Assembly: GCA_050183625.1 (NCBI GenBank)
Contig: JBFXBD010000022.1
Span: forward strand, 23,052-87,051
Direction: 5' to 3'
DNA: 64,000 bases
From: Gammaproteobacteria bacterium
Lineage (GTDB): Bacteria > Pseudomonadota > Gammaproteobacteria > JADZEE01
Positions 1-64,000 of the stretch are shown one piece after another. A program made the position numbers and the translations under genes. The notes beneath the pieces were generated by a model. The model ran no database searches, had not been told where the DNA came from, and worked only from the letters and a program-made list of their open reading frames with translations. Position 1 is the first letter of the stretch; every line of letters begins with the position of its first letter.

Positions 1-1003
1 CGAGCGCCGCGGGATCGTCGCGCGGTGCATCCCGCAGCGTCTCGTGGAGCAGGGCGGCGCGCACGCCGTCCAGGCCTGTCGCGCGCCGCAGGTGATCCGG
101 AAAGCTGCGTTTGCCGCGCGGACGCGCCAGCGCCTCGCGCAGCGCCTGTTCGGAGCGCCCGGGTGCAAGGTCGATGCGCAAGGTTGCGACGCCGTCGCGG
201 AGGATCGATTCGCGCAGGTGGCGCGACAGCGCATACACGCACCCGCCCTCGAAGCCGTAGCGCGTGATGACGAGATCGCCCGGCGCGCCGTGCGTGCGGC
301 CGTCCGCCGTCGTACACGAGAGCACCACGTTCTTGGCGATCGATCCCGCGTGGCGTTCGCGCAGGTGCTCGCTGACCGCGCACTCGAAGCCGCAGTTCGC
401 GGGCGCGAGCGGTGTCACCGCCACGCAAGCCGCTTCGAGGATCGGCACCCAGCCGCCATCCGAGCCGAGCCGCGGCCAGCTTGCGCCGCCGAGCGCGAGC
501 ACGGTGGCGCGCGGCGCCACGGCGATGCGGCCGCCGGGTGTGTCGAAGACGAGCGCCTCGTCCTGCCACCCGGCCCAGCGGTGGCGCGGGTGGAAGACGA
601 CGCCCGCGCGCCGCAGCCGTTCCAGCCATCGGCGCAGCAGCGGTGCCGCCTTCATCCCGGCCGGAAACACGCGCCCGGAGGAGCCGATGAAGGTGTCGAT
701 GCCCAGGCCCGCGGCCCAGGCGCGCACGGCCCGGCTGTCGAACGCCTCGATCGCGCCCCGCAGCGCCGCCGGCGGCACGGCGCCGTAGCGCGCGAGCAGC
801 GTGGATCCGGTGTCCTCGTGGGTGAGGTTCAGCCCGCCCTTGCCCGCGAGCAGGAACTTGCGCCCGCACGAGGCCATGGCGTCGTAGAGCGCGACCGGTA
901 CGCTCGCCGCGGACGCGACTTCGGCCGCCATCAGGCCGGCAGGCCCGCCGCCGACGACGGCGACGGAAGCGACGCCATTCTCGCGGTGCCCGGGCGCGGT
1001 CAT
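1..1003 (-). CDS. NAD(P)/FAD-dependent oxidoreductase, HI0933/BaiN-like flavoprotein (C-terminus runs off window start)
   Basis: Manual reverse translation from the ATG at 1001-1003 gives MTAPGHRENGVASVAVVGGGPAGLMAAEVASA, a GxGxxG dinucleotide-binding fold. The downstream sequence resembles HI0933-family flavoproteins. It is absent from the ORF track because no stop lies in the window. Confidence 0.55.
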   Translation of the reverse strand, partial: MTAPGHRENGVASVAVVGGGPAGLMAAEVASAASVPVALYDAMASCGRKFLLAGKGGLNLTHEDTGSTLLARYGAVPPAALRGAIEAFDSRAVRAWAAGLGIDTFIGSSGRVFPAGMKAAPLLRRWLERLRRAGVVFHPRHRWAGWQDEALVFDTPGGRIAVAPRATVLALGGASWPRLGSDGGWVPILEAACVAVTPLAPANCGFECAVSEHLRERHAGSIAKNVVLSCTTADGRTHGAPGDLVITRYGFEGGCVYALSRHLRESILRDGVATLRIDLAPGRSEQALREALARPRGKRSFPDHLRRATGLDGVRAALLHETLRDAPRDDPAAL

Positions 1004-1073
1004 GCCGGCGAGCACATCAGTTGCACCTGCTGTGTCGAATGGATGGCTACAACCGTCGATGCGCGGTGCCCGA

Positions 1074-1838
1074 TCAACGCGCCGTCCACCCGCCGTCGAT
1101 CGGAATGCAGGCCCCGGTGATCGGCCCCGACGCGGGGTTGGCCAGGAAGGCGATGAGTTCGGCGACCTGCAGCGTGGTCGCGGGCGCGCCCATGGGGCTG
1201 CCCCAGCCGACCGCCTCCAGCACACGCTCGCGTTCCAGCGGCGTCCAGTCGGGCGTGTCGGTCGGGGTCATTCCGGCGGGGCAGATGCAGTTGATGCGGA
1301 TGCCGCGGTCGGCGTAGTCGAGCGCGGCGGTCCGGGTGAGCATCAGCAGGCCGCCCTTGGACGCCGAGTAGGCCGCCGTGTACTTCAGCCCGGTGGTGGA
1401 GGTCGTCGAGCCCACGTTGATCACCGAGCCGCCGCCGCGTGCCAGCAGGTGCGGGATCGCCGCCCGCATGAGCATGAACGGGCCGAGCAGGTTCACCGCA
1501 AGGTACTGCGAGAACAGTTCCGGCGCGATTTCGTGAACGGGCAGGTAGCGCGACCGCAGGGCGGCGTTGTTGACCACGATGTCGATGCCGCCGTAGCGCT
1601 CGACGGTGGCGGCGACCAGCGCCTCGACGTGCGCGGCCTGGGAAACGTCGCCGGCAAGCGCGTGGATGTCACCGCCCGTTGCCCGCACGGCGGCCACCGT
1701 CTCGGCCAGGCGCGCCTCGCGCCGGCCGTCGATCATCACCCGCACGCCGCGGCGCGCGAGCACCTGCGCGGTCGCTGCGCCCAGGCCGCTGCCCGCGCCG
1801 GTGACGATGGCGACCAGGCCGGCAAGGGGATCGGTCAT
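1074..1838 (-). CDS. SDR-family short-chain dehydrogenase/reductase
   Basis: Internal Met start MTDPLAGLVAIVTGAGSGLGAA carries the TGxxxGxG motif, with the active-site YSASK and NNAA motifs. The complement of the upstream sequence shows GGAGGA before the ATG at 1836-1838. The longer 410-aa ORF in the track is an N-terminal over-extension. Confidence 0.8.
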   Translation of the reverse strand: MTDPLAGLVAIVTGAGSGLGAATAQVLARRGVRVMIDGRREARLAETVAAVRATGGDIHALAGDVSQAAHVEALVAATVERYGGIDIVVNNAALRSRYLPVHEIAPELFSQYLAVNLLGPFMLMRAAIPHLLARGGGSVINVGSTTSTTGLKYTAAYSASKGGLLMLTRTAALDYADRGIRINCICPAGMTPTDTPDWTPLERERVLEAVGWGSPMGAPATTLQVAELIAFLANPASGPITGACIPIDGGWTAR

Positions 1839-2043
1839 CGGGTATCCTCCGTGGTCACTGGCGCGGACGCGTGCCGTTGCGCGAATATGCGGCATCGCGC
1901 GGTTCGAGTCGACCGGCGCGTAGCTTCGCCGGCGCGACCACGCGCGCACCGGCCGTCCCGGTGTTTCTTCGGCGGTGCGGGATGATCGCCGCACAGGGCA
2001 ACCATGCGCCGGGCTGCGTGCCGGGCAGATGAGGAGCGTGCAG

Positions 2044-4494
2044 ATGTCCGAACCGATATGCAGCGGCCTGACCGTCGTCGAACTGGGCGCGGGCTCCGCC
2101 CCGGGCTCGATCGCGGGGATGATGCTCGCGGACAACGGCGCGCGCGTGCTGAAAATCGAGCCGCCGCAGGGCGATCGGCTGCGCGCCGCGGATCCCTCCG
2201 CGTTCCTGGTCTGGAACCGCGGCAAGGAGAGCGTCATCGCCGACCTGCGCACCGACGCCGGCCGGCGCGAGGTGCGCGAGATCATCGCCGCGGCGGACGT
2301 CGTCATAGAGGCATTCGGCGCCGGCCGGGCGCAGGCCTGGGGGCTGGACTACGAGGCCTTGCGCGGCGCGAACCCCGGCCTGGTGTACTGCTCGGTGAAG
2401 GGATTCGGATCGACCGGCCCGTACGCGCACCTGAGGGCGTACGAGGGCATCGTGGCCGCGAAGGCGGGCGTGTTCTCACTGGGCAACTTCGGCATTGCGC
2501 CCACGCCGATGTTCACCGGCGGCCTGTTCGCGAGCGTGGGCGCGGCACACATGGCGGTCTGCGGCATCGCCGCCGCGCTGCGGGTGCGCGGGATCACCGG
2601 GCGCGGGCAGCGCGTGGAAGCGGCGATGGTGCAGGGCGTGACCCCGATCAACTACTACGGCCTGATGGAATGGCAACTGCACGCGCGGCCGGAACTGTTG
2701 GAAAAGGTGCGCACGGCGCGCTCGCCGCGCGAGGGCGGCATCGTCGCCACGCGCATCATGATGATCGTCTGCACTGGCGACGGGCGCTGGATCCAGACCA
2801 CCATGATGCTGCCGCACCAGGCGCAGGCGCTGGTGCGCGCGGCCGGCCTGGCGCACACGATCAGCGACCCGCGCTTCAAGGATGCGCCCTACTTCGGCAG
2901 CGCGCAGGACGCGCAGGACTGGGAGGACCTGCTCTGGGAGCGCTTTCGCGAACAGCCCTGGAGCCACTGGCGCGAAGCCCTGCTGCGCGAGGCGGACATC
3001 TCGTTCGAACTGATCGGCAGCGACGTGGACGGGCTCGATCACCCGCAGTTCATCCACAACGGCGAGGTCGTCACCCTGGATGATCCGAAGCGCGGGCCGG
3101 TGCGCCAGGTCGGCCCGGTCGCGTTCTTCGATGAAACGCCCGCGCGCCTGGAGCGGTCCGCGCCTGCGCTGGGCGAGCACGGCGCGTTGCCCGCGCGCGC
3201 GGCGCCGAAGCCTTCCGGTGCCGCGGCGCCGCGCCATCCGCTGGAAGGCGTCACGATCGTCGAGTTCGGGTATTTCTATGCGATGCCCTACGGTCTGTCG
3301 ATGGCCACCGCGCTCGGTGCGCGGGTGATCAAGATCGAGCCGAAGAACGGCGATCCGATGCGCTGGAGCTACGGGCCGCCGGAGTACACGGGCTGCAAGA
3401 CCATGGAGGGCAAGGAAAGCCTGGCGATAGACCTGTCCACGCCGCAGGGGCAGGCCGTCATTCACAGGATCGTCGAAAAGGCGGACGCATTCGTCTGCGG
3501 CTTCCGCCCCGGCGTCGCCGAGCGGCTGAACCTCGGCCGCGACACGCTCGCCCGGCTCAATCCGCGGCTCGTGTATTTCCACGGCTCCGGCTACGGCGTC
3601 AGCGGCGACTACGCGTACCGGCCGATCTATGCCAGCGAGGCGATGGCGCTCGCGGGCGGGCATCATCGCCACAGCGGCTACTGGCTCGATCCGGCGCTGA
3701 CCCAGGGCATGTCGATCCCGGAACTCCAGGCGGTGATCCTGCCGCGGCTGCGCAGCCTGACCCCGGGCGATGCCTTCGCCGCGCTGTCGCTGTGCACCGG
3801 CCTGACGCTGGCGCTGCTGCACCAGCAACGCACCGGCCGGGGCCAGTTCGCCACGCGCAGCATGATCGGTGCGAACGCCTTCGGTTATTCGGACAGTTTC
3901 GTCGACTATGCCGGCAAGCCGCCGGTGCGGGTGCCGGATGCGGATCAACTGGGATTCAACGCGCTGTACCGGGTCTACCAGGCGGCGGCGGACTGGGTGT
4001 TCCTGGCGGTCATGACCCAGGGCGAGTGGGCGCGCCTGATTCAAGCGCTTCCAGGCGATCTCGGCCGCGATCAGCGCTTCGCGACCGCCGCCCTGCGCGG
4101 CGAACACGATGCGGCGCTTGCCGACGCGCTCGCCGCCGTATTCGCGCAGCGCCCGGCCGCGCAGTGGGAGGCGCTGTGCACGCCCGCCGGCGTGGCCTGC
4201 GTGAAGGTGTTCATGGTGAGCGACCCGGAGAACATGTCCGGCATGGCCGGCATGTCCGAGTTCAGCTACAACGATCCCGTGCTGCGCGAGACAGGATTCA
4301 TCGTCGATGTCGAGCATCCGATCTTCGGCCGCATCAGCCGCACCGGGCCGCCGGCGACGTTCTCGGAGACGCCGCCCCGGATCGAGGCCGGCAGCCGCAT
4401 CGGCCAGCACACCGACGCGATCCTCGCCGAGTTCGGCTATTCGCCCGCCGAGATCGCCGGCCTGCGCAGCGCCGAAGTCGTCTTCGGCGCCTGA
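2044..4494 (+). CDS. Tandem-fused family III CoA-transferase (two CaiB/BaiF domains in one ~816-aa polypeptide)
   Basis: Two complete CaiB/BaiF-like halves are present. The N-terminal half begins LTVVELGAGSAPGSIAGMMLADNGARVLKIE and the second GVTIVEFGYFYAMPYGLSMATALGARVIKIE. GAGGAG precedes the ATG at 2044. Confidence 0.8.
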   Translation: MSEPICSGLTVVELGAGSAPGSIAGMMLADNGARVLKIEPPQGDRLRAADPSAFLVWNRGKESVIADLRTDAGRREVREIIAAADVVIEAFGAGRAQAWGLDYEALRGANPGLVYCSVKGFGSTGPYAHLRAYEGIVAAKAGVFSLGNFGIAPTPMFTGGLFASVGAAHMAVCGIAAALRVRGITGRGQRVEAAMVQGVTPINYYGLMEWQLHARPELLEKVRTARSPREGGIVATRIMMIVCTGDGRWIQTTMMLPHQAQALVRAAGLAHTISDPRFKDAPYFGSAQDAQDWEDLLWERFREQPWSHWREALLREADISFELIGSDVDGLDHPQFIHNGEVVTLDDPKRGPVRQVGPVAFFDETPARLERSAPALGEHGALPARAAPKPSGAAAPRHPLEGVTIVEFGYFYAMPYGLSMATALGARVIKIEPKNGDPMRWSYGPPEYTGCKTMEGKESLAIDLSTPQGQAVIHRIVEKADAFVCGFRPGVAERLNLGRDTLARLNPRLVYFHGSGYGVSGDYAYRPIYASEAMALAGGHHRHSGYWLDPALTQGMSIPELQAVILPRLRSLTPGDAFAALSLCTGLTLALLHQQRTGRGQFATRSMIGANAFGYSDSFVDYAGKPPVRVPDADQLGFNALYRVYQAAADWVFLAVMTQGEWARLIQALPGDLGRDQRFATAALRGEHDAALADALAAVFAQRPAAQWEALCTPAGVACVKVFMVSDPENMSGMAGMSEFSYNDPVLRETGFIVDVEHPIFGRISRTGPPATFSETPPRIEAGSRIGQHTDAILAEFGYSPAEIAGLRSAEVVFGA

Positions 4495-4497
4495 GCG

Positions 4498-5340
4498 GTG
4501 GCGTCGGTGCAAGCGCCATTCGAAACCCTGGCCTGGGGCTACGGGCTGGTCGAGGGGCCCACGGTCGATGCCGGGGGCAACCTGTTCTTCAGCGATGTGG
4601 TCCAGGGCAGGGTGTACCGCCTGGATCCCGCCGGCGGCGTGCAGACGGTCGTTCCCAAGCGACGCGGCATCGGCGGCCTCGCGCTGCATGCCGATGGCGG
4701 CCTGATCCTGTCCGGGCGCGACATCGTGCACGTGCGCGACGGCCGGACGCGGGTCGTGTTCGCCATCGCCGATCTCCCGGGCTGGAACGACCTCTGCACC
4801 GATCGCGCCGGGCGGATCTACGCCGGTGCGTTGCGGTTCACGGTCTTCGACGAGCATGCGACGCCCGTCCCGGGGGAGTGCTGGTGCATCGCCGGGCCGG
4901 ATCTGGCGCGGGTGGTGTACGGCGACGTCATCCACGCCAACGGCATCGCGCTGTCGCCGGACGAGCGGCTCATCGCTCACGCCGATACCCGCCGGCAGGC
5001 GTTGCTCGTGCACGCGCTCGACGCCCGGGGGCACGCGTCGGATCGGCGCGAGATTGCGGTCGAAGGCCATCCCGACGGTCTCGCCTTCGACGATGCGGGC
5101 TGCATCTGGGTGGCGGTGGCCGGCGCGGGCTGCGTGCACCGGTACACGCCCGAGGGCGTCCTGGATCGGCGCATCGAAGTGCCCGCGCGCTACCCGACCA
5201 GCCTGTGCTTCGCCGGCACCGACCGGCGCGACCTGATCGTCGTGTCCGCGGACAACCTGCAGGTGCCGGACCGGCGGGGTTCGATCTTCCGCCTGCGCGT
5301 CGACGTCGCCGGTGCGCCGGTCCATCCGGCCCGGGTCTGA
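4498..5340 (+). CDS. SMP-30/gluconolactonase/LRE-family protein (putative lactonase)
   Basis: Beta-propeller SMP-30-like motifs are present (GYGLVEGPTVDAGGNLFFSD and HANGIALSPDERLIAHADT). A GTG start lies 4 nt after the CoA-transferase stop. Confidence 0.75.
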   Translation: MASVQAPFETLAWGYGLVEGPTVDAGGNLFFSDVVQGRVYRLDPAGGVQTVVPKRRGIGGLALHADGGLILSGRDIVHVRDGRTRVVFAIADLPGWNDLCTDRAGRIYAGALRFTVFDEHATPVPGECWCIAGPDLARVVYGDVIHANGIALSPDERLIAHADTRRQALLVHALDARGHASDRREIAVEGHPDGLAFDDAGCIWVAVAGAGCVHRYTPEGVLDRRIEVPARYPTSLCFAGTDRRDLIVVSADNLQVPDRRGSIFRLRVDVAGAPVHPARV

Positions 5341-5342
5341 CG

Positions 5343-5765
5343 ATGACGATGCGAGCGAACCGTCCCATCCCTACGCCCACCCCGGAGTCCGCCCCGTTCT
5401 GGGAGCATTGCCGTGCGCACGAGTTGTGGCTGCAGCGCTGCCTGGATTGCGCGCGGCCGTTCTTCTATCCGCGCTTTCATTGTCCGGCCTGCGCGAGCGC
5501 GCGGGTCGAGTGGTTCCGATCCGGCGGGCGCGGCCGGATCTACAGCTTCGTGATCAATCAACGCCCGCCGCCGTGGATGAACGGCCCCTACGTCATCGCC
5601 CTCGTGGAACTGGACGAAGGACCCAGGATGATGGGCAACCTGCTCGGCATCGAGCCCACGCCGGCCCGGGTGCGGGTCGACATGCCGGTCGAGGTGACGT
5701 TCGAGGATCTCGACGAACGCATCAGCCTGCCGCAGTGGCGCCCGGTGCGGGAGCCGCGCGCATGA
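5343..5765 (+). CDS. DUF35 Zn-ribbon/OB-fold protein (thiolase partner subunit)
   Basis: CLDCARPFFYPRFHCPAC is a C-x2-C...C-x2-C zinc ribbon followed by an OB fold. The gene starts 3 nt after the SMP-30 stop, and its stop overlaps the thiolase start (ATGA). Confidence 0.75.
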   Translation: MTMRANRPIPTPTPESAPFWEHCRAHELWLQRCLDCARPFFYPRFHCPACASARVEWFRSGGRGRIYSFVINQRPPPWMNGPYVIALVELDEGPRMMGNLLGIEPTPARVRVDMPVEVTFEDLDERISLPQWRPVREPRA

Positions 5766-6931
5766 CGCTGCGCTACCGTGCGGCGATCGTCGGCGCGGCC
5801 GAGTCCACGTGCCTGGGCGTCGTTCCCGACCAGACGAGCTTTCAACTGGCGCTGGATGCCGTTTCCGGCGCACTCGCCGACTGTGCGCTGCGTCCCTCGG
5901 ACATCGACGGGATCGCAGGCGATCAACCCGCCGTGCTGGCGAAGTACTTCGGCATCGTGCCGGCGTGGGCGGACAATACCCAACTCGGCGGCGGTTCGTA
6001 CCTGCTGCACGTGCGCCACGCGGCCGCGGCGATCGCCGCCGGCCTGTGCACGACGGTGCTGGTGTCGATGGGCTCGAGCGGGCGCAGCCGATTCGGCGAG
6101 CCGGGCGGCAGGCTGAGCGACGTGACCGCCGCGCAGGCCTGGCGCATGACGCCGCTGGACGATCAGTTCGAGACGCCCTACGGCATCGTCGGCCCGACCA
6201 CGACGATGGGGCTGGGCGTGATGCGCTACCTTGCCGACACGGGAACCACGCTCGAGCAACTGGCATCGGTGCCGGTCGCCCAGCGGCGCTGGGCCCAGCG
6301 CGTGCCGCGGGCGATGTACCGCGACCTCATCAGCATCGACGACGTCTTCGCCAGTCGGCCGGTGTGCTATCCGTTCCACCTGCTGCATTGCTGCCTGCAG
6401 ACCGACGGCGGCGGCGCGCTGGTGATCACCACCCCGGAGCGCGCCGCCGATCTGCCGCGACCGCCCGTGTACCTGCTGGGCTCGGGCGAGGGCGTGGAGA
6501 CCCATCTCATCAGCCAGATGGAAGATCTCACCTCCTCGGCGGCGTTCCGCCTGGCCGCGCGCGCGGCATTCGCGGAAGCCGGTATCGCCCGTGGCGAGGT
6601 CGACCACATGATGGTCTACGACGCTTTCGCGCACCTGCCGCTGTTCGCGCTGGAGGATGCCGGGTTCGTCGGCCGGGGCGAGGCGGGCGCCTTCGTCGCC
6701 GAGGGGCACACCTCGCCCGGTGGGCGCTTGCCGCTGAACACCAACGGCGGCGGTCTCTCGTATACTCACACCGGCGCGTACGGGATGTTCCTCATGCAGG
6801 AGGCAATACGGCAACTGCGCGGCGAAGCGGCGCACCAGGTGCCCGGCGTGCGCATCTCCTATTGCCATGCGATCGGCGGGCCGTTCTGGAGCGCCGCGAG
6901 CCTGCTGCTGACCAACCACGCGCCGGGCTGA
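5762..6931 (+). CDS. Thiolase-like protein (SCP-x / nonspecific lipid-transfer-protein-type thiolase)
   Basis: MTLRYRAAIVGAAES is followed by thiolase-fold motifs including the catalytic Cys region and a GGGLSYTHTGAYGMF C-terminal region. The start is translationally coupled to DUF35. Confidence 0.75.
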   Translation: MTLRYRAAIVGAAESTCLGVVPDQTSFQLALDAVSGALADCALRPSDIDGIAGDQPAVLAKYFGIVPAWADNTQLGGGSYLLHVRHAAAAIAAGLCTTVLVSMGSSGRSRFGEPGGRLSDVTAAQAWRMTPLDDQFETPYGIVGPTTTMGLGVMRYLADTGTTLEQLASVPVAQRRWAQRVPRAMYRDLISIDDVFASRPVCYPFHLLHCCLQTDGGGALVITTPERAADLPRPPVYLLGSGEGVETHLISQMEDLTSSAAFRLAARAAFAEAGIARGEVDHMMVYDAFAHLPLFALEDAGFVGRGEAGAFVAEGHTSPGGRLPLNTNGGGLSYTHTGAYGMFLMQEAIRQLRGEAAHQVPGVRISYCHAIGGPFWSAASLLLTNHAPG

Positions 6932-7011
6932 ACGCGACAAGGAGCCAGGCGCGAACGCGCAGGCGGGATGGGCGCGGGTCCACGCGCAGCTCGAGGCACT
7001 CGGAGGCAGAG

Positions 7012-8616
7012 ATGGTTGCGGCAAGTCAGTACGACGTCATCGTCATCGGCGCGGGCGCCGGTGGAGTCTACGCGGTGCACCGCTTCAGCCGGCAGGGGCT
7101 CTCCGTGCTCGCACTGGAGAGCGCCGGCGGGGTGGGTGGCGTGTGGCACCACAACTGCTATCCGGGTGCACGCGTCGACGTGCCGAGCCTGGACTACTGC
7201 TATTTCTTCTCGCGCGAGCTGTATCGCGAATGGAAGTGGCCGGAGCTGTATTCATCGCAGCCGGAACTGGAACGCTACATCAACCACGCCGCCGACAAGT
7301 TCGATCTCCGGAAGCACATCCTGCTCGACAACCGGGTGACCGAGGCGCGATGGCTTGCCGACCGCAGGCTCTGGCAGGTCGATACCGGCGCGGGCAACCG
7401 CTTCACCTGCCGCTTCCTGGTGACCGCGATGGGCAACCTGACGGCGCCGCGCAACCCGGACTTTCCGGGCCTGGACGAGTTCCGCGGCGAGTGGGTGCAG
7501 ACCTCGCGCTGGCCGCAACGCCACGTGGATCTGAAGGGGCGGCGGATCGGCGTCATCGGCAACGGCGCCTCGGGTGTCCAGGTCATCCCGCCGCTCGCCC
7601 GGGAAGCCGAGCACCTGACGGTGTTCCAGCGCACGCCGAACTACGTCGTCCCGCCGCAGAATCGCGCGGTGGACCCGGCCGAGATCGAGGCGATCGCGGA
7701 TCGGTTCGACCAGTACCGCGCGGAAGTCTTCGCCAGCGACGGCGGCACGCACCTGCCGCCGGGCCACGGCCCGGCGGACCGGTACAGCCAGGCCGAGCGC
7801 GAGCGGATCTTCGAGGAGCAGTGGCAGTTCGGCGGCCATCCCATGTCCTGGCTGTTCGACAACGCGCAGACGGACTGGGAGGTCAGCCGGATCATCTCGG
7901 AACTGCACCACGACAAGGTGCGCTCGATCGTCCGCGATCCGGCGGTGGCCGAGAAGCTCTGTCCCTACGAGCACGGCGTGGGCAACCGCCGGCTCGGCGT
8001 CTGCCAGGACTTCTACGAGACGTTCAATCGCGACAACGTCTCGCTGGTCGATCTGCGCGAGAGCCCGTTCGAGCGCTTCACTCCCACCGGCATCCGGACC
8101 CGAAGCGGCCACCACGAACTGGATCTGGTCGTGTTCGCAATCGGCTTCCGCTCCTTCACCGGCACGCTGATTGACGCCGGCATCCGCAACGAGCACGGCG
8201 CCGGCATCACGGACCATTGGAAGCCGGGCTGGAAGACCGTGCTCGGCGTGATGACGACCGGATTCCCGAACCTGTTCATGGCCTGCGGCACGGGCGGGAT
8301 CGGATTCTCCGCCAACGTGTTCCCCTTCAACGAGCAGCAGATGGACTGGATCGGCGACTGCATCGCCTGGATGGACCGCAAGGGCCACGGGACCATCGAG
8401 GCCGATCCGACCGCGCAGGAAGCCTGGGTGCGCCACGTCGCGCAGACGGCCGGCAACCGGCTGCTGATGACGCGCGGCGTCACCGACCGCAGCGTGCACG
8501 TGGATCCCGAAACCGGCACGCGGGTCTGCAATACCTACCTCGGCGGGCTGGTGGACTTCATCGCGCGCTGCGACCGAAGCGCCGCCAACGGCTACGAGGG
8601 GTTCGTCCTGCGCTGA
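7012..8616 (+). CDS. Baeyer-Villiger (type I flavin-containing) monooxygenase
   Basis: YDVIVIGAGAGGVYAVHRF is an FAD-binding GxGxxG motif. The FxGxxxHxxxW-like BVMO fingerprint region follows (FRGEWVQTSRWP), then a second Rossmann motif GRRIGVIGNGASG. GGAGG precedes the ATG at 7012. Confidence 0.85.
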   Translation: MVAASQYDVIVIGAGAGGVYAVHRFSRQGLSVLALESAGGVGGVWHHNCYPGARVDVPSLDYCYFFSRELYREWKWPELYSSQPELERYINHAADKFDLRKHILLDNRVTEARWLADRRLWQVDTGAGNRFTCRFLVTAMGNLTAPRNPDFPGLDEFRGEWVQTSRWPQRHVDLKGRRIGVIGNGASGVQVIPPLAREAEHLTVFQRTPNYVVPPQNRAVDPAEIEAIADRFDQYRAEVFASDGGTHLPPGHGPADRYSQAERERIFEEQWQFGGHPMSWLFDNAQTDWEVSRIISELHHDKVRSIVRDPAVAEKLCPYEHGVGNRRLGVCQDFYETFNRDNVSLVDLRESPFERFTPTGIRTRSGHHELDLVVFAIGFRSFTGTLIDAGIRNEHGAGITDHWKPGWKTVLGVMTTGFPNLFMACGTGGIGFSANVFPFNEQQMDWIGDCIAWMDRKGHGTIEADPTAQEAWVRHVAQTAGNRLLMTRGVTDRSVHVDPETGTRVCNTYLGGLVDFIARCDRSAANGYEGFVLR

Positions 8617-8668
8617 GCCGGCGCGCACATCCGTGCTTGCGCGTTCCAACCCATGAGGAAATGACTGC

Positions 8669-10177
8669 ATGAGATTGCCATTCCTGGCGACGTGGCTGAT
8701 GGTGCTGGGCATCCTGTCGTGCCGCCCGGCTTCTGCGCAGTCGTTCTGGGTCGAGGAGGTCGTCACCGGGCTGAACGTGCCCTGGTCGATGGCCTGGCTG
8801 CCGGACGGGGACATGCTGATCACCGAGAAGTTCGGTGGCCTGCGCGTGGTGCGCGACGGCAAGCTGGTGCCGGAGCCCGTGGCCGGCGTTCCGGCGACCT
8901 ACCGGGGCAGCATCAACGGCCTGCTGGACATCGCGCTCGATCCGGATTTCGCGACCAACCAGCGCGTGTACCTGACCTACGACGAAGGCACCGAAACGCG
9001 CGGGCACGGCGTGCTCTATCGCGCGCGCTGGGATGGTCGTGCACTGGTCGACGGCAAGGTCATCTATCGCACGACGCTTGCGAGCGGGCTGGCACCGCAC
9101 TCCGGGCTCACGCGCCTGGCGTTCCTGCCGGACAAGACGCTGCTGGTCGGCGTGGTCGTGGACGATACGCGCCGGTTCCTGGCGCAGCGCCTGAACTACG
9201 ACCACGGCAAGATCCTGCGCCTGGATCGCGACGGTGGCGCTGTGGCCGACAATCCATTCGCCGCGCAGGACGGAGCCCTGCCGCAGGTGTACTCGCGCGG
9301 ACACCGGGTGATCACGGGGCTCGCGCACGATCCCGTCTCCGGAGCCGTGTGGGAGGTCGAGAACGGTCCGCAGGGCGGCGATGAGCTGAACGTGATCCGG
9401 GCGGGCGCGAACTACGGCTGGCCGGACGCGACCTATGGCATCCAGTACGACGGGCAAACGATCAGCACGGCACCCGAGCAGGCGGGGATCGACAAGCCGC
9501 TGGCCTACTGGGTGCCGTCCATCGCGCCTTCCGGGCTGGCGTTCGTGCGCGGCGGGCGCTACCCGCGGTGGCAGGAGGCGATCCTGGTCGGTGCACTGTC
9601 CGGGCGCCACCTGCGGCTCGTGCACCTGCGTGACGGCAGGCCCGATGCGCAGGAGACGCTGCTCGCGGATCTGAAGGAACGCATCCGGGACGTGCGCGTC
9701 GGGCCCGACGGCTACATCTACCTGCTGACGGACAACCAGCACGGGCGCCTGCTGCGGCTGCGTCCAGGTATGCCGCCGGCCGATGCGCACGCGCGCGTTG
9801 CCCGTGCGCTGCCCGAGCTGACCAACCCGACGACCGATACGATGGACCTGAAGCCCAAGCCGGTGGACGCCGATCGCGGCGCACGGCTGTTCGCGCAGCA
9901 GTGCGCGCAGTGTCACGCGACGACCCCGGGCGCCGGCACACCCGCCGGACCAAGCCTCGCCGGCGTCGTCGGCGCCCGGCCGGCCACCGGCAGCTACCCG
10001 TATTCGGATGAACTGCGCAATGCGGCCCTGCGTTGGGAGTCCCCGATCCTGGAACGCTACCTCGCCGGCCCGGACGTATTCCTGCACGGCAGCCGGATGC
10101 CCGGCCCGGCCGTACGCAGCGCCCAGGATCGCGCCGACCTCATCGGCTACCTGCAGCGCTGCTGCGCCGCCCCCTGA
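8669..10177 (+). CDS. PQQ-dependent sugar dehydrogenase (sGDH/YliI-like beta-propeller) fused to a C-terminal cytochrome c domain
   Basis: There is a signal peptide and a sorbosone/glucose dehydrogenase-like propeller region. The C-terminal roughly 100 aa carry a CAQCH heme-binding motif. Confidence 0.75.
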   Translation: MRLPFLATWLMVLGILSCRPASAQSFWVEEVVTGLNVPWSMAWLPDGDMLITEKFGGLRVVRDGKLVPEPVAGVPATYRGSINGLLDIALDPDFATNQRVYLTYDEGTETRGHGVLYRARWDGRALVDGKVIYRTTLASGLAPHSGLTRLAFLPDKTLLVGVVVDDTRRFLAQRLNYDHGKILRLDRDGGAVADNPFAAQDGALPQVYSRGHRVITGLAHDPVSGAVWEVENGPQGGDELNVIRAGANYGWPDATYGIQYDGQTISTAPEQAGIDKPLAYWVPSIAPSGLAFVRGGRYPRWQEAILVGALSGRHLRLVHLRDGRPDAQETLLADLKERIRDVRVGPDGYIYLLTDNQHGRLLRLRPGMPPADAHARVARALPELTNPTTDTMDLKPKPVDADRGARLFAQQCAQCHATTPGAGTPAGPSLAGVVGARPATGSYPYSDELRNAALRWESPILERYLAGPDVFLHGSRMPGPAVRSAQDRADLIGYLQRCCAAP

Positions 10178-10200
10178 TCGATCCGGAGATGGATCGATTG
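10178..10200 (+). terminator. Possible hairpin after the PQQ-DH stop
   Basis: atcgatccggagatggatcgat is an 8-bp inverted repeat immediately after the TGA, followed by a T-containing tract. Confidence 0.25.
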
Positions 10201-10285
10201 TTTCCGATTCGACGATTCGAGCGAGCGAATCGGGAGCAGGATCCGTCCCCAGGAGATCCATGATGATCGTGAAAAGGGCGCGGGG

Positions 10286-12391
10286 ATGAGCCGGTACGCT
10301 CGGGCCAGTGGTCCGCCCCGACTGCGGCGCCTGGGCGGATGTTTCGCGCTGCTGTGCGTCGCGCTTGCCTGCCGGTGCGCCGATGGCGCCGAAGGTATCG
10401 CGGATCCGTCCTGGCAGCAGTCGGCGCAGCAGCGGCACGCCACGGTTCTCATCACCCGGTTCGTCGAGAACTATCATTTCCGCAAGCACTCGTTCGGCGC
10501 TGATCTGTCGATGCGGATCCACGATCGCTACCTGCAGATGCTGGATCCGGATCGCAGCTTTTTCGTCCGCGAGGACCTGCAGCGATTCGCGTGGTTTCGC
10601 CTGACGATCCCGGAGCTGCTCGTGAACGCGGATCTCGACCCCGCGATTGACGTCTTCCGCACCTTCCAGGCACGTGTGGATGATCGGGTCGCCTTCGTCG
10701 AAGCGCTGCTCGCCGCGCCGATCGATTTCGAAGTCGAGGATCGCTTCCGGACCGATCGGCACCGCGCGCCGTGGGTGGAGAGCCGGACTGAACTCGACGT
10801 GCTCTGGCGCAGGATCGTCAAGATGGACTATCTGGCGCTCGAAGCCGAGGATCGAACCGGCCCGGAGATTGTCGACATCCTGCGCAACCGCTACCGCAAG
10901 ATGGGCGACAACGTCCGGCGCGCGACGGTGCGGGACGTGCACGCCATGTTCATCAATGCGTACCTGTCGACGGTCGACGAAGAGACGGCCTATTCGGGAA
11001 CGCGGCAGGCCGGCACTTCCGCCGCGCCTGCCGGAGCAATCGGAGTCCTCCTGGAGAGTTCCGGGATCGACGTAGTCGTCGCGGCAGTCGTGCCGGGCAG
11101 CGGCGCGGATCGGGCTGACGCGCTGCGCGCCGGCGATGCAATCGTCTCGGTCGGCGAAGGCGAGTCCGGGCCGATGGTCGACGTCGTGGGATGGGGTGCG
11201 CGCGACGTGGCGCAATTGCTGGAAGGGCCGGTCGGTACGCGGGTGCGCCTGCAGGTGCGTCCGCGCGCCTACGGCTCGATTCCGATGTCGATTCGAACCG
11301 AACTCGTGCGCGAGCCGCCGGCCTCGGCGGTCGAACCGGCGCAGCACATCGTTCTCGAAGCGCGCGGTGGCAGCGACACGATTCGGGTCGGCGTCATCGG
11401 CCTGAGATCCTTCTACGCTGACGCCGGCGAGGCTCCCGATCGCGGCGGGCGCGATTCCGGGGCGGCTCGCGACGTCAGGCGATCCATCGACGAACTGGGT
11501 GCCGCCAACATCGACGGGCTCATCCTGGATCTGCGCGGCAATCGCGGCGGCTTGAGCTCGCAGGGCGATGCGGTGGCGGGCCTGTTCCTCGACGGCGGGC
11601 CGATCATGCAGGTGTTTTCCGCCGGCAGGATCACCGTGGCGAAGGATCCGATCAAGGGTCGCGCGTACGCGGGCCCTCTGGCGGTGCTCATCGATCGCGG
11701 CAGCGGTGGTGCGGCGGAGGCGGTCGCGGCCGCCGTCCAGGATTACCGGCGCGGCATCGTCATCGGCGAAACCAGTGCGGGAAGCGCCGGGATCCGCAAT
11801 CTCATCGACCTGGACCGATTCGCGCAGGGCGGGCTGCGCGGGCTCGGCACGCTGCGCGCGACGATCGGGGAGTTCCATCGCGTGTCCGGCGCTCCGGTCG
11901 ACCGGGTGGGTGTCGCGCCGGATGTCGAACTGGCCGGCGCGTTCGGCCCGCGCGGGCGCCGGGAAGCACGCATTGCCCAGCCATCGAGCCCAATCAGGCG
12001 CGCCCGATTCAAGCCCGAACGTCCTGTCGATGTCGATGTGGCGGAGTTGAACCGCCGGCATCTGGAGCGCGCGCAGTCCGACGCGGCGCTGATCGCGATG
12101 GGGCGGCTGCAACGCATGGCCGAACAGTGGCAGGCGCGCACCGAGATCGATCTGCGCCGGGAAGGGTATCGGGCGCAGGCGGCCGCCGTACGGGACGGGA
12201 TCCACGCGGTGCTGCGCGACTGGCGCACCGGCGGGCGCGACGCACCCAATCACGACGCGGACGGGGACGAGGAGGACCTGGGCCGCCTGGAACGCGAGGT
12301 GCAAGCCGCACTGGTCCAGGAAGCGGTCAACATCATGGCCGATTACATCGGCGCACTGCGCAACTCCACTCCCACTGCGTCCCGGCGTTGA
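10286..12391 (+). CDS. prc: Carboxy-terminal processing (tail-specific) protease, S41 family
   Basis: A YHFRKH...LDPDRSFF Prc-like N-domain, a PDZ region and S41 catalytic motifs (GLILDLRGNRGG and GETSAGSAG) are present. It is 701 aa. Confidence 0.85.
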   Translation: MSRYARASGPPRLRRLGGCFALLCVALACRCADGAEGIADPSWQQSAQQRHATVLITRFVENYHFRKHSFGADLSMRIHDRYLQMLDPDRSFFVREDLQRFAWFRLTIPELLVNADLDPAIDVFRTFQARVDDRVAFVEALLAAPIDFEVEDRFRTDRHRAPWVESRTELDVLWRRIVKMDYLALEAEDRTGPEIVDILRNRYRKMGDNVRRATVRDVHAMFINAYLSTVDEETAYSGTRQAGTSAAPAGAIGVLLESSGIDVVVAAVVPGSGADRADALRAGDAIVSVGEGESGPMVDVVGWGARDVAQLLEGPVGTRVRLQVRPRAYGSIPMSIRTELVREPPASAVEPAQHIVLEARGGSDTIRVGVIGLRSFYADAGEAPDRGGRDSGAARDVRRSIDELGAANIDGLILDLRGNRGGLSSQGDAVAGLFLDGGPIMQVFSAGRITVAKDPIKGRAYAGPLAVLIDRGSGGAAEAVAAAVQDYRRGIVIGETSAGSAGIRNLIDLDRFAQGGLRGLGTLRATIGEFHRVSGAPVDRVGVAPDVELAGAFGPRGRREARIAQPSSPIRRARFKPERPVDVDVAELNRRHLERAQSDAALIAMGRLQRMAEQWQARTEIDLRREGYRAQAAAVRDGIHAVLRDWRTGGRDAPNHDADGDEEDLGRLEREVQAALVQEAVNIMADYIGALRNSTPTASRR

Positions 12392-12397
12392 GCCCGG

Positions 12398-12418
12398 GGC
12401 GCCCGCCTTGCGGGCGCG
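12398..12418. terminator. GC-rich hairpin between convergent genes (putative bidirectional terminator)
   Basis: ggcgcccgc-cttg-cgggcgc forms a 7-8 bp stem. It lies exactly between the prc stop at 12391 and the stop of the minus-strand PEP-CTERM gene at 12419. Confidence 0.35.
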
Positions 12419-13249
12419 TCAACGGACTGCGCGACGCCTGAGAACCGGCAGCAGCAGGGCGGACAGCAGCATCGGCAGTGCACCCGGCAACGGCACCGGG
12501 GCGATGATTTCGCCGAACGTCCCGGAGGTGGAACCCGCCAGGGAGACGCCCGGCGGCAGGTTCAGGGTCAGCCGGGCGGTATTGTCCAGGCGGCCGGAGA
12601 TGACGTCGCCGGGCCGGGCATAGAACACGCTGAAGCCGAGGAAGGTGTCGAGGTAGACGTCCGTGTCACCCTCGACTTCGATGGTGACGCTGAGCACGTC
12701 GTCGATCGCGCCCGGCACGCTGTAGGTGTTCAGGTCGCTGCCCTGGATGCCGCCGACCGGACCAAAGAACATCGAGGCATTGACCCGCGGCAGCAGGGGA
12801 ATGCCGGGCGCGAAGTCCAACTCGCCGTCGATCGCCATCTCCAGCGTCACGAGCTGCTTGCCGGGCAATGCAGAGTGCAGTGTCAGCGTGTCGCGGATCT
12901 GGGCGCTCACCTGCAGGATGGCCAGCCCGTCGCCGACCAGATCGGTCGTGCCGGCGTTCTCCAGCATCCCGAGCGCCTTCAGGGTCTGGTTGCCGATGTC
13001 GGCCTGGGCGAAATACTCGAAGGTCGCGCCGCTGTCGGCGACCGTGACGACCGAGCGCGTGTATGGCGGCTCGGTCTCGGTCTGCGTGTCGGCGGACAGC
13101 GGCGGGCTCGGCCGCAGGCGGCCGTCGAGATCGACCACGCCAATCGCCTCGATGCCGGTGTCGTCGCGCAGCACCGCCTGGGCCTGCGTGGCAGCCAGGC
13201 CGGCAATTGTCGCGAGCAAGAGAACGCCCGAACGCGCGATGCCTTTCAT
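12419..13249 (-). CDS. Secreted protein with a C-terminal PEP-CTERM-type sorting tail
   Basis: There is an N-terminal signal peptide (MKGIARSGVLLLATIAGLAATQAQA). The C-terminus VPLPGALPMLLSALLLPVLRRRAVR has a P-x-P motif, a hydrophobic helix and an Arg cluster. Confidence 0.6.
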   Translation of the reverse strand: MKGIARSGVLLLATIAGLAATQAQAVLRDDTGIEAIGVVDLDGRLRPSPPLSADTQTETEPPYTRSVVTVADSGATFEYFAQADIGNQTLKALGMLENAGTTDLVGDGLAILQVSAQIRDTLTLHSALPGKQLVTLEMAIDGELDFAPGIPLLPRVNASMFFGPVGGIQGSDLNTYSVPGAIDDVLSVTIEVEGDTDVYLDTFLGFSVFYARPGDVISGRLDNTARLTLNLPPGVSLAGSTSGTFGEIIAPVPLPGALPMLLSALLLPVLRRRAVR

Positions 13250-13410
13250 TGGGTCCTCCGGGGATCACGTGGCGGCTGGATTCAGGGTAGGAGCCGATCG
13301 AAATCCGGAACAGTTCAGGATTTCCGGAATTCTTGCTTGTTCTTCCGCGCGCCTGCCTCCACGATCCCGGCGACGTATCCGGCTGCCGAGCCGGCATCGC
13401 CGGGCTGGCC

Positions 13411-14322
13411 ATGGACGCACTGACTTCTCTGCTACAGGGGCTCAACCTGCGCGCGCGCGTCGCCTACATCGGCGGCGTGTGCGGGCGCTGGGCTGTCGAT
13501 CACAACTCGCAAACGGCGATCTGGTTCCACCTGCTGGTCAAGGGCAGGGGCTGGGGGTACTCCAGCGCCTGGGATCGCCCGCTGGCGCTGGAGGAGGGCG
13601 ACCTGCTGCTGTTCATGCCGCATGCGCCGACCCACTACCTCTCCTACAGCAGCGAGGAACTGGTGTTCGACGCCGAAGGCGCGGCCAAGGTGCCGATGGC
13701 TGAAGGCTCCAGCGGCTTCGCCTGCGGCCTGTTCGAGCTGGAGGCACCGCAGGCGCCCTGGTGGCGCGTACTGCCGGGCGAGATCCTGATCCGGCGCCGG
13801 GACGCAGGGGACCAGCTCGCGCGGGTGATGCAGATCATCGTCGACGAGGCGCTTTCCGGCCGCCTGGCGAGCGAGATCATGATCGAGCGCCTGATCGACA
13901 GTTGCTTCCTGCTGGTGGTGCGGCACTGCGTGGAACGTGGCCTGCTGGGCGAAGGCCTGCTCGGCGCGTTTTCGGATCGACGCCTGCAAGGGCTGCTCGA
14001 ACGCCTGCACCGCGAGCCGGCGCGCGGCTGGACACTGGCGGAACTCTGCGCGATCGGCGGCATGTCCAAGAGTGTGCTGAGCGAACGCTTCAATGCCGCG
14101 TTCGGCTGCGCGCCGATGGAATACCTCAAGGCCTGGCGCATGCAACTGGCCGCCGGCTGGCTGCGCGGCGGCGGCGGCGACAGCATCGAGCGCATCGCCG
14201 GGCGCTGCGGCTACGAATCCGTACCGGCGTTCACTCGCGCGTTCCGCCAGTTCGCCGGCGTCGCGCCGGGCGCCTACCGCCGTCACGCGACGAAGCCGGA
14301 GGCCGTCGCGGAAGCGGTTTGA
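13411..14322 (+). CDS. AraC-family transcriptional regulator (cupin N-domain plus C-terminal AraC HTH)
   Basis: The C-terminal region WTLAELCAIGGMSKSVLSERFNAAFGCAPMEYLKAWRMQLAAGWL is a typical AraC HTH. The start at the internal ATG 13411 is chosen by domain length. Confidence 0.65.
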   Translation: MDALTSLLQGLNLRARVAYIGGVCGRWAVDHNSQTAIWFHLLVKGRGWGYSSAWDRPLALEEGDLLLFMPHAPTHYLSYSSEELVFDAEGAAKVPMAEGSSGFACGLFELEAPQAPWWRVLPGEILIRRRDAGDQLARVMQIIVDEALSGRLASEIMIERLIDSCFLLVVRHCVERGLLGEGLLGAFSDRRLQGLLERLHREPARGWTLAELCAIGGMSKSVLSERFNAAFGCAPMEYLKAWRMQLAAGWLRGGGGDSIERIAGRCGYESVPAFTRAFRQFAGVAPGAYRRHATKPEAVAEAV

Positions 14323-14349
14323 AGCCGGAAGCCCAAAGCCGTCCCCGCG

Positions 14350-15456
14350 TCATGGTGAACGGTGGGCGCCGTCGAACGAGGCCGCCTTGACCAGCGCGTA
14401 GACGTTGCCGCCCGGGGCGAGTCCGAGCGTGGCGGCGGCCTCGCGGGTGATGCGGGAGCGCAGGCGCGCGCCGCCGATGTCCACGAGCACGTCGGCGAAT
14501 GGCGAGCGCGGGTCGGCGTCGATCTGCAGCACCGTGCCGGGGAATACGTTGCGGATGCTCACCGGGCCGGGCGGTGCGAGTGCCAGCGCCACGTCGCGCG
14601 CGCGGATGCGCACCCGGACCTCGCCTCCCACCGGGACCTGCACCCGCGGGATCACCATGGCGCGGCCGTGCATGTCCAGGTGGGTGAGCAGGTATGACTC
14701 GTCCTGCCCCGTCACGCGCGCCGCGAGCACGACGCCGGCGTCGAAGCTGCCGGTGGCGTAGTCCAGGTTCATGCGTTCGAGCACGTCGCTGGCCGGCCCC
14801 TGCGCGAGCACGCTGCCCGCGGCGAGCATCACCACGTGGTCGGCCAGGCGCGCCACCTCGGTCACGTCGTGGCTGACGTAGAACACCGGCACCGGCATGT
14901 CCGCGCGTAGCGCGACCAGCAGCGCGAGCAGTTCCTCGCGCCCGGCCGCGTCGAGCGACGACAGCGGCTCGTCCATGAGCAGCACGGCCGGCCGTCCCAG
15001 CAGCGCGCGCGCCAGTGCGACGCGCTGGCGCTCGCCGCCGGACAGGCGCGCCGTGCCGCGTTCGAGCAGGTGGGCGATGCCGACCTGCGCGGCGATCCGC
15101 TCCAGTTCGCGCGCCGCGCCGCCGCCCTCGCCGAACGCGCGCCGCGTGGCATAGCGCAGGTTGCCGCGAACGCTCAGGTGCGGGAACAGGCTCGGCTCCT
15201 GGAACACATACCCCACGCCACGGCGGTGCGTGGGCAGGAAGGTTCCGGTTGCGTCGTCCTGCCAGGATTCCGCGCCGATGCGCACGTGCCCGGCCAGCCG
15301 CGCCAGCCCGGCGATGCAGCGCAGCAGCGTGGTCTTGCCGCTGCCGGACGGACCGAACAGCGCGGTGACGCCCGCCATCGGCGCGCTGAACCGGGCCCGC
15401 AGCGAGAAATCGCCCAGCCGGCCCGTGCAGGCGATGTCGATGCCGGTTCCGCTCAT
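14350..15456 (-). CDS. modC: Molybdate ABC transporter ATP-binding protein with C-terminal TOBE/Mop domain
   Basis: Walker [10 protein letters not shown], signature [15 protein letters not shown] and Walker [12 protein letters not shown] are present, followed by a C-terminal Mop domain. The ATG at 15454-15456 overlaps the modB stop (ATGA). The 588-aa track ORF is an over-extension. Confidence 0.85.
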
Positions 15457-16157
15457 GCACGCAGCCGCCGGGCGCGCCGCTCGATCAACATGACGGCCAG
15501 GATCACCAGGAACGAGAACGCCACCATGCCGCCCGCCAGCGCGTGCGTCGCAGCCCACTGGCCGGTCTCCACGTAGTCGTAGATGGCCACCGAAAGGACC
15601 TTCGTCTCGCCGGGGATGTTGCCGCCGATCATCAGTACGACGCCGAACTCGCCCACGGTGTGCGCGAAGCCCAGCACCGCGCCGGTGGCCAGGCCCGGCC
15701 GCGCGAGCGGCAGCGAAACGCTCCAGAACCGATCCCAGGGGCCGGCGCGCAGCGTCGCGGCGACTTCCAGCGGCCGCTCGCCGATCGCCTCGAAGGCATT
15801 GCGGATCGGTTGCACCACGAACGGCATCGAGTAGATCACCGAGCCGAACACCAGCCCTTCGAATGTGAACGCCAGCGTGCGCAGGCCCCACAGCGGGGCG
15901 ATTGCGCCGCCGGGGCCGCCCGGCCCCAGGAACAACAGCAGGTAGAAGCCCAGCACCGTGGGCGGCAGTACCAGCGGCAGGGCGACGATGGCGGCCGCGG
16001 CCTCGCGCCAGCGCCGGCGTGACCGCGCCAGCCACCAGGCCAGCGGCGTGGAGACGACGAGCAGCACGGCCGTGGAGATCGACGCCAGCTCCAGCGTGAG
16101 CCGGATCGGTTCCCACAGTTCCGAAGAAGCCGGCAGCGACGTCGACACCCGGATCAA
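15453..16157 (-). CDS. modB: Molybdate ABC transporter permease
   Basis: A ModB-like permease of 234 aa with an EAA-like loop. It overlaps modA and modC by 4 nt each. Confidence 0.85.
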
Positions 16158-16909
16158 TCGCCGGGGCCGTAGCCGTACTGGACTTTCACCGCGCGCGCCG
16201 CATCGCCGCGCAGGAACGCGAGAAAGGCGCGCGCGGCGGCGGTGTCACCGGCAGCGAGCAGCACGGCGTCCTGGGCGATCGGCGCGTGCAGGGTCTCCGG
16301 GACCACCCAGCGCGAACCGCGCGCGTGGCCGGCCACCTGCGACAGGGCCACGAACCCCAGTTCCGCATTGCCGGTCTCGATGAACTGGAAGGTCTGGGCG
16401 ATGTTCTGGCCCTGGACCAGCTTCGGTTCGATGGCCGCATGTACGCCGAGTGCCTTCATGGTTTCCACCGCGGCTGCGCCGTAGGGGGCCGCCGTCGGGC
16501 TGGCGATCGCAAGCCGCGTGAAGGCGGCCTCCCGCAGCGTCGTATCGCCCTTCACCCGCCCGGAGTCGGCACTGTAGAGCACGAGCCGCCCGGTGGCATA
16601 GGTGAACAGGGTGTCCTTCACGGCCAGTCCCGCCGCGACTGCGTCCGCCGGCCGCTGCCGGTCGGCGGAGAGGAACACCTGAAACGGCGCACCTTGTGTG
16701 ATCTGGGCGTACAACTGCCCCGTGGAACCGAAGCTGTAGAGAACCTTGTGGCCGCTGGCCTGTTCGAACTTCGCGGCGATCGCGTTGGCGGCCTCGGTGA
16801 AATTGGCCGCGACCGCGACCCGCACCTCGTCGGCGCGGGCACCCGCGGCGCAGGTGCCAATCACGACGAGGTTGAGCAGGTGGCCGAGGAAGGAACGATG
16901 GGCCCGCAT
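16154..16909 (-). CDS. modA: Molybdate-binding periplasmic protein
   Basis: A signal peptide and ModA-family motifs ([28 protein letters not shown]) are present. It is the first gene of the modABC operon. Confidence 0.8.
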
Positions 16910-16920
16910 GTAAACGCCCT

Positions 16921-16945
16921 CGATATATTTACATATACATAACGG
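16921..16945. promoter_or_regulatory. ModE-type operator (molybdate-responsive repressor binding site) in the modA / outer-membrane-channel divergent region
   Basis: cgatatatttacatatacataacgg follows the CG(A/T)TATAT-N-TACATAACG architecture of E. coli ModE boxes, recalled from memory. It is the only AT-rich island in this roughly 130-bp intergenic region. Confidence 0.55.
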
Positions 16946-17040
16946 AGCCTATCCAATTAGACTGCGACCCGCAAGGCGCGAGTCCGCACGCGCGGACCTG
17001 CGCCACGCGCCTTCCTTGCCTCACGACGGAGCCGGGATCC

Positions 17041-18420
17041 ATGTCGCGACCGATTCGATGGCCGTTCACCCTGTTGCTGCTGGCCGCCATCGCGGGACCG
17101 GTTCGCGCGGGCGAGGACCCCTGGCGCCTCGGCCAGGCGCTCGGCGTGCCGGCATGGCTGTCGCTCGGCGGCGAGTATCGCGTCCGCCTGGAGAACCTGG
17201 ACAACCAGTTCCGCGCCGGCCGGCGCGGCGGGGACCAGGTATTGGTCCATCGCACCAGCCTGCTGGCCCGGATCGATCTGCCTTCCGCGCGCATCGTCGC
17301 CGAGGCACTGGACGCACGTGCCTCGCTCGCCGATGCCGGCACGCCCCTGTCGACCGCCGACGTCAACCCGATCGACCTGCTGCAGGCGTACCTTGAATTG
17401 ACGCTGCGCGACGCCCCGGTGACGGGCGGCACGAGCGTCCTGCGGCTCGGACGGTTCACGATGGACATGGGCAGCCGCCGCCTCGTGGCGCGCAATCGCT
17501 ACCGAAACACCATCAATGCGTTCACGGGAGCGGACTGGACGATCACCGGCGCCAGCCAGACGCAGACGCGGCTTTTCTTCGTCCTGCCCGTGCAACGACT
17601 GGCCGGCACGAACCTGCTGGAAGCCGAGGCGCAGGCCGACGACCAGTCCGGCGACGTCCGGCTCTGGGGATTTCACCATGCGCGTGGGGGCCTGCCCGCG
17701 AACAGCCGGGGCGAGTTCTACGTGCTCGGGCTCGACGAACGCGACGACGACGCGCTGGCCACGCGCGACCGCCGCCTGTACACCGCCGGCCTGCGCCTGT
17801 ACCGCGACCCGGTGCCCGGCGCGTTCGATTTCCAGATCGAATCGGCACTGCAGTTCGGCGAGTCCAGGGCGAGCGCCAGCGCCGCGGATCGCCGCGACCT
17901 GGATCACCGCGCCCACTTTCAACACGTCGAGGTCGGGTACAGCTTCCAGCGCCCGTGGAAGCCGCGCCTGGTGGTCCAGTACGACTACGCCAGCGGCGAC
18001 GACTCGCCGCTCGACGACGAGAACAATCAGTTCGACACGCTGTTCGGCGCCCGCCGCTTCGACTTCGGCCCCACCGGCGGGTACGGCGCGTTCGCGCGCG
18101 CGAACATCAGCTCCCCGGGGCTGCGCCTGCTGCTGGCACCCTCGGCGCGCGTGAAGATCATGGCCGCGCTGCGCGGCTTCTGGCTGGCTTCGGATCGGGA
18201 CGCCTGGACCGGAGCCGGGGTGCGCGACGCCACCGGCAATTCGGGCAGCTACATTGGGACGCAGGCGGAAGCGGAGATCCGCTGGAGCATCATCCCCGGC
18301 AACCTGGATCTGGAAACCGGTATCGCGCACGTGTCCGGCGGTGGGCTCATGGAACGCCCGCCCGGCAATGGAAACGGCGATCCGACCTACGTCTTCCTCG
18401 CGGCGACCTTCACGTTCTGA
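17041..18420 (+). CDS. Alginate-export-family (AlgE-like) outer-membrane beta-barrel channel
   Basis: There is a signal peptide, an alternating beta-strand pattern and a C-terminal aromatic residue (ATFTF). It lies divergent from modA across the ModE box. Confidence 0.65.
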   Translation: MSRPIRWPFTLLLLAAIAGPVRAGEDPWRLGQALGVPAWLSLGGEYRVRLENLDNQFRAGRRGGDQVLVHRTSLLARIDLPSARIVAEALDARASLADAGTPLSTADVNPIDLLQAYLELTLRDAPVTGGTSVLRLGRFTMDMGSRRLVARNRYRNTINAFTGADWTITGASQTQTRLFFVLPVQRLAGTNLLEAEAQADDQSGDVRLWGFHHARGGLPANSRGEFYVLGLDERDDDALATRDRRLYTAGLRLYRDPVPGAFDFQIESALQFGESRASASAADRRDLDHRAHFQHVEVGYSFQRPWKPRLVVQYDYASGDDSPLDDENNQFDTLFGARRFDFGPTGGYGAFARANISSPGLRLLLAPSARVKIMAALRGFWLASDRDAWTGAGVRDATGNSGSYIGTQAEAEIRWSIIPGNLDLETGIAHVSGGGLMERPPGNGNGDPTYVFLAATFTF

Positions 18421-18526
18421 CGCCGCCGGTGCTGCCTCACCCGCGCGGCGCCGGCGCGGGCTGCAACGGCACCTGAGGCGGGCAAGGCGCCCGGCTCGCC
18501 TCGGCGCCGCAGGCGCGCCGGGGCGC

Positions 18527-18985
18527 TCAACGAACGACGGTCACCGGGCAGTGCGCGTGCGCCAGTACCTGCAGGCTGACGCTGCCCAGCAGCAGGGCCT
18601 TGAACGCGGAATGCCCGCGGCTGCCCATGATGATCACGTCCGCACGGTGCTCGTCGGCGAAGCGGCAGATCTCCTCGGCCGGGTGGCCCCAGAGTTCCGC
18701 CGTCTCCAGCGTCACGCCAGGACCGACGCAGTCCCGAACCTTCGCGAAGACCGGCGCCGCCACCGTCCGCGAAGCGCGCCCTTCCATGCCCGCGGGCTTG
18801 TGCGGGCTGTCGCTGAGCGCCATGACCACGTTCTCGTAGAGATCCGAATGTGGATTGGCGTGAACGATGACCGCGTTGAGCCGCGAGCTGGTGGCGCGCG
18901 CCGCGCGCCCGGCGAATGCCGACGCCTTGATTGCGCCTTCGGAACCGTCCACCGCGAGGACAATCAGGCCGGAAGTCTCGACCAT
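18527..18985 (-). CDS. Universal stress protein (UspA family)
   Basis: LIVLAVDGSEGA and the G-x2-G-x9-G-S region VIIMGSRGHSAFKALLLGSV are present. An AGGAGGAG RBS lies upstream of the ATG at 18983-18985. The track ORF is over-extended at the N-terminus. Confidence 0.8.
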   Translation of the reverse strand: MVETSGLIVLAVDGSEGAIKASAFAGRAARATSSRLNAVIVHANPHSDLYENVVMALSDSPHKPAGMEGRASRTVAAPVFAKVRDCVGPGVTLETAELWGHPAEEICRFADEHRADVIIMGSRGHSAFKALLLGSVSLQVLAHAHCPVTVVR

Positions 18986-19276
18986 GGCGTATCTCCTCCT
19001 ACTCGGTTCCTGACCCAAGTGTAGGCGTTCCCCGCGCGTTTTCCATTCGCCGCCGGCCCCGGTTTCGCAGCTCATCCAGGCGCCCGTTTCATCGGGCCAG
19101 CTACCCATGGGCGCGCGGCCTGTCCAGGTGTTCGGTACCGGAGTACAGTGGGCCGCGCGCGCTGCTCGCGCGCGATTGAAGCGCGATTGAACGTTTACGC
19201 GCGGAGGTCATCGCCCACCTAGGGATTGTATTCGATCCGAAACCGCTGACTCAGGCATCAGTCGCAGGAGGTGCCC

Positions 19277-20884
19277 ATGAGACTGAAAGCGTACCGCCCG
19301 GGCGCCCTCGCGGCGCGTGGGGTGTCGAGATCGACGCATTCGGCGTCTGCCGCCCGCATCATCGTTTTCGTTTTCGCCCTGCTCGCGGCCGCGACGGGTT
19401 GGGCCGACGACGTCGACATCGACACGCCGCGGCTCACGGTCAATGACGACGGCACGTGGCAGTACGACTCCGCGGGAACGATGAGCGGCGCCGAACTCGG
19501 CAGGCTCATCGAAAACGCCATCGGCAAGGGCAACTACCAGCAGACGACGGTGATGCTCAATACCTGCCATTCGGGCGCAGGAACGCAAACCGTGGGCGCC
19601 GAACTCGCCGGGCCGCACAACGTCATCTCGACCTGCGGCCCGGGCCAGACCACGGCCGTGGAGCGCGACCGGGCCAACGGCAAGATTTTTGGCTTCCTGC
19701 CCGCGCTCCTGGATTCGGTCATCGCCGATCCGAAGAAATCCGTCGACGAGCATTTCGACAACGGCAAGGCCGCCGAGCCTCGCCTGCCCAAAACCCCCGA
19801 GCAGGAGGCGGCCGAGAAGGCGCGCTACGAGCGCTACCGCCAGAGCCTGGTCGAGGAGAACACCAGACGCGGCGCGCAGAACAAGCCACCGCTCCAGGTG
19901 CCCCCCGCGTGGGACGAAGGCGGCCGTGACGAGCGAATCCAGGAACCGCAGAGCGGCCAGAGTGCCGACAAGCCCGGCACGAAGCCGCTCGCGGCCGGTG
20001 CGAAAAGCAACCACGCCGTGATCTACCGCACGGACGACCGCGAATCCGCGAAGAAAGAGGCGGAAAAGGCCAGGGAAGCCTTCGCGAAGGCGGGTTTCAC
20101 CAGCGTCGTCGAACTGACGCCGCCCACCGCGGCGGACAACGCGACGATCGGCAAGGCGAGCGGCGGGCCCGCGCCTGCCATCCGGGGTGACATGGCGACC
20201 CCGGGGAACCTGCAGAAGACCCTCGAAGCGCTCAGGCCCAGCATGAACCCGGAAGCACATCTCGCGGTCGTGGTCCTCGCGCACGGCGCGCTGAGCACGC
20301 GCTCGAACAACACCCAGGGCAACGCCGGCGCGGGCAACGGCGCGCGTCATTCCATGGCGAATCCCTTCGACCATATCGGAAGCCATGCGACGGCGAACCT
20401 GCTCGCGGAGGAAGCATTGATCGGGTCCGGCTTCATCGTCGACGACTACCTGTTCTCGCGCTGGGCTCAACCGGCGCTGGTGATACAGACGGCGGAGGAA
20501 TTCAGTCCGGGCCAGCAGCCCGTGCAGGTCGCGCTCAATGGAATCTTCGTGGGCGACATGCGCCTCGGTCCGGATGGATACGGTCACATCGGCTACCACC
20601 GGCTCGATCTGACGGACGACATGATCGCGGCGATCGTCGATGGAACGGACATCACCGATGGCCTGGAACTCTCGTTCGGATTCGCCAGTCCAGCCGACTT
20701 CTTCACGCTCGCCACGCAGGAGGATCTCGCCGCGAATGGCGGCGCCCTCCGCTACGCCGGTACCCGCCTGCTGTTCAACCTCAGCGGGTCGCCCGGGATG
20801 CCCGTCTCCGCCCCGGGAAGCCTCGCGCTATCGGTTCTCGCGGGTGTGCTGTTCATGCGCGACCGGCAGGGGGCCAGACCGTAG
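19277..20884 (+). CDS. Large secreted hypothetical protein with a charged central region and a PEP-CTERM-like C-terminal tail
   Basis: AGGAGG lies 5 nt before the ATG at 19277. There is a signal peptide (IIVFVFALLAAATGWA). The C-terminus is PVSAPGSLALSVLAGVLFMRDRQGARP. No family is recognised. Confidence 0.55.
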   Translation: MRLKAYRPGALAARGVSRSTHSASAARIIVFVFALLAAATGWADDVDIDTPRLTVNDDGTWQYDSAGTMSGAELGRLIENAIGKGNYQQTTVMLNTCHSGAGTQTVGAELAGPHNVISTCGPGQTTAVERDRANGKIFGFLPALLDSVIADPKKSVDEHFDNGKAAEPRLPKTPEQEAAEKARYERYRQSLVEENTRRGAQNKPPLQVPPAWDEGGRDERIQEPQSGQSADKPGTKPLAAGAKSNHAVIYRTDDRESAKKEAEKAREAFAKAGFTSVVELTPPTAADNATIGKASGGPAPAIRGDMATPGNLQKTLEALRPSMNPEAHLAVVVLAHGALSTRSNNTQGNAGAGNGARHSMANPFDHIGSHATANLLAEEALIGSGFIVDDYLFSRWAQPALVIQTAEEFSPGQQPVQVALNGIFVGDMRLGPDGYGHIGYHRLDLTDDMIAAIVDGTDITDGLELSFGFASPADFFTLATQEDLAANGGALRYAGTRLLFNLSGSPGMPVSAPGSLALSVLAGVLFMRDRQGARP

Positions 20885-21262
20885 GGCATGCCACTGTTTC
20901 GCACGTCCGCGGGCAACCATTCGGGCCGTGCGTCGCAGGCACGAACCGCGGTGGCGGATCGATCCGCGGCGACGCCGCGCCGGTTTCCTGGCCTGGATCA
21001 AGTCCGCGGCGTTGCGGCGGCCGGCGCGTCGCTGATCCGCAATACCGGCCGCTGTTAGAATCCCGCAAGCTGTTTCATCCGCGCCGCGCTTGGGCTCATG
21101 CCGCACGCGCCTGCCTGAACGGCGGGCCGTTTTCGTTGTCCGATGCATCTTGTGCCGGTGTCGGGGGCATCGCCGAACAGTGCCGGGGGTCCCGTCGCGC
21201 GATCATCGCGCCGCCGGCAGCCGCGGCTTTTCGGTCGCGGTTCTATTTCGAAGGAGGAGTTC

Positions 21263-22189
21263 ATGCACGCAACCCGAGTGGCGTCCCTGGTGTCGGGCGC
21301 ATTGTTGATGCAGGCCGCCGCGCTGGCTGGCGCGGCGCAGGAGGATCGGCCCGTGACGCTGCGATTCGCCGGCGCGGTCAACGGCAGCGCGTTCGAATGC
21401 GGCAGGCAGTATTCCGGCGTCGGCAGCGGTGGTTCCACGATCGAACCGGGTGACTTCCGCTTCTTCGTCTCGGCCGTCGAATTGATCGGCCGGGACGGCA
21501 AGGCGGTGCCGGTCGCGCTGGACCAGGACGGCGTCTGGCAGTATCGGGACGTGGCGCTGGTCGATCTCGAAAACGGCGCCGGCGCGTGCGGCAACGGCAC
21601 CGCGGCGGTCCACGCCGAGGTCAGCGGCCGGGTTCCGCGCGGCGAGTACACCGGCGTGCGCTTCACCCTGGGCGTGCCCTTCGAGTCGAACCACGGCGAC
21701 CCCACCCTCGCGCCATCCCCGCTCAACCTCACCGCGATGTTCTGGAACTGGCAGGGCGGGTACAAGTTCCTGAAGGTCGACCTGAACAGTGCGGTTCAAT
21801 CCGCGCATGCCATGGCCGGCGCTCATGGCGCCGACGCGGGCGCGCGCCATGCCGGCGGTCACGACGCCGCCAGCGCCCCGGGCTTCGCCCTGCACCTGGG
21901 CAGCACCCAGTGCGCCGCCCGGTCGCAGACCGAGAGCCCCTCCGCGTGCCGGAATCCGAACCGCGTGACCGTGACGTTCGAGGGTTTCGATCCGGACCGC
22001 AATACGATCGTCGCCGACATCGGCGCGGTGCTGGCCGGTACCGATGTCGAGCGCAACGCTCCGGACACGTCGCCCGGCTGCATGAGCTTTCCGAAGGACG
22101 CCGATTGCACCGCGGTGATGAATGCCCTCGGGCTGCCCTACGACGGCATCGCACCGGCCGGCGCGCAGAAGTTCTTCAGCATGAAGTAA
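21263..22189 (+). CDS. MbnP-like periplasmic partner protein (metallo-mystery pair)
   Basis: AAGGAGGA precedes the ATG. There is a signal peptide, several Cys residues and a Trp-rich core (WNWQGGYKFLKVD). It lies immediately upstream of a diheme peroxidase, as in MbnP/MbnH pairs. Confidence 0.5.
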   Translation: MHATRVASLVSGALLMQAAALAGAAQEDRPVTLRFAGAVNGSAFECGRQYSGVGSGGSTIEPGDFRFFVSAVELIGRDGKAVPVALDQDGVWQYRDVALVDLENGAGACGNGTAAVHAEVSGRVPRGEYTGVRFTLGVPFESNHGDPTLAPSPLNLTAMFWNWQGGYKFLKVDLNSAVQSAHAMAGAHGADAGARHAGGHDAASAPGFALHLGSTQCAARSQTESPSACRNPNRVTVTFEGFDPDRNTIVADIGAVLAGTDVERNAPDTSPGCMSFPKDADCTAVMNALGLPYDGIAPAGAQKFFSMK

Positions 22190-22197
22190 GGGCGCTC

Positions 22198-23364
22198 ATG
22201 TCGCATCGTGTAGGCCGCGCCGCGGGCCGCGGGGCGCGGGGCGTGAGGGCCATGCTCGCCGGCGCCGCCATGGTGCTGGCGCCGGTGCTCGTCGCCGGTG
22301 CGCCCGGCTGGGATATTCCCGCCTGGGTTCCGCCGCCGCGCGAGCCCGCCGACAATCCGGCGACGCCCGCCAAGGTCGAACTCGGCCGGCACCTGTTCCA
22401 CGACAGGCGCCTGTCGGCGGATCAGTCGATGGCGTGCGCCACCTGCCACGAGCAGGCGCGGGCCTTCACCGACGGCAAGGCCGCCGCGACCGGTGTGACG
22501 GGCCAGACCGGCAGGCGCAACGCCATGCCGCTGGCGAACGTCGCCTACCTGCCTACGCTCACCTGGGGCAACCCGCAGATCGACTCCCTCGAAGCCCAGT
22601 CGCTGATCCCCCTGTTCGGCGAGCACCCGGTGGAGATGGGAATGGCGGGTAGGGAAGCGCTGCTGTTCGAGCGGCTGCGCGGCGAGCCGATCTACCGGGA
22701 GCTGTTCGCCGCGGCGTTCCCCGAGCAGGCGCGCGCCGGCCCGGCGCAACTGTATTCGCTGGCGACCGTCACTCGGGCGATTGCCGCCTTCGAGCGCACG
22801 CTGCTGTCCTTCGACTCGCCCTACGACCGCTACAAGTACGGCCGGGAGGAGGGTGCGCTCAACGCGGCCGCCCGGCGCGGCGAGGCGCTGTTCTTCGGTG
22901 AGAAGATGGAGTGCTACCACTGCCACGCCGGCCTGAACTTCACCGACAATCTCCAGCATGCCCGGCTGGCGTTTCCCGAGAAGGGCTTCCACAACACCGG
23001 CCTGTACGACACGGACGGCAGGGGCGCATATCCGGCCGGGCACGAGGGCATTGCGGAGTTCACCGGGCGCGAGGGCGACATGGGCAGGTTCCGCACGCCG
23101 AGCCTGCGCAACGTCGCGCTCACCGCGCCCTACATGCACGACGGATCGATCGACACCCTGGAGGAGGTGATCCGCGGCCACTACGCCGTAAAAGGGCGCG
23201 CGGCCTTCGGCGGGCAGGCGCCGAATCCGCTGCGCAGCCCGCTCGTCGCCGGGTTCCAGGTCAGCGATGCGGAGGTGCGCGATCTCGTCGAGTTCCTGAA
23301 GTCCCTGACCGACGAGCGCTTCGTCCGCAATCCAAAGTTTTCCGACCCCTGGCCGGCGCAGTGA
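22198..23364 (+). CDS. Diheme cytochrome c peroxidase family protein (MbnH/MauG-like)
   Basis: Two CxxCH motifs (CATCH and CYHCH) are present, with the CCP/MauG family conserved region PSLRNVALTAPYMHDGS. It starts 9 nt after the upstream gene. Confidence 0.8.
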   Translation: MSHRVGRAAGRGARGVRAMLAGAAMVLAPVLVAGAPGWDIPAWVPPPREPADNPATPAKVELGRHLFHDRRLSADQSMACATCHEQARAFTDGKAAATGVTGQTGRRNAMPLANVAYLPTLTWGNPQIDSLEAQSLIPLFGEHPVEMGMAGREALLFERLRGEPIYRELFAAAFPEQARAGPAQLYSLATVTRAIAAFERTLLSFDSPYDRYKYGREEGALNAAARRGEALFFGEKMECYHCHAGLNFTDNLQHARLAFPEKGFHNTGLYDTDGRGAYPAGHEGIAEFTGREGDMGRFRTPSLRNVALTAPYMHDGSIDTLEEVIRGHYAVKGRAAFGGQAPNPLRSPLVAGFQVSDAEVRDLVEFLKSLTDERFVRNPKFSDPWPAQ

Positions 23365-23367
23365 CCG

Positions 23368-23495
23368 CCCCGGTCATTGCGAGGAGCGAAGCGACGAAGC
23401 AATCCACGCGCCGCCGGTGGCATCCAGGCCGGTGGGTCGCTTCGCTGCGCTCGCGACGACGAAGGGGTGGTTCATGGATTGCGAAGCGAAGCGGT
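23368..23495. repeat. Composite palindromic REP/MITE-like element, copy 1
   Basis: It contains the unit gtcattgcgaggagcgaagcgacgaagcaatcc and the unit ggtcgcttcgctgcgctcgcgacgacgaaggggtggttcatgg, shared with the copies at 35.8, 49.15, 49.8 and 60.95 kb. Confidence 0.7.
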
Positions 23496-23655
23496 CGATA
23501 CGGACTGAGCTGCGTCGGCGCTACGCCGACATGGCGTACGAGCGCGCGCCGGTGCGGTCGCCTGCGACGAATCGTCGCGGTCACGTGCGCGACGCGCGGT
23601 TGTGGCACACTCGGATGAAGAATCGGTCGAATGCCCGCCCGGGCAAGGGAGCCTC

Positions 23656-24477
23656 ATGAAACCTGCACTGCGTACCCTCGGACTGCTGTTCACGCTGGCT
23701 GCCGCCGGCAGCACACACGCCGCACTCGTGACGGTCGACACCGGGCCGCTCACGATCAGCTACGAGGAGAGCGACCTCATCAACGTCGGCACGCCGTCGT
23801 TCGGCGCGACGCATGTCGTATTCAGCCCCGGGCTCTACATCGAAGCGCCGCCGGATCAATCCTATTACTATGACTCGGCCTACTTCGCCGTGCGGCTGGA
23901 CGTCCGGGCCAACCCCGGTTATCGCCTGCTCGGCGCTTCGCTCGCGGCCGACGGCGGAAGCTACGTCGGCGACGACGCCATCGTCGGCATCGACGACGCC
24001 TTCTCGCTCGTGTACTACGGCGCCAGCTGGTTCAGCGGCGCGCTGAGCGGCAGCGGCCCGTGGAGCACCAGCGGCAATGCGCAGATCGCGTTTCCCTACG
24101 TCGGGTTTTCCGGCAGCGCGTGGGTGACCACGGAGAACCACTACAACTACGAAGGTATCGTCGGCTACGAGCAGGAAGCGCGATACGACTACGTGTACAC
24201 CGAGGTCATCGTCGGCTATGCGCCAATCTACGACGGAGAGGGCAACCAGATCGGCGAGGAACCAATCTACGAAGGCCAGTACGAAGAGGTCTTCGTCGGC
24301 TACTTCGACGTGCCGATCTACGGCACGATCTACCAGACCAGCGGCGGCAGCATCCGGCTCGACAGCATCGTGCTCGACCTTCAGGTCGAGGCCGCACCCG
24401 TGCCACTGCCGCCGGCGGCACTGCTGCTGGCGAGCGGGCTCGGCATGCTCGTGCGCCGACGCGCGCGGCGCGGATGA
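23656..24477 (+). CDS. PEP-CTERM domain secreted protein
   Basis: There is a signal peptide (MKPALRTLGLLFTLAAAGSTHA) and a Tyr/Gly-rich body. The C-terminus VPLPPAALLLASGLGMLVRRRARRG is a classic PEP-CTERM tail. Confidence 0.7.
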   Translation: MKPALRTLGLLFTLAAAGSTHAALVTVDTGPLTISYEESDLINVGTPSFGATHVVFSPGLYIEAPPDQSYYYDSAYFAVRLDVRANPGYRLLGASLAADGGSYVGDDAIVGIDDAFSLVYYGASWFSGALSGSGPWSTSGNAQIAFPYVGFSGSAWVTTENHYNYEGIVGYEQEARYDYVYTEVIVGYAPIYDGEGNQIGEEPIYEGQYEEVFVGYFDVPIYGTIYQTSGGSIRLDSIVLDLQVEAAPVPLPPAALLLASGLGMLVRRRARRG

Positions 24478-24503
24478 GAACGTGAATCCGGCTGCGCCTT
24501 GCG

Positions 24504-25520
24504 TCAGCCGAGCGCACGGCGCATCGGCTGGAAGCGGCGCCGGTATTGGGCCGGCGTGAGCCGAACCTCGCGCCGGAACAGGCGGCCGAAGAAGGCCGCG
24601 TCCTCATAGCCGACTTCCTGCGCGATCGCCTCCACCGGCGCGTCGGCGGCTTCGAGCATCTGCTTGGCCTCCTCGATGCGCAGGGTGTGCACGTAGTCCA
24701 GCGGCGTCATGCCGGTGGCCTGCCGGAAGCGGCGCTTGAACGTGCGCTCCGGCAGGCCGGATAGCTTCACCATCGCCGCGACCGGCGCCGGCGCCATGTA
24801 GTGCTCGGCGATCCAGGCCTGGCAGCGGGCAATCGCGGCGTCGTCCACCTGCCGCGTGCGCGCCAGGCGCGCGAAGGGCTGCTGGCCCGCCGCATGCCAG
24901 TCGATGAGGTTGATCCTGGCCACCTGCATGGCCGCATCCACGCCCGCCAGCCGCGCGATGAGGTACAGGGCCAGATCGAGCCATGTGGTGCCGCCGCCGG
25001 CCATGACCAGCCGGCCGCCTTCGCCGGCGACGACCAGTGCGCGCTGGCCCTGGACCTTCACGGCCGGATAGTCGCGCGCCAGGACATCGCACCACGCCCA
25101 GTGGGTGGTGGCTTCGCAGCCCTCCAGCAGGCCCGCCTCGGCGAGCAGCATCGCACCGGAGCAGGCGGTGGCGATCGTGGCGCCCGCCTCGAAGCGCCGC
25201 CGCAGCCACGCAATCTCGGCGTCGAAGCGCCCGGCAAGCGCAGTGCCCGGCGGCAGGTTCACTTCCGGCACGCAGATCACGTCGACTTCAGGGCAATCCT
25301 GCAGCGCGACCCCGGCGAAAACCGGCACCTCGTTCGTGACCATCACGCTGCCGGCGCTGCGCGCGACCAGCAGTGGCTCGATCAGCTGCGTGCCCGGCGA
25401 ACCCTCGACGATCACGCCCCAGTCGCGCCCCGCGGCGGCGAGCAGGTCGACCATGCCGAAGACCACCGATGCGGAGGTCTCCGGAAAAACCAGGATCGCG
25501 ACCTGCAAGGGGACGGTCAT
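24504..25520 (-). CDS. GlxA-family transcriptional regulator (DJ-1/PfpI domain plus AraC HTH)
   Basis: There is an N-terminal DJ-1-like domain (ILVFPETSASVVFGMVDLL...ATACSGAMLLAEAGLL) and a C-terminal AraC HTH. The start is at the internal ATG 25518-25520. Confidence 0.75.
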   Translation of the reverse strand: MTVPLQVAILVFPETSASVVFGMVDLLAAAGRDWGVIVEGSPGTQLIEPLLVARSAGSVMVTNEVPVFAGVALQDCPEVDVICVPEVNLPPGTALAGRFDAEIAWLRRRFEAGATIATACSGAMLLAEAGLLEGCEATTHWAWCDVLARDYPAVKVQGQRALVVAGEGGRLVMAGGGTTWLDLALYLIARLAGVDAAMQVARINLIDWHAAGQQPFARLARTRQVDDAAIARCQAWIAEHYMAPAPVAAMVKLSGLPERTFKRRFRQATGMTPLDYVHTLRIEEAKQMLEAADAPVEAIAQEVGYEDAAFFGRLFRREVRLTPAQYRRRFQPMRRALG

Positions 25521-25632
25521 GGCCGATTCGTCAGGTTCCTTGCCGATTTCACTGCGGGCGCTTCGGCCCGGCGGGCCTAATGTTGCGCCAACCGGAAGCC
25601 GGGGAAAACCCCGCCCGCAACAGGAGACCGCC

Positions 25633-26577
25633 ATGAAGAACCGACGCTCCGCCCTGCCGCAGCCCGCCGATCGCCCCTTCCTCACCGACAGCGGCCTGGA
25701 AACCACGCTCATCTTCCACGAAGGTTTCGAACTGCCGTACTTCGCCTCGTTCGTCCTGCTCGACAGCGCCGCGGGCCGGGAGCGGCTCGCGCGGTACTTC
25801 GCCGAGCACATCCGGATCGCCCTGGACGCGCGCACCGGGATCGTGCTGGAGACCCCGACCTGGCGGGCCAGCGCCGACTGGGGCGCCAGGCTCGGCTACG
25901 ACGCGGCCCAGCTCGCGGCGGTCAACCGGGCCGCCGTCGCCCAGATCGTCGAACTGCGCGCGGCGATGCAGGCGCCGGCCACGCCGATCCTGGTCAGCGG
26001 CAACCTCGGCCCGCGCGGCGACGGCTACCGCGCCGACCGCCGCATGCGCGTCGAAGAGGCCCGTGACTATCACGCGCCGCAGGTCGATACCTTCGCCGGG
26101 ACGCAGGCGGATCTGGTCTCGGTGTTCACGATGAATTACGTGGAGGAGGCGATTGGCGTCGCGCAGGCCGCGCGCGCGGCGGACATGCCGGTCGTCGTGT
26201 CCTTCACGGTCGAGACCGACGGCCGGCTTCCCAGCGGCCAGCCGCTCGCTGACGCCATCCGCGCGGCCGACGACGCCACCGGCGGCTACCCGGCGTACTA
26301 CATGCTCAACTGCGCCCATCCGAGCCATTTCAATCACATCTTCGACGGCGGCGACTGGCAGGCGCGGCTGCGCGGCGTGCGTGCCAATGCGTCCAGGCGC
26401 AGCCACGCCGAACTCGACGAGGCGACCGAACTGGACAGCGGCGATCTCGACGATCTCGCGCGCGGATTCCAGGCGCTCAACGACCACCTGCCGGCGCTGC
26501 GCGTCGTCGGCGGGTGTTGCGGCACGGATCGCCGGCACATCGAGGCGATCCGCGACAGCCTGCTGACGGCGGCGTGA
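25633..26577 (+). CDS. Homocysteine S-methyltransferase family protein
   Basis: It carries LTDSGLETTLIFHEGFELP and a C-terminal GGCCGT zinc-binding motif. CAGGAGA precedes the ATG. It lies divergent from the GlxA regulator. Confidence 0.75.
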   Translation: MKNRRSALPQPADRPFLTDSGLETTLIFHEGFELPYFASFVLLDSAAGRERLARYFAEHIRIALDARTGIVLETPTWRASADWGARLGYDAAQLAAVNRAAVAQIVELRAAMQAPATPILVSGNLGPRGDGYRADRRMRVEEARDYHAPQVDTFAGTQADLVSVFTMNYVEEAIGVAQAARAADMPVVVSFTVETDGRLPSGQPLADAIRAADDATGGYPAYYMLNCAHPSHFNHIFDGGDWQARLRGVRANASRRSHAELDEATELDSGDLDDLARGFQALNDHLPALRVVGGCCGTDRRHIEAIRDSLLTAA

Positions 26578-26777
26578 CTCGCGGCGTCATGCGTCACGCG
26601 GATCGCTCCGGAACGGTGCGGCGAAGGGCGCCGGCCGGGGCGGATGCAATCGCATCCGCCCCGGCCGCGCGTTGGGTGGCGCAGTGCCGGTATCGACTCG
26701 TTGGTCCGGCGTGTGGGTCGTCACGGCCGGCGCGAGTTTCAATGCCGGTTCTTCCAACGGCGCGCAGGGAGCAAACG

Positions 26778-27761
26778 ATGTCGATCAGGGACGATCACCG
26801 GATCCGGCGCACGCGCGCCGCCTGCGCAATCCTTGGTGCCGCGCTCGCAGCCGACGCCGGCGCTGCGGGCCTGCTCGATTCGCTGCGCAACCTCGCCACG
26901 CCTGCCGAGTACGTCGTGCGCGGCCGCCTGCAGACCCGGGACGGCCAATGGCTCACCTGCTTCGACGGCATCCAGGCCGGTTACCTGGGCCGATCCGACA
27001 TGGCGCGGCCCGGGGATGCGCGCGTGGAACCCGCCACCGGCCGCATGCAGTTGTCCACGGCAGCGATCCCGGCCGTGGTGATGACGCGCGAAGGCGTGGT
27101 CGCCCCCAACGACTGCGATGCACTCGCCAGCCGGCAGTTGCTGGTCCTCGCCCCGCCGCCCGCAACGGGGTTGCCCGCGGGCGACGGCCTCATTCGCGAC
27201 AAGTACGGCTGCGGGACGTGGACGGACGCTGAATTCCGGGCGGCCGACAAGGATGCCATCATGGCCTGCCAGGCGCGCGTGTTGACCGAGCGTGAATGGG
27301 CGCGGCAGCAGGCCGGGCAGGCGGCGGGCAGCCCCGGTTCCGCGGCGCCGCCCGATGCAGCGCGACAGGCGACGCTGGAGCAACTGCAGGCCGACACAGC
27401 GGCGAAGTTCGCTGCCATCCAGGCCGGCGCCGGCGCCCCCGCGGCCCCGGCGTCGGCGGCCCCGGCAGCCGAGGATCTCGCCTGGGACGGCGCGAAACTC
27501 TGCGGCCTCAAGCCCGCCTACATGATGAAGCTTCGGGACGAAGCGCTCGCCTTCGTGCGCCTGGATGGGGCCGCCGACCGGATCGTGATGTCCGAGTTCG
27601 CCGGCGGAGAGCGGCGCGAGATTGCGCTGGACGCAAACACCTTCGCCCAGCGTGCCTCGTTCAACGCCTCGGCCATCGGCCAGGGCGGCGACAACTGCGG
27701 CCGTGCGTTCTGGAACGCGGAGGCGTTCAAGGCCGCCTCGGCGGCGATGACCGCGCGTTGA
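26778..27761 (+). CDS. Hypothetical secreted protein
   Basis: There is an ORF with a signal-like N-terminus, an Ala/Pro-rich linker and conserved Cys pairs. No family is recognised. Confidence 0.45.
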   Translation: MSIRDDHRIRRTRAACAILGAALAADAGAAGLLDSLRNLATPAEYVVRGRLQTRDGQWLTCFDGIQAGYLGRSDMARPGDARVEPATGRMQLSTAAIPAVVMTREGVVAPNDCDALASRQLLVLAPPPATGLPAGDGLIRDKYGCGTWTDAEFRAADKDAIMACQARVLTEREWARQQAGQAAGSPGSAAPPDAARQATLEQLQADTAAKFAAIQAGAGAPAAPASAAPAAEDLAWDGAKLCGLKPAYMMKLRDEALAFVRLDGAADRIVMSEFAGGERREIALDANTFAQRASFNASAIGQGGDNCGRAFWNAEAFKAASAAMTAR

Positions 27762-27957
27762 CTCGTACCCGGCACGCCAGGGTGGCGTGCACTACCGGTC
27801 CCAACGCATCTGTCATACCCTTGGGTACGCAGGTGTGATCCTGCCATGAGTATCGTTTCGACACCGTGCGCCTCGGTCTGAAGGGGAACGTCACCGCCGG
27901 TTTCCCTGGCGCGCGCGAATACCGACTGACACCGCACCCAGGCTGAAGGGGGCCACC

Positions 27958-29109
27958 ATGCAACGGCTGATTTTCTCCGCGGACTCGCACATCGTCGAAC
28001 CACCGCAAATGTGGCAGGAGCGGGTCGAACCGGCATATCGCGATCGCGCGCCCCGGATCGAGCGCGATCTGGGCGGTCGCAAGGGCGAGTACTACGTTTT
28101 CGATACGCTCAGGCCCATCGTGGTCACGCGATTCTTCGGCGCGGGCCATCTGCGCAATCACGACGACTGGGCGGCATTCGAGCCCGGTGGCTTTGAACGC
28201 GCGCCGAAGTCGATATTCGACCCGGGTGCGCGCCTGAAGGAGCAGGACGACGATGGCGTCGACGGCGAACTGCTGTTCCCGACCATGGGCATGGTGATGC
28301 TCGCGGCGAAGGACGAACTGCTCAAGGCGGCCTGTTTCCGAGCCGTGAATGGCTACCTCGCCGAGTACTGTCGTCAGGATCCCGATCGCCTCATCGGCGT
28401 AGGGGTCGTGAGCCTGCACGACACCGCCGCCGCCATCAAGGATCTGCAGGACGCGCGCGCCATGGGTCTGCGAGGCGTGCTGATCACCGGGTCGCCCGGC
28501 TCCGGTGGCTTCGGCGCCAGGGAACTCGATCCATTCTGGGCGGTGGCCCAGGATCTCGACATGCCGCTGACCATGCACGATCTCCAGACCCGCGGCCAGG
28601 TCGCCTTCACGATGCAGGAAGGTCGTGAGCGATTCGGGTTTTTCATGCTGCCGATGGAAGTGCAACTCACGCTCGCGGAGATGATCTTCAGCGGATTGTT
28701 CGATCGCTTTCCCAGGCTGAAGGTCGTGTCGGCCGAGAATGACATCGGCTGGCTGCCGCACTTCGTGCACCGAATGGATCACGCCTGTACCAAGATCCAG
28801 TCCGACGCCCGTGTACTGAAGCGGCTGCCGGGCCAGGTCGTGCGTGAAAACGTCTGGGCTTCCACGCAGTTCGAGAACGCCAACATCGTCAACTATGTCG
28901 CCAGGGCCATCGGAATCGATCGGGTGATGTGGGGGTCGGACTATCCGCACCCCGATTCGACGTTTCCCGGGACCCGGCGGTTCATTCTCGACACGTATGG
29001 CGAGCTCGACACGAACGACCAGGCATCGTTCCTCGGCGGCAACGTCACACGCCTGTACCAGGTCGACTTGGAAAGACTGCAAAGCCGGCGCGCCCCGCGC
29101 GCCCGGTAG
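27958..29109 (+). CDS. Amidohydrolase-2 family metal-dependent hydrolase (ACMSD/LigI-like)
   Basis: IFSADSHIVEP N-terminal motif and HPDS near the C-terminus (WGSDYPHPDS) are present, giving a TIM-barrel hydrolase pattern. Confidence 0.75.
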   Translation: MQRLIFSADSHIVEPPQMWQERVEPAYRDRAPRIERDLGGRKGEYYVFDTLRPIVVTRFFGAGHLRNHDDWAAFEPGGFERAPKSIFDPGARLKEQDDDGVDGELLFPTMGMVMLAAKDELLKAACFRAVNGYLAEYCRQDPDRLIGVGVVSLHDTAAAIKDLQDARAMGLRGVLITGSPGSGGFGARELDPFWAVAQDLDMPLTMHDLQTRGQVAFTMQEGRERFGFFMLPMEVQLTLAEMIFSGLFDRFPRLKVVSAENDIGWLPHFVHRMDHACTKIQSDARVLKRLPGQVVRENVWASTQFENANIVNYVARAIGIDRVMWGSDYPHPDSTFPGTRRFILDTYGELDTNDQASFLGGNVTRLYQVDLERLQSRRAPRAR

Positions 29110-29202
29110 CGCGCAAGCGATCAGGGCGGCAGCGACAGAGGCGTCGGCAAGTGCTACGGTAACGGCGCATCGTCGCCAGCCCACCACGCATCGGAGCGTG
29201 CA

Positions 29203-29988
29203 ATGCAGTCGAAGGATCTGTTCAATCTCCAGGGCCGGACCGCGCTGGTCACCGGTGGCTCGAAGGGCATCGGCCTTTACATCGCCGAGGGGCTCGGCGA
29301 AATGGGCGCCAGGGTCATCATCACCGCGCGCAAGGCCGCGGACCTGGAGCAGGCCGGCGCCCACCTGAGCGCCCTGGGCATCGACAACCGCGTAATCGCC
29401 TGCGACGCCAGCAGGCAGGAGAACATCCCCGTCCTGGTCGATCGGGTGCTCGAACATTTCGGCGGGCTCGACATCCTGGTCAACAACGCCGGCACCAACT
29501 GGATCGCACCGGCGGAGGATTACCCCGACGCGGGATGGCGCAAGGTGATGGACCTGGACATCGACGCCCCGTTCCTGCTCAGCCGCGAGATCGGCAGGCG
29601 CATCATGATCCCGCGCCGATCCGGCCGCATCATCAACATCGGTTCCACCGCCGCGATCCAGGGCAACGGCGCAGTCACGCCCGGCGGATCGCATTTCATC
29701 GGCTATCACGCCGCCAAGGGCGCGCTGCACAGCTTCACGCGCGGCCTGGCGGTGGAATGGGGCCATCACAACATCACGGTCAACTGCCTGTGCCCCGGGT
29801 TCATCGCGACCAGGGGCGCGGCCGCCTACCAGGCGACGGTCCTGCCCGGCGTGCTGCCGCTGACGCCGTTGCGGCGCGCCGGCGGCTGCGACGACATCAA
29901 GGGGGCGGCGATCTTCCTGGCGTCGGACGCCGCCGCCTTCATGACGGGGCACACGCTGGTCGTCGACGGCGGGCTGTCGATCATCTGA
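29203..29988 (+). CDS. SDR-family oxidoreductase
   Basis: TALVTGGSKGIGLYIA is a TGxxxGxG motif. NNAG and the YHAAK catalytic motif are also present. Confidence 0.85.
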   Translation: MQSKDLFNLQGRTALVTGGSKGIGLYIAEGLGEMGARVIITARKAADLEQAGAHLSALGIDNRVIACDASRQENIPVLVDRVLEHFGGLDILVNNAGTNWIAPAEDYPDAGWRKVMDLDIDAPFLLSREIGRRIMIPRRSGRIINIGSTAAIQGNGAVTPGGSHFIGYHAAKGALHSFTRGLAVEWGHHNITVNCLCPGFIATRGAAAYQATVLPGVLPLTPLRRAGGCDDIKGAAIFLASDAAAFMTGHTLVVDGGLSII

Positions 29989-29996
29989 GCCTGCCC

Positions 29997-30806
29997 GTGC
30001 TCGAAGCGCCGCGCGCAATTCAGCTTTCGCTGTTCGAGGAACCGCTGCATCCGGCGCCGGCGCCGGATCCGCGCCGGCTGATCCGGGTCGCCGGCCGCCT
30101 CGTGGAGTATCGTTTCGAACGCCGGCGGCGGCGCACGATCCGGATCTCGATCGACGTGGACGGCCTGGCGATCGTCGCGCCGCAACGTACCGCCTGGCGC
30201 GACATCGAGGACTTCGTGCGCGAGAAGTCCGCATGGATCCTGCACAGCCTGGACGAGTGGAGCCGCCGGCCGAAGCCGGTGCTGCTGCGGGGGGCGAGCG
30301 GGGAGACGCTGCCGCTGTTCGGCGAGCCGGTCCGGATCGAGATCGTCCGCGGACGCAGTTCGGTCGAGCGTCAGGCCGGCCGGCTGTGCGTTTCCACCCG
30401 CGACCCCGCGCGCGGCGACGCCGTGCTGGCGCTGCTGATCCGGTGGTTGAAGTCCCAGACGCTTGCCGCCCTGGCACCACGGGTGGCGCACTACGCCGGC
30501 CTGCTCGGCGTGGGCGTTCCGCGCGTGGAGGTCTCCAATGCGCGCACGCAATGGGGCGTGTGCCACGCGAGCGGGCGGATCCGCCTGTCCTGGCGCCTGG
30601 TCCACGTCGAGCCCGCGCTGGCCGACTACGTCGTCGCGCACGAAGTGGCGCACCTGCTGCACATGAACCATTCGCGCCGGTTCTGGTCGGCGGTCGGCGG
30701 GCTCTATCCGCAATGGCGCGAAGCGCGGCGGCACCTGAACCTCGCCGACGCCGCGTTGCCGCGGTTCGCTGCGCGGGCGCGCCAGCCCGGCACCGGAGGT
30801 GCCTGA
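29997..30806 (+). CDS. YgjP-like M48-family metallohydrolase (DUF45)
   Basis: HEVAHLLHMNH is a HExxH-containing motif, with WGVCHASGRIRLSWRL typical of the YgjP/DUF45 family. A GTG start is assumed. Confidence 0.6.
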   Translation: MLEAPRAIQLSLFEEPLHPAPAPDPRRLIRVAGRLVEYRFERRRRRTIRISIDVDGLAIVAPQRTAWRDIEDFVREKSAWILHSLDEWSRRPKPVLLRGASGETLPLFGEPVRIEIVRGRSSVERQAGRLCVSTRDPARGDAVLALLIRWLKSQTLAALAPRVAHYAGLLGVGVPRVEVSNARTQWGVCHASGRIRLSWRLVHVEPALADYVVAHEVAHLLHMNHSRRFWSAVGGLYPQWREARRHLNLADAALPRFAARARQPGTGGA

Positions 30807-30875
30807 TCGGGTTCCGCGACGCGCTCGCGGAGGTGGTCCCTGGGATCCGGCTTGCCCGGCGCGCTCTGCTGCCAA

Positions 30876-32150
30876 TCAGCCGGCCACGCGCCGTTCGGCC
30901 CCGGGCGCGAGCGCCGGCAATGCGTGCTGGTCGTGGACGATCACCGCGCCTGCCTTGAGGATCAGCAGCAGGCGGCTGCGGTCCTTGAGGATGGAAATGT
31001 CCACGAGCGGGTCGCCGTCGACGACGAGCAGATCGGCCAGGAAGCCGGGACGGATGCTGCCCAGTTCGTCGCCGAGCCCCATGAGCGCCGCGCCGTTCCT
31101 CGTCGCCCAGCCGATGACGTCGCGCGCCGCGATGCCGGCCGTCCTGACGTAGAACTCCAGTTCGTCCGCATACATGCCGTGGTCCAGCGGCACCGCGCCG
31201 AAATCGTCGCCGAGCAGCAGTTTGACGCCGGCCTTGTTGGCGGCGGGAAGGACTTCGAGCATGAGATCGGTATCGCGCCGGATTCTGTCGGCCCACGCAC
31301 CGCTGAACATGCGGCTGACGCGGTAGGTGTACAGGCAGCTCGGTACCAGGAAGGTGCCGGCGGCGACGAGCCGGTCGATGCATTCGGCATCGAGCCCGTC
31401 GCCGTGGTCGACGACGTCGATTCCGAGTTCCACCGCGGTCAGGATCGCGGCGCGGGTGGCGATATGCGCCCGCACCTTGACGAGGCGCTCGTGCGCGGCG
31501 CTGATGGCGGCCGCCAGCTCCTCGCGGGTCAGATCCATCGGCGCCGGCACGCCCGGCACCGCATGGCCGCTGGTCAGGAAAATCTTGATGATCTCCGCGC
31601 CGCGGCGCACCTCTTCGCGGACCGCACGGCGATAGGCGTCGGCGCCGTCGGTGCGCACGATCCCGGGCGGGCTGCCCTCCCAGTACCAGGGATAGGACGA
31701 GTCCTGTGAATGTCCGGTGGAACTCACGTCGCGGCTGCCGGCGACGATGCGCGGGCCCTGGAACAGCCCCGCCTCGATCGCCATCTTGGCGCTGGCGTCG
31801 ATGGCGAAGGGCGCACCGCCGCTGACCACGCCGGTGAAGCCCGAGCGCAGCGCGAGCTGCAGGTGGTGCATCGCGCGCATGGCCTGCAGCGGCGGCGGTG
31901 CATCCATGCCGACCGGCAGCAGGGGCGCGCCGCCGACGTTGTGGTACGTGGCGTGATAGTGGCAGTTGATCATCCCCGGCATGACGCTGCGCCCGCCCAG
32001 GTCCAGGCGCAGTTCGTCCGGCAGCGCCGGTGGTGCGCCGTCGAAGTTCACAGCCGAGATCCGATCGCCGTCGATGACGATGGTGGCCGGGCGCGTATCG
32101 GCCAGATCCGCGTCGACGAGCCTGGCGTTCATCAGCGTGAGTCGGTGCAT
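30876..32150 (-). CDS. Amidohydrolase-family protein (metal-dependent hydrolase)
   Basis: MPGMINCHYHA is the HxH metal-binding motif, with downstream His/Asp ligands. It is the last gene of the minus-strand P450-GMC-amidohydrolase cluster. Confidence 0.7.
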   Translation of the reverse strand: MHRLTLMNARLVDADLADTRPATIVIDGDRISAVNFDGAPPALPDELRLDLGGRSVMPGMINCHYHATYHNVGGAPLLPVGMDAPPPLQAMRAMHHLQLALRSGFTGVVSGGAPFAIDASAKMAIEAGLFQGPRIVAGSRDVSSTGHSQDSSYPWYWEGSPPGIVRTDGADAYRRAVREEVRRGAEIIKIFLTSGHAVPGVPAPMDLTREELAAAISAAHERLVKVRAHIATRAAILTAVELGIDVVDHGDGLDAECIDRLVAAGTFLVPSCLYTYRVSRMFSGAWADRIRRDTDLMLEVLPAANKAGVKLLLGDDFGAVPLDHGMYADELEFYVRTAGIAARDVIGWATRNGAALMGLGDELGSIRPGFLADLLVVDGDPLVDISILKDRSRLLLILKAGAVIVHDQHALPALAPGAERRVAG

Positions 32151-32199
32151 GCGATGCTCCCAAGGTTCATGCGGCGACGGCGGGCCGGGCGCCTGCCCG

Positions 32200-34302
32200 C
32201 TATGGTCCGTCGCCGCCGAGCAGGTGATCCAGCAGGCCCTCGTCAATGTACGCCGGGTAGCGATCCGGAGTCACGGGCCGGGCCTCCTGGCCGGCGTAGC
32301 CGAGGCGTTCGCGCACGCCGGCATCCAGGTAGTAGCTTCCAGCCACGGCGTACAGCAGTGCCTGGTGCGCGCCCGGGTCCTCGCGGGAGAGCGCGGCAAG
32401 CCGCGCCGCACCGGTGCCTGAGAACGGCAGCAGCGCGCGCTTCAGATCCGCGATGACGTCGGTACGGACCGACAGGGCGCGATCCAGAAGTCGGCCGTGC
32501 GCGTCGATCGCCGACGGTGCCGGCATCCCTTCCGCCGCGGCGATGAGCGTGTCGGCGAGCAATGCGAAGCGCGCGCGTTCCTCCGCCGCGACCGCCTGGC
32601 CGGCCTGTGCATCCAGGAACGGCACGACCCGCACCTGCGGCGCTGCATCCGCCTCGCGCTCCGGCACGCGCGACTGTGCCCGCCGCGCCGGCACCGGCAG
32701 ATTGGCGCGCCGTTCGAGAAGGTGCTCGGCGGCACGCAGCGCCAGCGCGCAGATCGTGCTGGTGGGGTTCACCGCCGAGGAGGTGACGAACACGCTGCCG
32801 TCGATGATGCCGAGGTTGGGTACGTCGTGCGCCATGCACCAGCGGTCCACGACCGAACTGCGTGGGTCCTCGCCCATGCGCGCGGTACCGACCAGATGCG
32901 CGTTGGCACCCGCCGGATCGAATACGTCCACCTGCCGGGCGCCGGCGCCCCTGAAAACGTCCGCCGCCGCCTGGGCGTTGAACGTCAGGCAGCGGCGGGC
33001 GTCGGCGCTGTAGCGATACTGGAGTTTCGGCGCCGGAATGCCGGCGGCGTCCCGGACCTCCCGGGACAGTACGACTCGGTTTTCCGGTTCCGGCAGATCC
33101 TCGACCATCACCGACCAGTTCATGCTCCGGCCCAGGCGCTCGCGCATCCTGCGGTGATGCTCGGCCCCGTCCGCCTGCTGCGCGAACACGCCGAGCGCGG
33201 TCTGCACCGGGCCGAACGCGCTGGGATGCAGCGCCCACTTGCCGCCGCCCAGGAAGCCGCGCGATGGATCCGACGTCGCGAACTGCAGGCACTGCACGGT
33301 GGAGCCGTTATGGCCCTGCCAGCTCTTCATGTCCTCGTCGAATATGCCCGTGACGAGGGCCAGCGGATGCAGCATCAGGCGCCGGCCGACCAGATCGGAG
33401 CGGTTCGCCAGGCCGTCGGGAAATCCCGCGCAGGCGGAGTTGAGCAGCAGGCGCGGCGTGCCGATGCCGTTGGCGGCGCACAGGACCACGTCGGCGGACT
33501 GAAACCAGGTCCTGCCGCGGGCATCGATCCACTCCGCGCCGGTGGCCAGTCCGCGCTCGTCGACGAGGATCCGATGCGCGTACGCACCGGTGATGACGCG
33601 CGCGCCCAATGCCACCGCGGGCTGCCAGTGGGTGACGTCGATGGAGGACTTGGCGCCTTCGTTGCAACCGGTGTGGCAGGTCCCGCGCTGCACGCATGCG
33701 CGCCGGCCGTTGTAGGGGACGGAAAGGATCGCGTTCGTGTCGGGCCACCAGTGCCAGCCCCGGCGGTGCAACTCGCGCGCAACGCGCAGGCTGCCGGGGT
33801 TGAAGGGCAGGGGCGGCAGCGGCGGGTCCGCGCCCTGGGGATAGGCGGGATTGCCGCCCAGCCCGGACACGCCGATGTCGCGATCGGTACGCTCGTAGAA
33901 CGGCAGCAGTTCCTGGTAGGTGAGCGGCCAGTCGTCGGCGTAGCCGGCCAGGGTGCGCGACTGGAAGTTCACCGGCAGCGGGCGGATCCAGACGGCATTG
34001 AACAGCACCGTGCCGCCGCCGACGCCGTGGAAGTTCAGCACCGCCATGTCGGACTCGGACAAGTCCAGCGGGCAGTCCTCGGGGCTGCCGCGCAGCCCGC
34101 ACAGCGAGGCCCACTGCTTGAGCGCGGTGTGTTCCCAGTCCCAGTGCGCGCCGCGATAGTCCTCGCGCGACTGCCAGTAGCCCTGCTCGAGCGCGACCAC
34201 CGACAGGCCGGCTTCGGCCAGCCGGCGCGCGGCGATGCCGCCGGAAGCGCCCGCACCGATGATGAGGATGTCGGCGTGGCTCGTTCGTGGCTGGGTGGCC
34301 AT
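32200..34302 (-). CDS. GMC-family FAD oxidoreductase fused to a gluconate-2-dehydrogenase subunit-3-like C-terminal domain
   Basis: The N-terminal DILIIGAGASGGIAARRL is an FAD motif, with GMC motifs through about residue 540. The C-terminal roughly 150 aa resemble the small gamma subunit of membrane sorbitol/gluconate dehydrogenases. Confidence 0.7.
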   Translation of the reverse strand: MATQPRTSHADILIIGAGASGGIAARRLAEAGLSVVALEQGYWQSREDYRGAHWDWEHTALKQWASLCGLRGSPEDCPLDLSESDMAVLNFHGVGGGTVLFNAVWIRPLPVNFQSRTLAGYADDWPLTYQELLPFYERTDRDIGVSGLGGNPAYPQGADPPLPPLPFNPGSLRVARELHRRGWHWWPDTNAILSVPYNGRRACVQRGTCHTGCNEGAKSSIDVTHWQPAVALGARVITGAYAHRILVDERGLATGAEWIDARGRTWFQSADVVLCAANGIGTPRLLLNSACAGFPDGLANRSDLVGRRLMLHPLALVTGIFDEDMKSWQGHNGSTVQCLQFATSDPSRGFLGGGKWALHPSAFGPVQTALGVFAQQADGAEHHRRMRERLGRSMNWSVMVEDLPEPENRVVLSREVRDAAGIPAPKLQYRYSADARRCLTFNAQAAADVFRGAGARQVDVFDPAGANAHLVGTARMGEDPRSSVVDRWCMAHDVPNLGIIDGSVFVTSSAVNPTSTICALALRAAEHLLERRANLPVPARRAQSRVPEREADAAPQVRVVPFLDAQAGQAVAAEERARFALLADTLIAAAEGMPAPSAIDAHGRLLDRALSVRTDVIADLKRALLPFSGTGAARLAALSREDPGAHQALLYAVAGSYYLDAGVRERLGYAGQEARPVTPDRYPAYIDEGLLDHLLGGDGP

Positions 34303-34413
34303 CGCTTTCTCCGTAAGTTTGGCGCGCGGCGCACCGCGCCCGGATGCGGGCCATTCTGCTGCCGTGACGCCAGTGCGGCAAGGCGATCGCCGCCGGTTGA
34401 GCGGGGGGCGGAT

Positions 34414-35607
34414 TCAGCCCCGGGCGTTGAAGGCAATGGGGAACCTCGAATACCCCTGCACGAACTCGGTACGCCAGCGCTCGGCGCGGTCCGGCAGCAC
34501 TTCGTAGTCCGGGAAGCGGCGCAGTACCTCCTCGAACAGCACCACCCCTTCCATGGTGGCGTGGTAGGCGCCCAGGCAGCGGTGCGGTCCATGGCCGAAG
34601 CTCAGGATGCGGGCCGGATTGCGGTGGATGTCGAAGCGGTCGGGGTCGGCGAACTGGCGCTCGTCGCGATTGCCGGACGGGTAAAGGAAAATCACCGGCT
34701 GGCCGCGCCGCAGCGCGTGGCCGCGGATCTCGTGATCGCGCGCGACGGTGCGTCCCAGCCATTGGGTGGGCATGTCGTAGCGCAGGATCTCGTTCAAGGC
34801 AGCCGGGATGAGCGCCGGGTTCGCGCACAGTTCGCGGCGCTGGTCCGGATGCTGCCAAAGGCGCAGCAGGCCGGAGGCGAACACCTTCGGAAAGGTCTCG
34901 GTGGCACCGATGAGCATGATCACCATGTGCCCGGCGATCCACTCCGGCGCGCGCGGCCGGCCCTGTTCGTCGACCTCGCGCACCATCGTGCCGACGACGT
35001 CCTCGCCGGCGTTGCCGCCCGCGCGCCGCCGGCGTGCGAGATCCTGCATGTACTCGAAGGCCTCGCGCATGGCCGCCAGCGCCGAGGGCGGGTTGCCCTC
35101 GACGCCCTCCTCGCGCGCGAAGGTGCGCGCGACGAGGTCCACCAGGTAGGCGGCGTCCTCGATCGGAAAGCCGCTGACCGCGCAGGCGACGCGCACGGCG
35201 ACCTGCTGCGACAGCTCGCCGACCGCGTCGATGTTGCCGCGGTCGAGGTGCCGGTCCAGGCATTCGGACGCCCACTGTCGAATGCGTTCCTGCAGCGCGC
35301 GCGCCGCGCGTGGTCCGAAGTAGCCGAACAGGCGCCCGCGAAGCTGCGTGTGCGCGGGCGGGTCCATCGAGTTGATCATCTCGAAGGGTTGCTGCCTGCG
35401 TTCCAGCAGCATCCGATCCGAGGTGCCGGGCACCGAGGTGTAGTTCACGGTATCTTCCGACGCCGTGCAGATGTCCTGGAACAGCGCCAGCGCCCAGGCA
35501 TCGAACCGTTCCATGTAGTAGACGGGCTGCTCCCGGCGCAGGCGTGCATAGATCGGGTACGGATCGTCCATGATCTGCGGCATGTAGGGATCGTACAAAT
35601 CGCTCAT
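34414..35607 (-). CDS. Cytochrome P450
   Basis: FGHGPHRCLG is the heme-thiolate loop, with ETFP as an ExxR-region analogue. It is 397 aa. Confidence 0.85.
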   Translation of the reverse strand: MSDLYDPYMPQIMDDPYPIYARLRREQPVYYMERFDAWALALFQDICTASEDTVNYTSVPGTSDRMLLERRQQPFEMINSMDPPAHTQLRGRLFGYFGPRAARALQERIRQWASECLDRHLDRGNIDAVGELSQQVAVRVACAVSGFPIEDAAYLVDLVARTFAREEGVEGNPPSALAAMREAFEYMQDLARRRRAGGNAGEDVVGTMVREVDEQGRPRAPEWIAGHMVIMLIGATETFPKVFASGLLRLWQHPDQRRELCANPALIPAALNEILRYDMPTQWLGRTVARDHEIRGHALRRGQPVIFLYPSGNRDERQFADPDRFDIHRNPARILSFGHGPHRCLGAYHATMEGVVLFEEVLRRFPDYEVLPDRAERWRTEFVQGYSRFPIAFNARG

Positions 35608-35797
35608 CGTCTGAACCCCCTGTTGCGCAATGTGCGGCCAACGTCATACCTGTTGGCGAAGGATAGGCCATCACGCCCTGGGAATCATGATCGCGTTTCC
35701 GCAGTGCCCTGACGAGGCGAACCGAGAATTTTTCGCATCGGATCCGAAGGCGGTTCATGCTCCCGCGGCCTGCGCAGCCGATCTTCGCGAGGCCGAA

Positions 35798-35945
35798 CCG
35801 GGGCAGTCCCGGCCGATTGTGGCCATGAACGATCGTCGTCGCGAGCGCAGCGAAGCGACCCATGCGGCGCCGAATTGGTCGAGGCCGCCTGGATTGCCGC
35901 GGCCGCTGCGCGGCCTCGCAATGACGGAGCGGTTCATGGATAGCG
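35798..35945. repeat. Composite palindromic REP/MITE-like element, copy 2
   Basis: ccggccgattgtggccatgaacgatcgtcgtcgcgagcgcagcgaagcgaccca...tggattgccgcggccgctgcgcggcctcgcaatgacggagcggttcatggatagcg is nearly identical to the copy at 60.97-61.2 kb. Confidence 0.7.
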
Positions 35946-36173
35946 CGCTCCAGGCCTTCGGAAAATCGACGCGCCGCCCCGGAGCTGTAGCGGCGCTCAA
36001 CGATTTTTTGCGACTCGAACTGGGCGCCGGGTCACAATCGGTGCGGGCGCATCGGGAGAAACTCACCGCGCGAGGCGCTAACATCACCGGACCTCCCGCC
36101 GGCCCAGATCCGCAGGCATCGGCGGCGCAGGCAGGTTCAAAATCGCAGGGGTTCATGAGTCCGCACAGAAGCC

Positions 36174-37232
36174 ATGGTCGAGTTGCTTACGCTGATTGCC
36201 GCTTTCATCGGATGCGCGCTCATCCTGCCGCAGGCCGAGCGCGTTGCCCCATCCCTGGGGATGGTGGACAGGCCGGCGGCGCGCAAGGTGCACGCGCGCC
36301 CGATCGCGCGGACCGGGGGATGGGGTATCGCGCTCGGTGCGTCGATTCCGTTCCTGCTCGCGCAGGGTTCCGGCCCGATGGCGGCGTCGTTCGCCGGGGC
36401 CGCGGCGCTGCTGTTCCTGTTCGGTTCCTGGGACGACGCCCGGAACCTCGGCCATCGAACCAAGTTCACCGGCCAAATCGTGGCCGCCGCGCTGGTCGTC
36501 TATCACGGCGACCTGTGGGTACAGCGGTTTCCGCTGCTCGGTGATCTGCTGCTGCCGGCCTGGATCGGGCGCCCGTTCACGGTGTTCGCGCTCGTGGGCA
36601 CCATGAACGCCGTGAATCATTCCGACGGTCTCGACGGACTGGCCGGCGGGGAGAGCCTGCTCAGCCTGTGCACGATGGGGACGCTGCTGCTGCTGTCGAG
36701 TTCGGCCGGCGACCCCGGGGCGGTGCTAGCCTGCGCAACGGTCGGCGCGACCGCAGCCTTCCTGCGCTGGAATATCCACCCTGCGCGTATATTCATGGGA
36801 GATACCGGCAGCGGATTCCTCGGCCTGGCCCTGGGCACCCTGGCGGTCTACCTGACCCAGGTCGCGGACGTGAGCGTCTCGCCCGCGGCGGCACTGCTGC
36901 TCATCGGTCTTCCAGTGGCGGATCTGCTGGTCGTCCTTGCCCTGCGCGTGCGTGGCCACGAGTCGTGGTTCGCGGCGAGCCGCAACCACTTCCATCACCG
37001 GCTGCTCGACCGCGGCTTCCCGCATCGAGTCACGGTCTGGATCCTCTGGTCGGTGCAGGCCGTGCTCGTTACGAGCGGCTATCTGCTTCGATCCCTGCCG
37101 GACTGGATGCTGCTCGCCTGGTATGTGGCGGTGTGCGGTGCGCTGGTGCTTTTCCTGGTCGCCGCGGAGCGCCGCGGCTGGACCTTCCACGGGGAACTCA
37201 CCGCGGTCCGGGGCGACCTGCCGCCGAACTGA
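36174..37232 (+). CDS. Polyprenyl-phosphate N-acetylhexosamine-1-phosphate transferase (WecA/MraY superfamily)
   Basis: NAVNHSDGLDGLAGG is the signature motif of the MraY/WecA family, and there are about 10 predicted TM helices. Confidence 0.75.
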   Translation: MVELLTLIAAFIGCALILPQAERVAPSLGMVDRPAARKVHARPIARTGGWGIALGASIPFLLAQGSGPMAASFAGAAALLFLFGSWDDARNLGHRTKFTGQIVAAALVVYHGDLWVQRFPLLGDLLLPAWIGRPFTVFALVGTMNAVNHSDGLDGLAGGESLLSLCTMGTLLLLSSSAGDPGAVLACATVGATAAFLRWNIHPARIFMGDTGSGFLGLALGTLAVYLTQVADVSVSPAAALLLIGLPVADLLVVLALRVRGHESWFAASRNHFHHRLLDRGFPHRVTVWILWSVQAVLVTSGYLLRSLPDWMLLAWYVAVCGALVLFLVAAERRGWTFHGELTAVRGDLPPN

Positions 37233-37333
37233 CGACCGCGGGCCACCGCGGCGCTGCCAGGAAAGCGCCGTGCGGGGCGGCAGGACGGATCATCCGGCGG
37301 CATGGCGCCTGCCACGATTGCCGTTGCAGGCCG

Positions 37334-37984
37334 TCACGGTCGCTTGTGCAGGAAGGCGAGGTTCGCGCGCGGGATCTCGCAGCGCCAGCCGTGGTGCAGG
37401 GCGACCGCGCGGAAGGTGTCCGGGCGGTAGAACACCACGTGCGTGGGATCGCGCCGGTAGTGCCATGCGGGGAAGGCCGCATCGTCGGTCTGGAACGTCG
37501 TCATCAGCGCCAGGATCCCGCCGGGCTTCAACAAGCCGTCGAGACGGTCGAACTCCTCGGCCGGGCGGTGGAAATGCTCGGCCACCTCGGTGCAGGTGAT
37601 GAAGTCGTAGGCCGCTTCGAGCGCGGTGCGATCATCGAAGAACAGGGGATCGTAAATCGCCATCCGATGCCCTGCCTCGGCCAGCATCGCCGCCAGCGCC
37701 GGCCCCGGCCCGCAGCCATAGTCCAGCCCGGAACTGCCCGGCGCGAGCCGTGCCAGCAACGGTACCGCCAGGCGCCCGAGGAACGCGCGATAGCCTGCAT
37801 CGTCGACCGCGTTGCGGTGCAGCCGATACTGCTCCTGCTCGACCCGCGGGCAGGGCAACTGCCCCGGGTCGAGAAAAGTCGCCTGGCAGTTCCGGCAACG
37901 CCAGTAATCGCAGCCATCGACGCGCACGAAGTGTGCGCACGGCGTGTCCAGGCACACGGGGCAGGCGGGCATGCGCGTCCTCAT
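37334..37984 (-). CDS. Class I SAM-dependent methyltransferase with N-terminal Cys4 zinc ribbon
   Basis: CPVC...CRNC is a zinc ribbon. LDYGCGPG is SAM motif I and GGILAL is motif III. Confidence 0.7.
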   Translation of the reverse strand: MRTRMPACPVCLDTPCAHFVRVDGCDYWRCRNCQATFLDPGQLPCPRVEQEQYRLHRNAVDDAGYRAFLGRLAVPLLARLAPGSSGLDYGCGPGPALAAMLAEAGHRMAIYDPLFFDDRTALEAAYDFITCTEVAEHFHRPAEEFDRLDGLLKPGGILALMTTFQTDDAAFPAWHYRRDPTHVVFYRPDTFRAVALHHGWRCEIPRANLAFLHKRP

Positions 37985-37999
37985 CGGCGCTCGATCGGG

Positions 38000-40900
38000 C
38001 TAGCCCGCCAGCACCACCACGCCCTTCCCGGCCTGCGCCGAGCGCGGCGGCCGCGGTGCCGCGCGGGTACGCAGGGCTTCCAGCAACTCCGCCTCGCGCG
38101 CCTTGGCGCGCACCCGGAAGCGTTCCTTCACGTGGCCGAAGCCGCGGATCTGCTCCGGTACGCGCGCGAGTTCCACGGCGGTGGCGTGGTTGCCCGCGTC
38201 CAGGGCCTGCAGCACTTCTTCCATGATGCGTTCGTAGTCGACGATGAGCTGGCGTTCCATGCGCCGCTCGGCGCTGCGGCCGAACGGATCCAGGCGCGTG
38301 CCGCGCAGGAATTTCAGGCGCGCCAGCCAGCCGAAGGCAGCCAGCATCCACGGGCCGTAGGTACGCTTGCGCGGCAGGCCGGTGAGCGGATCCGGCCTGG
38401 CGAGCAGCGATGGCGCCAGATGGAACACCAGCCGGTAGTCGCCCTCGAATTGCGCCGCCACGCGTTCGAGAAAGCCGGGTTGCGAGTACAGGCGCGCCAC
38501 CTCGTATTCGTCCTTGTAGCGCAGCAGGCGGAAGTAGTTGCGCGCGCAGGCTTCGGCGAGCGCGGTGGACGCGGGCACGACCTGGGCCTCGCGGCCGCGC
38601 ACCCGCTCCACCAGGGCCAGGTAGCGGCGTGCATAGGCGGCGTCCTGGTAGTCGCCGAGGTACCTGGCGCGGCGCGCGATGATTTCGTCGAGGCCGCCGG
38701 ACAGGCGGTGGCTCTCGGGCTGCGATCCCGCCGGCTCGGCCAGCCTGCGTACCGCGGCAGGATCCAGGGCGGCACGGCGGCCCCAACGGAAGGCCGCGCG
38801 GTTCATGTCCACCGCCGTGGCGTTCAACGCGATCGCGCGCAGGATGGCTTCGGTGGAGACCGGGATCAGGCCCTTCTGGCAGGCGTAGCCGAGCATGAAC
38901 AGGTTCGTGGCGATGGAATCGCCCGTGAGCGCCGTGGCCAGGCGCGTGGCGTCGATGAAGTCGGCCTTGTCCGCGCCCACGGCGTCCACGATCTGCCGCT
39001 TCATGGCTTCCAGCGGCACCTGCGGATCGCCGAACCGGGCCAGATCCCCGCTGCGCGCCTGGGCCGCCGAATTGCGGACGAAGTCGCTGGTGGCGGCCGG
39101 ATCGCCGTTCACCACCGCGCGCGAGACGCCCACCTGCAACTTCGCCAGGCTGTCGTCGGCGACCGCGACGACCATGTCGCAGCCCAGGAGCAGGTTGGCC
39201 TCGCCCGCGGCGATGCGGGCGGCGTGGATCTGCTCGGGCCGATCCGCGATGCGGATGTGCGACCAGACGGCACCGCCCTTCTGCGCCAGTCCCGCCATGT
39301 CCAGCACCGAGACGCCCTTGCCCTCGATGTGCGCCGCCATGCCCAGCAGCGCGCCGATGGTGACGACGCCGGTTCCGCCGACGCCCGTAACCAGGATGCC
39401 GTAGGGCTCGCCGGTGCCGGGGCGATCGGGCTCCGGCAGCGCGCCTGCATCCTCGCCGGCTCCCGCCGCGGCCGCGCTGCGCACGCGGCCGCCCTCCACC
39501 GTGACGAACGAAGGGCAGAATCCGTTCACGCAGGAGTAGTCCTTGTTGCAGGACGACTGATCGATGGCGCGCTTGATGCCGTACTCGGTCTGCACCGGCA
39601 CCACGGACACGCAGCCGGACCGATCGCTGCAATCGCCGCAGCCCTCGCAGACGTCTTCGTTGATGAACACCCGCAGCGCGGGATCGGGGAAGGTGCCGCG
39701 CTTGCGGCGCCGGCGCTTTTCCGCGGCACAGGTCTGGTCGTAGACGAGCGCGGAGACGCCCGGGTACTCGCGCAGTTCGCGCTGGATGGCGTCCAAGGCG
39801 TCGCGGTGGCGCAGCGGTACGCCGGGCGGCAGATCCGCCGCGCCGTAGCCGCGCGGGGTGCCGTCGGTGACGACGATGATGTTGCTCACGTTCTCGGCCT
39901 GGAGCTGGCGCACCAGCATGGGCACGGTCAGCGTGCCGTCCACCGGCTGGCCGCCGGTCATCGCGACCGCGTCGTTGTAGAGGATCTTGTAGGTAATTGG
40001 CGCCCCGGCCGCCACGGCGGCGCGGATGGCGAGGATGCCGGAATGGAAATACGTGCCGTCGCCCAGGTTGGCGAACACGTGCTTCGTCGCGGTGAACGGC
40101 GCCTGGCCGATCCACGGCGCGCCTTCGCCGCCCATCTGGCAGAAGGTGCGGGTGCTTTCCGCGTCGATCCAGGTCGCCATGTAATGGCAGCCGATGCCGG
40201 CCAGCGCGCGGCTGCCCTCGGGCACGCGGGTGGAGGTGTTGTGCGGGCAGCCGGAGCAGTAGTGCGGAATGCGGGCGATCGACACCGGCTTGCCCGCCAG
40301 CGCCTTCTCCTTGGCGTCCAGGAACGCCAGGCGCGCCTGGATGCGCTCTGAGGTGTGGAAGCGGGCGATGCGCGCGGCGATGGCGCGGGCGATCATGGCC
40401 GGTGTCAGTTCCGCCGCCGCCGGCAGCAGCCACCTGCCGTGCGGCAGCGCCCATTCCCCCTTCTCGTCGAACTTGCCGATCACGCGCGGCCGCACGTCCT
40501 CGCGCCAGTTGTAGAGTTCCTCCTTGAGCTGGTATTCGAGGAATTGGCGCTTTTCCTCCACCACCAGGATCTCTTCCAGCCCCTGGGCGAAGCGGCGCAC
40601 GCCTTCGGATTCCAGCGGCCAGGTCATGCCCACCTTGTAGAGGCGGATGCCGATCCCTGCCGCCAGCGGCTCGTCGATGCCCAGGTCCTCCAGGGCCTGG
40701 CGCACGTCCGGATAGGACTTGCCCGAGGTGATGATGCCCAGCCGCGGGCGGGGGCTGTCGATGACGACCCGGTTCAGGCCGTTGGCCCGGCAGTAGGCGA
40801 GCGCGGCGTAGAGCTTGTGGTGCAGCAGCCGTTCCTCCTGCGCCAGCGGCGGATCCGGCCAGCGCAGGTTCAGGCCGTCCGGCGGGAGTTCGATGTCGGA

Positions 40901-41572
40901 GGGGATCACGATGTGCACGCGGTCGGGATCCACGCTCACCGACGCGGAGGTTTCCACCGTGTCAGCCACCGCCTTGAAGGCCACCCAGCACCCGGAGTAG
41001 CGCGACAGCGCCCAGCCGTGCAGGCCGAAGTCCAGGTACTCCTGCACGCCGGACGGCGCCAGCACCGGCATCATCACGGCCTTGAAGATGTGCTCGGTCT
41101 GGTGCGGCATGGTGGACGACTTGGCGCCGTGGTCGTCGCCCGCCACCACCAGCACGCCGCCATGGCGCGATGTGCCTGCGGCGTTGGCGTGTCGGAACAC
41201 GTCTCCGCACCGATCCACGCCCGGCCCCTTGCCGTACCAAAGTGCGAACACGCCGGCGCAGGTGGCGGCCGGATCGAGATTGACCTGCTGGCTGCCCCAG
41301 ATGGCGGTGGCGGCGAGATCCTCGTTCAACCCGGCGTGAAAGCGCACGCGGTGCGCCTCCAGGTGCGGACGCGCGGCACGAAAGGCCAGATCCACGCCGC
41401 CCAGCGGTGAACCGCGATAGCCGCAGACGAAGCCGGCGGTATCGAGCCCGGCCGCCAGATCGCGCCGGCGTTGCATCATCGGCAATCGCACCAGGGCCTG
41501 GATCCCGGTGAGATACACGCGCCCGCGTTCGAGCGTGTACTTGTCGTCGAGGCTGACGCTCGCCAGTGTCAT
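38000..41572 (-). CDS. Indolepyruvate:ferredoxin oxidoreductase family protein (fused alpha/beta, 1190 aa)
   Basis: The N-terminus (YLTGIQALVRLPMMQ) is IOR-type. The TPP-binding region is GDGTYFHSGILAIR. There are [4Fe-4S] Cys clusters (CEGCGDC...CNKDYSC) and a C-terminal gamma-like domain. Confidence 0.85.
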   Translation of the reverse strand: MTLASVSLDDKYTLERGRVYLTGIQALVRLPMMQRRRDLAAGLDTAGFVCGYRGSPLGGVDLAFRAARPHLEAHRVRFHAGLNEDLAATAIWGSQQVNLDPAATCAGVFALWYGKGPGVDRCGDVFRHANAAGTSRHGGVLVVAGDDHGAKSSTMPHQTEHIFKAVMMPVLAPSGVQEYLDFGLHGWALSRYSGCWVAFKAVADTVETSASVSVDPDRVHIVIPSDIELPPDGLNLRWPDPPLAQEERLLHHKLYAALAYCRANGLNRVVIDSPRPRLGIITSGKSYPDVRQALEDLGIDEPLAAGIGIRLYKVGMTWPLESEGVRRFAQGLEEILVVEEKRQFLEYQLKEELYNWREDVRPRVIGKFDEKGEWALPHGRWLLPAAAELTPAMIARAIAARIARFHTSERIQARLAFLDAKEKALAGKPVSIARIPHYCSGCPHNTSTRVPEGSRALAGIGCHYMATWIDAESTRTFCQMGGEGAPWIGQAPFTATKHVFANLGDGTYFHSGILAIRAAVAAGAPITYKILYNDAVAMTGGQPVDGTLTVPMLVRQLQAENVSNIIVVTDGTPRGYGAADLPPGVPLRHRDALDAIQRELREYPGVSALVYDQTCAAEKRRRRKRGTFPDPALRVFINEDVCEGCGDCSDRSGCVSVVPVQTEYGIKRAIDQSSCNKDYSCVNGFCPSFVTVEGGRVRSAAAAGAGEDAGALPEPDRPGTGEPYGILVTGVGGTGVVTIGALLGMAAHIEGKGVSVLDMAGLAQKGGAVWSHIRIADRPEQIHAARIAAGEANLLLGCDMVVAVADDSLAKLQVGVSRAVVNGDPAATSDFVRNSAAQARSGDLARFGDPQVPLEAMKRQIVDAVGADKADFIDATRLATALTGDSIATNLFMLGYACQKGLIPVSTEAILRAIALNATAVDMNRAAFRWGRRAALDPAAVRRLAEPAGSQPESHRLSGGLDEIIARRARYLGDYQDAAYARRYLALVERVRGREAQVVPASTALAEACARNYFRLLRYKDEYEVARLYSQPGFLERVAAQFEGDYRLVFHLAPSLLARPDPLTGLPRKRTYGPWMLAAFGWLARLKFLRGTRLDPFGRSAERRMERQLIVDYERIMEEVLQALDAGNHATAVELARVPEQIRGFGHVKERFRVRAKAREAELLEALRTRAAPRPPRSAQAGKGVVVLAG

Positions 41573-41724
41573 CGTTGCGCTCCGGTGGCCCCGTGGGGCG
41601 GTGGCCTGGCGGCGCAGTCACGGTAGCTGGCGCTTTGCGCCGGGCAGGCCACGCGTGCCGGCAACACCGTGCACGCGCTCTCAGTCTAGCGCAGTCGAAC
41701 CTCGGGGATTCCACGAGCGGCGCA

Positions 41725-42480
41725 TCAGTCGCCGGTCTTGCGCGCCACGTAGAAGCCGTAGCCGACGAACGCCGCGTATCGTTCGTGGAGCGCGATTTCG
41801 CGCTCCTCCGCCGCGACGATCGCGGCCGCGGCCGGCGAGTGCCCGTTGCGCGCCAGGAAGGCTGCGAATCGGGCCTGCATCGGGCGATAGTAGTTTTCCA
41901 GCCAGCATCGTTGTGGGAGCGTGAAGTAGCCCAGCGGGGAAAAGCCGTGCTGCTCCAGCACCGCGATCTTGTCCGACGCCGTCCCCACCTCGGGGTACTC
42001 GCGCTTCCAATGCTGTTCCAGTTCCGCCGGCCGCTCCCGCGTCAGCCAGGTCAGCTCGGATACGGCCAGGATGCCGCCGGGCTTCAGGAAGCGGCGCCAG
42101 GCGCGGATGCCGTTCGTGAAGCCCATGTTGTAGATGGCGCCTTCCGACCAGATCGCGTCCAGGGAACGCGCGGCGAACGGCAGCGCGTGCATCGAGGCGA
42201 GCAGCGTCCTCACCCGCTCACCCAGGCCCTGCCGCTCCACGGCGACCGCGAGCGCGTGGATGAACTCCGGACGGAAATCCACGGCGGTCACGACGGCGTC
42301 GAGTTCCCGCGCCAGCACCAGCGTGGAGGCCCCGGTGCCGCAGCCGATGTCGGCGATTTCCCCCCCGCTGGCCGAACGCAGGCCCGACAGCGCGATCGCC
42401 AGGCGCGTTTCATCGTCGCCGCCCGGACCCAGGCGAACGGCATCCCGGTGCAGATCGACGAGCCGACCGAGGTCATCCAT
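41725..42480 (-). CDS. Class I SAM-dependent methyltransferase
   Basis: DIGCGTGASTLVLA is motif I, with GGILAV downstream. The start is at the internal ATG 42478-42480, preceded by GGAG. The 729-aa track ORF is an antisense over-extension into the RND genes. Confidence 0.7.
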   Translation of the reverse strand: MDDLGRLVDLHRDAVRLGPGGDDETRLAIALSGLRSASGGEIADIGCGTGASTLVLARELDAVVTAVDFRPEFIHALAVAVERQGLGERVRTLLASMHALPFAARSLDAIWSEGAIYNMGFTNGIRAWRRFLKPGGILAVSELTWLTRERPAELEQHWKREYPEVGTASDKIAVLEQHGFSPLGYFTLPQRCWLENYYRPMQARFAAFLARNGHSPAAAAIVAAEEREIALHERYAAFVGYGFYVARKTGD

Positions 42481-42639
42481 TGGCGGGCTCCGTTGCGCGT
42501 GCGCGGCGTCGTGTCCCGCGCCGGCTAGTGTGCGCCGGAACGCGCCTCTATACTGCAGTCCGGTCCGGCGCGGGCAGGCTGCGACAGGGAAGTCGGACAT
42601 CCGCTCCCGGCGCGCCGGCCGATATGGATTGAACTCCCA

Positions 42640-43803
42640 GTGTCGAGACTCAAGTCTCCCAGGATCCTTTATCCCGTCGCAACCCTGCTGGCCGCGACCG
42701 CGGCGGCCGCATTGCTGATCGCGACGGGTCCGGAGCTCGAACACCAGCCGGCCGCCGCGAGCGCGCCGAGCGTGGACTACATCATCGCCAAGGCGGCGCG
42801 CGCGACGCTCAAGGTGCACGCCCAGGGCAGCGTCGAGCCGCGCACCGAAGCCGCGTTGGTCCCGGAAGTGTCCGGCACCGTGGTCGAGGTCTCGCCGCAG
42901 ATGGTCTCGGGCGGCCGGTTCGAGCAGGGCGATTGGCTGGTCCGCATCGACGATCGCGACTACCGCTATGCGTTGGCGCAGGCGCGCGCCGCACTGGAGG
43001 GGGCGGGCGCGGAGCTCGAACACGGCCGCTACGAGCATGAGCGCCTGTCCAAGCTCCTGGAACGCAACCTTGCCAGCCGCACGGCCGCCGATGGCGCGCA
43101 GCGCGCCCTGCGTGCCGCGCAGGCCGGGCACAAGCAGGCGCAGGCGGCAGTCGCGCGCGCGGAACTCGATCTGCAACGCACCGGGCTGCGCGCGCCGTTC
43201 AGCGGCAGGGTGCGCAGCGAGGAAGTGGACGTCGGCCAGTTCGTCGACCGCGGCGAGCGCATCGCGGTGCTCTACGCCACCGACTACGTCGACATCCGCC
43301 TGCCGTTGGCGGATCGGCAGCTGGGCTTCCTCGCACCCGGCGTGCTCGAAGGCGGCACGGCTGCCTCGGCGCCGGTGCGGATCCGCGCCACGCTGGGCGG
43401 GCAGGCGCGCGAGTGGCGCGGGTTCCTGCACCGCACCGAGGGCGAGATCGACCGGCGCAGCCGCATGATTCACGTCGTCGCACGCGTCAGCGGGGCGGAG
43501 AACGCCGGGCAGCCGCCGTTGCCGGTCGGCCTGTTCGTGCAGGCCGAGATCCAGGGGCGCGAGCTGGAACGCGCGTATACCCTGCCCCGGGCTGCGATCC
43601 GCGATGGCCGCCGGGTGCTGGTCATCGACGCGGAGAATCGGCTGCGGTTTCGCGAGGTCGAGATCCTGCGCATCGACGACGAGTCGGTCATCGTGGGCGG
43701 CGGCCTGCGCGACGGGGAACGGATCTGCGTGTCGCAGTTGCAGGCCGCGGTCGAGAACATGGCGGTCAAGCCGTCCGCCGTCGTCGGCGCCGGCGCGGGC
43801 TGA
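42640..43803 (+). CDS. RND efflux periplasmic adaptor (membrane fusion protein)
   Basis: There is an N-terminal membrane anchor, a coiled-coil region and a beta-barrel/lipoyl-like region (RAPFSGRV). Confidence 0.8.
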   Translation: MSRLKSPRILYPVATLLAATAAAALLIATGPELEHQPAAASAPSVDYIIAKAARATLKVHAQGSVEPRTEAALVPEVSGTVVEVSPQMVSGGRFEQGDWLVRIDDRDYRYALAQARAALEGAGAELEHGRYEHERLSKLLERNLASRTAADGAQRALRAAQAGHKQAQAAVARAELDLQRTGLRAPFSGRVRSEEVDVGQFVDRGERIAVLYATDYVDIRLPLADRQLGFLAPGVLEGGTAASAPVRIRATLGGQAREWRGFLHRTEGEIDRRSRMIHVVARVSGAENAGQPPLPVGLFVQAEIQGRELERAYTLPRAAIRDGRRVLVIDAENRLRFREVEILRIDDESVIVGGGLRDGERICVSQLQAAVENMAVKPSAVVGAGAG

Positions 43804-43812
43804 GTCCGGCCG

Positions 43813-46800
43813 ATGAAGTCGCTCATCGCCTGGTTCGTCGACAACCCGGTGGCGGCCAACCTGATCGCGCTGGTCATCTGCGTCGGCGGCATATTGCAGT
43901 TGTTCACCCTGCACAAGGAGGAGTTCCCAAGCATCGACACCGAGACGATTTCGATCCAGGTGCCGTTCCCGGGCGCGGCGCCGGAGGAAGTCGAGAATTC
44001 GGTCTGCGTGCGCATCGAGGAGGCGCTCGAGGGGATCGAAGGCATCAAGCGGGTGATCACGACGGCGAACGAGGGTTCGTGCGCCATTTCCGTCGAGCTG
44101 CTCACCGGCGCGAACAAGAGCAAGGCCCTGGACGAGGTCAATTCAGCGGTCGATGGAATCGATTCCTTCCCGGTGGACACCGAGCGGCCCGGCATCGCCG
44201 AGGTGACGATGAAAACGACGGTCATGGAGCTCGTCGTATCCGGGAACCTGGATGAACGCTCGCTCAAGGAGCTCGCCCAGAGCGTGCGCGACGAGTTGAC
44301 CGAGCTGCCCGGGGTGTCCCAGGTCACGCTGTTGTACGTGCGTCCCTACGAGGTGTCGATCGAGGTATCCGAACAGACGTTGCGACAGTTCGGCCTGACG
44401 CTGGGCGCGGTGGCCGAGGCGGTAAGGGCCGGCTCGGCGGATGTGCCGGGCGGCTCGGTCAAGACCGAAAGCGGCGAAGTCATGTTGCGCGCCAAGGGGC
44501 AGCGCTACGTGGGGACGCAGTTCGAGGACATCCCGGTGATTGCCCGCGCCGACGGAACGGTCGTGCGGCTGGGGGAAATCGCCACCATCGTGGACGGTTT
44601 CGAGGACACCGATCTGCGCGCACGCTTCGACGGCGAGCCGGCGATGGCGCTGCGAATCGAACGTGTCGGTGACGAAGACACCCTGGCCATCGCCGAGCGT
44701 GTCAAGCAGTACCTGAGTGCCAGGCAGCGGGAGTTGCCGCCGGGAGCCAGGCTCCAGATCTGGCGCGACGAGTCGCTCGAACTCGTCGATCGGCTCGACG
44801 TCCTGCTGGCCAACGCGGCCGGGGGGCTGGCTCTGGTGCTGTTGACGCTGGCGCTGTTCCTGAGGTTCCGAATCGCATTGTGGGTCGCGGCGGGCCTGCC
44901 CGTGGCGATGCTCGGGGCGGTGCTGCTGTTTTCGAAGTTCGGCGTGTCGATCAACTCGTTGTCGGTGATGGGGTTGCTGCTCAGCATCGGCATCCTGGTC
45001 GACGACGCAATCGTCGTGGGCGAGCGCGTGCACGCGCGCGAGTCGCAGGGCGAGGACCCACGTACCGCCGCGATCGAGGGCACCAACGAAGTGGCGATCC
45101 CGGTCTTCTTCGGCGTGCTGACGACGGTCGCCGCGTTTTATCCGATGCTCACCCTGCCCGGGCAGATGAATGCGTTTTTCGGCGCCGCCGGCATCACCGT
45201 GGTGCTCTGCCTCCTGTTCTCGCTCGCCGAATCCCAGCTCGTACTGCCGGCGCATCTGGCGCATCGGGGACGCGGCGTGTCGTCGGCGCCGTGGGTGCGG
45301 CGTTGGATTGGATTCCAGGACCGGATTTCCGCGGGTCTCATGCGCTGGGCGCAGGGACCGTACCGGCGCCAGCTCGCGAGCGCATTGCGGTGGCGCTACC
45401 TCGTGCTTGCCATCGCCGCCGCCGCATTCATCCTCACCGGCGGCCTGATCGCCAGCGGACGGCTGATGTTCCAGTTCTTCCCGTCGGTGGAGGGCGATCG
45501 GGTCTACGCCACGCTGGTGATGCCCGAAGGCGCGGCGCTCGCCCAGACCGCCATGGCAGCCAGGCGGCTCGAGGACAGCGCCCGACGGCTGCAGGCGGAG
45601 TTGGATCGGGACAACCCGCTGGACGGCGGGCGCAGCAACTTCGTGCATGTGCTCTCGTCGATCGGAACATCGCTGGGCAAGGGCGCAATCGCCTTCGGCC
45701 AGAGCAGCGGCAGCCACATCGCCGAAGTCGGCATCGAGCTGCCGCATTATCATGAGCGCAACGGGCTGTCCTCCGGGGAGGTGGCGGCGCGTTGGCGCGA
45801 ACTCACCGGGCCGATCAGCGGCGTGGTGCAGCTTGGCTTCAGCGCCCAGGCCTTCGGGGTCGGCATGCCGGTCGACGTGCAATTGCGTGGTCGCGACGTC
45901 GCGCAGCTCGCAAGCGCGGCGGCCGAACTGCGCTCGACCCTCGCGCAGTACGATGGGGTGATGGACATCGCCGATACGTTCCGCCCAGGCAAGCAGGAGC
46001 TGACGCTCAGGATCCGGCCCGAGGCGGAACTGCTGGGCCTGAGCCAGCGTGAACTCGGCCGGCAGGTGCGCCAGGCCTTCTACGGCGAGGAAGCCCAACG
46101 CGTGCAGCGCGGCCGGGACGACGTACGCGTGATGGTGAGATTCCCGGAATCCGAGCGGGTTTCGCTGGGCAATTTCGAGCACATGCGGATCCGCGCCGCC
46201 GACGGTACCGAGGTGCCGTCGCTGAGCGTCGCCGATGCGAACCTGGGCATGGGCTACGCCACGATCCATCGCATCGACGGCCGGCGCGTCGTCAGCGTCA
46301 CGGCCGATGTCGATCGCAGCCGCGTGGCGCCGGAGGAGATCCTCGGCAGGCTGGTCGAGCAGGATCTGCCTCGACTGCTGGAGAAGTACCCAGGGGTCTC
46401 CTATGCGCTCGCGGGGGAGGCGGAGAACCGCGACGAGTCGATGTCCGGGCTCCTGAATTCCACCATCATCGCCCTGCTTCTCATCTTTGCGCTGCTCGCG
46501 ATCCCGCTGCGCAGCTACGTGCAGCCGCTGGTGATCATGAGCGCCATTCCATTCGGCATCATCGGCGCGCTGCTGGGCCACCTCATCATGGGCATGGACC
46601 CGGTGTTTTTCTCGCTGCTCGGGATCGTCGCGCTGTCCGGCGTGGTGGTGAACTCGAGCCTGGTGCTGGTCGACTACATCAACGTCCAGGTCCGCCGCGG
46701 CGTGCCGTTGGAGCAGGCGGTCATGGACGCCGGTGTTCGGCGCTTCCGGCCTATATTCCTCACCTCGGTGACCACCTGCGTCGGCCTCGGGCCGCTGATG

Positions 46801-46983
46801 GCGACCACCAACTTCGCCACCTCCATGTTCGTTCCCATGGCGGTGTCGATGGCGTTCGGCGTCCTGTTCGCGACGGTGATAACGCTCTACCTGATCCCCG
46901 CCCTTTGCCTCATCCTCGACGATCTGCGCCGGTTGCGCGCGGTGCCGGTGGCGGAGCAGGGCGAACCGCCGGGGTTGCGATAG
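43813..46983 (+). CDS. RND efflux transporter permease (AcrB/HAE family)
   Basis: It is 1056 aa with 12 TM helices and two large periplasmic loops. The N-terminus MKSLIAWFVDNPVAANLIALVI is typical. Confidence 0.85.
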   Translation: MKSLIAWFVDNPVAANLIALVICVGGILQLFTLHKEEFPSIDTETISIQVPFPGAAPEEVENSVCVRIEEALEGIEGIKRVITTANEGSCAISVELLTGANKSKALDEVNSAVDGIDSFPVDTERPGIAEVTMKTTVMELVVSGNLDERSLKELAQSVRDELTELPGVSQVTLLYVRPYEVSIEVSEQTLRQFGLTLGAVAEAVRAGSADVPGGSVKTESGEVMLRAKGQRYVGTQFEDIPVIARADGTVVRLGEIATIVDGFEDTDLRARFDGEPAMALRIERVGDEDTLAIAERVKQYLSARQRELPPGARLQIWRDESLELVDRLDVLLANAAGGLALVLLTLALFLRFRIALWVAAGLPVAMLGAVLLFSKFGVSINSLSVMGLLLSIGILVDDAIVVGERVHARESQGEDPRTAAIEGTNEVAIPVFFGVLTTVAAFYPMLTLPGQMNAFFGAAGITVVLCLLFSLAESQLVLPAHLAHRGRGVSSAPWVRRWIGFQDRISAGLMRWAQGPYRRQLASALRWRYLVLAIAAAAFILTGGLIASGRLMFQFFPSVEGDRVYATLVMPEGAALAQTAMAARRLEDSARRLQAELDRDNPLDGGRSNFVHVLSSIGTSLGKGAIAFGQSSGSHIAEVGIELPHYHERNGLSSGEVAARWRELTGPISGVVQLGFSAQAFGVGMPVDVQLRGRDVAQLASAAAELRSTLAQYDGVMDIADTFRPGKQELTLRIRPEAELLGLSQRELGRQVRQAFYGEEAQRVQRGRDDVRVMVRFPESERVSLGNFEHMRIRAADGTEVPSLSVADANLGMGYATIHRIDGRRVVSVTADVDRSRVAPEEILGRLVEQDLPRLLEKYPGVSYALAGEAENRDESMSGLLNSTIIALLLIFALLAIPLRSYVQPLVIMSAIPFGIIGALLGHLIMGMDPVFFSLLGIVALSGVVVNSSLVLVDYINVQVRRGVPLEQAVMDAGVRRFRPIFLTSVTTCVGLGPLMATTNFATSMFVPMAVSMAFGVLFATVITLYLIPALCLILDDLRRLRAVPVAEQGEPPGLR

Positions 46984-47080
46984 TGCCCCGGTTTCGAAAT
47001 CGCGCCGCCGGTACGGCGGCCGGCAGGGGTGGTGCGGAAAGGGCCGGCAGCGGTCCGGCGCAACGCAAAGCGGGTGCCAT

Positions 47081-48187
47081 GTGAACGTGTCGCGGGACCG
47101 AGGGCAGGCCGCCGTGTTCCTGGCCTCCTGGGCGATGGCCGCGTGCGCGCACGCGAGCTATGGCCAGATGAAGTTGAACGGCGCGTTCCTGCTGCTGGGC
47201 TTCATCCTGGTCGTCCTGTACGCACTGGTCCTGAACCTTGCATTGATAGTCGGGATCTTTCGCTTCCGGGTGGCGCTGGTCATCGGCACCGTCATGTCGC
47301 TTTCCTTGGCGTGGCTGCTGCTGCTCGCGTGTGCGTCCCCGGACGAACGGGCGGGATTCTTCAAGATGCTTTCGGGCGGTTCCGGGCGCGTGATCCTGGT
47401 CGCGACCGGCGCGGTGCTCCTTCCCTTCATTGTCATCGCGCCGTATGCGCAGCACCTGGCCGCGCGTCGCGGCGAACGGTTGCCGCGATGGATGAAGGCC
47501 TGGATGGCGGCGCAGCTTGCGCTGCTGCCGGCATTCATAGTGCTCGCGTTCACGGAGCGGCACTTCTGGCGGCAGGAGTTCGAGGCGGCGCGTGCGCAGG
47601 GCGAGCGTGCCAAGGCGGGGGATATGCGCCGGTTGTTGGACGATGCCGAGCGACGGCACGAGCGCATCTGGGGTACCGGATGGCACTATCCCTGGTTGCA
47701 GGCGCCCGCGGGCGTCTCATTCGGCCCGCAAGGTGGATGGACCCTGGGCCTGGCGCTGGGCGTGGACGCATCCGCGCTGATCGCCGCGGATGAACCCCTG
47801 GCGGAGTCGGACCGGGTGGCGTTGCGCATGCTCATGGACCGGCGCTTCGCGCACTACGCGGTGGCCAATATCCGCGCCAGGCTGGTGTGGGACGCGCTCG
47901 TGCCGGGGAGCTTTTCCACTACGATCCGTCCGCGGCAGGTGTCGGAGGACGCGATACCGGCGTTGTTGGATCGATTCGAGAAGTACGGCGACGGGCGCAT
48001 TTGTCCCGATGGCCGGATGGCGGATGCCGACCGTGCCGCGTTGAATGCGCTGTTGCTGGCCAAGGCGCGTGGAACGGACAGCAACGCGGATTACGCGCTG
48101 CTCCTGGCCAAGGGGGCCGGGAGCACCCGGGACGTTCGTCCACCCTGGGACGATTTTCTGCGGCGTGTCGAGCGGCTCTGCAGATGA
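47081..48187 (+). CDS. Hypothetical membrane protein (N-terminal TM helices plus soluble C-domain)
   Basis: There is an ORF with 4-5 hydrophobic helices and no recognised family. The start codon is uncertain (GTG 47081, ATG 47135 or ATG 47168). Confidence 0.4.
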   Translation: MNVSRDRGQAAVFLASWAMAACAHASYGQMKLNGAFLLLGFILVVLYALVLNLALIVGIFRFRVALVIGTVMSLSLAWLLLLACASPDERAGFFKMLSGGSGRVILVATGAVLLPFIVIAPYAQHLAARRGERLPRWMKAWMAAQLALLPAFIVLAFTERHFWRQEFEAARAQGERAKAGDMRRLLDDAERRHERIWGTGWHYPWLQAPAGVSFGPQGGWTLGLALGVDASALIAADEPLAESDRVALRMLMDRRFAHYAVANIRARLVWDALVPGSFSTTIRPRQVSEDAIPALLDRFEKYGDGRICPDGRMADADRAALNALLLAKARGTDSNADYALLLAKGAGSTRDVRPPWDDFLRRVERLCR

Positions 48188-48245
48188 TTGGGAGCAGCGT
48201 GCGGTACACGCATCGACGGCACGCTCTCGCAGACGGGAACTGCGC

Positions 48246-49091
48246 ATGCACGATTTCATGTACGGGATGAACAGCGCGTTGATCGCCGCCGTGCTGTTCG
48301 CATCGATGGTGGCGGCACTCGAAGTCGGATACCGCGTCGGCCGGGTGCGAATGGACGGGATCGGCGAGCCGGTCCGATCGCATGTCAACGCGGTGCAGGG
48401 CTCGATGCTCGGCGTGCTGGCGCTGCTCCTGGGGTTCACCCTCTCGCTGGCGTTGCAGCGCTTCGACAGCCGCAGCGAGGCGGTGGTCTCCGAAGCGAAC
48501 GCCATCGGCACGGCCTACCTGCGCGCGGCGCTGCTGCCCGGTGGTCCGCGCGAAGAGGCCGTCGAAGCGCTGCGGGCGTATCTGGACGTGCGCGTGCGTG
48601 CGGGGGCGGTGTCGCTCGATCACGAGCCGACGCGGCTGCTGCTGGCACATGAAGCCAATGCCACGCTGGACAGGCTTTGGAACATCGCTGTGCGCGCGGC
48701 CGAGGTGGACAAGAGCCCCGCCACCACCGGCCTGTTCATCCAGGCATTGAACGAAGCGATCGACGCCTGGGGCCATCGTGACGCTGAGCTCAGCCGCCAC
48801 GTTCCGGAGCCGATCCTCCTCCTGCTCTATGTCACCTTCGTGATAACGGCCGGCGTGGTCGGCTACGGCACAGGCCTGGCGAACCACCGGCCGCCGGGGG
48901 TGACCTACCTGCTGCTGGGTCTCATCGTGGTGCTCGCGTTCATCATCGTCGATCTGGACCGCCCCCGGCGCGGCCTGCTACGGATCGATCAGTCGAGCCT
49001 GCAGCACCTTGCGCAGGCGATGGATGCCGCCGCGCAACCCGCAGCGCCTGGAGCGGCCGCGCCGCGCACGGCCGTGACCGGGCGCCCATGA
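48246..49091 (+). CDS. Hypothetical membrane protein
   Basis: Hydrophobic helices lie at the N- and C-termini with a helical middle region. No recognised family. Confidence 0.45.
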   Translation: MHDFMYGMNSALIAAVLFASMVAALEVGYRVGRVRMDGIGEPVRSHVNAVQGSMLGVLALLLGFTLSLALQRFDSRSEAVVSEANAIGTAYLRAALLPGGPREEAVEALRAYLDVRVRAGAVSLDHEPTRLLLAHEANATLDRLWNIAVRAAEVDKSPATTGLFIQALNEAIDAWGHRDAELSRHVPEPILLLLYVTFVITAGVVGYGTGLANHRPPGVTYLLLGLIVVLAFIIVDLDRPRRGLLRIDQSSLQHLAQAMDAAAQPAAPGAAAPRTAVTGRP

Positions 49092-49149
49092 CCGCGCCGC
49101 GCCGCGTCCGTTGCGAGCCCGAACAGGGTCGGCCCCCGGGAGATTGAGT

Positions 49150-49275
49150 CCATGATCCGGCACATCGTCATTGCGAGCGTAGCGAAGCAATCCATACGGC
49201 GCCGATGTCGTCCAGGCTGCATGGGTTGCCACGGCCGCTGCGCGGCCTCGCAACGACGGCGGTTCAAGGATAGGT
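49150..49275. repeat. Composite palindromic REP/MITE-like element, copy 3
   Basis: It contains tcattgcgagcgtagcgaagcaatcca and ggttgccacggccgctgcgcggcctcgcaacgacggcggttca units. Confidence 0.65.
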
Positions 49276-49331
49276 AAGCGGCCATCGCTGACCACGCGCC
49301 TCCCGGGGGGACCGCCGACGCGATCTCCGCG

Positions 49332-49787
49332 ATGCGGATCTGGGTCGACGCGGACGCCTGTCCCGCGGCCGTCCGCGAGATCCTGTTCCGCGCCGCGGCA
49401 CGGACCCGGATCCTCACGACGCTGGTCGCGAATGCCGCCATCCGCGTCCCGGCCTCGCCGTGGATCGCCTTTCGCAGGGTGGCGCGCGGGTTCGACGAGG
49501 CGGATCGCGCGATCAGCGCGGCACTGCGGGCCGGCGACCTCGTGATCACGGCCGACATCCCGCTCGCCGCCGATGCGGTCGGGCGCGGCGCGTTCGCGCT
49601 GAACCCGCGCGGGGAACTGTACACGCGCGAGAACGTCCGGGAACTGCTGAACATGCGCGACTTCATGGACACGCTGCGCGGCAGCGGCATCCGCACGGGA
49701 GGCCCGCCGCCAATGACGCCCGCGGATCGCAAGGCCTTCGCCGACGCCCTGGATCGGTTCCTGGCCGGGCGCACGCCCGGCCCCTGA
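49332..49787 (+). CDS. YaiI/YqgE-like UPF0178 (DUF188) protein
   Basis: The N-terminal [11 protein letters not shown], with [10 protein letters not shown] downstream, matches the DUF188 family. Confidence 0.7.
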
Positions 49788-49789
49788 CC

Positions 49790-50016
49790 GGCGGATTGCG
49801 GCCATGAACCGCCCCTTCGTCGTCGCGAGCTCAGCAAAGCGACCCACGCGGCCTCGATGCCGCCTGCAGCGCGTGGATTGCTTCGTCGCTTCGCTCCTCG
49901 CAATGACGTGCGCGGTTCATGGATAGGCCGCGCAGCGGTCGCGGCAATCCATGCGGCCCGGACGGATTCGGCGCCGCATTGGTCGCTGCGCTCGCGACGA
50001 CGAAGGGGGCATGGCT
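49790..50016. repeat. Composite palindromic REP/MITE-like element, copy 4
   Basis: Three units are chained (ccatgaaccgccccttcgtcgtcgcgagc..., gcgtggattgcttcgtcgcttcgctcctcgcaatgacg, and ggtcgctgcgctcgcgacgacgaagggggcatgg). This generates LLRRFAPRND-type pseudo-ORFs. Confidence 0.7.
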
Positions 50017-50193
50017 TCAGTCTGCAGGAGCCACCCGGTTCGGCTTTGCGATGATGGTGCTCCCCTCGGTCAGTCGGTCCTTGGATGGAGCGGACCGACG
50101 CCGCCGAGGTGCACAGGCGTATCGCGTCCGTCCGCGGAATCGTGCAACATACCGACCCGAACGGGTCCTTGGCGCGCAACGCAGGAGAACGGC

Positions 50194-50658
50194 ATGCGTC
50201 TGGTATCGCACGTATCCATCGGCGTCCGTGACATCGAAAGATCCCTGCACTTCTACCGCGACCTGCTCGGGATGGAAGTGATCATGGACCGCAGCCGCTC
50301 GCTCGGAAAAATCGACGGGATCTATTCGGACGACAAGGAGCATTTCCGGCGCGAGATCTTCCTGCGCTGGCACGGCAACGAGGACATCGACAACGTCTTC
50401 ATCAGCATCTCCACGCCGGAGGGCCAGTCGGATCGCAAGCCGCTGCGTTTCGAGGACCTGGGTATTCATCACGTCGGCTTCTGGGTCGACGACCTGGAAG
50501 CGCGCATGGACCGGCTGCGCAAGGCTGGATGCAAGGTGGTCTACTACGGCGAGTCAGACGGCGAGGAATTCGCCGAGAACAAGGCGCACCGCGTCGTAAG
50601 TGCCATCGTCGAGGATCCGGACGGCACCCTGCTGCAGTTCGATCAGCGCTTCACCTGA
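50194..50658 (+). CDS. VOC-family (glyoxalase/bleomycin-resistance/dioxygenase fold) protein
   Basis: HVSIGVRDIERSLHFYRDLLGMEV is the VOC N-terminal motif, and a second half carries HHVGFWVDDL. AGGAGAA precedes the ATG. Confidence 0.75.
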   Translation: MRLVSHVSIGVRDIERSLHFYRDLLGMEVIMDRSRSLGKIDGIYSDDKEHFRREIFLRWHGNEDIDNVFISISTPEGQSDRKPLRFEDLGIHHVGFWVDDLEARMDRLRKAGCKVVYYGESDGEEFAENKAHRVVSAIVEDPDGTLLQFDQRFT

Positions 50659-50738
50659 CAGCCGCGGATACGGCGCGCAAACGCCGGCGGCGCACGTGAA
50701 GCGGGCGCGCGTTTCCGTTGGAATCCCGGAGGTAGGCA

Positions 50739-51596
50739 ATGCGTGAGACGGCCGATCGCGGAACGGGCGCAAGCGCCATTCCGCGCCTGGATTCCGGATC
50801 CGCGGCTGAAGCGATCGTCCATCATCTCCAGCGCGACGGATGCTGCATCGTCGAGCGTTTGATCGATGTCGCGACGATCCGCGCGGTCAACGAGGATCTC
50901 GCGCCGCACGTGGCCGCGACGCTGCCGTCGCACTTCGAGGCTTCCGGTCGCAGGACGCGGCGCACCGGCGCGTTGATCGCGAAGTCCAGGGCTTCCCACG
51001 CCATCCTCGCCCATCCAGCGGTGACGGCCGCGGCCCGGCTTCTGCTCCAGCCCTGTTCCCGGACCATCCAGTTCGCCGTCACGCAGCATATCAGCGTCGA
51101 TCCGGGGGAACGGGACGGTGCCCTGCACCGCGACGAGTGTGCCTGGGACCTGCCGCCGTTCGCGGTGCCGCTCGAGGTGGAACTGTCGACGATCTGGGCG
51201 CTGGACGACTTCACTGCTGAGAACGGCGCGACTCGAATCGCGCCGGGCAGCCACCGCGGCGATGCCGCGGTCGAATCGTTCGCAGCGATGACGCTGCCTG
51301 CTGAAATGCCCGCCGGCTCGGTGGCGATCTACACCGGCAAGACGGTGCATCGAAGCGGCGCAAACCGGTCCGATGCTCCCCGGCGTGCGCTCCACGTCAC
51401 CTATTGCGCCGACTGGCTGCGGCAGAAGGAGAACCAGTTTCTCTCCACGCCGCCCGAAATCGCCCGGGATCTGGACCCGGACCTGCGCGCGCTCGCGGGT
51501 TACGCGATGGGCGCGTTCATGCTCGGCTACACGCGCAACTTCGAGGATCCGCAGGTTGCACTGTATCCGGAACGGTACATGCCGCTCGGCGGCTAG
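50739..51596 (+). CDS. Phytanoyl-CoA dioxygenase (PhyH) family Fe(II)/2-oxoglutarate oxygenase
   Basis: HRDE is an HxD/E iron ligand motif. The distal His lies in GKTVHRSGANRS. Confidence 0.7.
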   Translation: MRETADRGTGASAIPRLDSGSAAEAIVHHLQRDGCCIVERLIDVATIRAVNEDLAPHVAATLPSHFEASGRRTRRTGALIAKSRASHAILAHPAVTAAARLLLQPCSRTIQFAVTQHISVDPGERDGALHRDECAWDLPPFAVPLEVELSTIWALDDFTAENGATRIAPGSHRGDAAVESFAAMTLPAEMPAGSVAIYTGKTVHRSGANRSDAPRRALHVTYCADWLRQKENQFLSTPPEIARDLDPDLRALAGYAMGAFMLGYTRNFEDPQVALYPERYMPLGG

Positions 51597-51838
51597 GCGG
51601 CATAGACCTCGGGGCTTGCGCGCCGGCGCAGGCCGGGGGCCAGCATGAGCAGGCCGGAGATCCGCAACGGCAGGCATGATTCCTCCCTCCGATCCAGCCA
51701 CCGTATCCGCGCTGCTGCGTCTACGGATCTAACCGGGCTCGCGGGGTGAAGTGTTCTGATGGAACGCACCATTCGCTATAGTGTCCAAGGTTCTTGGCTT
51801 CAGCGCGTTGCAGAGCCCAGCCGACAGGAGAATCCCGC

Positions 51839-52327
51839 GTGGCAAAGTTGAAAGTCAACGGTCGGATCGTCGATGTCGAGGTCGAGCCGGACACCCCCCT
51901 GCTCTGGGTGCTGCGCGAGCAGCTCGGCCTGACCGGTACCAAGTACGGCTGCGGTATCGCCCAGTGCGGTTCCTGCACCGTATTGATCGGTGGCACTGCG
52001 ATCCGAAGCTGCGTCATGCCGGTCTCCGCGGTCGCCGCGGATCAGGACGTCGTCACGATCGAAGGGCTCTCGCCGCAGGGCAACCATCCGGTGCAACAGG
52101 CCTGGGCGGAGCTGGACGTACCGCAGTGCGGTTATTGCCAGGCCGGAATGATCATGGCGGCAACCGCGCTGCTCAACGCCAATCGCTCGCCCACGGACGA
52201 CGACATCGACGCCCAGATCACGAACATCTGCCGCTGCGGCACCTACAACCGCGTGCGCGCGGCCATCAAGCTGGCGGCGCGCAGCGGCGTGGCAGCCGCG
52301 GTTTCAGCAAGCGAGGAACGTTCATGA
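51839..52327 (+). CDS. iorA: [2Fe-2S]-binding small subunit of a molybdenum hydroxylase (IorA-like)
   Basis: [11 protein letters not shown] is the plant-type ferredoxin cluster motif. [11 protein letters not shown]...CRCGTY is the second cluster motif. CAGGAGAA precedes the GTG at 51839. Confidence 0.8.
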
Positions 52328-54510
52328 GCGGCATCGATGCATCGGCGCGGGTTTCGCGTCGCCAGTTTCTCGCCGGCGCGGCGGGCACCGGCCTGTTGTT
52401 GGGCTTTCATTTCCCGATGCGTGCCGCGGCCGAGGCCGGAAGCGCGGCCGCCGCGCTTCCCGAGATCAACGCCTGGGTCCAGATCGAATCCGACGAGCGC
52501 GTGATCATCCGCATCGCGCGCTCGGAGATGGGGCAAGGCACCCTGACCGGCCTGGCGCAGCTCGTGGCCGAGGAGCTGGAATGCGATTGGTCGCGCGTGA
52601 CCACGGAATATCCCACGCCCGGGGCGAACCTGGCGCGCAATCGCGTCTGGGGCGACTTCATGACCGGCGGCAGTCGCGGCATCCGGGCCAGCCAGGAGTA
52701 CGTGCGCAAGGGCGGCGCAGCGGCGCGCATGATGCTGGTACAGGCCGCCGCGAACCAGTTCGGCGTGCCGGCATCCGAGTGCCGCGTGGAGCGCGGCGTG
52801 ATTACCCACCCGGCGTCGAATCGTCGCACGACGTACGGCCAGGTGGCTGCCGCCGCCGCGAAGCTCGAACCGCCGGCCGACGTGCCACTGAAGGATCCCG
52901 GCGCGTGGACCGTGGCGGGCCGGTCGGTCAAGCGCCTGGACACGCTCGACAAGCTCACGGGCAAGCAGGTGTTCGGCGTCGATCTGAAACTGCCCGGGAT
53001 GTTGAATGCAGCAATCAAGGACTGCCCGGTGTTCGGCGGAACCTTGAAGAGCTTCGACCCGGCGGCGGTGCAGAAGATGCCCGGCGTGCAGAAGGTCGTG
53101 CGCGTCGGCGATTCCGCGGTGGCCGTGGTCGCGGATACCTGGTGGCGCGCCAAGACCGCGCTCGACGCGTTGCCGATCGTCTGGGATGAGGGGCCGAATG
53201 CGTCGATATCCAGCGCCGACATCGATGCGCTGGTTGCGAGCGGCCTGGATGCGGAGCAGGCGGTCGTCGGCAATCAGGCGGGCGACGTGAAATCGGCCAT
53301 CCGCACCGCGGCGAAAACCGTCGAAGCGGTGTACAGCTTTCCGTTCCAGAATCACGCCACCATGGAACCCATGACGGCAACCGCGCGCTGGACACCCGAG
53401 CGGTGCGAGGTCTGGTGCCCGACCCAGAACGGCGAGGCCGCGCTCGCCGTCGCCATCGAAGCGTCGGGCCTGCGCGCCGAGCAGTGCGACGTCCACAAAT
53501 TTCATCTCGGCGGAGGGTTCGGCCGGCGCGGCCAGTCGGACTACGTACGCCAGGCGATAGCGATCGCCAGGCAGGTCCCCGGCACGCCGGTCAAGCTCAT
53601 CTGGACCCGGCAGGAGGACATGCTGCACGGCTATTTTCACCCCACCACCCAATGCAGGCTGACCGGCGCGCTCGACGCGCACGGCAACCTGACCGGCCTG
53701 CACATGCGCATATCAGGGCAGTCGATCCTTGCGGCGCTGATGCCGCAGAACGTGCAGAACGGGCGTGATCCCGTCGTCTTCCAAGGGCTGCTGCCCGAGG
53801 GTTCGGAGGGGCGGCTCGGCTACGACATTGCCAATCTGCTGATCGATCACGCCATGCGCAACCCGCACATCCGCCCGGGGTTCTGGCGCGGCGTGAACCA
53901 CAACCAGAACGCAATCTACCTGGAGTGCTTCATCGACGAGTGCGCCCACGCGGCGGGACGCGATCCCCTGGAGTTCCGGCGCGCGCTGATGGCAAATCAC
54001 CCCAGGCACCTGGCGGCGCTGAATGCCGCCGCGGAGCGCGCCGGCTGGGGCAAGCCGGCGGCGCCGGGGGTGCACCGCGGCCTGGCGCAGATCATGGGGT
54101 TCGGTTCCTACGTCGCGGCCGTAGCCGAAGTCTCGGTGAGCGCGGCGGGCAAGCTCAGGATCCATCGCATCGTCGCGGCGACCGACACCGGCGTCGTCGT
54201 CAACCCCCAGCAGGTCGAAGCGCAGGTGGAAGGCTCGTTCGTCTACGGCCTGTCCGCCGTCCTGTTCGGTGCATGCACCGTGGCCAATGGACGGATCGTG
54301 GAGACCAACTTCGATACCTACCCCGTGATGCGCATGGACTCCATGCCCGCCGTGGAAACGGAGCTCCTGGCCTCGGGCGGGTTCTGGGGCGGCGTCGGCG
54401 AGCCGACCATCGCGGTCGCCGGGCCTGCCGTGCTGAACGCGATCTTCGCGGCGACAGGCAAGCGGATCCGTCGCCTGCCGTTGAAGGACCAGGACATCCG
54501 TCCAGCCTGA
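52324..54510 (+). CDS. iorB: Molybdopterin-binding large subunit of xanthine-oxidase-family hydroxylase (IorB/membrane aldehyde dehydrogenase-like), TAT-exported
   Basis: [11 protein letters not shown] is a twin-arginine signal. It is 728 aa with aldehyde oxidase / xanthine dehydrogenase MPT-domain motifs. The start overlaps the iorA stop (ATGA). Confidence 0.8.
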
Positions 54511-54518
54511 GCACTGCC

Positions 54519-54815
54519 ATGCGCGACACGCTGGTACTGGTTGCGACCATGCTGTCGCCGCTCGCGGCGGCAGCGGGGGGCACCGGTGATCGCGCGCCGC
54601 CGGGTGCTGAGTCCTGCTACGGCTGTCATCGCTCTTCGGGCGCGGACCCGGGGCCCGTGCCCTCGCTCGCGGGATTGTCCGCGGCGTCGATTGCCGAGGC
54701 GATGCGGGCGTTTCGCGCGGGCGAGCGCACACCGACCGTGATGGATCGCATTGCCAGGGGATACTCGGCAGAAGAAGTCGAGCGCCTCGCGACCTGGCTG
54801 GCATCGCAACGCTAG
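54519..54815 (+). CDS. Small monoheme c-type cytochrome (FccA/SoxE-like)
   Basis: It is 98 aa with a CYGCH heme motif after a signal-like N-terminus. It starts 8 nt after the iorB stop, and a flavoprotein gene lies 7 nt downstream. Confidence 0.65.
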   Translation: MRDTLVLVATMLSPLAAAAGGTGDRAPPGAESCYGCHRSSGADPGPVPSLAGLSAASIAEAMRAFRAGERTPTVMDRIARGYSAEEVERLATWLASQR

Positions 54816-54822
54816 CGGGACC

Positions 54823-56100
54823 GTGAACGCAGGAGCAACGCCCTTTTCACGCCGCGCCTTCCTGGCTGGCGCGGGAACGTTCGCGTCTCTGGCGATCTTA
54901 CGGCGCGCGCGTGCGGACCGAACCGCGCGGGTGGTCGTCGTGGGCGGAGGATTCGCTGGCGCCAGTGCCGCACGCCGCCTGGCGCTACGGGGCTTGCGGG
55001 TCCATCTCGTCGAAGAGGACGGCAACTACACCGCTTGCCCATTCAGCAACAGCGTCGTGGCCGGCGTGCGTGATCCCGAGCGGCAACTTTTCGGCTATCG
55101 GGCGGTCGAGAAAGCTGGCGTCAGCCGTGTCCGGCTCCGGGCGGTCGGAGTCGATGCCGATCGACGGCGCGTCACCCTGAGCGACGGTTCGACACTGGAC
55201 TACGACCGCCTGATCCTGGCTCCGGGGATCGAAGTACGCCTGGATGCGCTGCCCGGCTACGACGCGGCGGCCTCCCGGCGAATGCCGCACGCGTGGCAGG
55301 CGGGCGCGCAGACGCTGCTGTTGCGGCGCCAGCTCGAAGCGATGAACGACGGCGGCACCGTCGTCATCGTGGTGCCACCGAATCCGTATCGGTGCCCGCC
55401 GGGACCATACGAGCGGGCAAGCCTGATCGCGCATTACCTCGAGACGCGCAAGCCGCGCTCGAAGCTGATCGTGCTCGATGCGAAGGACACGTTTTCCAAG
55501 CAGCCGCTGTTCGTGGCGGCCTGGAAGGACCTGTATCCGGGGATCATCGAGTACGTGCCCCTGTCGGACGGTGGGAAGGTGATTTCCGTCGATGCCAAGT
55601 CGCTCAGCGTCGAGGCCGAGTTCGGACGGCACCGTGCTGATGTGGCGAACGTGATTGCGCCGCAACGCGCGGCGCGCATCGCCGATCAGGCCGGCGTGGC
55701 GGATCGAAGCGGTTGGTGTCCGATCGATCCGATTACGTTCGAGTCGCGGCTGATCCCGAAGATCCACGTGATCGGCGATGCGGCGATCGGCGGCGCAATG
55801 CCCAAGTCGGCGTTCGTCGCCAACCAGCAGGCGATTGCCTGCGCGGCCGCGGTCGCGGACCTGATTGCCGGCGTCGTGCCGGCCACGCCGAAGCTCGTGA
55901 ACACCTGCTACAGCCTGGTCGCGCCCGACTACGGCATATCGATTGCCGGCGTGTTTGCACCCAACGCGGACGGCGTGCTGGCCGAAGTGCCCGGTTCGGG
56001 GGGACTCAGCCCGATCGATGCGCCACGCGCGGTGCGCGCGCTGGAAGCGCGTTATGCCCAGGCGTGGTTCGATACGATCACGCGCGATGTCTTTGGTTGA
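54823..56100 (+). CDS. fccB: Flavocytochrome c sulfide dehydrogenase flavoprotein subunit (FccB/SoxF-like)
   Basis: SRRAFLAGAGTFAS is a TAT signal. VVVVGGGFAGASAARRLA is an FAD motif, with FccB-type C-terminal region. A GTG start at 54823 is assumed, because the longer ATG start would overlap the cytochrome gene. Confidence 0.7.
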   Translation: MNAGATPFSRRAFLAGAGTFASLAILRRARADRTARVVVVGGGFAGASAARRLALRGLRVHLVEEDGNYTACPFSNSVVAGVRDPERQLFGYRAVEKAGVSRVRLRAVGVDADRRRVTLSDGSTLDYDRLILAPGIEVRLDALPGYDAAASRRMPHAWQAGAQTLLLRRQLEAMNDGGTVVIVVPPNPYRCPPGPYERASLIAHYLETRKPRSKLIVLDAKDTFSKQPLFVAAWKDLYPGIIEYVPLSDGGKVISVDAKSLSVEAEFGRHRADVANVIAPQRAARIADQAGVADRSGWCPIDPITFESRLIPKIHVIGDAAIGGAMPKSAFVANQQAIACAAAVADLIAGVVPATPKLVNTCYSLVAPDYGISIAGVFAPNADGVLAEVPGSGGLSPIDAPRAVRALEARYAQAWFDTITRDVFG

Positions 56101-56555
56101 TGCGCGCCTGGATGCCGATGGCCATGCTCGTGCTCTCGACGGCGCAGGCCGAGGAAGGCGAACGCGCCGGTACGTCGCTCACCGGTCGTCCGGGTGATCC
56201 CGCCCGAGGCCGGGAGATCGTCGTCAGCCGTGAGCACGGCCTGTGCCTGCTCTGCCATTCCGGACCGTTTCCGCAGGAGCGCTTCCAGGGCGACCTGGCG
56301 ACGGACCTGAGCGGTGCGGGCACACGGTGGACCGCGAGCGAACTCCGCCTGCGACTGATGGACCCGCAATCGTTGGACCCCGCCTCGATCATGCCGGCGT
56401 ACTATCGAACCGAGGGACTGACCCGCGTCGGCGCGGGCTGGCGCGGGCGTACCGTTCTCAGCGCCGGGCAGATCGAAGACGTCGTCGCTTTCCTGATGAC
56501 GTTGCGCGATCCGAACGCGTCGGAACCGGGCGCGAACGGGGAGGGTGGGCGATGA
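56100..56555 (+). CDS. soxX: SoxX-type monoheme cytochrome c
   Basis: CLLCH is a heme motif, and LRLRLMDPQSLDPASIMPAYYRTEGLTRV matches the SoxX C-terminal signature. The ATG overlaps the fccB stop. Confidence 0.7.
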   Translation: MRAWMPMAMLVLSTAQAEEGERAGTSLTGRPGDPARGREIVVSREHGLCLLCHSGPFPQERFQGDLATDLSGAGTRWTASELRLRLMDPQSLDPASIMPAYYRTEGLTRVGAGWRGRTVLSAGQIEDVVAFLMTLRDPNASEPGANGEGGR

Positions 56556-57028
56556 AGCCCCGGACGTCCAGGCGCCGTCTGACGCGGCGGGAGCTGATTG
56601 CACGTGGGAACGGCGTGGCGCTCGCACTGCTGCTGAGCTCTGCGAAAGCCGATCCGGAGGGCCTCGCGGCGGCGATTGCCGAGTTCACCGGCGGGCGTGC
56701 GCCGAGTCCGCAGCGCGTGACACTCGACATCCCCCCGCTCGTCGAGAACGGTAATTCGGTACCCGCGACCGTCACGGTGGAAAGCCCGATGTCGCAGGCC
56801 GACTACGTACGCCGCATCGCCCTGTTCGCGCAGAAGAACCCACAACCCCTGATTGCCGTGTTCACGGTCGGTCCGCGGTCAGGCCGTGCGAAAGTGTCCA
56901 TCCGCTTTCGCCTGCGTGGCTCGCAGCAAGTGGTGGCAGTGGCGGAGCTCTCCGACGGCAGCTACTGTTCGGCGAGCGCCGAAGTGCTGGTCACGCTCGC
57001 CGCCTGCGTCGAGAGCGAACCGGCCTGA
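56552..57028 (+). CDS. SoxY-homologous sulfur-carrier protein with a non-canonical AACVE C-terminal arm
   Basis: There is a TAT-like N-terminus and a full SoxY core (EFTGG...VENGNSVP...SPMSQADYVRRIALFA...VVAVAELSDGS). It ends ...VLVTLAACVESEPA rather than ...VTIGGCGG. GGGGAGGG lies upstream, and the start overlaps the soxX stop. Confidence 0.75.
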   Translation: MKPRTSRRRLTRRELIARGNGVALALLLSSAKADPEGLAAAIAEFTGGRAPSPQRVTLDIPPLVENGNSVPATVTVESPMSQADYVRRIALFAQKNPQPLIAVFTVGPRSGRAKVSIRFRLRGSQQVVAVAELSDGSYCSASAEVLVTLAACVESEPA

Positions 57029-57045
57029 ATGCGGGGAACTCCGGG

Positions 57046-57366
57046 GTGAACCGCGCGTTGATCAATCTGCCGCGGACCGCCAGGCGCGGCGACATCGTCG
57101 AAATCCGGGTGCTCATCGCGCATCCGATGGAATCCGGATTTCGCGCGGGGGCCGATGGCGCACTGCTGCCGCGCAATATCATCACGCGTTTCACCTGCCG
57201 CTATCGGGGGGTCGAGGTGTTCAGCGCCGAGTTCTATCCCTCGGTCGCGGCCAATCCGTTCCTTTCGTTTCCGCTGATTGCCGAGGAAAGCGGCGAGCTG
57301 TTGTTCACGTGGACGGGCGACCACGGCTTCGAGCAGTCCGAGACGGCCACGTTGGCGGTCGAATGA
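57046..57366 (+). CDS. soxZ: SoxZ sulfur-carrier complex subunit
   Basis: RGDIVEIRVLIAHPMESGFR and FTWTGDHGFEQSETATLAVE are typical SoxZ motifs. It is 106 aa. Confidence 0.8.
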   Translation: MNRALINLPRTARRGDIVEIRVLIAHPMESGFRAGADGALLPRNIITRFTCRYRGVEVFSAEFYPSVAANPFLSFPLIAEESGELLFTWTGDHGFEQSETATLAVE

Positions 57367-57410
57367 GAGGTGGGGTTTTCGAGGGCGCGCCGATACGGCC
57401 TGGGCCGTCG

Positions 57411-58244
57411 ATGCGACGGATCCGAGTGTTCGTGGCGTCTGCCGAGGGCAGGAGATGCCTGATTGCGTCGTTGGTTCTGCTCGCCTCGATGCTCGGCTGC
57501 GTACGAGCGGTGACGCCCGCGAGCGGGAGCGCGAAGGCGATCCCCACCAGCGAACGTCGCTCGGGATTCGAGTTCATGCGGGCCGAGACCCAGTCGCTGC
57601 AGCGCGACGACACGGCCAACCCCGGCATGCTCTGGGTTGCCGACGGCGCGGCCCTGTTCTCTGCGCCGGCAGGGACGAGCAACCGTGCTTGCGCGGATTG
57701 CCACCCGGATCGCCTGGCCGGGGTCGCGGCGCGGTATCCCGCGTACGATCCCGGGAAGAAGGCGGCCATCGATCTCGCGCAACGCATCAATACCTGCCGC
57801 ACGCGGCAGCAACGGGCACGGCCGCTGGCACCGGAGAGCCGGGATCTGCTGGCGCTCAACGCCTTCGTCGCGCATCAGTCGCGCGGCCTGCCAATCCAGG
57901 ACCCGGCGCGCGATCCGCGCCTCGCTCGGGCGATCGTCAATGGGCGCACGCTCTACATGCAGCGGATCGGACAACTCAACCTGTCCTGTGCTCAATGTCA
58001 CGACCGGCACTGGGGCCGCAGGCTCGCCGGCAATGTCATTCCGCAGGCGCACCCGACCGGCTATCCGCTGTATCGCCTGGAGTGGCAGGGGCTGGGTTCG
58101 CTGCAGCGCCGCTTGCGCAACTGCATGACGGGCGTACGTGCCGAGCCCTACGACTACGGCTCGCAGGAAATGATCGATCTCGAAGTGTTCCTGGCGTCCC
58201 GCGCCGCCGGGCTTGCGATTGAAACACCCGCCGTGCGCCCATGA
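57411..58244 (+). CDS. soxA: SoxA diheme cytochrome c
   Basis: CADCH and CAQCH are heme motifs, and RLRNCMTGVRAEPYDYGSQEMIDLEVFLA matches the SoxA C-terminal signature. Confidence 0.8.
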   Translation: MRRIRVFVASAEGRRCLIASLVLLASMLGCVRAVTPASGSAKAIPTSERRSGFEFMRAETQSLQRDDTANPGMLWVADGAALFSAPAGTSNRACADCHPDRLAGVAARYPAYDPGKKAAIDLAQRINTCRTRQQRARPLAPESRDLLALNAFVAHQSRGLPIQDPARDPRLARAIVNGRTLYMQRIGQLNLSCAQCHDRHWGRRLAGNVIPQAHPTGYPLYRLEWQGLGSLQRRLRNCMTGVRAEPYDYGSQEMIDLEVFLASRAAGLAIETPAVRP

Positions 58245-58290
58245 ACGGGGCATCGGATCCTTGTCCCGCGATCGCGCATCCGGAGCAACG

Positions 58291-59499
58291 ATGGTGACAG
58301 GCACGCAGGAGCTGCGCCGGCACGCGCGCCCGCTTGTCGCCGCCACGCTCGGCATGGGCTTCGGGCTGCAGCTTGCACTTTACGCCGCGGGCCTGTTCGG
58401 ACCGGCGCTGATCGCGGAGTTCGGCTGGACGAAGTCGCAGTATGCCCTGCCCGGCGTACTCGCCTTCGTCACGGTGTTCGTGTTTCCGTTGGCCGGCCGG
58501 CTGACCGATCGGCTCGGTGTGCGGCGGGTCGCGGCCATGGGGATCGCGGGTGTCGCGGCTGTTACGGTCGGCATGGGCCTGATGACCGGGCCGTACTGGC
58601 AGTTCCTCGCGCTCAGTCTCGGCAAGACCGTCTTCGGCACGATGGCCACGACGGCGGTGTTCACGCGCCTGGTCGCAGAGCGCTTCGACGCTGCGCGTGG
58701 CGTCGCGCTGGCCGTAGTGATCAGCGGTCCGCCCCTGATCGCCGCGGGGGCGATCCCCCTGCTCGATGGAATCATCGCCGACCAGGGCTGGCGCACGGCC
58801 TATTTCGTATTGGGCGGCATGATCCTGGCTGGCGGCGGTCTGGCCCTGCTGCTCGCGCCGCGAACCGGCGTCAACCACTTCCGAGGCGCGGCGCGGCCGG
58901 ACAGCTTCCGCGCCGATTTCCGGCGGATTGCGCGGCGCAGGGTGTTCTGGGTGCTTCTGGCCGCGATGTTCCTGGTCAACATGCCCCAGGTGCTTGGCGG
59001 TGCGCAACTCAAGCTCATGGCGATGGACAGCGGCGCCACCTCCACCATCGCCGTGGCGATGATGTCGACGTACGCAATCGGCGTGGTGTGCGGCCGCCTC
59101 GCTTGCGGCCTTGCCCTGGACCGGCTGCCCGCGCATCTGGTCGCCTTCGGATCATTGATGCTGCCGGCTGCGGGCTTCCTGGCGCTTTATTCACCCTTCG
59201 ACCCGGCATGGATCCTGATCGGTGGCATGGCGATGATCGGTCTCGCGCAGGGCTCCGAGGGCGACATCGCAGCCTATATGGTGGCGCGCCACTTCGATAT
59301 CGCGAACTACAGCTTCGTCCTGTCGATGGTGTCCTCCGCGCTCACCGCCGGCGCGGCCACCGGCTCGCTCGTGCTGACCGCCATGCTGCACGTGACCGAC
59401 GATTTCACGCCCTTCGTCCTGCTGGCCGCCATCGTGTCTTTCCTGGGCGCTTCGACCTTCCTTCTGATCGGGCGCCCATCGCGTACGGAGGCGACTTGA
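58291..59499 (+). CDS. MFS transporter
   Basis: There are 12 predicted TM helices with an MFS-like repeat architecture. It is paralogous to the next gene. GGAG precedes the ATG at 58291. Confidence 0.7.
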   Translation: MVTGTQELRRHARPLVAATLGMGFGLQLALYAAGLFGPALIAEFGWTKSQYALPGVLAFVTVFVFPLAGRLTDRLGVRRVAAMGIAGVAAVTVGMGLMTGPYWQFLALSLGKTVFGTMATTAVFTRLVAERFDAARGVALAVVISGPPLIAAGAIPLLDGIIADQGWRTAYFVLGGMILAGGGLALLLAPRTGVNHFRGAARPDSFRADFRRIARRRVFWVLLAAMFLVNMPQVLGGAQLKLMAMDSGATSTIAVAMMSTYAIGVVCGRLACGLALDRLPAHLVAFGSLMLPAAGFLALYSPFDPAWILIGGMAMIGLAQGSEGDIAAYMVARHFDIANYSFVLSMVSSALTAGAATGSLVLTAMLHVTDDFTPFVLLAAIVSFLGASTFLLIGRPSRTEAT

Positions 59500-59592
59500 A
59501 CGTTTGCTTGGCTTCGGCCACGCGGTTTCTTCGGATCCCTGGTGACGGACCGTGCCTTGGCGTTCGAACCTCCGCACCAAGTCGCCCGGCCG

Positions 59593-60837
59593 ATGACCGG
59601 TCGGGCGTACGCGGTGATGGTCGTGACCTATAGCGAGGAATTGCGCAGGCATGTACGCCCGCTGATTGCGGCGTGCATCGGCCTGGGCTTTGGGGGAGCG
59701 CTCAGCGTCTACACACAGGGTCTTTTCGGCCCGTCCCTGATTGCCGAATTCGGCTGGAGCAAGTCGCAGTTCGCACTGGTGGGCGTCACGAGCTTCGCCT
59801 TCGTGTTCATCATTCCGATCGCCGGGCGGCTGACGGATCGCTACGGGGTGCGACGGGTGGCTACGGTGGCCACGCTCGGGCACCCGGCCGTCACCTTCGC
59901 CCTGGGACTGATGAATGGAAACTTCACGCTGTTCCTCGCGCTCATGATGGCCAAGACGTGCCTGGGCGCGATGGCGACCACGACCATCTACACGCGCCTG
60001 GTCGCCGAACGGTTCACCGTGGCGCGCGGCTTCGCGCTGGCCGTGGTGACCAGTGGCCCGCCGCTGGTCGGCGCCATCGCCGCGCCGATCCTTGCCGGCG
60101 TCATCCAGGCGCACGGCTGGCGAGCGGGCTTCTTCACCCTCGCCGGCGCGATCCTCGCCGGCGGCGTGACGGCCCTGCTGCCGGTGCCGAAACGGGAGCA
60201 ACCGGCAAATCCGGGCAGGCGCCGGGGCAACGCCTTCCTGGTCGATTTCCTGGCGCTTGCCCGCGCCCGCGTGTTCTGGCTGCTCCTGGGCGGGATGTTC
60301 CTGTGCAACCTGCCCCAGGCCCTGGCGGGCACGCAGCTCATGCTCATGGCGCTGGACAGCGGTGCAACCCACGAAATCGCCGTCGCGATGATGTCCAGCT
60401 ACGCCCTGGGGGTCATCACCGGCCGCTTCGCCTGCGGCCTGGCGCTGGATCGCGCGCCTGCCAATCGGGTGGCGTTCGTGTCGTTGATCCTGCCCGCGCT
60501 CGGCTTCGCCGCGCTGTATTCGCCCTATGACGCCGGCTGGTTCCTCGTCGCGGGGATGGCGCTGGTGGGCCTGGCGCAAGGCGCCGAGGGAGATATCGCC
60601 GCCTATGTCGTCTCGCGCCACTTCGAGCTGGCGCACTACAGCTTCGTGCTCGGATTCGTGTCCGCATCCCTGGCAGCGGCGGCGGCGACCGGCGCCCTGC
60701 TGCTCAGCCTGATGTTGCGGGTGGAGGAGAGCTACATGCCGTTCCTGCTGGTCTGCGCCGTCGCCACCTTCGGTGGTGCCGCGACGCTGCTCATGATCGG
60801 CCGGGGGACACCGAAGCCCGTCGTCATCTCGCATTGA
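59593..60837 (+). CDS. MFS transporter (tandem paralog)
   Basis: It is about 45-50% identical to the upstream MFS gene (ELRRH...GLFGP.LIAEFGW.KSQ). The start codon is uncertain (GTG 59542, ATG 59593 or ATG 59617). Confidence 0.65.
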   Translation: MTGRAYAVMVVTYSEELRRHVRPLIAACIGLGFGGALSVYTQGLFGPSLIAEFGWSKSQFALVGVTSFAFVFIIPIAGRLTDRYGVRRVATVATLGHPAVTFALGLMNGNFTLFLALMMAKTCLGAMATTTIYTRLVAERFTVARGFALAVVTSGPPLVGAIAAPILAGVIQAHGWRAGFFTLAGAILAGGVTALLPVPKREQPANPGRRRGNAFLVDFLALARARVFWLLLGGMFLCNLPQALAGTQLMLMALDSGATHEIAVAMMSSYALGVITGRFACGLALDRAPANRVAFVSLILPALGFAALYSPYDAGWFLVAGMALVGLAQGAEGDIAAYVVSRHFELAHYSFVLGFVSASLAAAAATGALLLSLMLRVEESYMPFLLVCAVATFGGAATLLMIGRGTPKPVVISH

Positions 60838-60937
60838 CGGCCGGGTCGATCGCCGCGGTTCCCCACAGGCGAACCTGACGCGCGGCTTCGCCCTGACTGA
60901 AACCCAGAGGCTTCACTACGCCGGCAGATTGAAGCCA

Positions 60938-61212
60938 CGAACCGCCCCTTCGTCGTCACGAGGCCGCACCCGGGCAGCCCCGGCCGATTATGGCCATGAA
61001 CGATCGTCGTCGCGAGCGCAGCGAAGCGACCCAAGCAGCCTTGATGCCACCGGCACCGCGTGGATTGCTTCGTCGCTTCGCTCCTCGCAATGACGGGGTG
61101 CGGTTCATGGATAGCGCAGCGAAGCAATCCATGCGGCGCCAATGACGGTAACGCCGCATGGATTGCCGCGGCCGCTACGCGGGCTTGCGATGACGGGGCC
61201 GGTTCATGGATG
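60938..61212. repeat. Composite palindromic REP/MITE-like element, copy 5 (longest, four or more units)
   Basis: It shares the ccggccgatt(a/g)tggccatgaacgatcgtcgtcgcgagcgcagcgaagcgaccca unit with copy 2 and the gcgtggattgcttcgtcgcttcgctcctcgcaatgacg unit with copies 1 and 4. Its last unit (ggttcatgg) supplies the stop codon of the adjacent gene. Confidence 0.7.
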
Positions 61213-63357
61213 GCGCCGTGACAGCGCGAGGCCGAGGCAGGGCACGCCAAGCAGCAACAACGTTCCCGGCAACGGCACGACCGTCGGGCCGGCGGCCGTG
61301 ATGAACGCGAAGTCTCCGTTGCCCAGGTGCTGCCCGGACAAGGCGTTGTACAGGCCCGGATCGCCCGCGGTCGCGTTGAATATCGTGCCGGTGTCAGGCA
61401 CCAGCGTCGCCCAGACTGCGAACGGATCCAGTCCAGACAGGACCTGCGGTCCACCGCCTCCGAAGAGATCACTGCTCGCGTAGCCACCGCTCAGGAGCGG
61501 CTGGAGAAACCCAGTATCCGTCTCCGAAGGATCAACGCCCAGCCGCGGGTTCAGGAGTATTTCGCCGGTCAGGTTGATGAACAGCAGCATGTCGAAGCCG
61601 GTGTAGTCGTCACTGTAGCCGGCGGGCCCGAGGTCCATGCGGTACAGGACAAAGCCGGCATCGTCCGGCGCCGCAGCGCGTACCGCGTCGAAATCCGGCA
61701 CCAGTGCATCGATCCCCGAGAGCAGGCCATAGAGTTCCGCGCCGCCCGTCAGATCCGCGATAAGAGGCGTGCTGATGCCGCCGGCGATGAACGGATTGTC
61801 GCCACGCGGACCGGCGAACGAACTCGTGCTGGCCCCCGCAACCGCGCCCGGACCGCCACCGGCGGCGTTGCTGCCGAGGATCAGCCTGCCATTCGCGCCG
61901 GTGCTGGCGCCGCCACCGCCATTGGCGTTGACCGTCGCACTGCCCGCGCTGATCACCGTCCCGTACAACTTGACCGTGCCCCCGGCGCCGCCGCTGCCGA
62001 CGCCACCGTTGCCGCCGACCGCGCCGGTGCCGCCCTTGCCACCGGTGCCGCCACTGCCGCCGTCGCCCCCGTCGCCGGCATCCGGGCAGGCGAAGCATCC
62101 GACTCCGCCGGCGCTGCCCGAAGTACCGAGCCCGCCCCCCTGCCCCTGGCTGAAGATCGTGAGCCCGTCGTTGAGTCCGGCATTGCTGCTGGTGCCGCTG
62201 GCACCGCGCGCATCCAGCACGCTCCCGGCACCCACATTGACCCGTCCCTGCGCCATGATCTCGAATGCACCGCCGCCGCCGCCGCCGGCACCGCCATCGC
62301 CGCCATCGCCGCCGTGCCCCCCCGGACCGCCGGCGCCGCCGTTGCCACCCGTGCCACCGCTGCCACCGGTCAATCCACGCGCTCCGCCGCCTCCACCGCC
62401 ACCGCCGGCGCCGCCGCCGCCCTGGCCGCCGGCGCCACCCGTGCCGCCGCTTGCACCACCACCGCCACCCCCCCCGCCGCCACCGGAAATCGTCAGCCCC
62501 GTGCCGGCATTGCTCCCCGCAGCGCCGTTCGTGCCGTTGTTCCCCGTCAGTCCGGCATTCCCGGCGGCACCGAAGGTGCCGTTGCCGCCATCCTGGCCAT
62601 CGCCACCGCTACCGAAATAGTCGGTCGCCGAGGCACCGGGGTAGCCAGAGGAACCACCATTGGCGCTCAGCGTGACGCTCAGGGACGCCGTGGAACGACC
62701 CAGACCGCGATTGCCTCCGGCACCACCCGCCCCGCCGTTGATGCCGGAACCACCTGCCACTCCCAGGTGACCGGCACTGCTGTTGCCACCTCGCGAACCG
62801 GAGTTTCCGTTAGCCCCGTTGGGCGATGGTCCATAGAACCAGCCCGTGCACGAGGGAAGTGGGAAAGCGAATTCGCATTCCGTAAAGCCTCCCTGCCCGC
62901 CGACGGAACCGATGCCGCCGGTGCCACCGGCACCACCCGCCCCACCTGGACCGCCCGCGCCACCACCGCCTCCATTGCCGCCGCCCGCGCCCGCTGTGCG
63001 GCCGCTCGCGGCGAAGTTGAATGTCACGCCAGTGCCGATATTGACGTTGTTGCCGGCCAGCAGCGACGCCCCGCGCGCGCCGGTGCCGACCACCGTATCG
63101 TTGGCGTTGATGTTGAGATCGCCGGCGAAGCGGAACTGCATGATGCTGCCGCCGGATTCGATGCTGGTGAAGAACCGGGTTCCGTTGAAGAACCCGCCGC
63201 TGCCGACGCCATTGATCGTGCCGGCGCCGGTATCGATCGTGATGAGCGCGGCGTGCGCGCTGCCCGCCGAACAGAGCCCCGACACCAGTGCCGAGACGAG
63301 CAACATCCGGGTACGTGCCGGCGTTTCCGGGTGCGTCGTTATTGTTCTGGTTTCCAT
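61204..63357 (-). CDS. Glycine-rich secreted protein with PEP-CTERM sorting tail (717 aa)
   Basis: There is a signal peptide (MLLVSALVSGLCSAGSAHA), long GGxGG/GAGG low-complexity tracts, and the C-terminus VVPLPGTLLLLGVPCLGLALSRRHP. GAGAGGG lies upstream of the ATG at 63357. Confidence 0.65.
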   Translation of the reverse strand: METRTITTHPETPARTRMLLVSALVSGLCSAGSAHAALITIDTGAGTINGVGSGGFFNGTRFFTSIESGGSIMQFRFAGDLNINANDTVVGTGARGASLLAGNNVNIGTGVTFNFAASGRTAGAGGGNGGGGGAGGPGGAGGAGGTGGIGSVGGQGGFTECEFAFPLPSCTGWFYGPSPNGANGNSGSRGGNSSAGHLGVAGGSGINGGAGGAGGNRGLGRSTASLSVTLSANGGSSGYPGASATDYFGSGGDGQDGGNGTFGAAGNAGLTGNNGTNGAAGSNAGTGLTISGGGGGGGGGGASGGTGGAGGQGGGGAGGGGGGGGARGLTGGSGGTGGNGGAGGPGGHGGDGGDGGAGGGGGGAFEIMAQGRVNVGAGSVLDARGASGTSSNAGLNDGLTIFSQGQGGGLGTSGSAGGVGCFACPDAGDGGDGGSGGTGGKGGTGAVGGNGGVGSGGAGGTVKLYGTVISAGSATVNANGGGGASTGANGRLILGSNAAGGGPGAVAGASTSSFAGPRGDNPFIAGGISTPLIADLTGGAELYGLLSGIDALVPDFDAVRAAAPDDAGFVLYRMDLGPAGYSDDYTGFDMLLFINLTGEILLNPRLGVDPSETDTGFLQPLLSGGYASSDLFGGGGPQVLSGLDPFAVWATLVPDTGTIFNATAGDPGLYNALSGQHLGNGDFAFITAAGPTVVPLPGTLLLLGVPCLGLALSRRHP

Positions 63358-63383
63358 CGCCCGGACCCTCTCTTACGTTTCAT

Positions 63384-63440
63384 GGATTAGTATGCCGCAA
63401 AAAAAGGTTAATCCAATCGATCGGCAAATAACAGCGCGCA
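63384..63440 (-). promoter_or_regulatory. Possible sigma70-like promoter for the Gly-rich PEP-CTERM gene
   Basis: On the gene strand, TTGGAT-16 nt-CATACT lies in the only AT-rich patch (63.36-63.5 kb) upstream of the gene. This is speculative. Confidence 0.2.
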
Positions 63441-64000
63441 GATGAAGTTTTCGGGAGCAATCATTGGGCACAGGCGCGAGAGTTTTTCGCGATCGCGCCT
63501 GTCGGGATCGCGGTGAAACTTTGTGTCGTGAGCCAGGTGCTTCTTGGCGTGAAAAGATCATTGCGCGATTTGCAGGCGATTGCCGGGCTCCCGAAATCGC
63601 CCGCATGGACGGTGTGCCATCGAGCATCCGCCGCCCGCGTGGATCAGTTCTCACGCCGACTGCAATCGAGGCATGCCATGGTGAGCGCAAACGTCTCCAG
63701 GCAGGGTGCCTGGTTCTCCTGCTACACATCGAGTCATGCGCGATACCATGAAAATCTCAGCGCAAGCGTGGAGGCGGGCGATCAGGAAGGTGCGGGAGTT
63801 GCATGCCGAGGATCCATGGAAACCTTGCAGAGGTGATCGAAGCCACCCCACGCGACGCCGTGCGGCTCAGTGAGTGCCTTCGCCATGCCCCGTTCCTCGG
63901 CTGGCCCGGCGTGGAAGTCATCGCGGTGGATCACGCCGCGGGAACGGTGGTACTGCGCACGTACTGGCGCGAGTAACTCGACAATTCGCTGCAGTCCGCG

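Follow-up and report, generated by a model that had tools for sequence, protein, structure and literature searches.

Canonical SoxY proteins (TIGR04488), exemplified by the SoxYZ of Paracoccus pantotrophus (2ox5/2oxg) and the SoxB-SoxYZ of Thermus (4uwq), are Tat-exported beta-sandwich proteins that partner with SoxZ and carry a cysteine where the last strand ends (VT[IL]xxC), in a C-terminal swinging arm with the sequence GGCGG-COOH. Their genes are accompanied by those of SoxX and SoxA as well as SoxB and, usually, SoxCD. Starkeya novella possesses a second cluster, soxX2Y2Z2A2F2 (Snov_1982-1977), which adjoins a xanthine-oxidase-family molybdenum (Mo) enzyme (Snov_1975/1976) and lacks SoxB and SoxCD; it was not expressed on thiosulfate, methanol or sugars, its SoxAX and SoxYZ were undetectable, and it was tentatively suggested to be a decaying duplicate without function (PMC3797975). 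In Bradyrhizobium diazoefficiens, soxY1 is essential for thiosulfate oxidation, whereas soxY2 is dispensable (PMC5748708). Both organisms carry a complete sox cluster in addition to the second one (PMC5748708, PMC3797975). These two papers were the only relevant literature on second or paralogous SoxY proteins that we found. Since recent surveys of SoxY diversity dropped all sequences without "GGC" (PMC11237559), the SoxY family with an AACxE arm described below has been overlooked by them.

The DNA analysed here is a stretch of 64 kb (the window) from a source labelled Gammaproteobacteria. It contains an operon of eight tightly packed genes (51839–58244; Table 1), the sixth of which encodes a SoxY homologue, designated SoxY'.

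Table 1. Genes of the SoxY' operon and the matches of their products.
Product	Position	Strand	Features and matches
2Fe-2S small subunit, xanthine-oxidase-family Mo enzyme (IorA/AldG-like)	51839..52327	+	NCBIfam gamma/iron-sulfur subunits of Mo hydroxylases, 1e-42 to 1e-30, all below equivalog cutoffs
Molybdopterin-binding large (Moco) subunit, IorB/AldF-like	52324..54510	+	8gy3_C, E = 4e-83 over residues 5-724; twin-arginine signal
Small monohaem cytochrome c (CYGCH)	54519..54815	+	Pfam Cytochrom_C, 9e-05; one CXXCH
Flavocytochrome-c sulfide dehydrogenase (FCSD) flavoprotein, FccB/SoxF-like	54823..56100	+	Pfam FCSD_central, 7.5e-48; FCSD-flav_bind, 6.9e-28; 5n1t_A, E = 7.5e-131
SoxX-type monohaem cytochrome c (CLLCH)	56100..56555	+	TIGR04485, 66.7 bits (cutoff 61)
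SoxY'	56552..57028	+	158 aa; SoxY-related AACIE-arm carrier protein; reported feature
SoxZ, partner of SoxY'	57046..57366	+	TIGR04490, 83.4 bits (cutoff 76); Pfam SoxZ, 2.6e-26
SoxA, dihaem cytochrome c (CADCH, CAQCH)	57411..58244	+	TIGR04484, 224 bits (cutoff 110); 1h31_A (Rhodovulum SoxA), E = 5.6e-45, motifs aligned

The SoxY' ORF begins with an ATG at 56552 and ends with a TGA at 57028, exactly where the first-pass annotation had placed a SoxY homologue with a non-canonical arm. Its product, MKPRTSRRRLTRRELI...VLVTLAACVESEPA, consists of a Tat-type N-terminus (RRRLTRRELI), a beta-sandwich (residues ~40–148) and a flexible C-terminal arm, LAAC152VESEPA. It matched the Pfam SoxY model (1.2e-32), and its AF2 model (pLDDT 82.5 overall and ~58 in the arm, which lacks secondary structure) had SoxY 2oxh_D as the best Foldseek match, with a target-normalised TM of 0.85; this likeness to SoxY, whose sandwich is the same, far exceeds chance. 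Cys152 aligns with the carrier cysteine of Paracoccus SoxY (2ox5_Y, VTIGGC; E = 2e-16) and sits, as that one does, where the last strand ends, and a second, non-conserved cysteine is present at position 141. The arm differs from GGCGG in lacking all four glycines, the protein ending in TLAACVESEPA, and in having six residues after the cysteine (two of them Glu) instead of two, in agreement with the four extra residues counted earlier.

Two trivial explanations were ruled out. The HMM matches, the fold and the homologues are incompatible with a chance ORF. A frameshift or assembly artefact that would restore GGCGG, named in the first-pass annotation as the refuting result, was excluded because three-frame translation around the stop codon and a six-frame scan of the whole 64 kb revealed no terminus of this type (GGCGG, GGCG or GCGG before a stop). 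In the same six-frame scan, AAC[IVL]E was found once in the window, at SoxY'.

SoxY' scored 181 bits (cutoff 172, E = 1.1e-53) against NCBIfam TIGR04487, "SoxY-related AACIE arm protein" (SoxY_para_1), with the match spanning model positions 2–146 of 146, and 101.7 bits against the true SoxY model TIGR04488, i.e. under the cutoff of 125. It shares with TIGR04487 the SoxY fold, the adjoining SoxZ-family partner and the AAC-[IVLT]-E arm with its conserved cysteine (A150-A151-C152-V153-E154); the model stops at E154, leaving the final SEPA outside. An identical protein is already present in GenBank/NCBI as a SoxY-related AACIE arm protein. We are therefore nearly certain that SoxY' belongs to this catalogued family, which the first-pass annotation had named, and nearly certain too that it is a Tat-exported periplasmic protein of the SoxY fold pairing with the neighbouring SoxZ. 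The AACxE arm is thus not new, having a curated model, a GenBank name and a cluster drawn in a 2013 paper (PMC3797975). No functional study of the family was found in the searchable literature, and no relevant paper mentions an "AACIE" arm; the family is functionally uncharacterised, as had been stated.

In an alignment of 41 relatives, all matching TIGR04487 at 1e-40 or better, Cys152 and Ala151 were invariant and Glu154 (position +2 from the cysteine) was present in at least 90%. The tails have the form [LI][AP]AC[TIVL][ED] plus 1–4 residues, the commonest ending in genomes being LAACTEEVI. Within this family the tail of SoxY' is unremarkable, although at the long end of the range, its six residues past the cysteine being the most among the best 120 matches. 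SoxY' is nevertheless a divergent member: the nearest relatives are only 56–63% identical, the best TIGR04487 members score about 50 bits higher, and it differs from the mostly alphaproteobacterial family in the labelled source and in the extra Cys141. What the first-pass annotation, which missed the operon context, had treated as a single-gene oddity proved to be part of a large family, comprising thousands of homologue clusters at 90% identity, found in soil metagenomes and for the most part alphaproteobacterial, with a gene cluster already described in S. novella (PMC3797975).

Another family derived from SoxY and SoxZ, the fused SoxYZ proteins (PP_2677 of the Pseudomonas putida ped cluster), is likewise periplasmic and linked in the genome to a periplasmic dehydrogenase instead of SoxB/SoxCD (PMC12997753). 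It consists, however, of a single polypeptide encoded with PQQ alcohol dehydrogenases, a rhodanese and a SoxH-like hydrolase, whereas the window has separate Y and Z genes and a Mo enzyme; against the model of the fused family (cutoff 140 bits), SoxY' scored 63 bits and SoxZ 37.8 bits.

The eight ORFs of the operon show no disruption, and their start and stop codons are coupled. The 2Fe-2S gene, which likely starts with a GTG after GGAGA and encodes no signal peptide, overlaps the Moco gene (ATGA); SoxX overlaps its neighbours on both sides, its start sharing TGATG with the FccB stop and its stop sharing ATGA with the SoxY' start. SoxZ, with a GTG start and no signal peptide, begins 18 nt after SoxY'. 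The Moco subunit keeps the catalytic G-E-P glutamate, and its best solved relative is 8gy3_C, which forms the large subunit in the membrane-bound aldehyde dehydrogenase of Gluconobacter. FccB has a Tat signal (SRRAFLAGAG) and retains all three functional cysteine motifs (YTACPFSN, YRCPPGPYE and SGWCPID), and the small cytochrome c is probably its FccA-like partner. SoxX, SoxZ and SoxA score above the respective NCBIfam cutoffs for equivalogs, and both CXXCH motifs and both cysteine axial ligands (INTCRT and RLRNCMTG) are retained in SoxA, bearing out the earlier description of these three as canonical. The GC content of the operon is 0.681, compared with 0.693 for the rest of the window, the two values being too close to inform on horizontal transfer. 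As for regulation, the Rfam search gave no family reaching or approaching its gathering score, a sigma-70-like promoter was not detected, and the flanks hold no conserved regulator.

The SoxB and SoxCD of canonical clusters are not encoded near SoxY'. Pfam and NCBIfam scans of 30 of the window ORFs outside the six sox/FCSD genes revealed no further sox genes, and a tblastn search with a SoxB query found no SoxB in the window or in 89 of the 90 loci (within 10 kb), the only match being the locus from which the query itself was taken (L091). The gene content of the window operon, i.e. SoxX, Y, Z and A, a flavocytochrome c and a two-subunit xanthine-oxidase-family Mo enzyme without SoxB or SoxCD, is the same as in the published description of the second Starkeya cluster. 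Judging from related Xanthobacter and Bradyrhizobium loci (L073, L047 and others), SoxY2 of Starkeya and the soxY2 product of B. diazoefficiens are probably of the AACxE type.

The same gene order was observed in 80 genomes, each of a different species, with SoxZ directly 3' of SoxY' in 80/80 loci. Among the 68 genomes of other species in which the upstream region was long enough, the 2Fe-2S gene was found upstream of SoxY' in 68 and the Moco gene in 66 (orthologues 62–73% identical), SoxX was present in 67, SoxA was detected in 64 and FccB was present in 61. The window thus has the common arrangement, in which the 2Fe-2S and Moco genes are joined with SoxX/SoxA and usually FCSD, and this linkage spans Alpha-, Beta- and Gammaproteobacteria. 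The small cytochrome c is optional in the family (31/68), with no CXXCH ORF in the matching gap of Bradyrhizobium-type loci, and one locus (L023) is reduced to the 2Fe-2S, Moco, SoxY' and SoxZ genes. All-against-all clustering revealed no other conserved genes around SoxY'. This constant pairing of an AACxE SoxY with a periplasmic Mo hydroxylase, with no SoxB, is the comparative result of this analysis, and it turns the vague problem of "duplicate sox genes" into a concrete, testable one.

The suggestion that such clusters are decaying, functionless duplicates agrees with the very low expression in Starkeya under all tested conditions (PMC3797975) and with the lack of a thiosulfate phenotype in the Bradyrhizobium soxY2 mutant (PMC5748708). 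It is strongly disfavoured, and we regard it as scarcely credible, in view of the eight intact ORFs with coupled start and stop codons in the window, the invariant cysteine and conserved arm, and the occurrence of the same operon in at least 68 genomes of different species and in thousands of soil-metagenome clusters. In addition, the median pairwise dN/dS was well below 1 for seven genes (the operon minus the small cytochrome c), at 0.27–0.44, these being rough values for GC-rich genes by NG86 with pairs of dS up to 1 included.

A back-up or isoenzyme set for thiosulfate oxidation, in which SoxXA2 and SoxY'Z would make a thiosulfonate adduct and canonical SoxB/SoxCD encoded elsewhere in the genome would finish the cycle, is very unlikely. 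In its favour, complete sox clusters are present besides the second ones in Bradyrhizobium and Starkeya (PMC5748708, PMC3797975), and the models whose cutoffs SoxX, SoxZ and SoxA exceed are those of thiosulfate-oxidation proteins. However, the B. diazoefficiens soxY2 mutant oxidises thiosulfate while soxY1 is essential (PMC5748708), and the second Starkeya cluster is not induced by thiosulfate, with SoxAX and SoxYZ undetectable (PMC3797975). The arm without its four glycines, the score below the true-SoxY cutoff and the tblastn result, with no SoxB within 10 kb of SoxY' loci except at the source of the query, also speak against such a role.

The reading that we favour, although tentatively and with somewhat less confidence than doubt, is that SoxY'Z may serve as covalent carrier in a second periplasmic sulfur pathway, self-contained and independent of SoxB/SoxCD, which is functionally tied to the Mo enzyme. 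In such a pathway, i) the oxidative attachment of a sulfur anion to Cys152, either thiosulfate or a sulfane/persulfide species, would be the task of the operon-encoded SoxXA, ii) FCSD would supply sulfane sulfur derived from sulfide, iii) the altered arm, with Ala-Ala for Gly-Gly before the cysteine and a branched residue plus Glu behind it, would tag SoxY' for specific partners, keeping it off SoxB/SoxCD and steering it to the proteins encoded in its own operon, iv) the most constant partner is the periplasmic xanthine-oxidase-family enzyme (2Fe-2S plus Moco), which takes the genomic place of the SoxB/SoxCD of canonical clusters, and v) electrons would exit via c-type cytochromes. The cargo loaded, the action of the Mo enzyme on the loaded arm and the physiological substrate are what we infer here. 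Since SoxXA and FCSD look canonical while the downstream partners differ (no SoxB/SoxCD, and a Mo enzyme in the operon), the evidence points more to a change in the processor of the cargo than in the cargo itself, which the first-pass annotation had supposed the arm to reprogram. Counting against a carrier pathway, the operon has no equivalent of the SoxB hydrolase, which leaves product release unexplained. If the carrier does serve the Mo enzyme, it would represent a new branch of periplasmic sulfur chemistry and a new form of substrate presentation for the xanthine-oxidase family.

A more specific form of this proposal, possible but on balance unlikely, is that SoxY'Z is a dedicated tethered-substrate carrier, the AACxE arm bringing a Cys-bound sulfur or sulfur-linked carbon species into the Mo active site; in a variant, the arm would deliver sulfane sulfur for periplasmic upkeep of the Mo=S group. 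That would make the enzyme the first known case of a Mo hydroxylase acting on a substrate bound to a carrier protein, and the operon would provide soil bacteria with a widespread oxidation route independent of SoxB/SoxCD. Xanthine-oxidase-family enzymes, however, hydroxylate carbon at a C-H bond with hydride transfer to Mo=S, a chemistry that does not obviously fit a sulfane-sulfur substrate, and this counts against the favoured mechanism as well, in which carrier and Mo enzyme are linked.

The Mo enzyme shares the subunit plan of the three-component periplasmic dehydrogenases of the IorAB/AldFGH type (8gy3), i.e. a Tat-signal Moco subunit, a 2Fe-2S subunit and a c-type cytochrome acceptor. 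It differs from them in that the cytochrome, a trihaem membrane-bound subunit in the IorAB/AldFGH type, is small or absent in the SoxY'-linked clade, and in that this clade is joined in an operon with sox genes in most genomes. Orthologues with 61–68% identity, encoded with a cytochrome c but without adjoining sox genes, were found in Sinorhizobium/Rhizobium, Methylosinus and Agrobacterium. In an NJ tree, the Sinorhizobium/Rhizobium and Methylosinus enzymes nest in the sox-linked clade and that of Agrobacterium stands at its base. Of 268 columns at least 93% conserved in the sox-linked Mo enzymes, a single one is altered in two or more of the three stand-alone lineages, so that nothing in its sequence marks the Mo enzyme as adapted to a substrate tethered to a protein. 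The reciprocal test of a Mo enzyme dedicated to SoxY'Z thus failed, the stand-alone orthologues being nested or basal and the sox-linked ones having no specific residue signature, and this lowers our confidence in the tethered-substrate model. Because such close orthologues occur without sox genes, an obligate tethered-substrate role is unproven; by sequence comparison, the Mo enzyme can evidently work without adjoining SoxY'Z.

These stand-alone enzymes lend some weight to another explanation, namely that the substrate of the Mo enzyme is a small molecule in free form, like the aldehydes or N-heterocycles that its relatives oxidise, and that SoxY'Z, SoxXA and FCSD form an accessory module rather than a substrate carrier, which would either provide periplasmic sulfane sulfur to keep Mo=S sulfurated or share a cytochrome outlet for electrons. 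We consider this unlikely. In its favour, the stand-alone enzymes keep nearly all the residues conserved in the sox-linked ones, two of their three lineages nest in the sox-linked clade, and in about half of the sox-linked operons SoxX and SoxA are the only cytochromes c. XdhC and MocA-type maturation genes adjoin the stand-alone enzymes of Methylosinus and Agrobacterium, whereas none was found within ±10 kb in the 82 sox-linked loci. However, XdhC-type sulfuration and the insertion of the cofactor are cytoplasmic steps that precede Tat export, and five conserved genes would be a heavy cost for cofactor upkeep; moreover, no precedent is known. The complementary distribution of the XdhC/MocA genes is suggestive, although it was sampled in only three stand-alone lineages and is broken by one of them, the Sinorhizobium loci also lacking an adjoining XdhC.

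The operon might also be a sulfide-handling module, in which FCSD oxidises sulfide, SoxY'Z takes the sulfane sulfur as a persulfide or polysulfide and SoxXA extends or couples it, the Mo enzyme being co-transcribed but biochemically unrelated. FccB is indeed close to characterised sulfide dehydrogenases (5n1t_A), has intact catalytic cysteines and is encoded in 61/68 operons. Yet the remaining 7 have the Mo enzyme without FccB, and one locus is limited to the Mo enzyme and SoxY'Z; among the partners only the Mo genes reach 68/68 (2Fe-2S 68/68, Moco 66/68), and an operon linkage across Alpha-, Beta- and Gammaproteobacteria would be unusual for unrelated functions. We therefore regard this reading as quite improbable. 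A different SoxY variant, with the tail TNGCR, adjoins SoxZ, a cytochrome c and FccB but not SoxXA in Rhizobium gallicum, suggesting in its support that a partnership of FCSD with SoxYZ may be general.

A homologue search with the SoxY' of Bradyrhizobium returned almost only soil-metagenome clusters. AACxE SoxY proteins are among the commoner sox-like gene products of soil Alphaproteobacteria, occurring in Bradyrhizobium, Microvirga, Methylobacterium, Inquilinus, Belnapia and others.

SoxY', the SoxY paralog whose arm reads AACVESEPA in place of the canonical GGCGG, is encoded by an ORF of 158 codons with exactly the boundaries given by the first-pass annotation, and its product ends in ...AEVLVTLAACVESEPA*. 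It is a genuine SoxY homologue, as had been claimed: it matches Pfam SoxY (1.2e-32) and Paracoccus SoxY (phmmer, E = 2e-16), with Cys152 aligned to the carrier Cys of VTIGGC, and its AlphaFold2 model, built from 41 relatives, has SoxY chains as its top Foldseek matches (2oxh, 2ox5 and 2oxg; target-normalised TM 0.85). The mean pLDDT of the model is 82.5, with the beta-sandwich (residues ~40 to 148) above 88, and the last ten residues, near 58, have no secondary structure. Six residues, two of them Glu, follow the arm Cys, against two in GGCGG, in agreement with the earlier description of a bulkier, acidic arm four residues longer. A frameshift restoring GGCGG was ruled out, since translation of the two other frames around the stop gave no glycine-rich terminus and scanning the entire 64-kb window in six frames found no GGCGG-type terminus; in the same scan AAC[IVL]E occurred once, in SoxY'. 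A second Cys, Cys141, opens the last beta-strand some 11 residues ahead of the arm Cys; this position is Trp or Arg in 118 of the 120 best homologues, among which only the protein P0002 shares the Cys.

The family named in the first-pass annotation proved to be NCBIfam TIGR04487, 'SoxY-related AACIE arm protein', which SoxY' matches with 181 bits (cutoff 172); its score against TIGR04488 (true SoxY), 101.7 bits, is under the cutoff of 125. Its identity as a TIGR04487 carrier is thus settled, and all 41 aligned relatives match this model at 1e-40 or better. Since its nearest relatives are 56–63% identical and its score is just 9 bits above the cutoff, SoxY' is a divergent member. The family tail follows the pattern [LI][AP]AC[TIVL][ED] plus 1–4 residues (e.g. 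LAACIEG, LPACVEN and LAACIEETP), LAACTEEVI being the commonest in sequenced genomes; in the 41-sequence alignment Cys152 is invariant and Glu is found at +2 in at least 90%. The SEPA extension of SoxY' falls outside the end of the model and at the long end of the family range. Homologues of SoxY' form 2,858 clusters (E <= 1e-5) in a large protein collection, and a Bradyrhizobium member used as query retrieved at least 7,944 clusters (E <= 1e-30), chiefly from soil metagenomes; single clusters of the family hold up to 1,082 sequences. SoxY' is therefore already known, through the curated model, an identical GenBank protein (P0001, 'MAG: SoxY-related AACIE arm protein [Gammaproteobacteria bacterium]') and a cluster published in 2013.

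The interpretation in the first-pass annotation is partly supported: its family assignment stood, but its idea that the arm reprograms the cargo is a conjecture, and it overlooked the decisive context, an operon shared with a xanthine-oxidase (XO)-family Mo enzyme in which SoxY' is the sixth of eight genes (Table). The genes overlap by ATGA at IorA/IorB and SoxX/SoxY' and meet in TGATG at FccB/SoxX, the other gaps being 7–44 nt. The active sites of the partner proteins are intact. The Moco subunit has a conserved catalytic Glu in its G-E-P motif; among solved structures it is closest to 8gy3_C, the large subunit of a membrane-bound aldehyde dehydrogenase from Gluconobacter (E = 4e-83). FccB is closely related to sulfide dehydrogenases that have been characterised (5n1t_A, E = 7.5e-131) and retains the Cys that links FAD as well as the two active-site Cys. 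SoxA, of the type-I dihaem kind, aligns with Rhodovulum SoxA at its two CXXCH motifs and its two axial Cys ligands. SoxX, SoxZ and SoxA, described earlier as canonical-looking, all score above their NCBIfam equivalog cutoffs. Pfam and NCBIfam scans detected no further sox-like genes among 30 scanned window ORFs outside the six sox/FCSD genes.

Coordinates and distinguishing marks of the features described (window positions unless a comparison locus is named)
Feature	Position	Strand	Remarks
Eight-gene operon	51839-58244		
Gene 1, 2Fe-2S subunit (IorA)			no signal peptide
Gene 2, Moco subunit (IorB)			Tat signal
Gene 3, small monohaem cytochrome c			CYGCH
Gene 4, FCSD flavoprotein (FccB)			Tat signal SRRAFLAGAG
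Gene 5, SoxX			CLLCH
Gene 6, SoxY'	56552 (ATG) to 57028 (end of TGA)	+	Tat-type N-terminus
Gene 7, SoxZ			no signal peptide
Gene 8, SoxA			dihaem
Cys141 of SoxY'	56972-56974		DGSYCSAS
MFS transporter, first of tandem pair	58291-59499	+	directly 3' of soxA
MFS transporter, second of tandem pair	59542-60837	+	paralogous to the first
716-aa glycine-rich protein	61204-63357	-	long GGxGG-type runs; no Pfam domain
544-aa ORF	19250-20884	+	
MbnP-family copper-binding protein	21119-22189	+	TIGR04052, 283.6 bits
Glucose/sorbosone dehydrogenase (GSDH)-cytochrome c fusion	8657-10177	+	cytochrome c domain C-terminal
Indolepyruvate:ferredoxin oxidoreductase family protein	38000-41617	-	1,204 aa, single polypeptide; NF009588, 1,752 bits; DUF6537 C-terminal domain
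SoxY arm variant, Roseomonas marmotae plasmid p1318-3	L085, 9551-9991		tail ...VVLGACVETG
Third SoxY variant, Rhizobium gallicum pRGM101b	L090, ~7890-8340		tail ...SVATNGCR

The eight window proteins were mapped by tblastn onto 80 loci encoding SoxY' relatives (one genome per species), and presence was counted wherever 5 kb or more of sequence preceded SoxY', which left 68 loci. Every one of them has the 2Fe-2S gene; the Moco gene is complete in 66, being fragmented in the other two; SoxX was found in 67, SoxA in 64 and FccB in 61. The small cytochrome c occurs in 31, and in Bradyrhizobium-type loci the gap at the cytochrome position contained no CXXCH ORF. FccB is absent from seven loci; one locus is ordered Mo enzyme, SoxY'Z, SoxX, SoxA, and another (L023) is reduced to a GntR regulator, 2Fe-2S, Moco, SoxY' and SoxZ. 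An FCSD-carrier module handling sulfide, with the Mo enzyme unrelated to it, is, on this distribution, unlikely. In all-against-all clustering of the flanking ORFs, no further gene showed conservation beyond lineage-level synteny, so the operon is a self-contained unit; copies on megaplasmids of Neorhizobium and Methylobacterium, annotated by PGAP, encode the same eight products in unrelated flanks. A SoxB query found no match in the window or any other of the 90 loci. What these data add is that, over the stretches examined, a periplasmic Mo hydroxylase invariably accompanies the AACxE carrier, and that SoxB was never found with it. In Roseomonas marmotae, a further SoxY arm variant lies in an operon of the same composition (2Fe-2S, Moco, SoxX, SoxY, SoxZ, SoxA, cytochrome c and FccB), so that the Mo-enzyme linkage reaches beyond strict AACxE arms; its PGAP label, the ordinary 'thiosulfate oxidation carrier protein SoxY', is probably misleading.

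No mention of the AACIE arm was found in the searchable literature, and a 2024 survey of SoxY diversity dropped every sequence without 'GGC' (PMC11237559), thereby leaving the family out. The second sox cluster of Starkeya novella (soxX2Y2Z2A2F2) includes an XO-family Mo enzyme and lacks SoxB and SoxCD; its SoxAX and SoxYZ were undetected in proteomes of thiosulfate, methanol or sugar cultures, its transcripts were very low, and the authors proposed that the cluster either plays no part in such conditions or is active under untested ones (PMC3797975). That the operon is a functionless relic appears very improbable, the median pairwise dN/dS of seven operon genes (small cytochrome c left out) being 0.27–0.44 by a rough estimate. 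In B. diazoefficiens, soxY1 alone is essential for thiosulfate oxidation and the second homologue, soxY2, is dispensable (PMC5748708); since the AACxE operon occurs in at least 20 genomes of Bradyrhizobium, soxY2 probably belongs to the same type. A back-up role in thiosulfate oxidation, with SoxB and SoxCD supplied in trans, is distinctly unlikely.

In the canonical pathway model, SoxAX loads, SoxB hydrolyses and SoxCD oxidises (PMC5336275). A reading to which we give slightly less than even weight is that SoxY'Z would be a covalent Cys-arm carrier in a second periplasmic pathway, where it would be loaded by the operon's own SoxXA and FCSD, insulated from SoxB/SoxCD by its glycine-free, acidic arm, and functionally coupled to the co-encoded Mo enzyme. 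Fold, invariant Cys, intact active sites of the partners, operon structure and co-occurrence are observed, whereas we infer what the arm carries, its insulation and the step catalysed by the Mo enzyme. Since XO-family enzymes hydroxylate C-H carbons and would not obviously act on sulfane sulfur, the chemistry of this step is an uncomfortable match, and none of the eight operon genes accounts for product release.

In a reciprocal test, the Moco subunit was searched by tblastn against plasmids. Orthologues without adjacent sox genes, though with a cytochrome c, were found in Sinorhizobium/Rhizobium, Methylosinus trichosporium OB3b and Agrobacterium, and are 61–68% identical, the same range as sox-linked ones. 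The Mo enzyme can therefore exist without adjacent SoxY'Z, and the association is directional: SoxY' implies the Mo enzyme in 68/68 loci, but the converse is imperfect. A neighbour-joining tree, rooted with an outgroup of 42% identity, places the enzymes of Sinorhizobium/Rhizobium and Methylosinus inside the sox-linked clade and that of Agrobacterium at its base; of the 268 alignment columns that reach 93% conservation or more across the sox-linked set, a single one, with a conservative Ile/Leu change, is altered in two or all three of the stand-alone lineages. These results give no sign that the Mo enzyme is specialised for a protein-bound substrate, which tempers the idea of a tethered substrate. 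The alternative that the sox genes are accessory to a Mo enzyme acting on a free substrate is rather unlikely. A variant of it, sulfur supply to Mo=S, was kept on the basis of a weak complementary pattern: maturation genes for XdhC and a MocA-type nucleotidyltransferase adjoin the stand-alone enzyme in two of its three lineages, on Methylosinus pOB3b1 (L084; here also next to an arylsulfatase and a 650-aa multihaem cytochrome) and on Agrobacterium tumefaciens pQ15_94_2 (L086), and none occur within 10 kb of 82 sox-linked loci. The stand-alone status of the Rhizobium gallicum enzyme carries the caveat that a third SoxY variant is encoded about 900 kb away on the same replicon (L090), followed by SoxZ, a small cytochrome c and an FccB homologue (to 10318), without SoxX or SoxA; similar SoxY matches (~40% identity) are present on about 32 Sinorhizobium plasmids.

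Several other window genes are worth noting. The MFS pair adjoining the operon, whose top NCBIfam match, far under cutoff, is the L-lactate MFS transporter SfMCT, is not conserved in the 80 other loci. The C-terminal tail of the 716-aa protein (VPLPG...hydrophobic...SRRHP) gives a weak PEP-CTERM match, 18 bits against a cutoff of 85. The 544-aa ORF upstream of the MbnP-family gene has no Pfam or NCBIfam match, an indolepyruvate:ferredoxin oxidoreductase family protein is encoded on the opposite strand, and the GSDH-cytochrome c fusion adds a further periplasmic dehydrogenase that carries its own haem acceptor.
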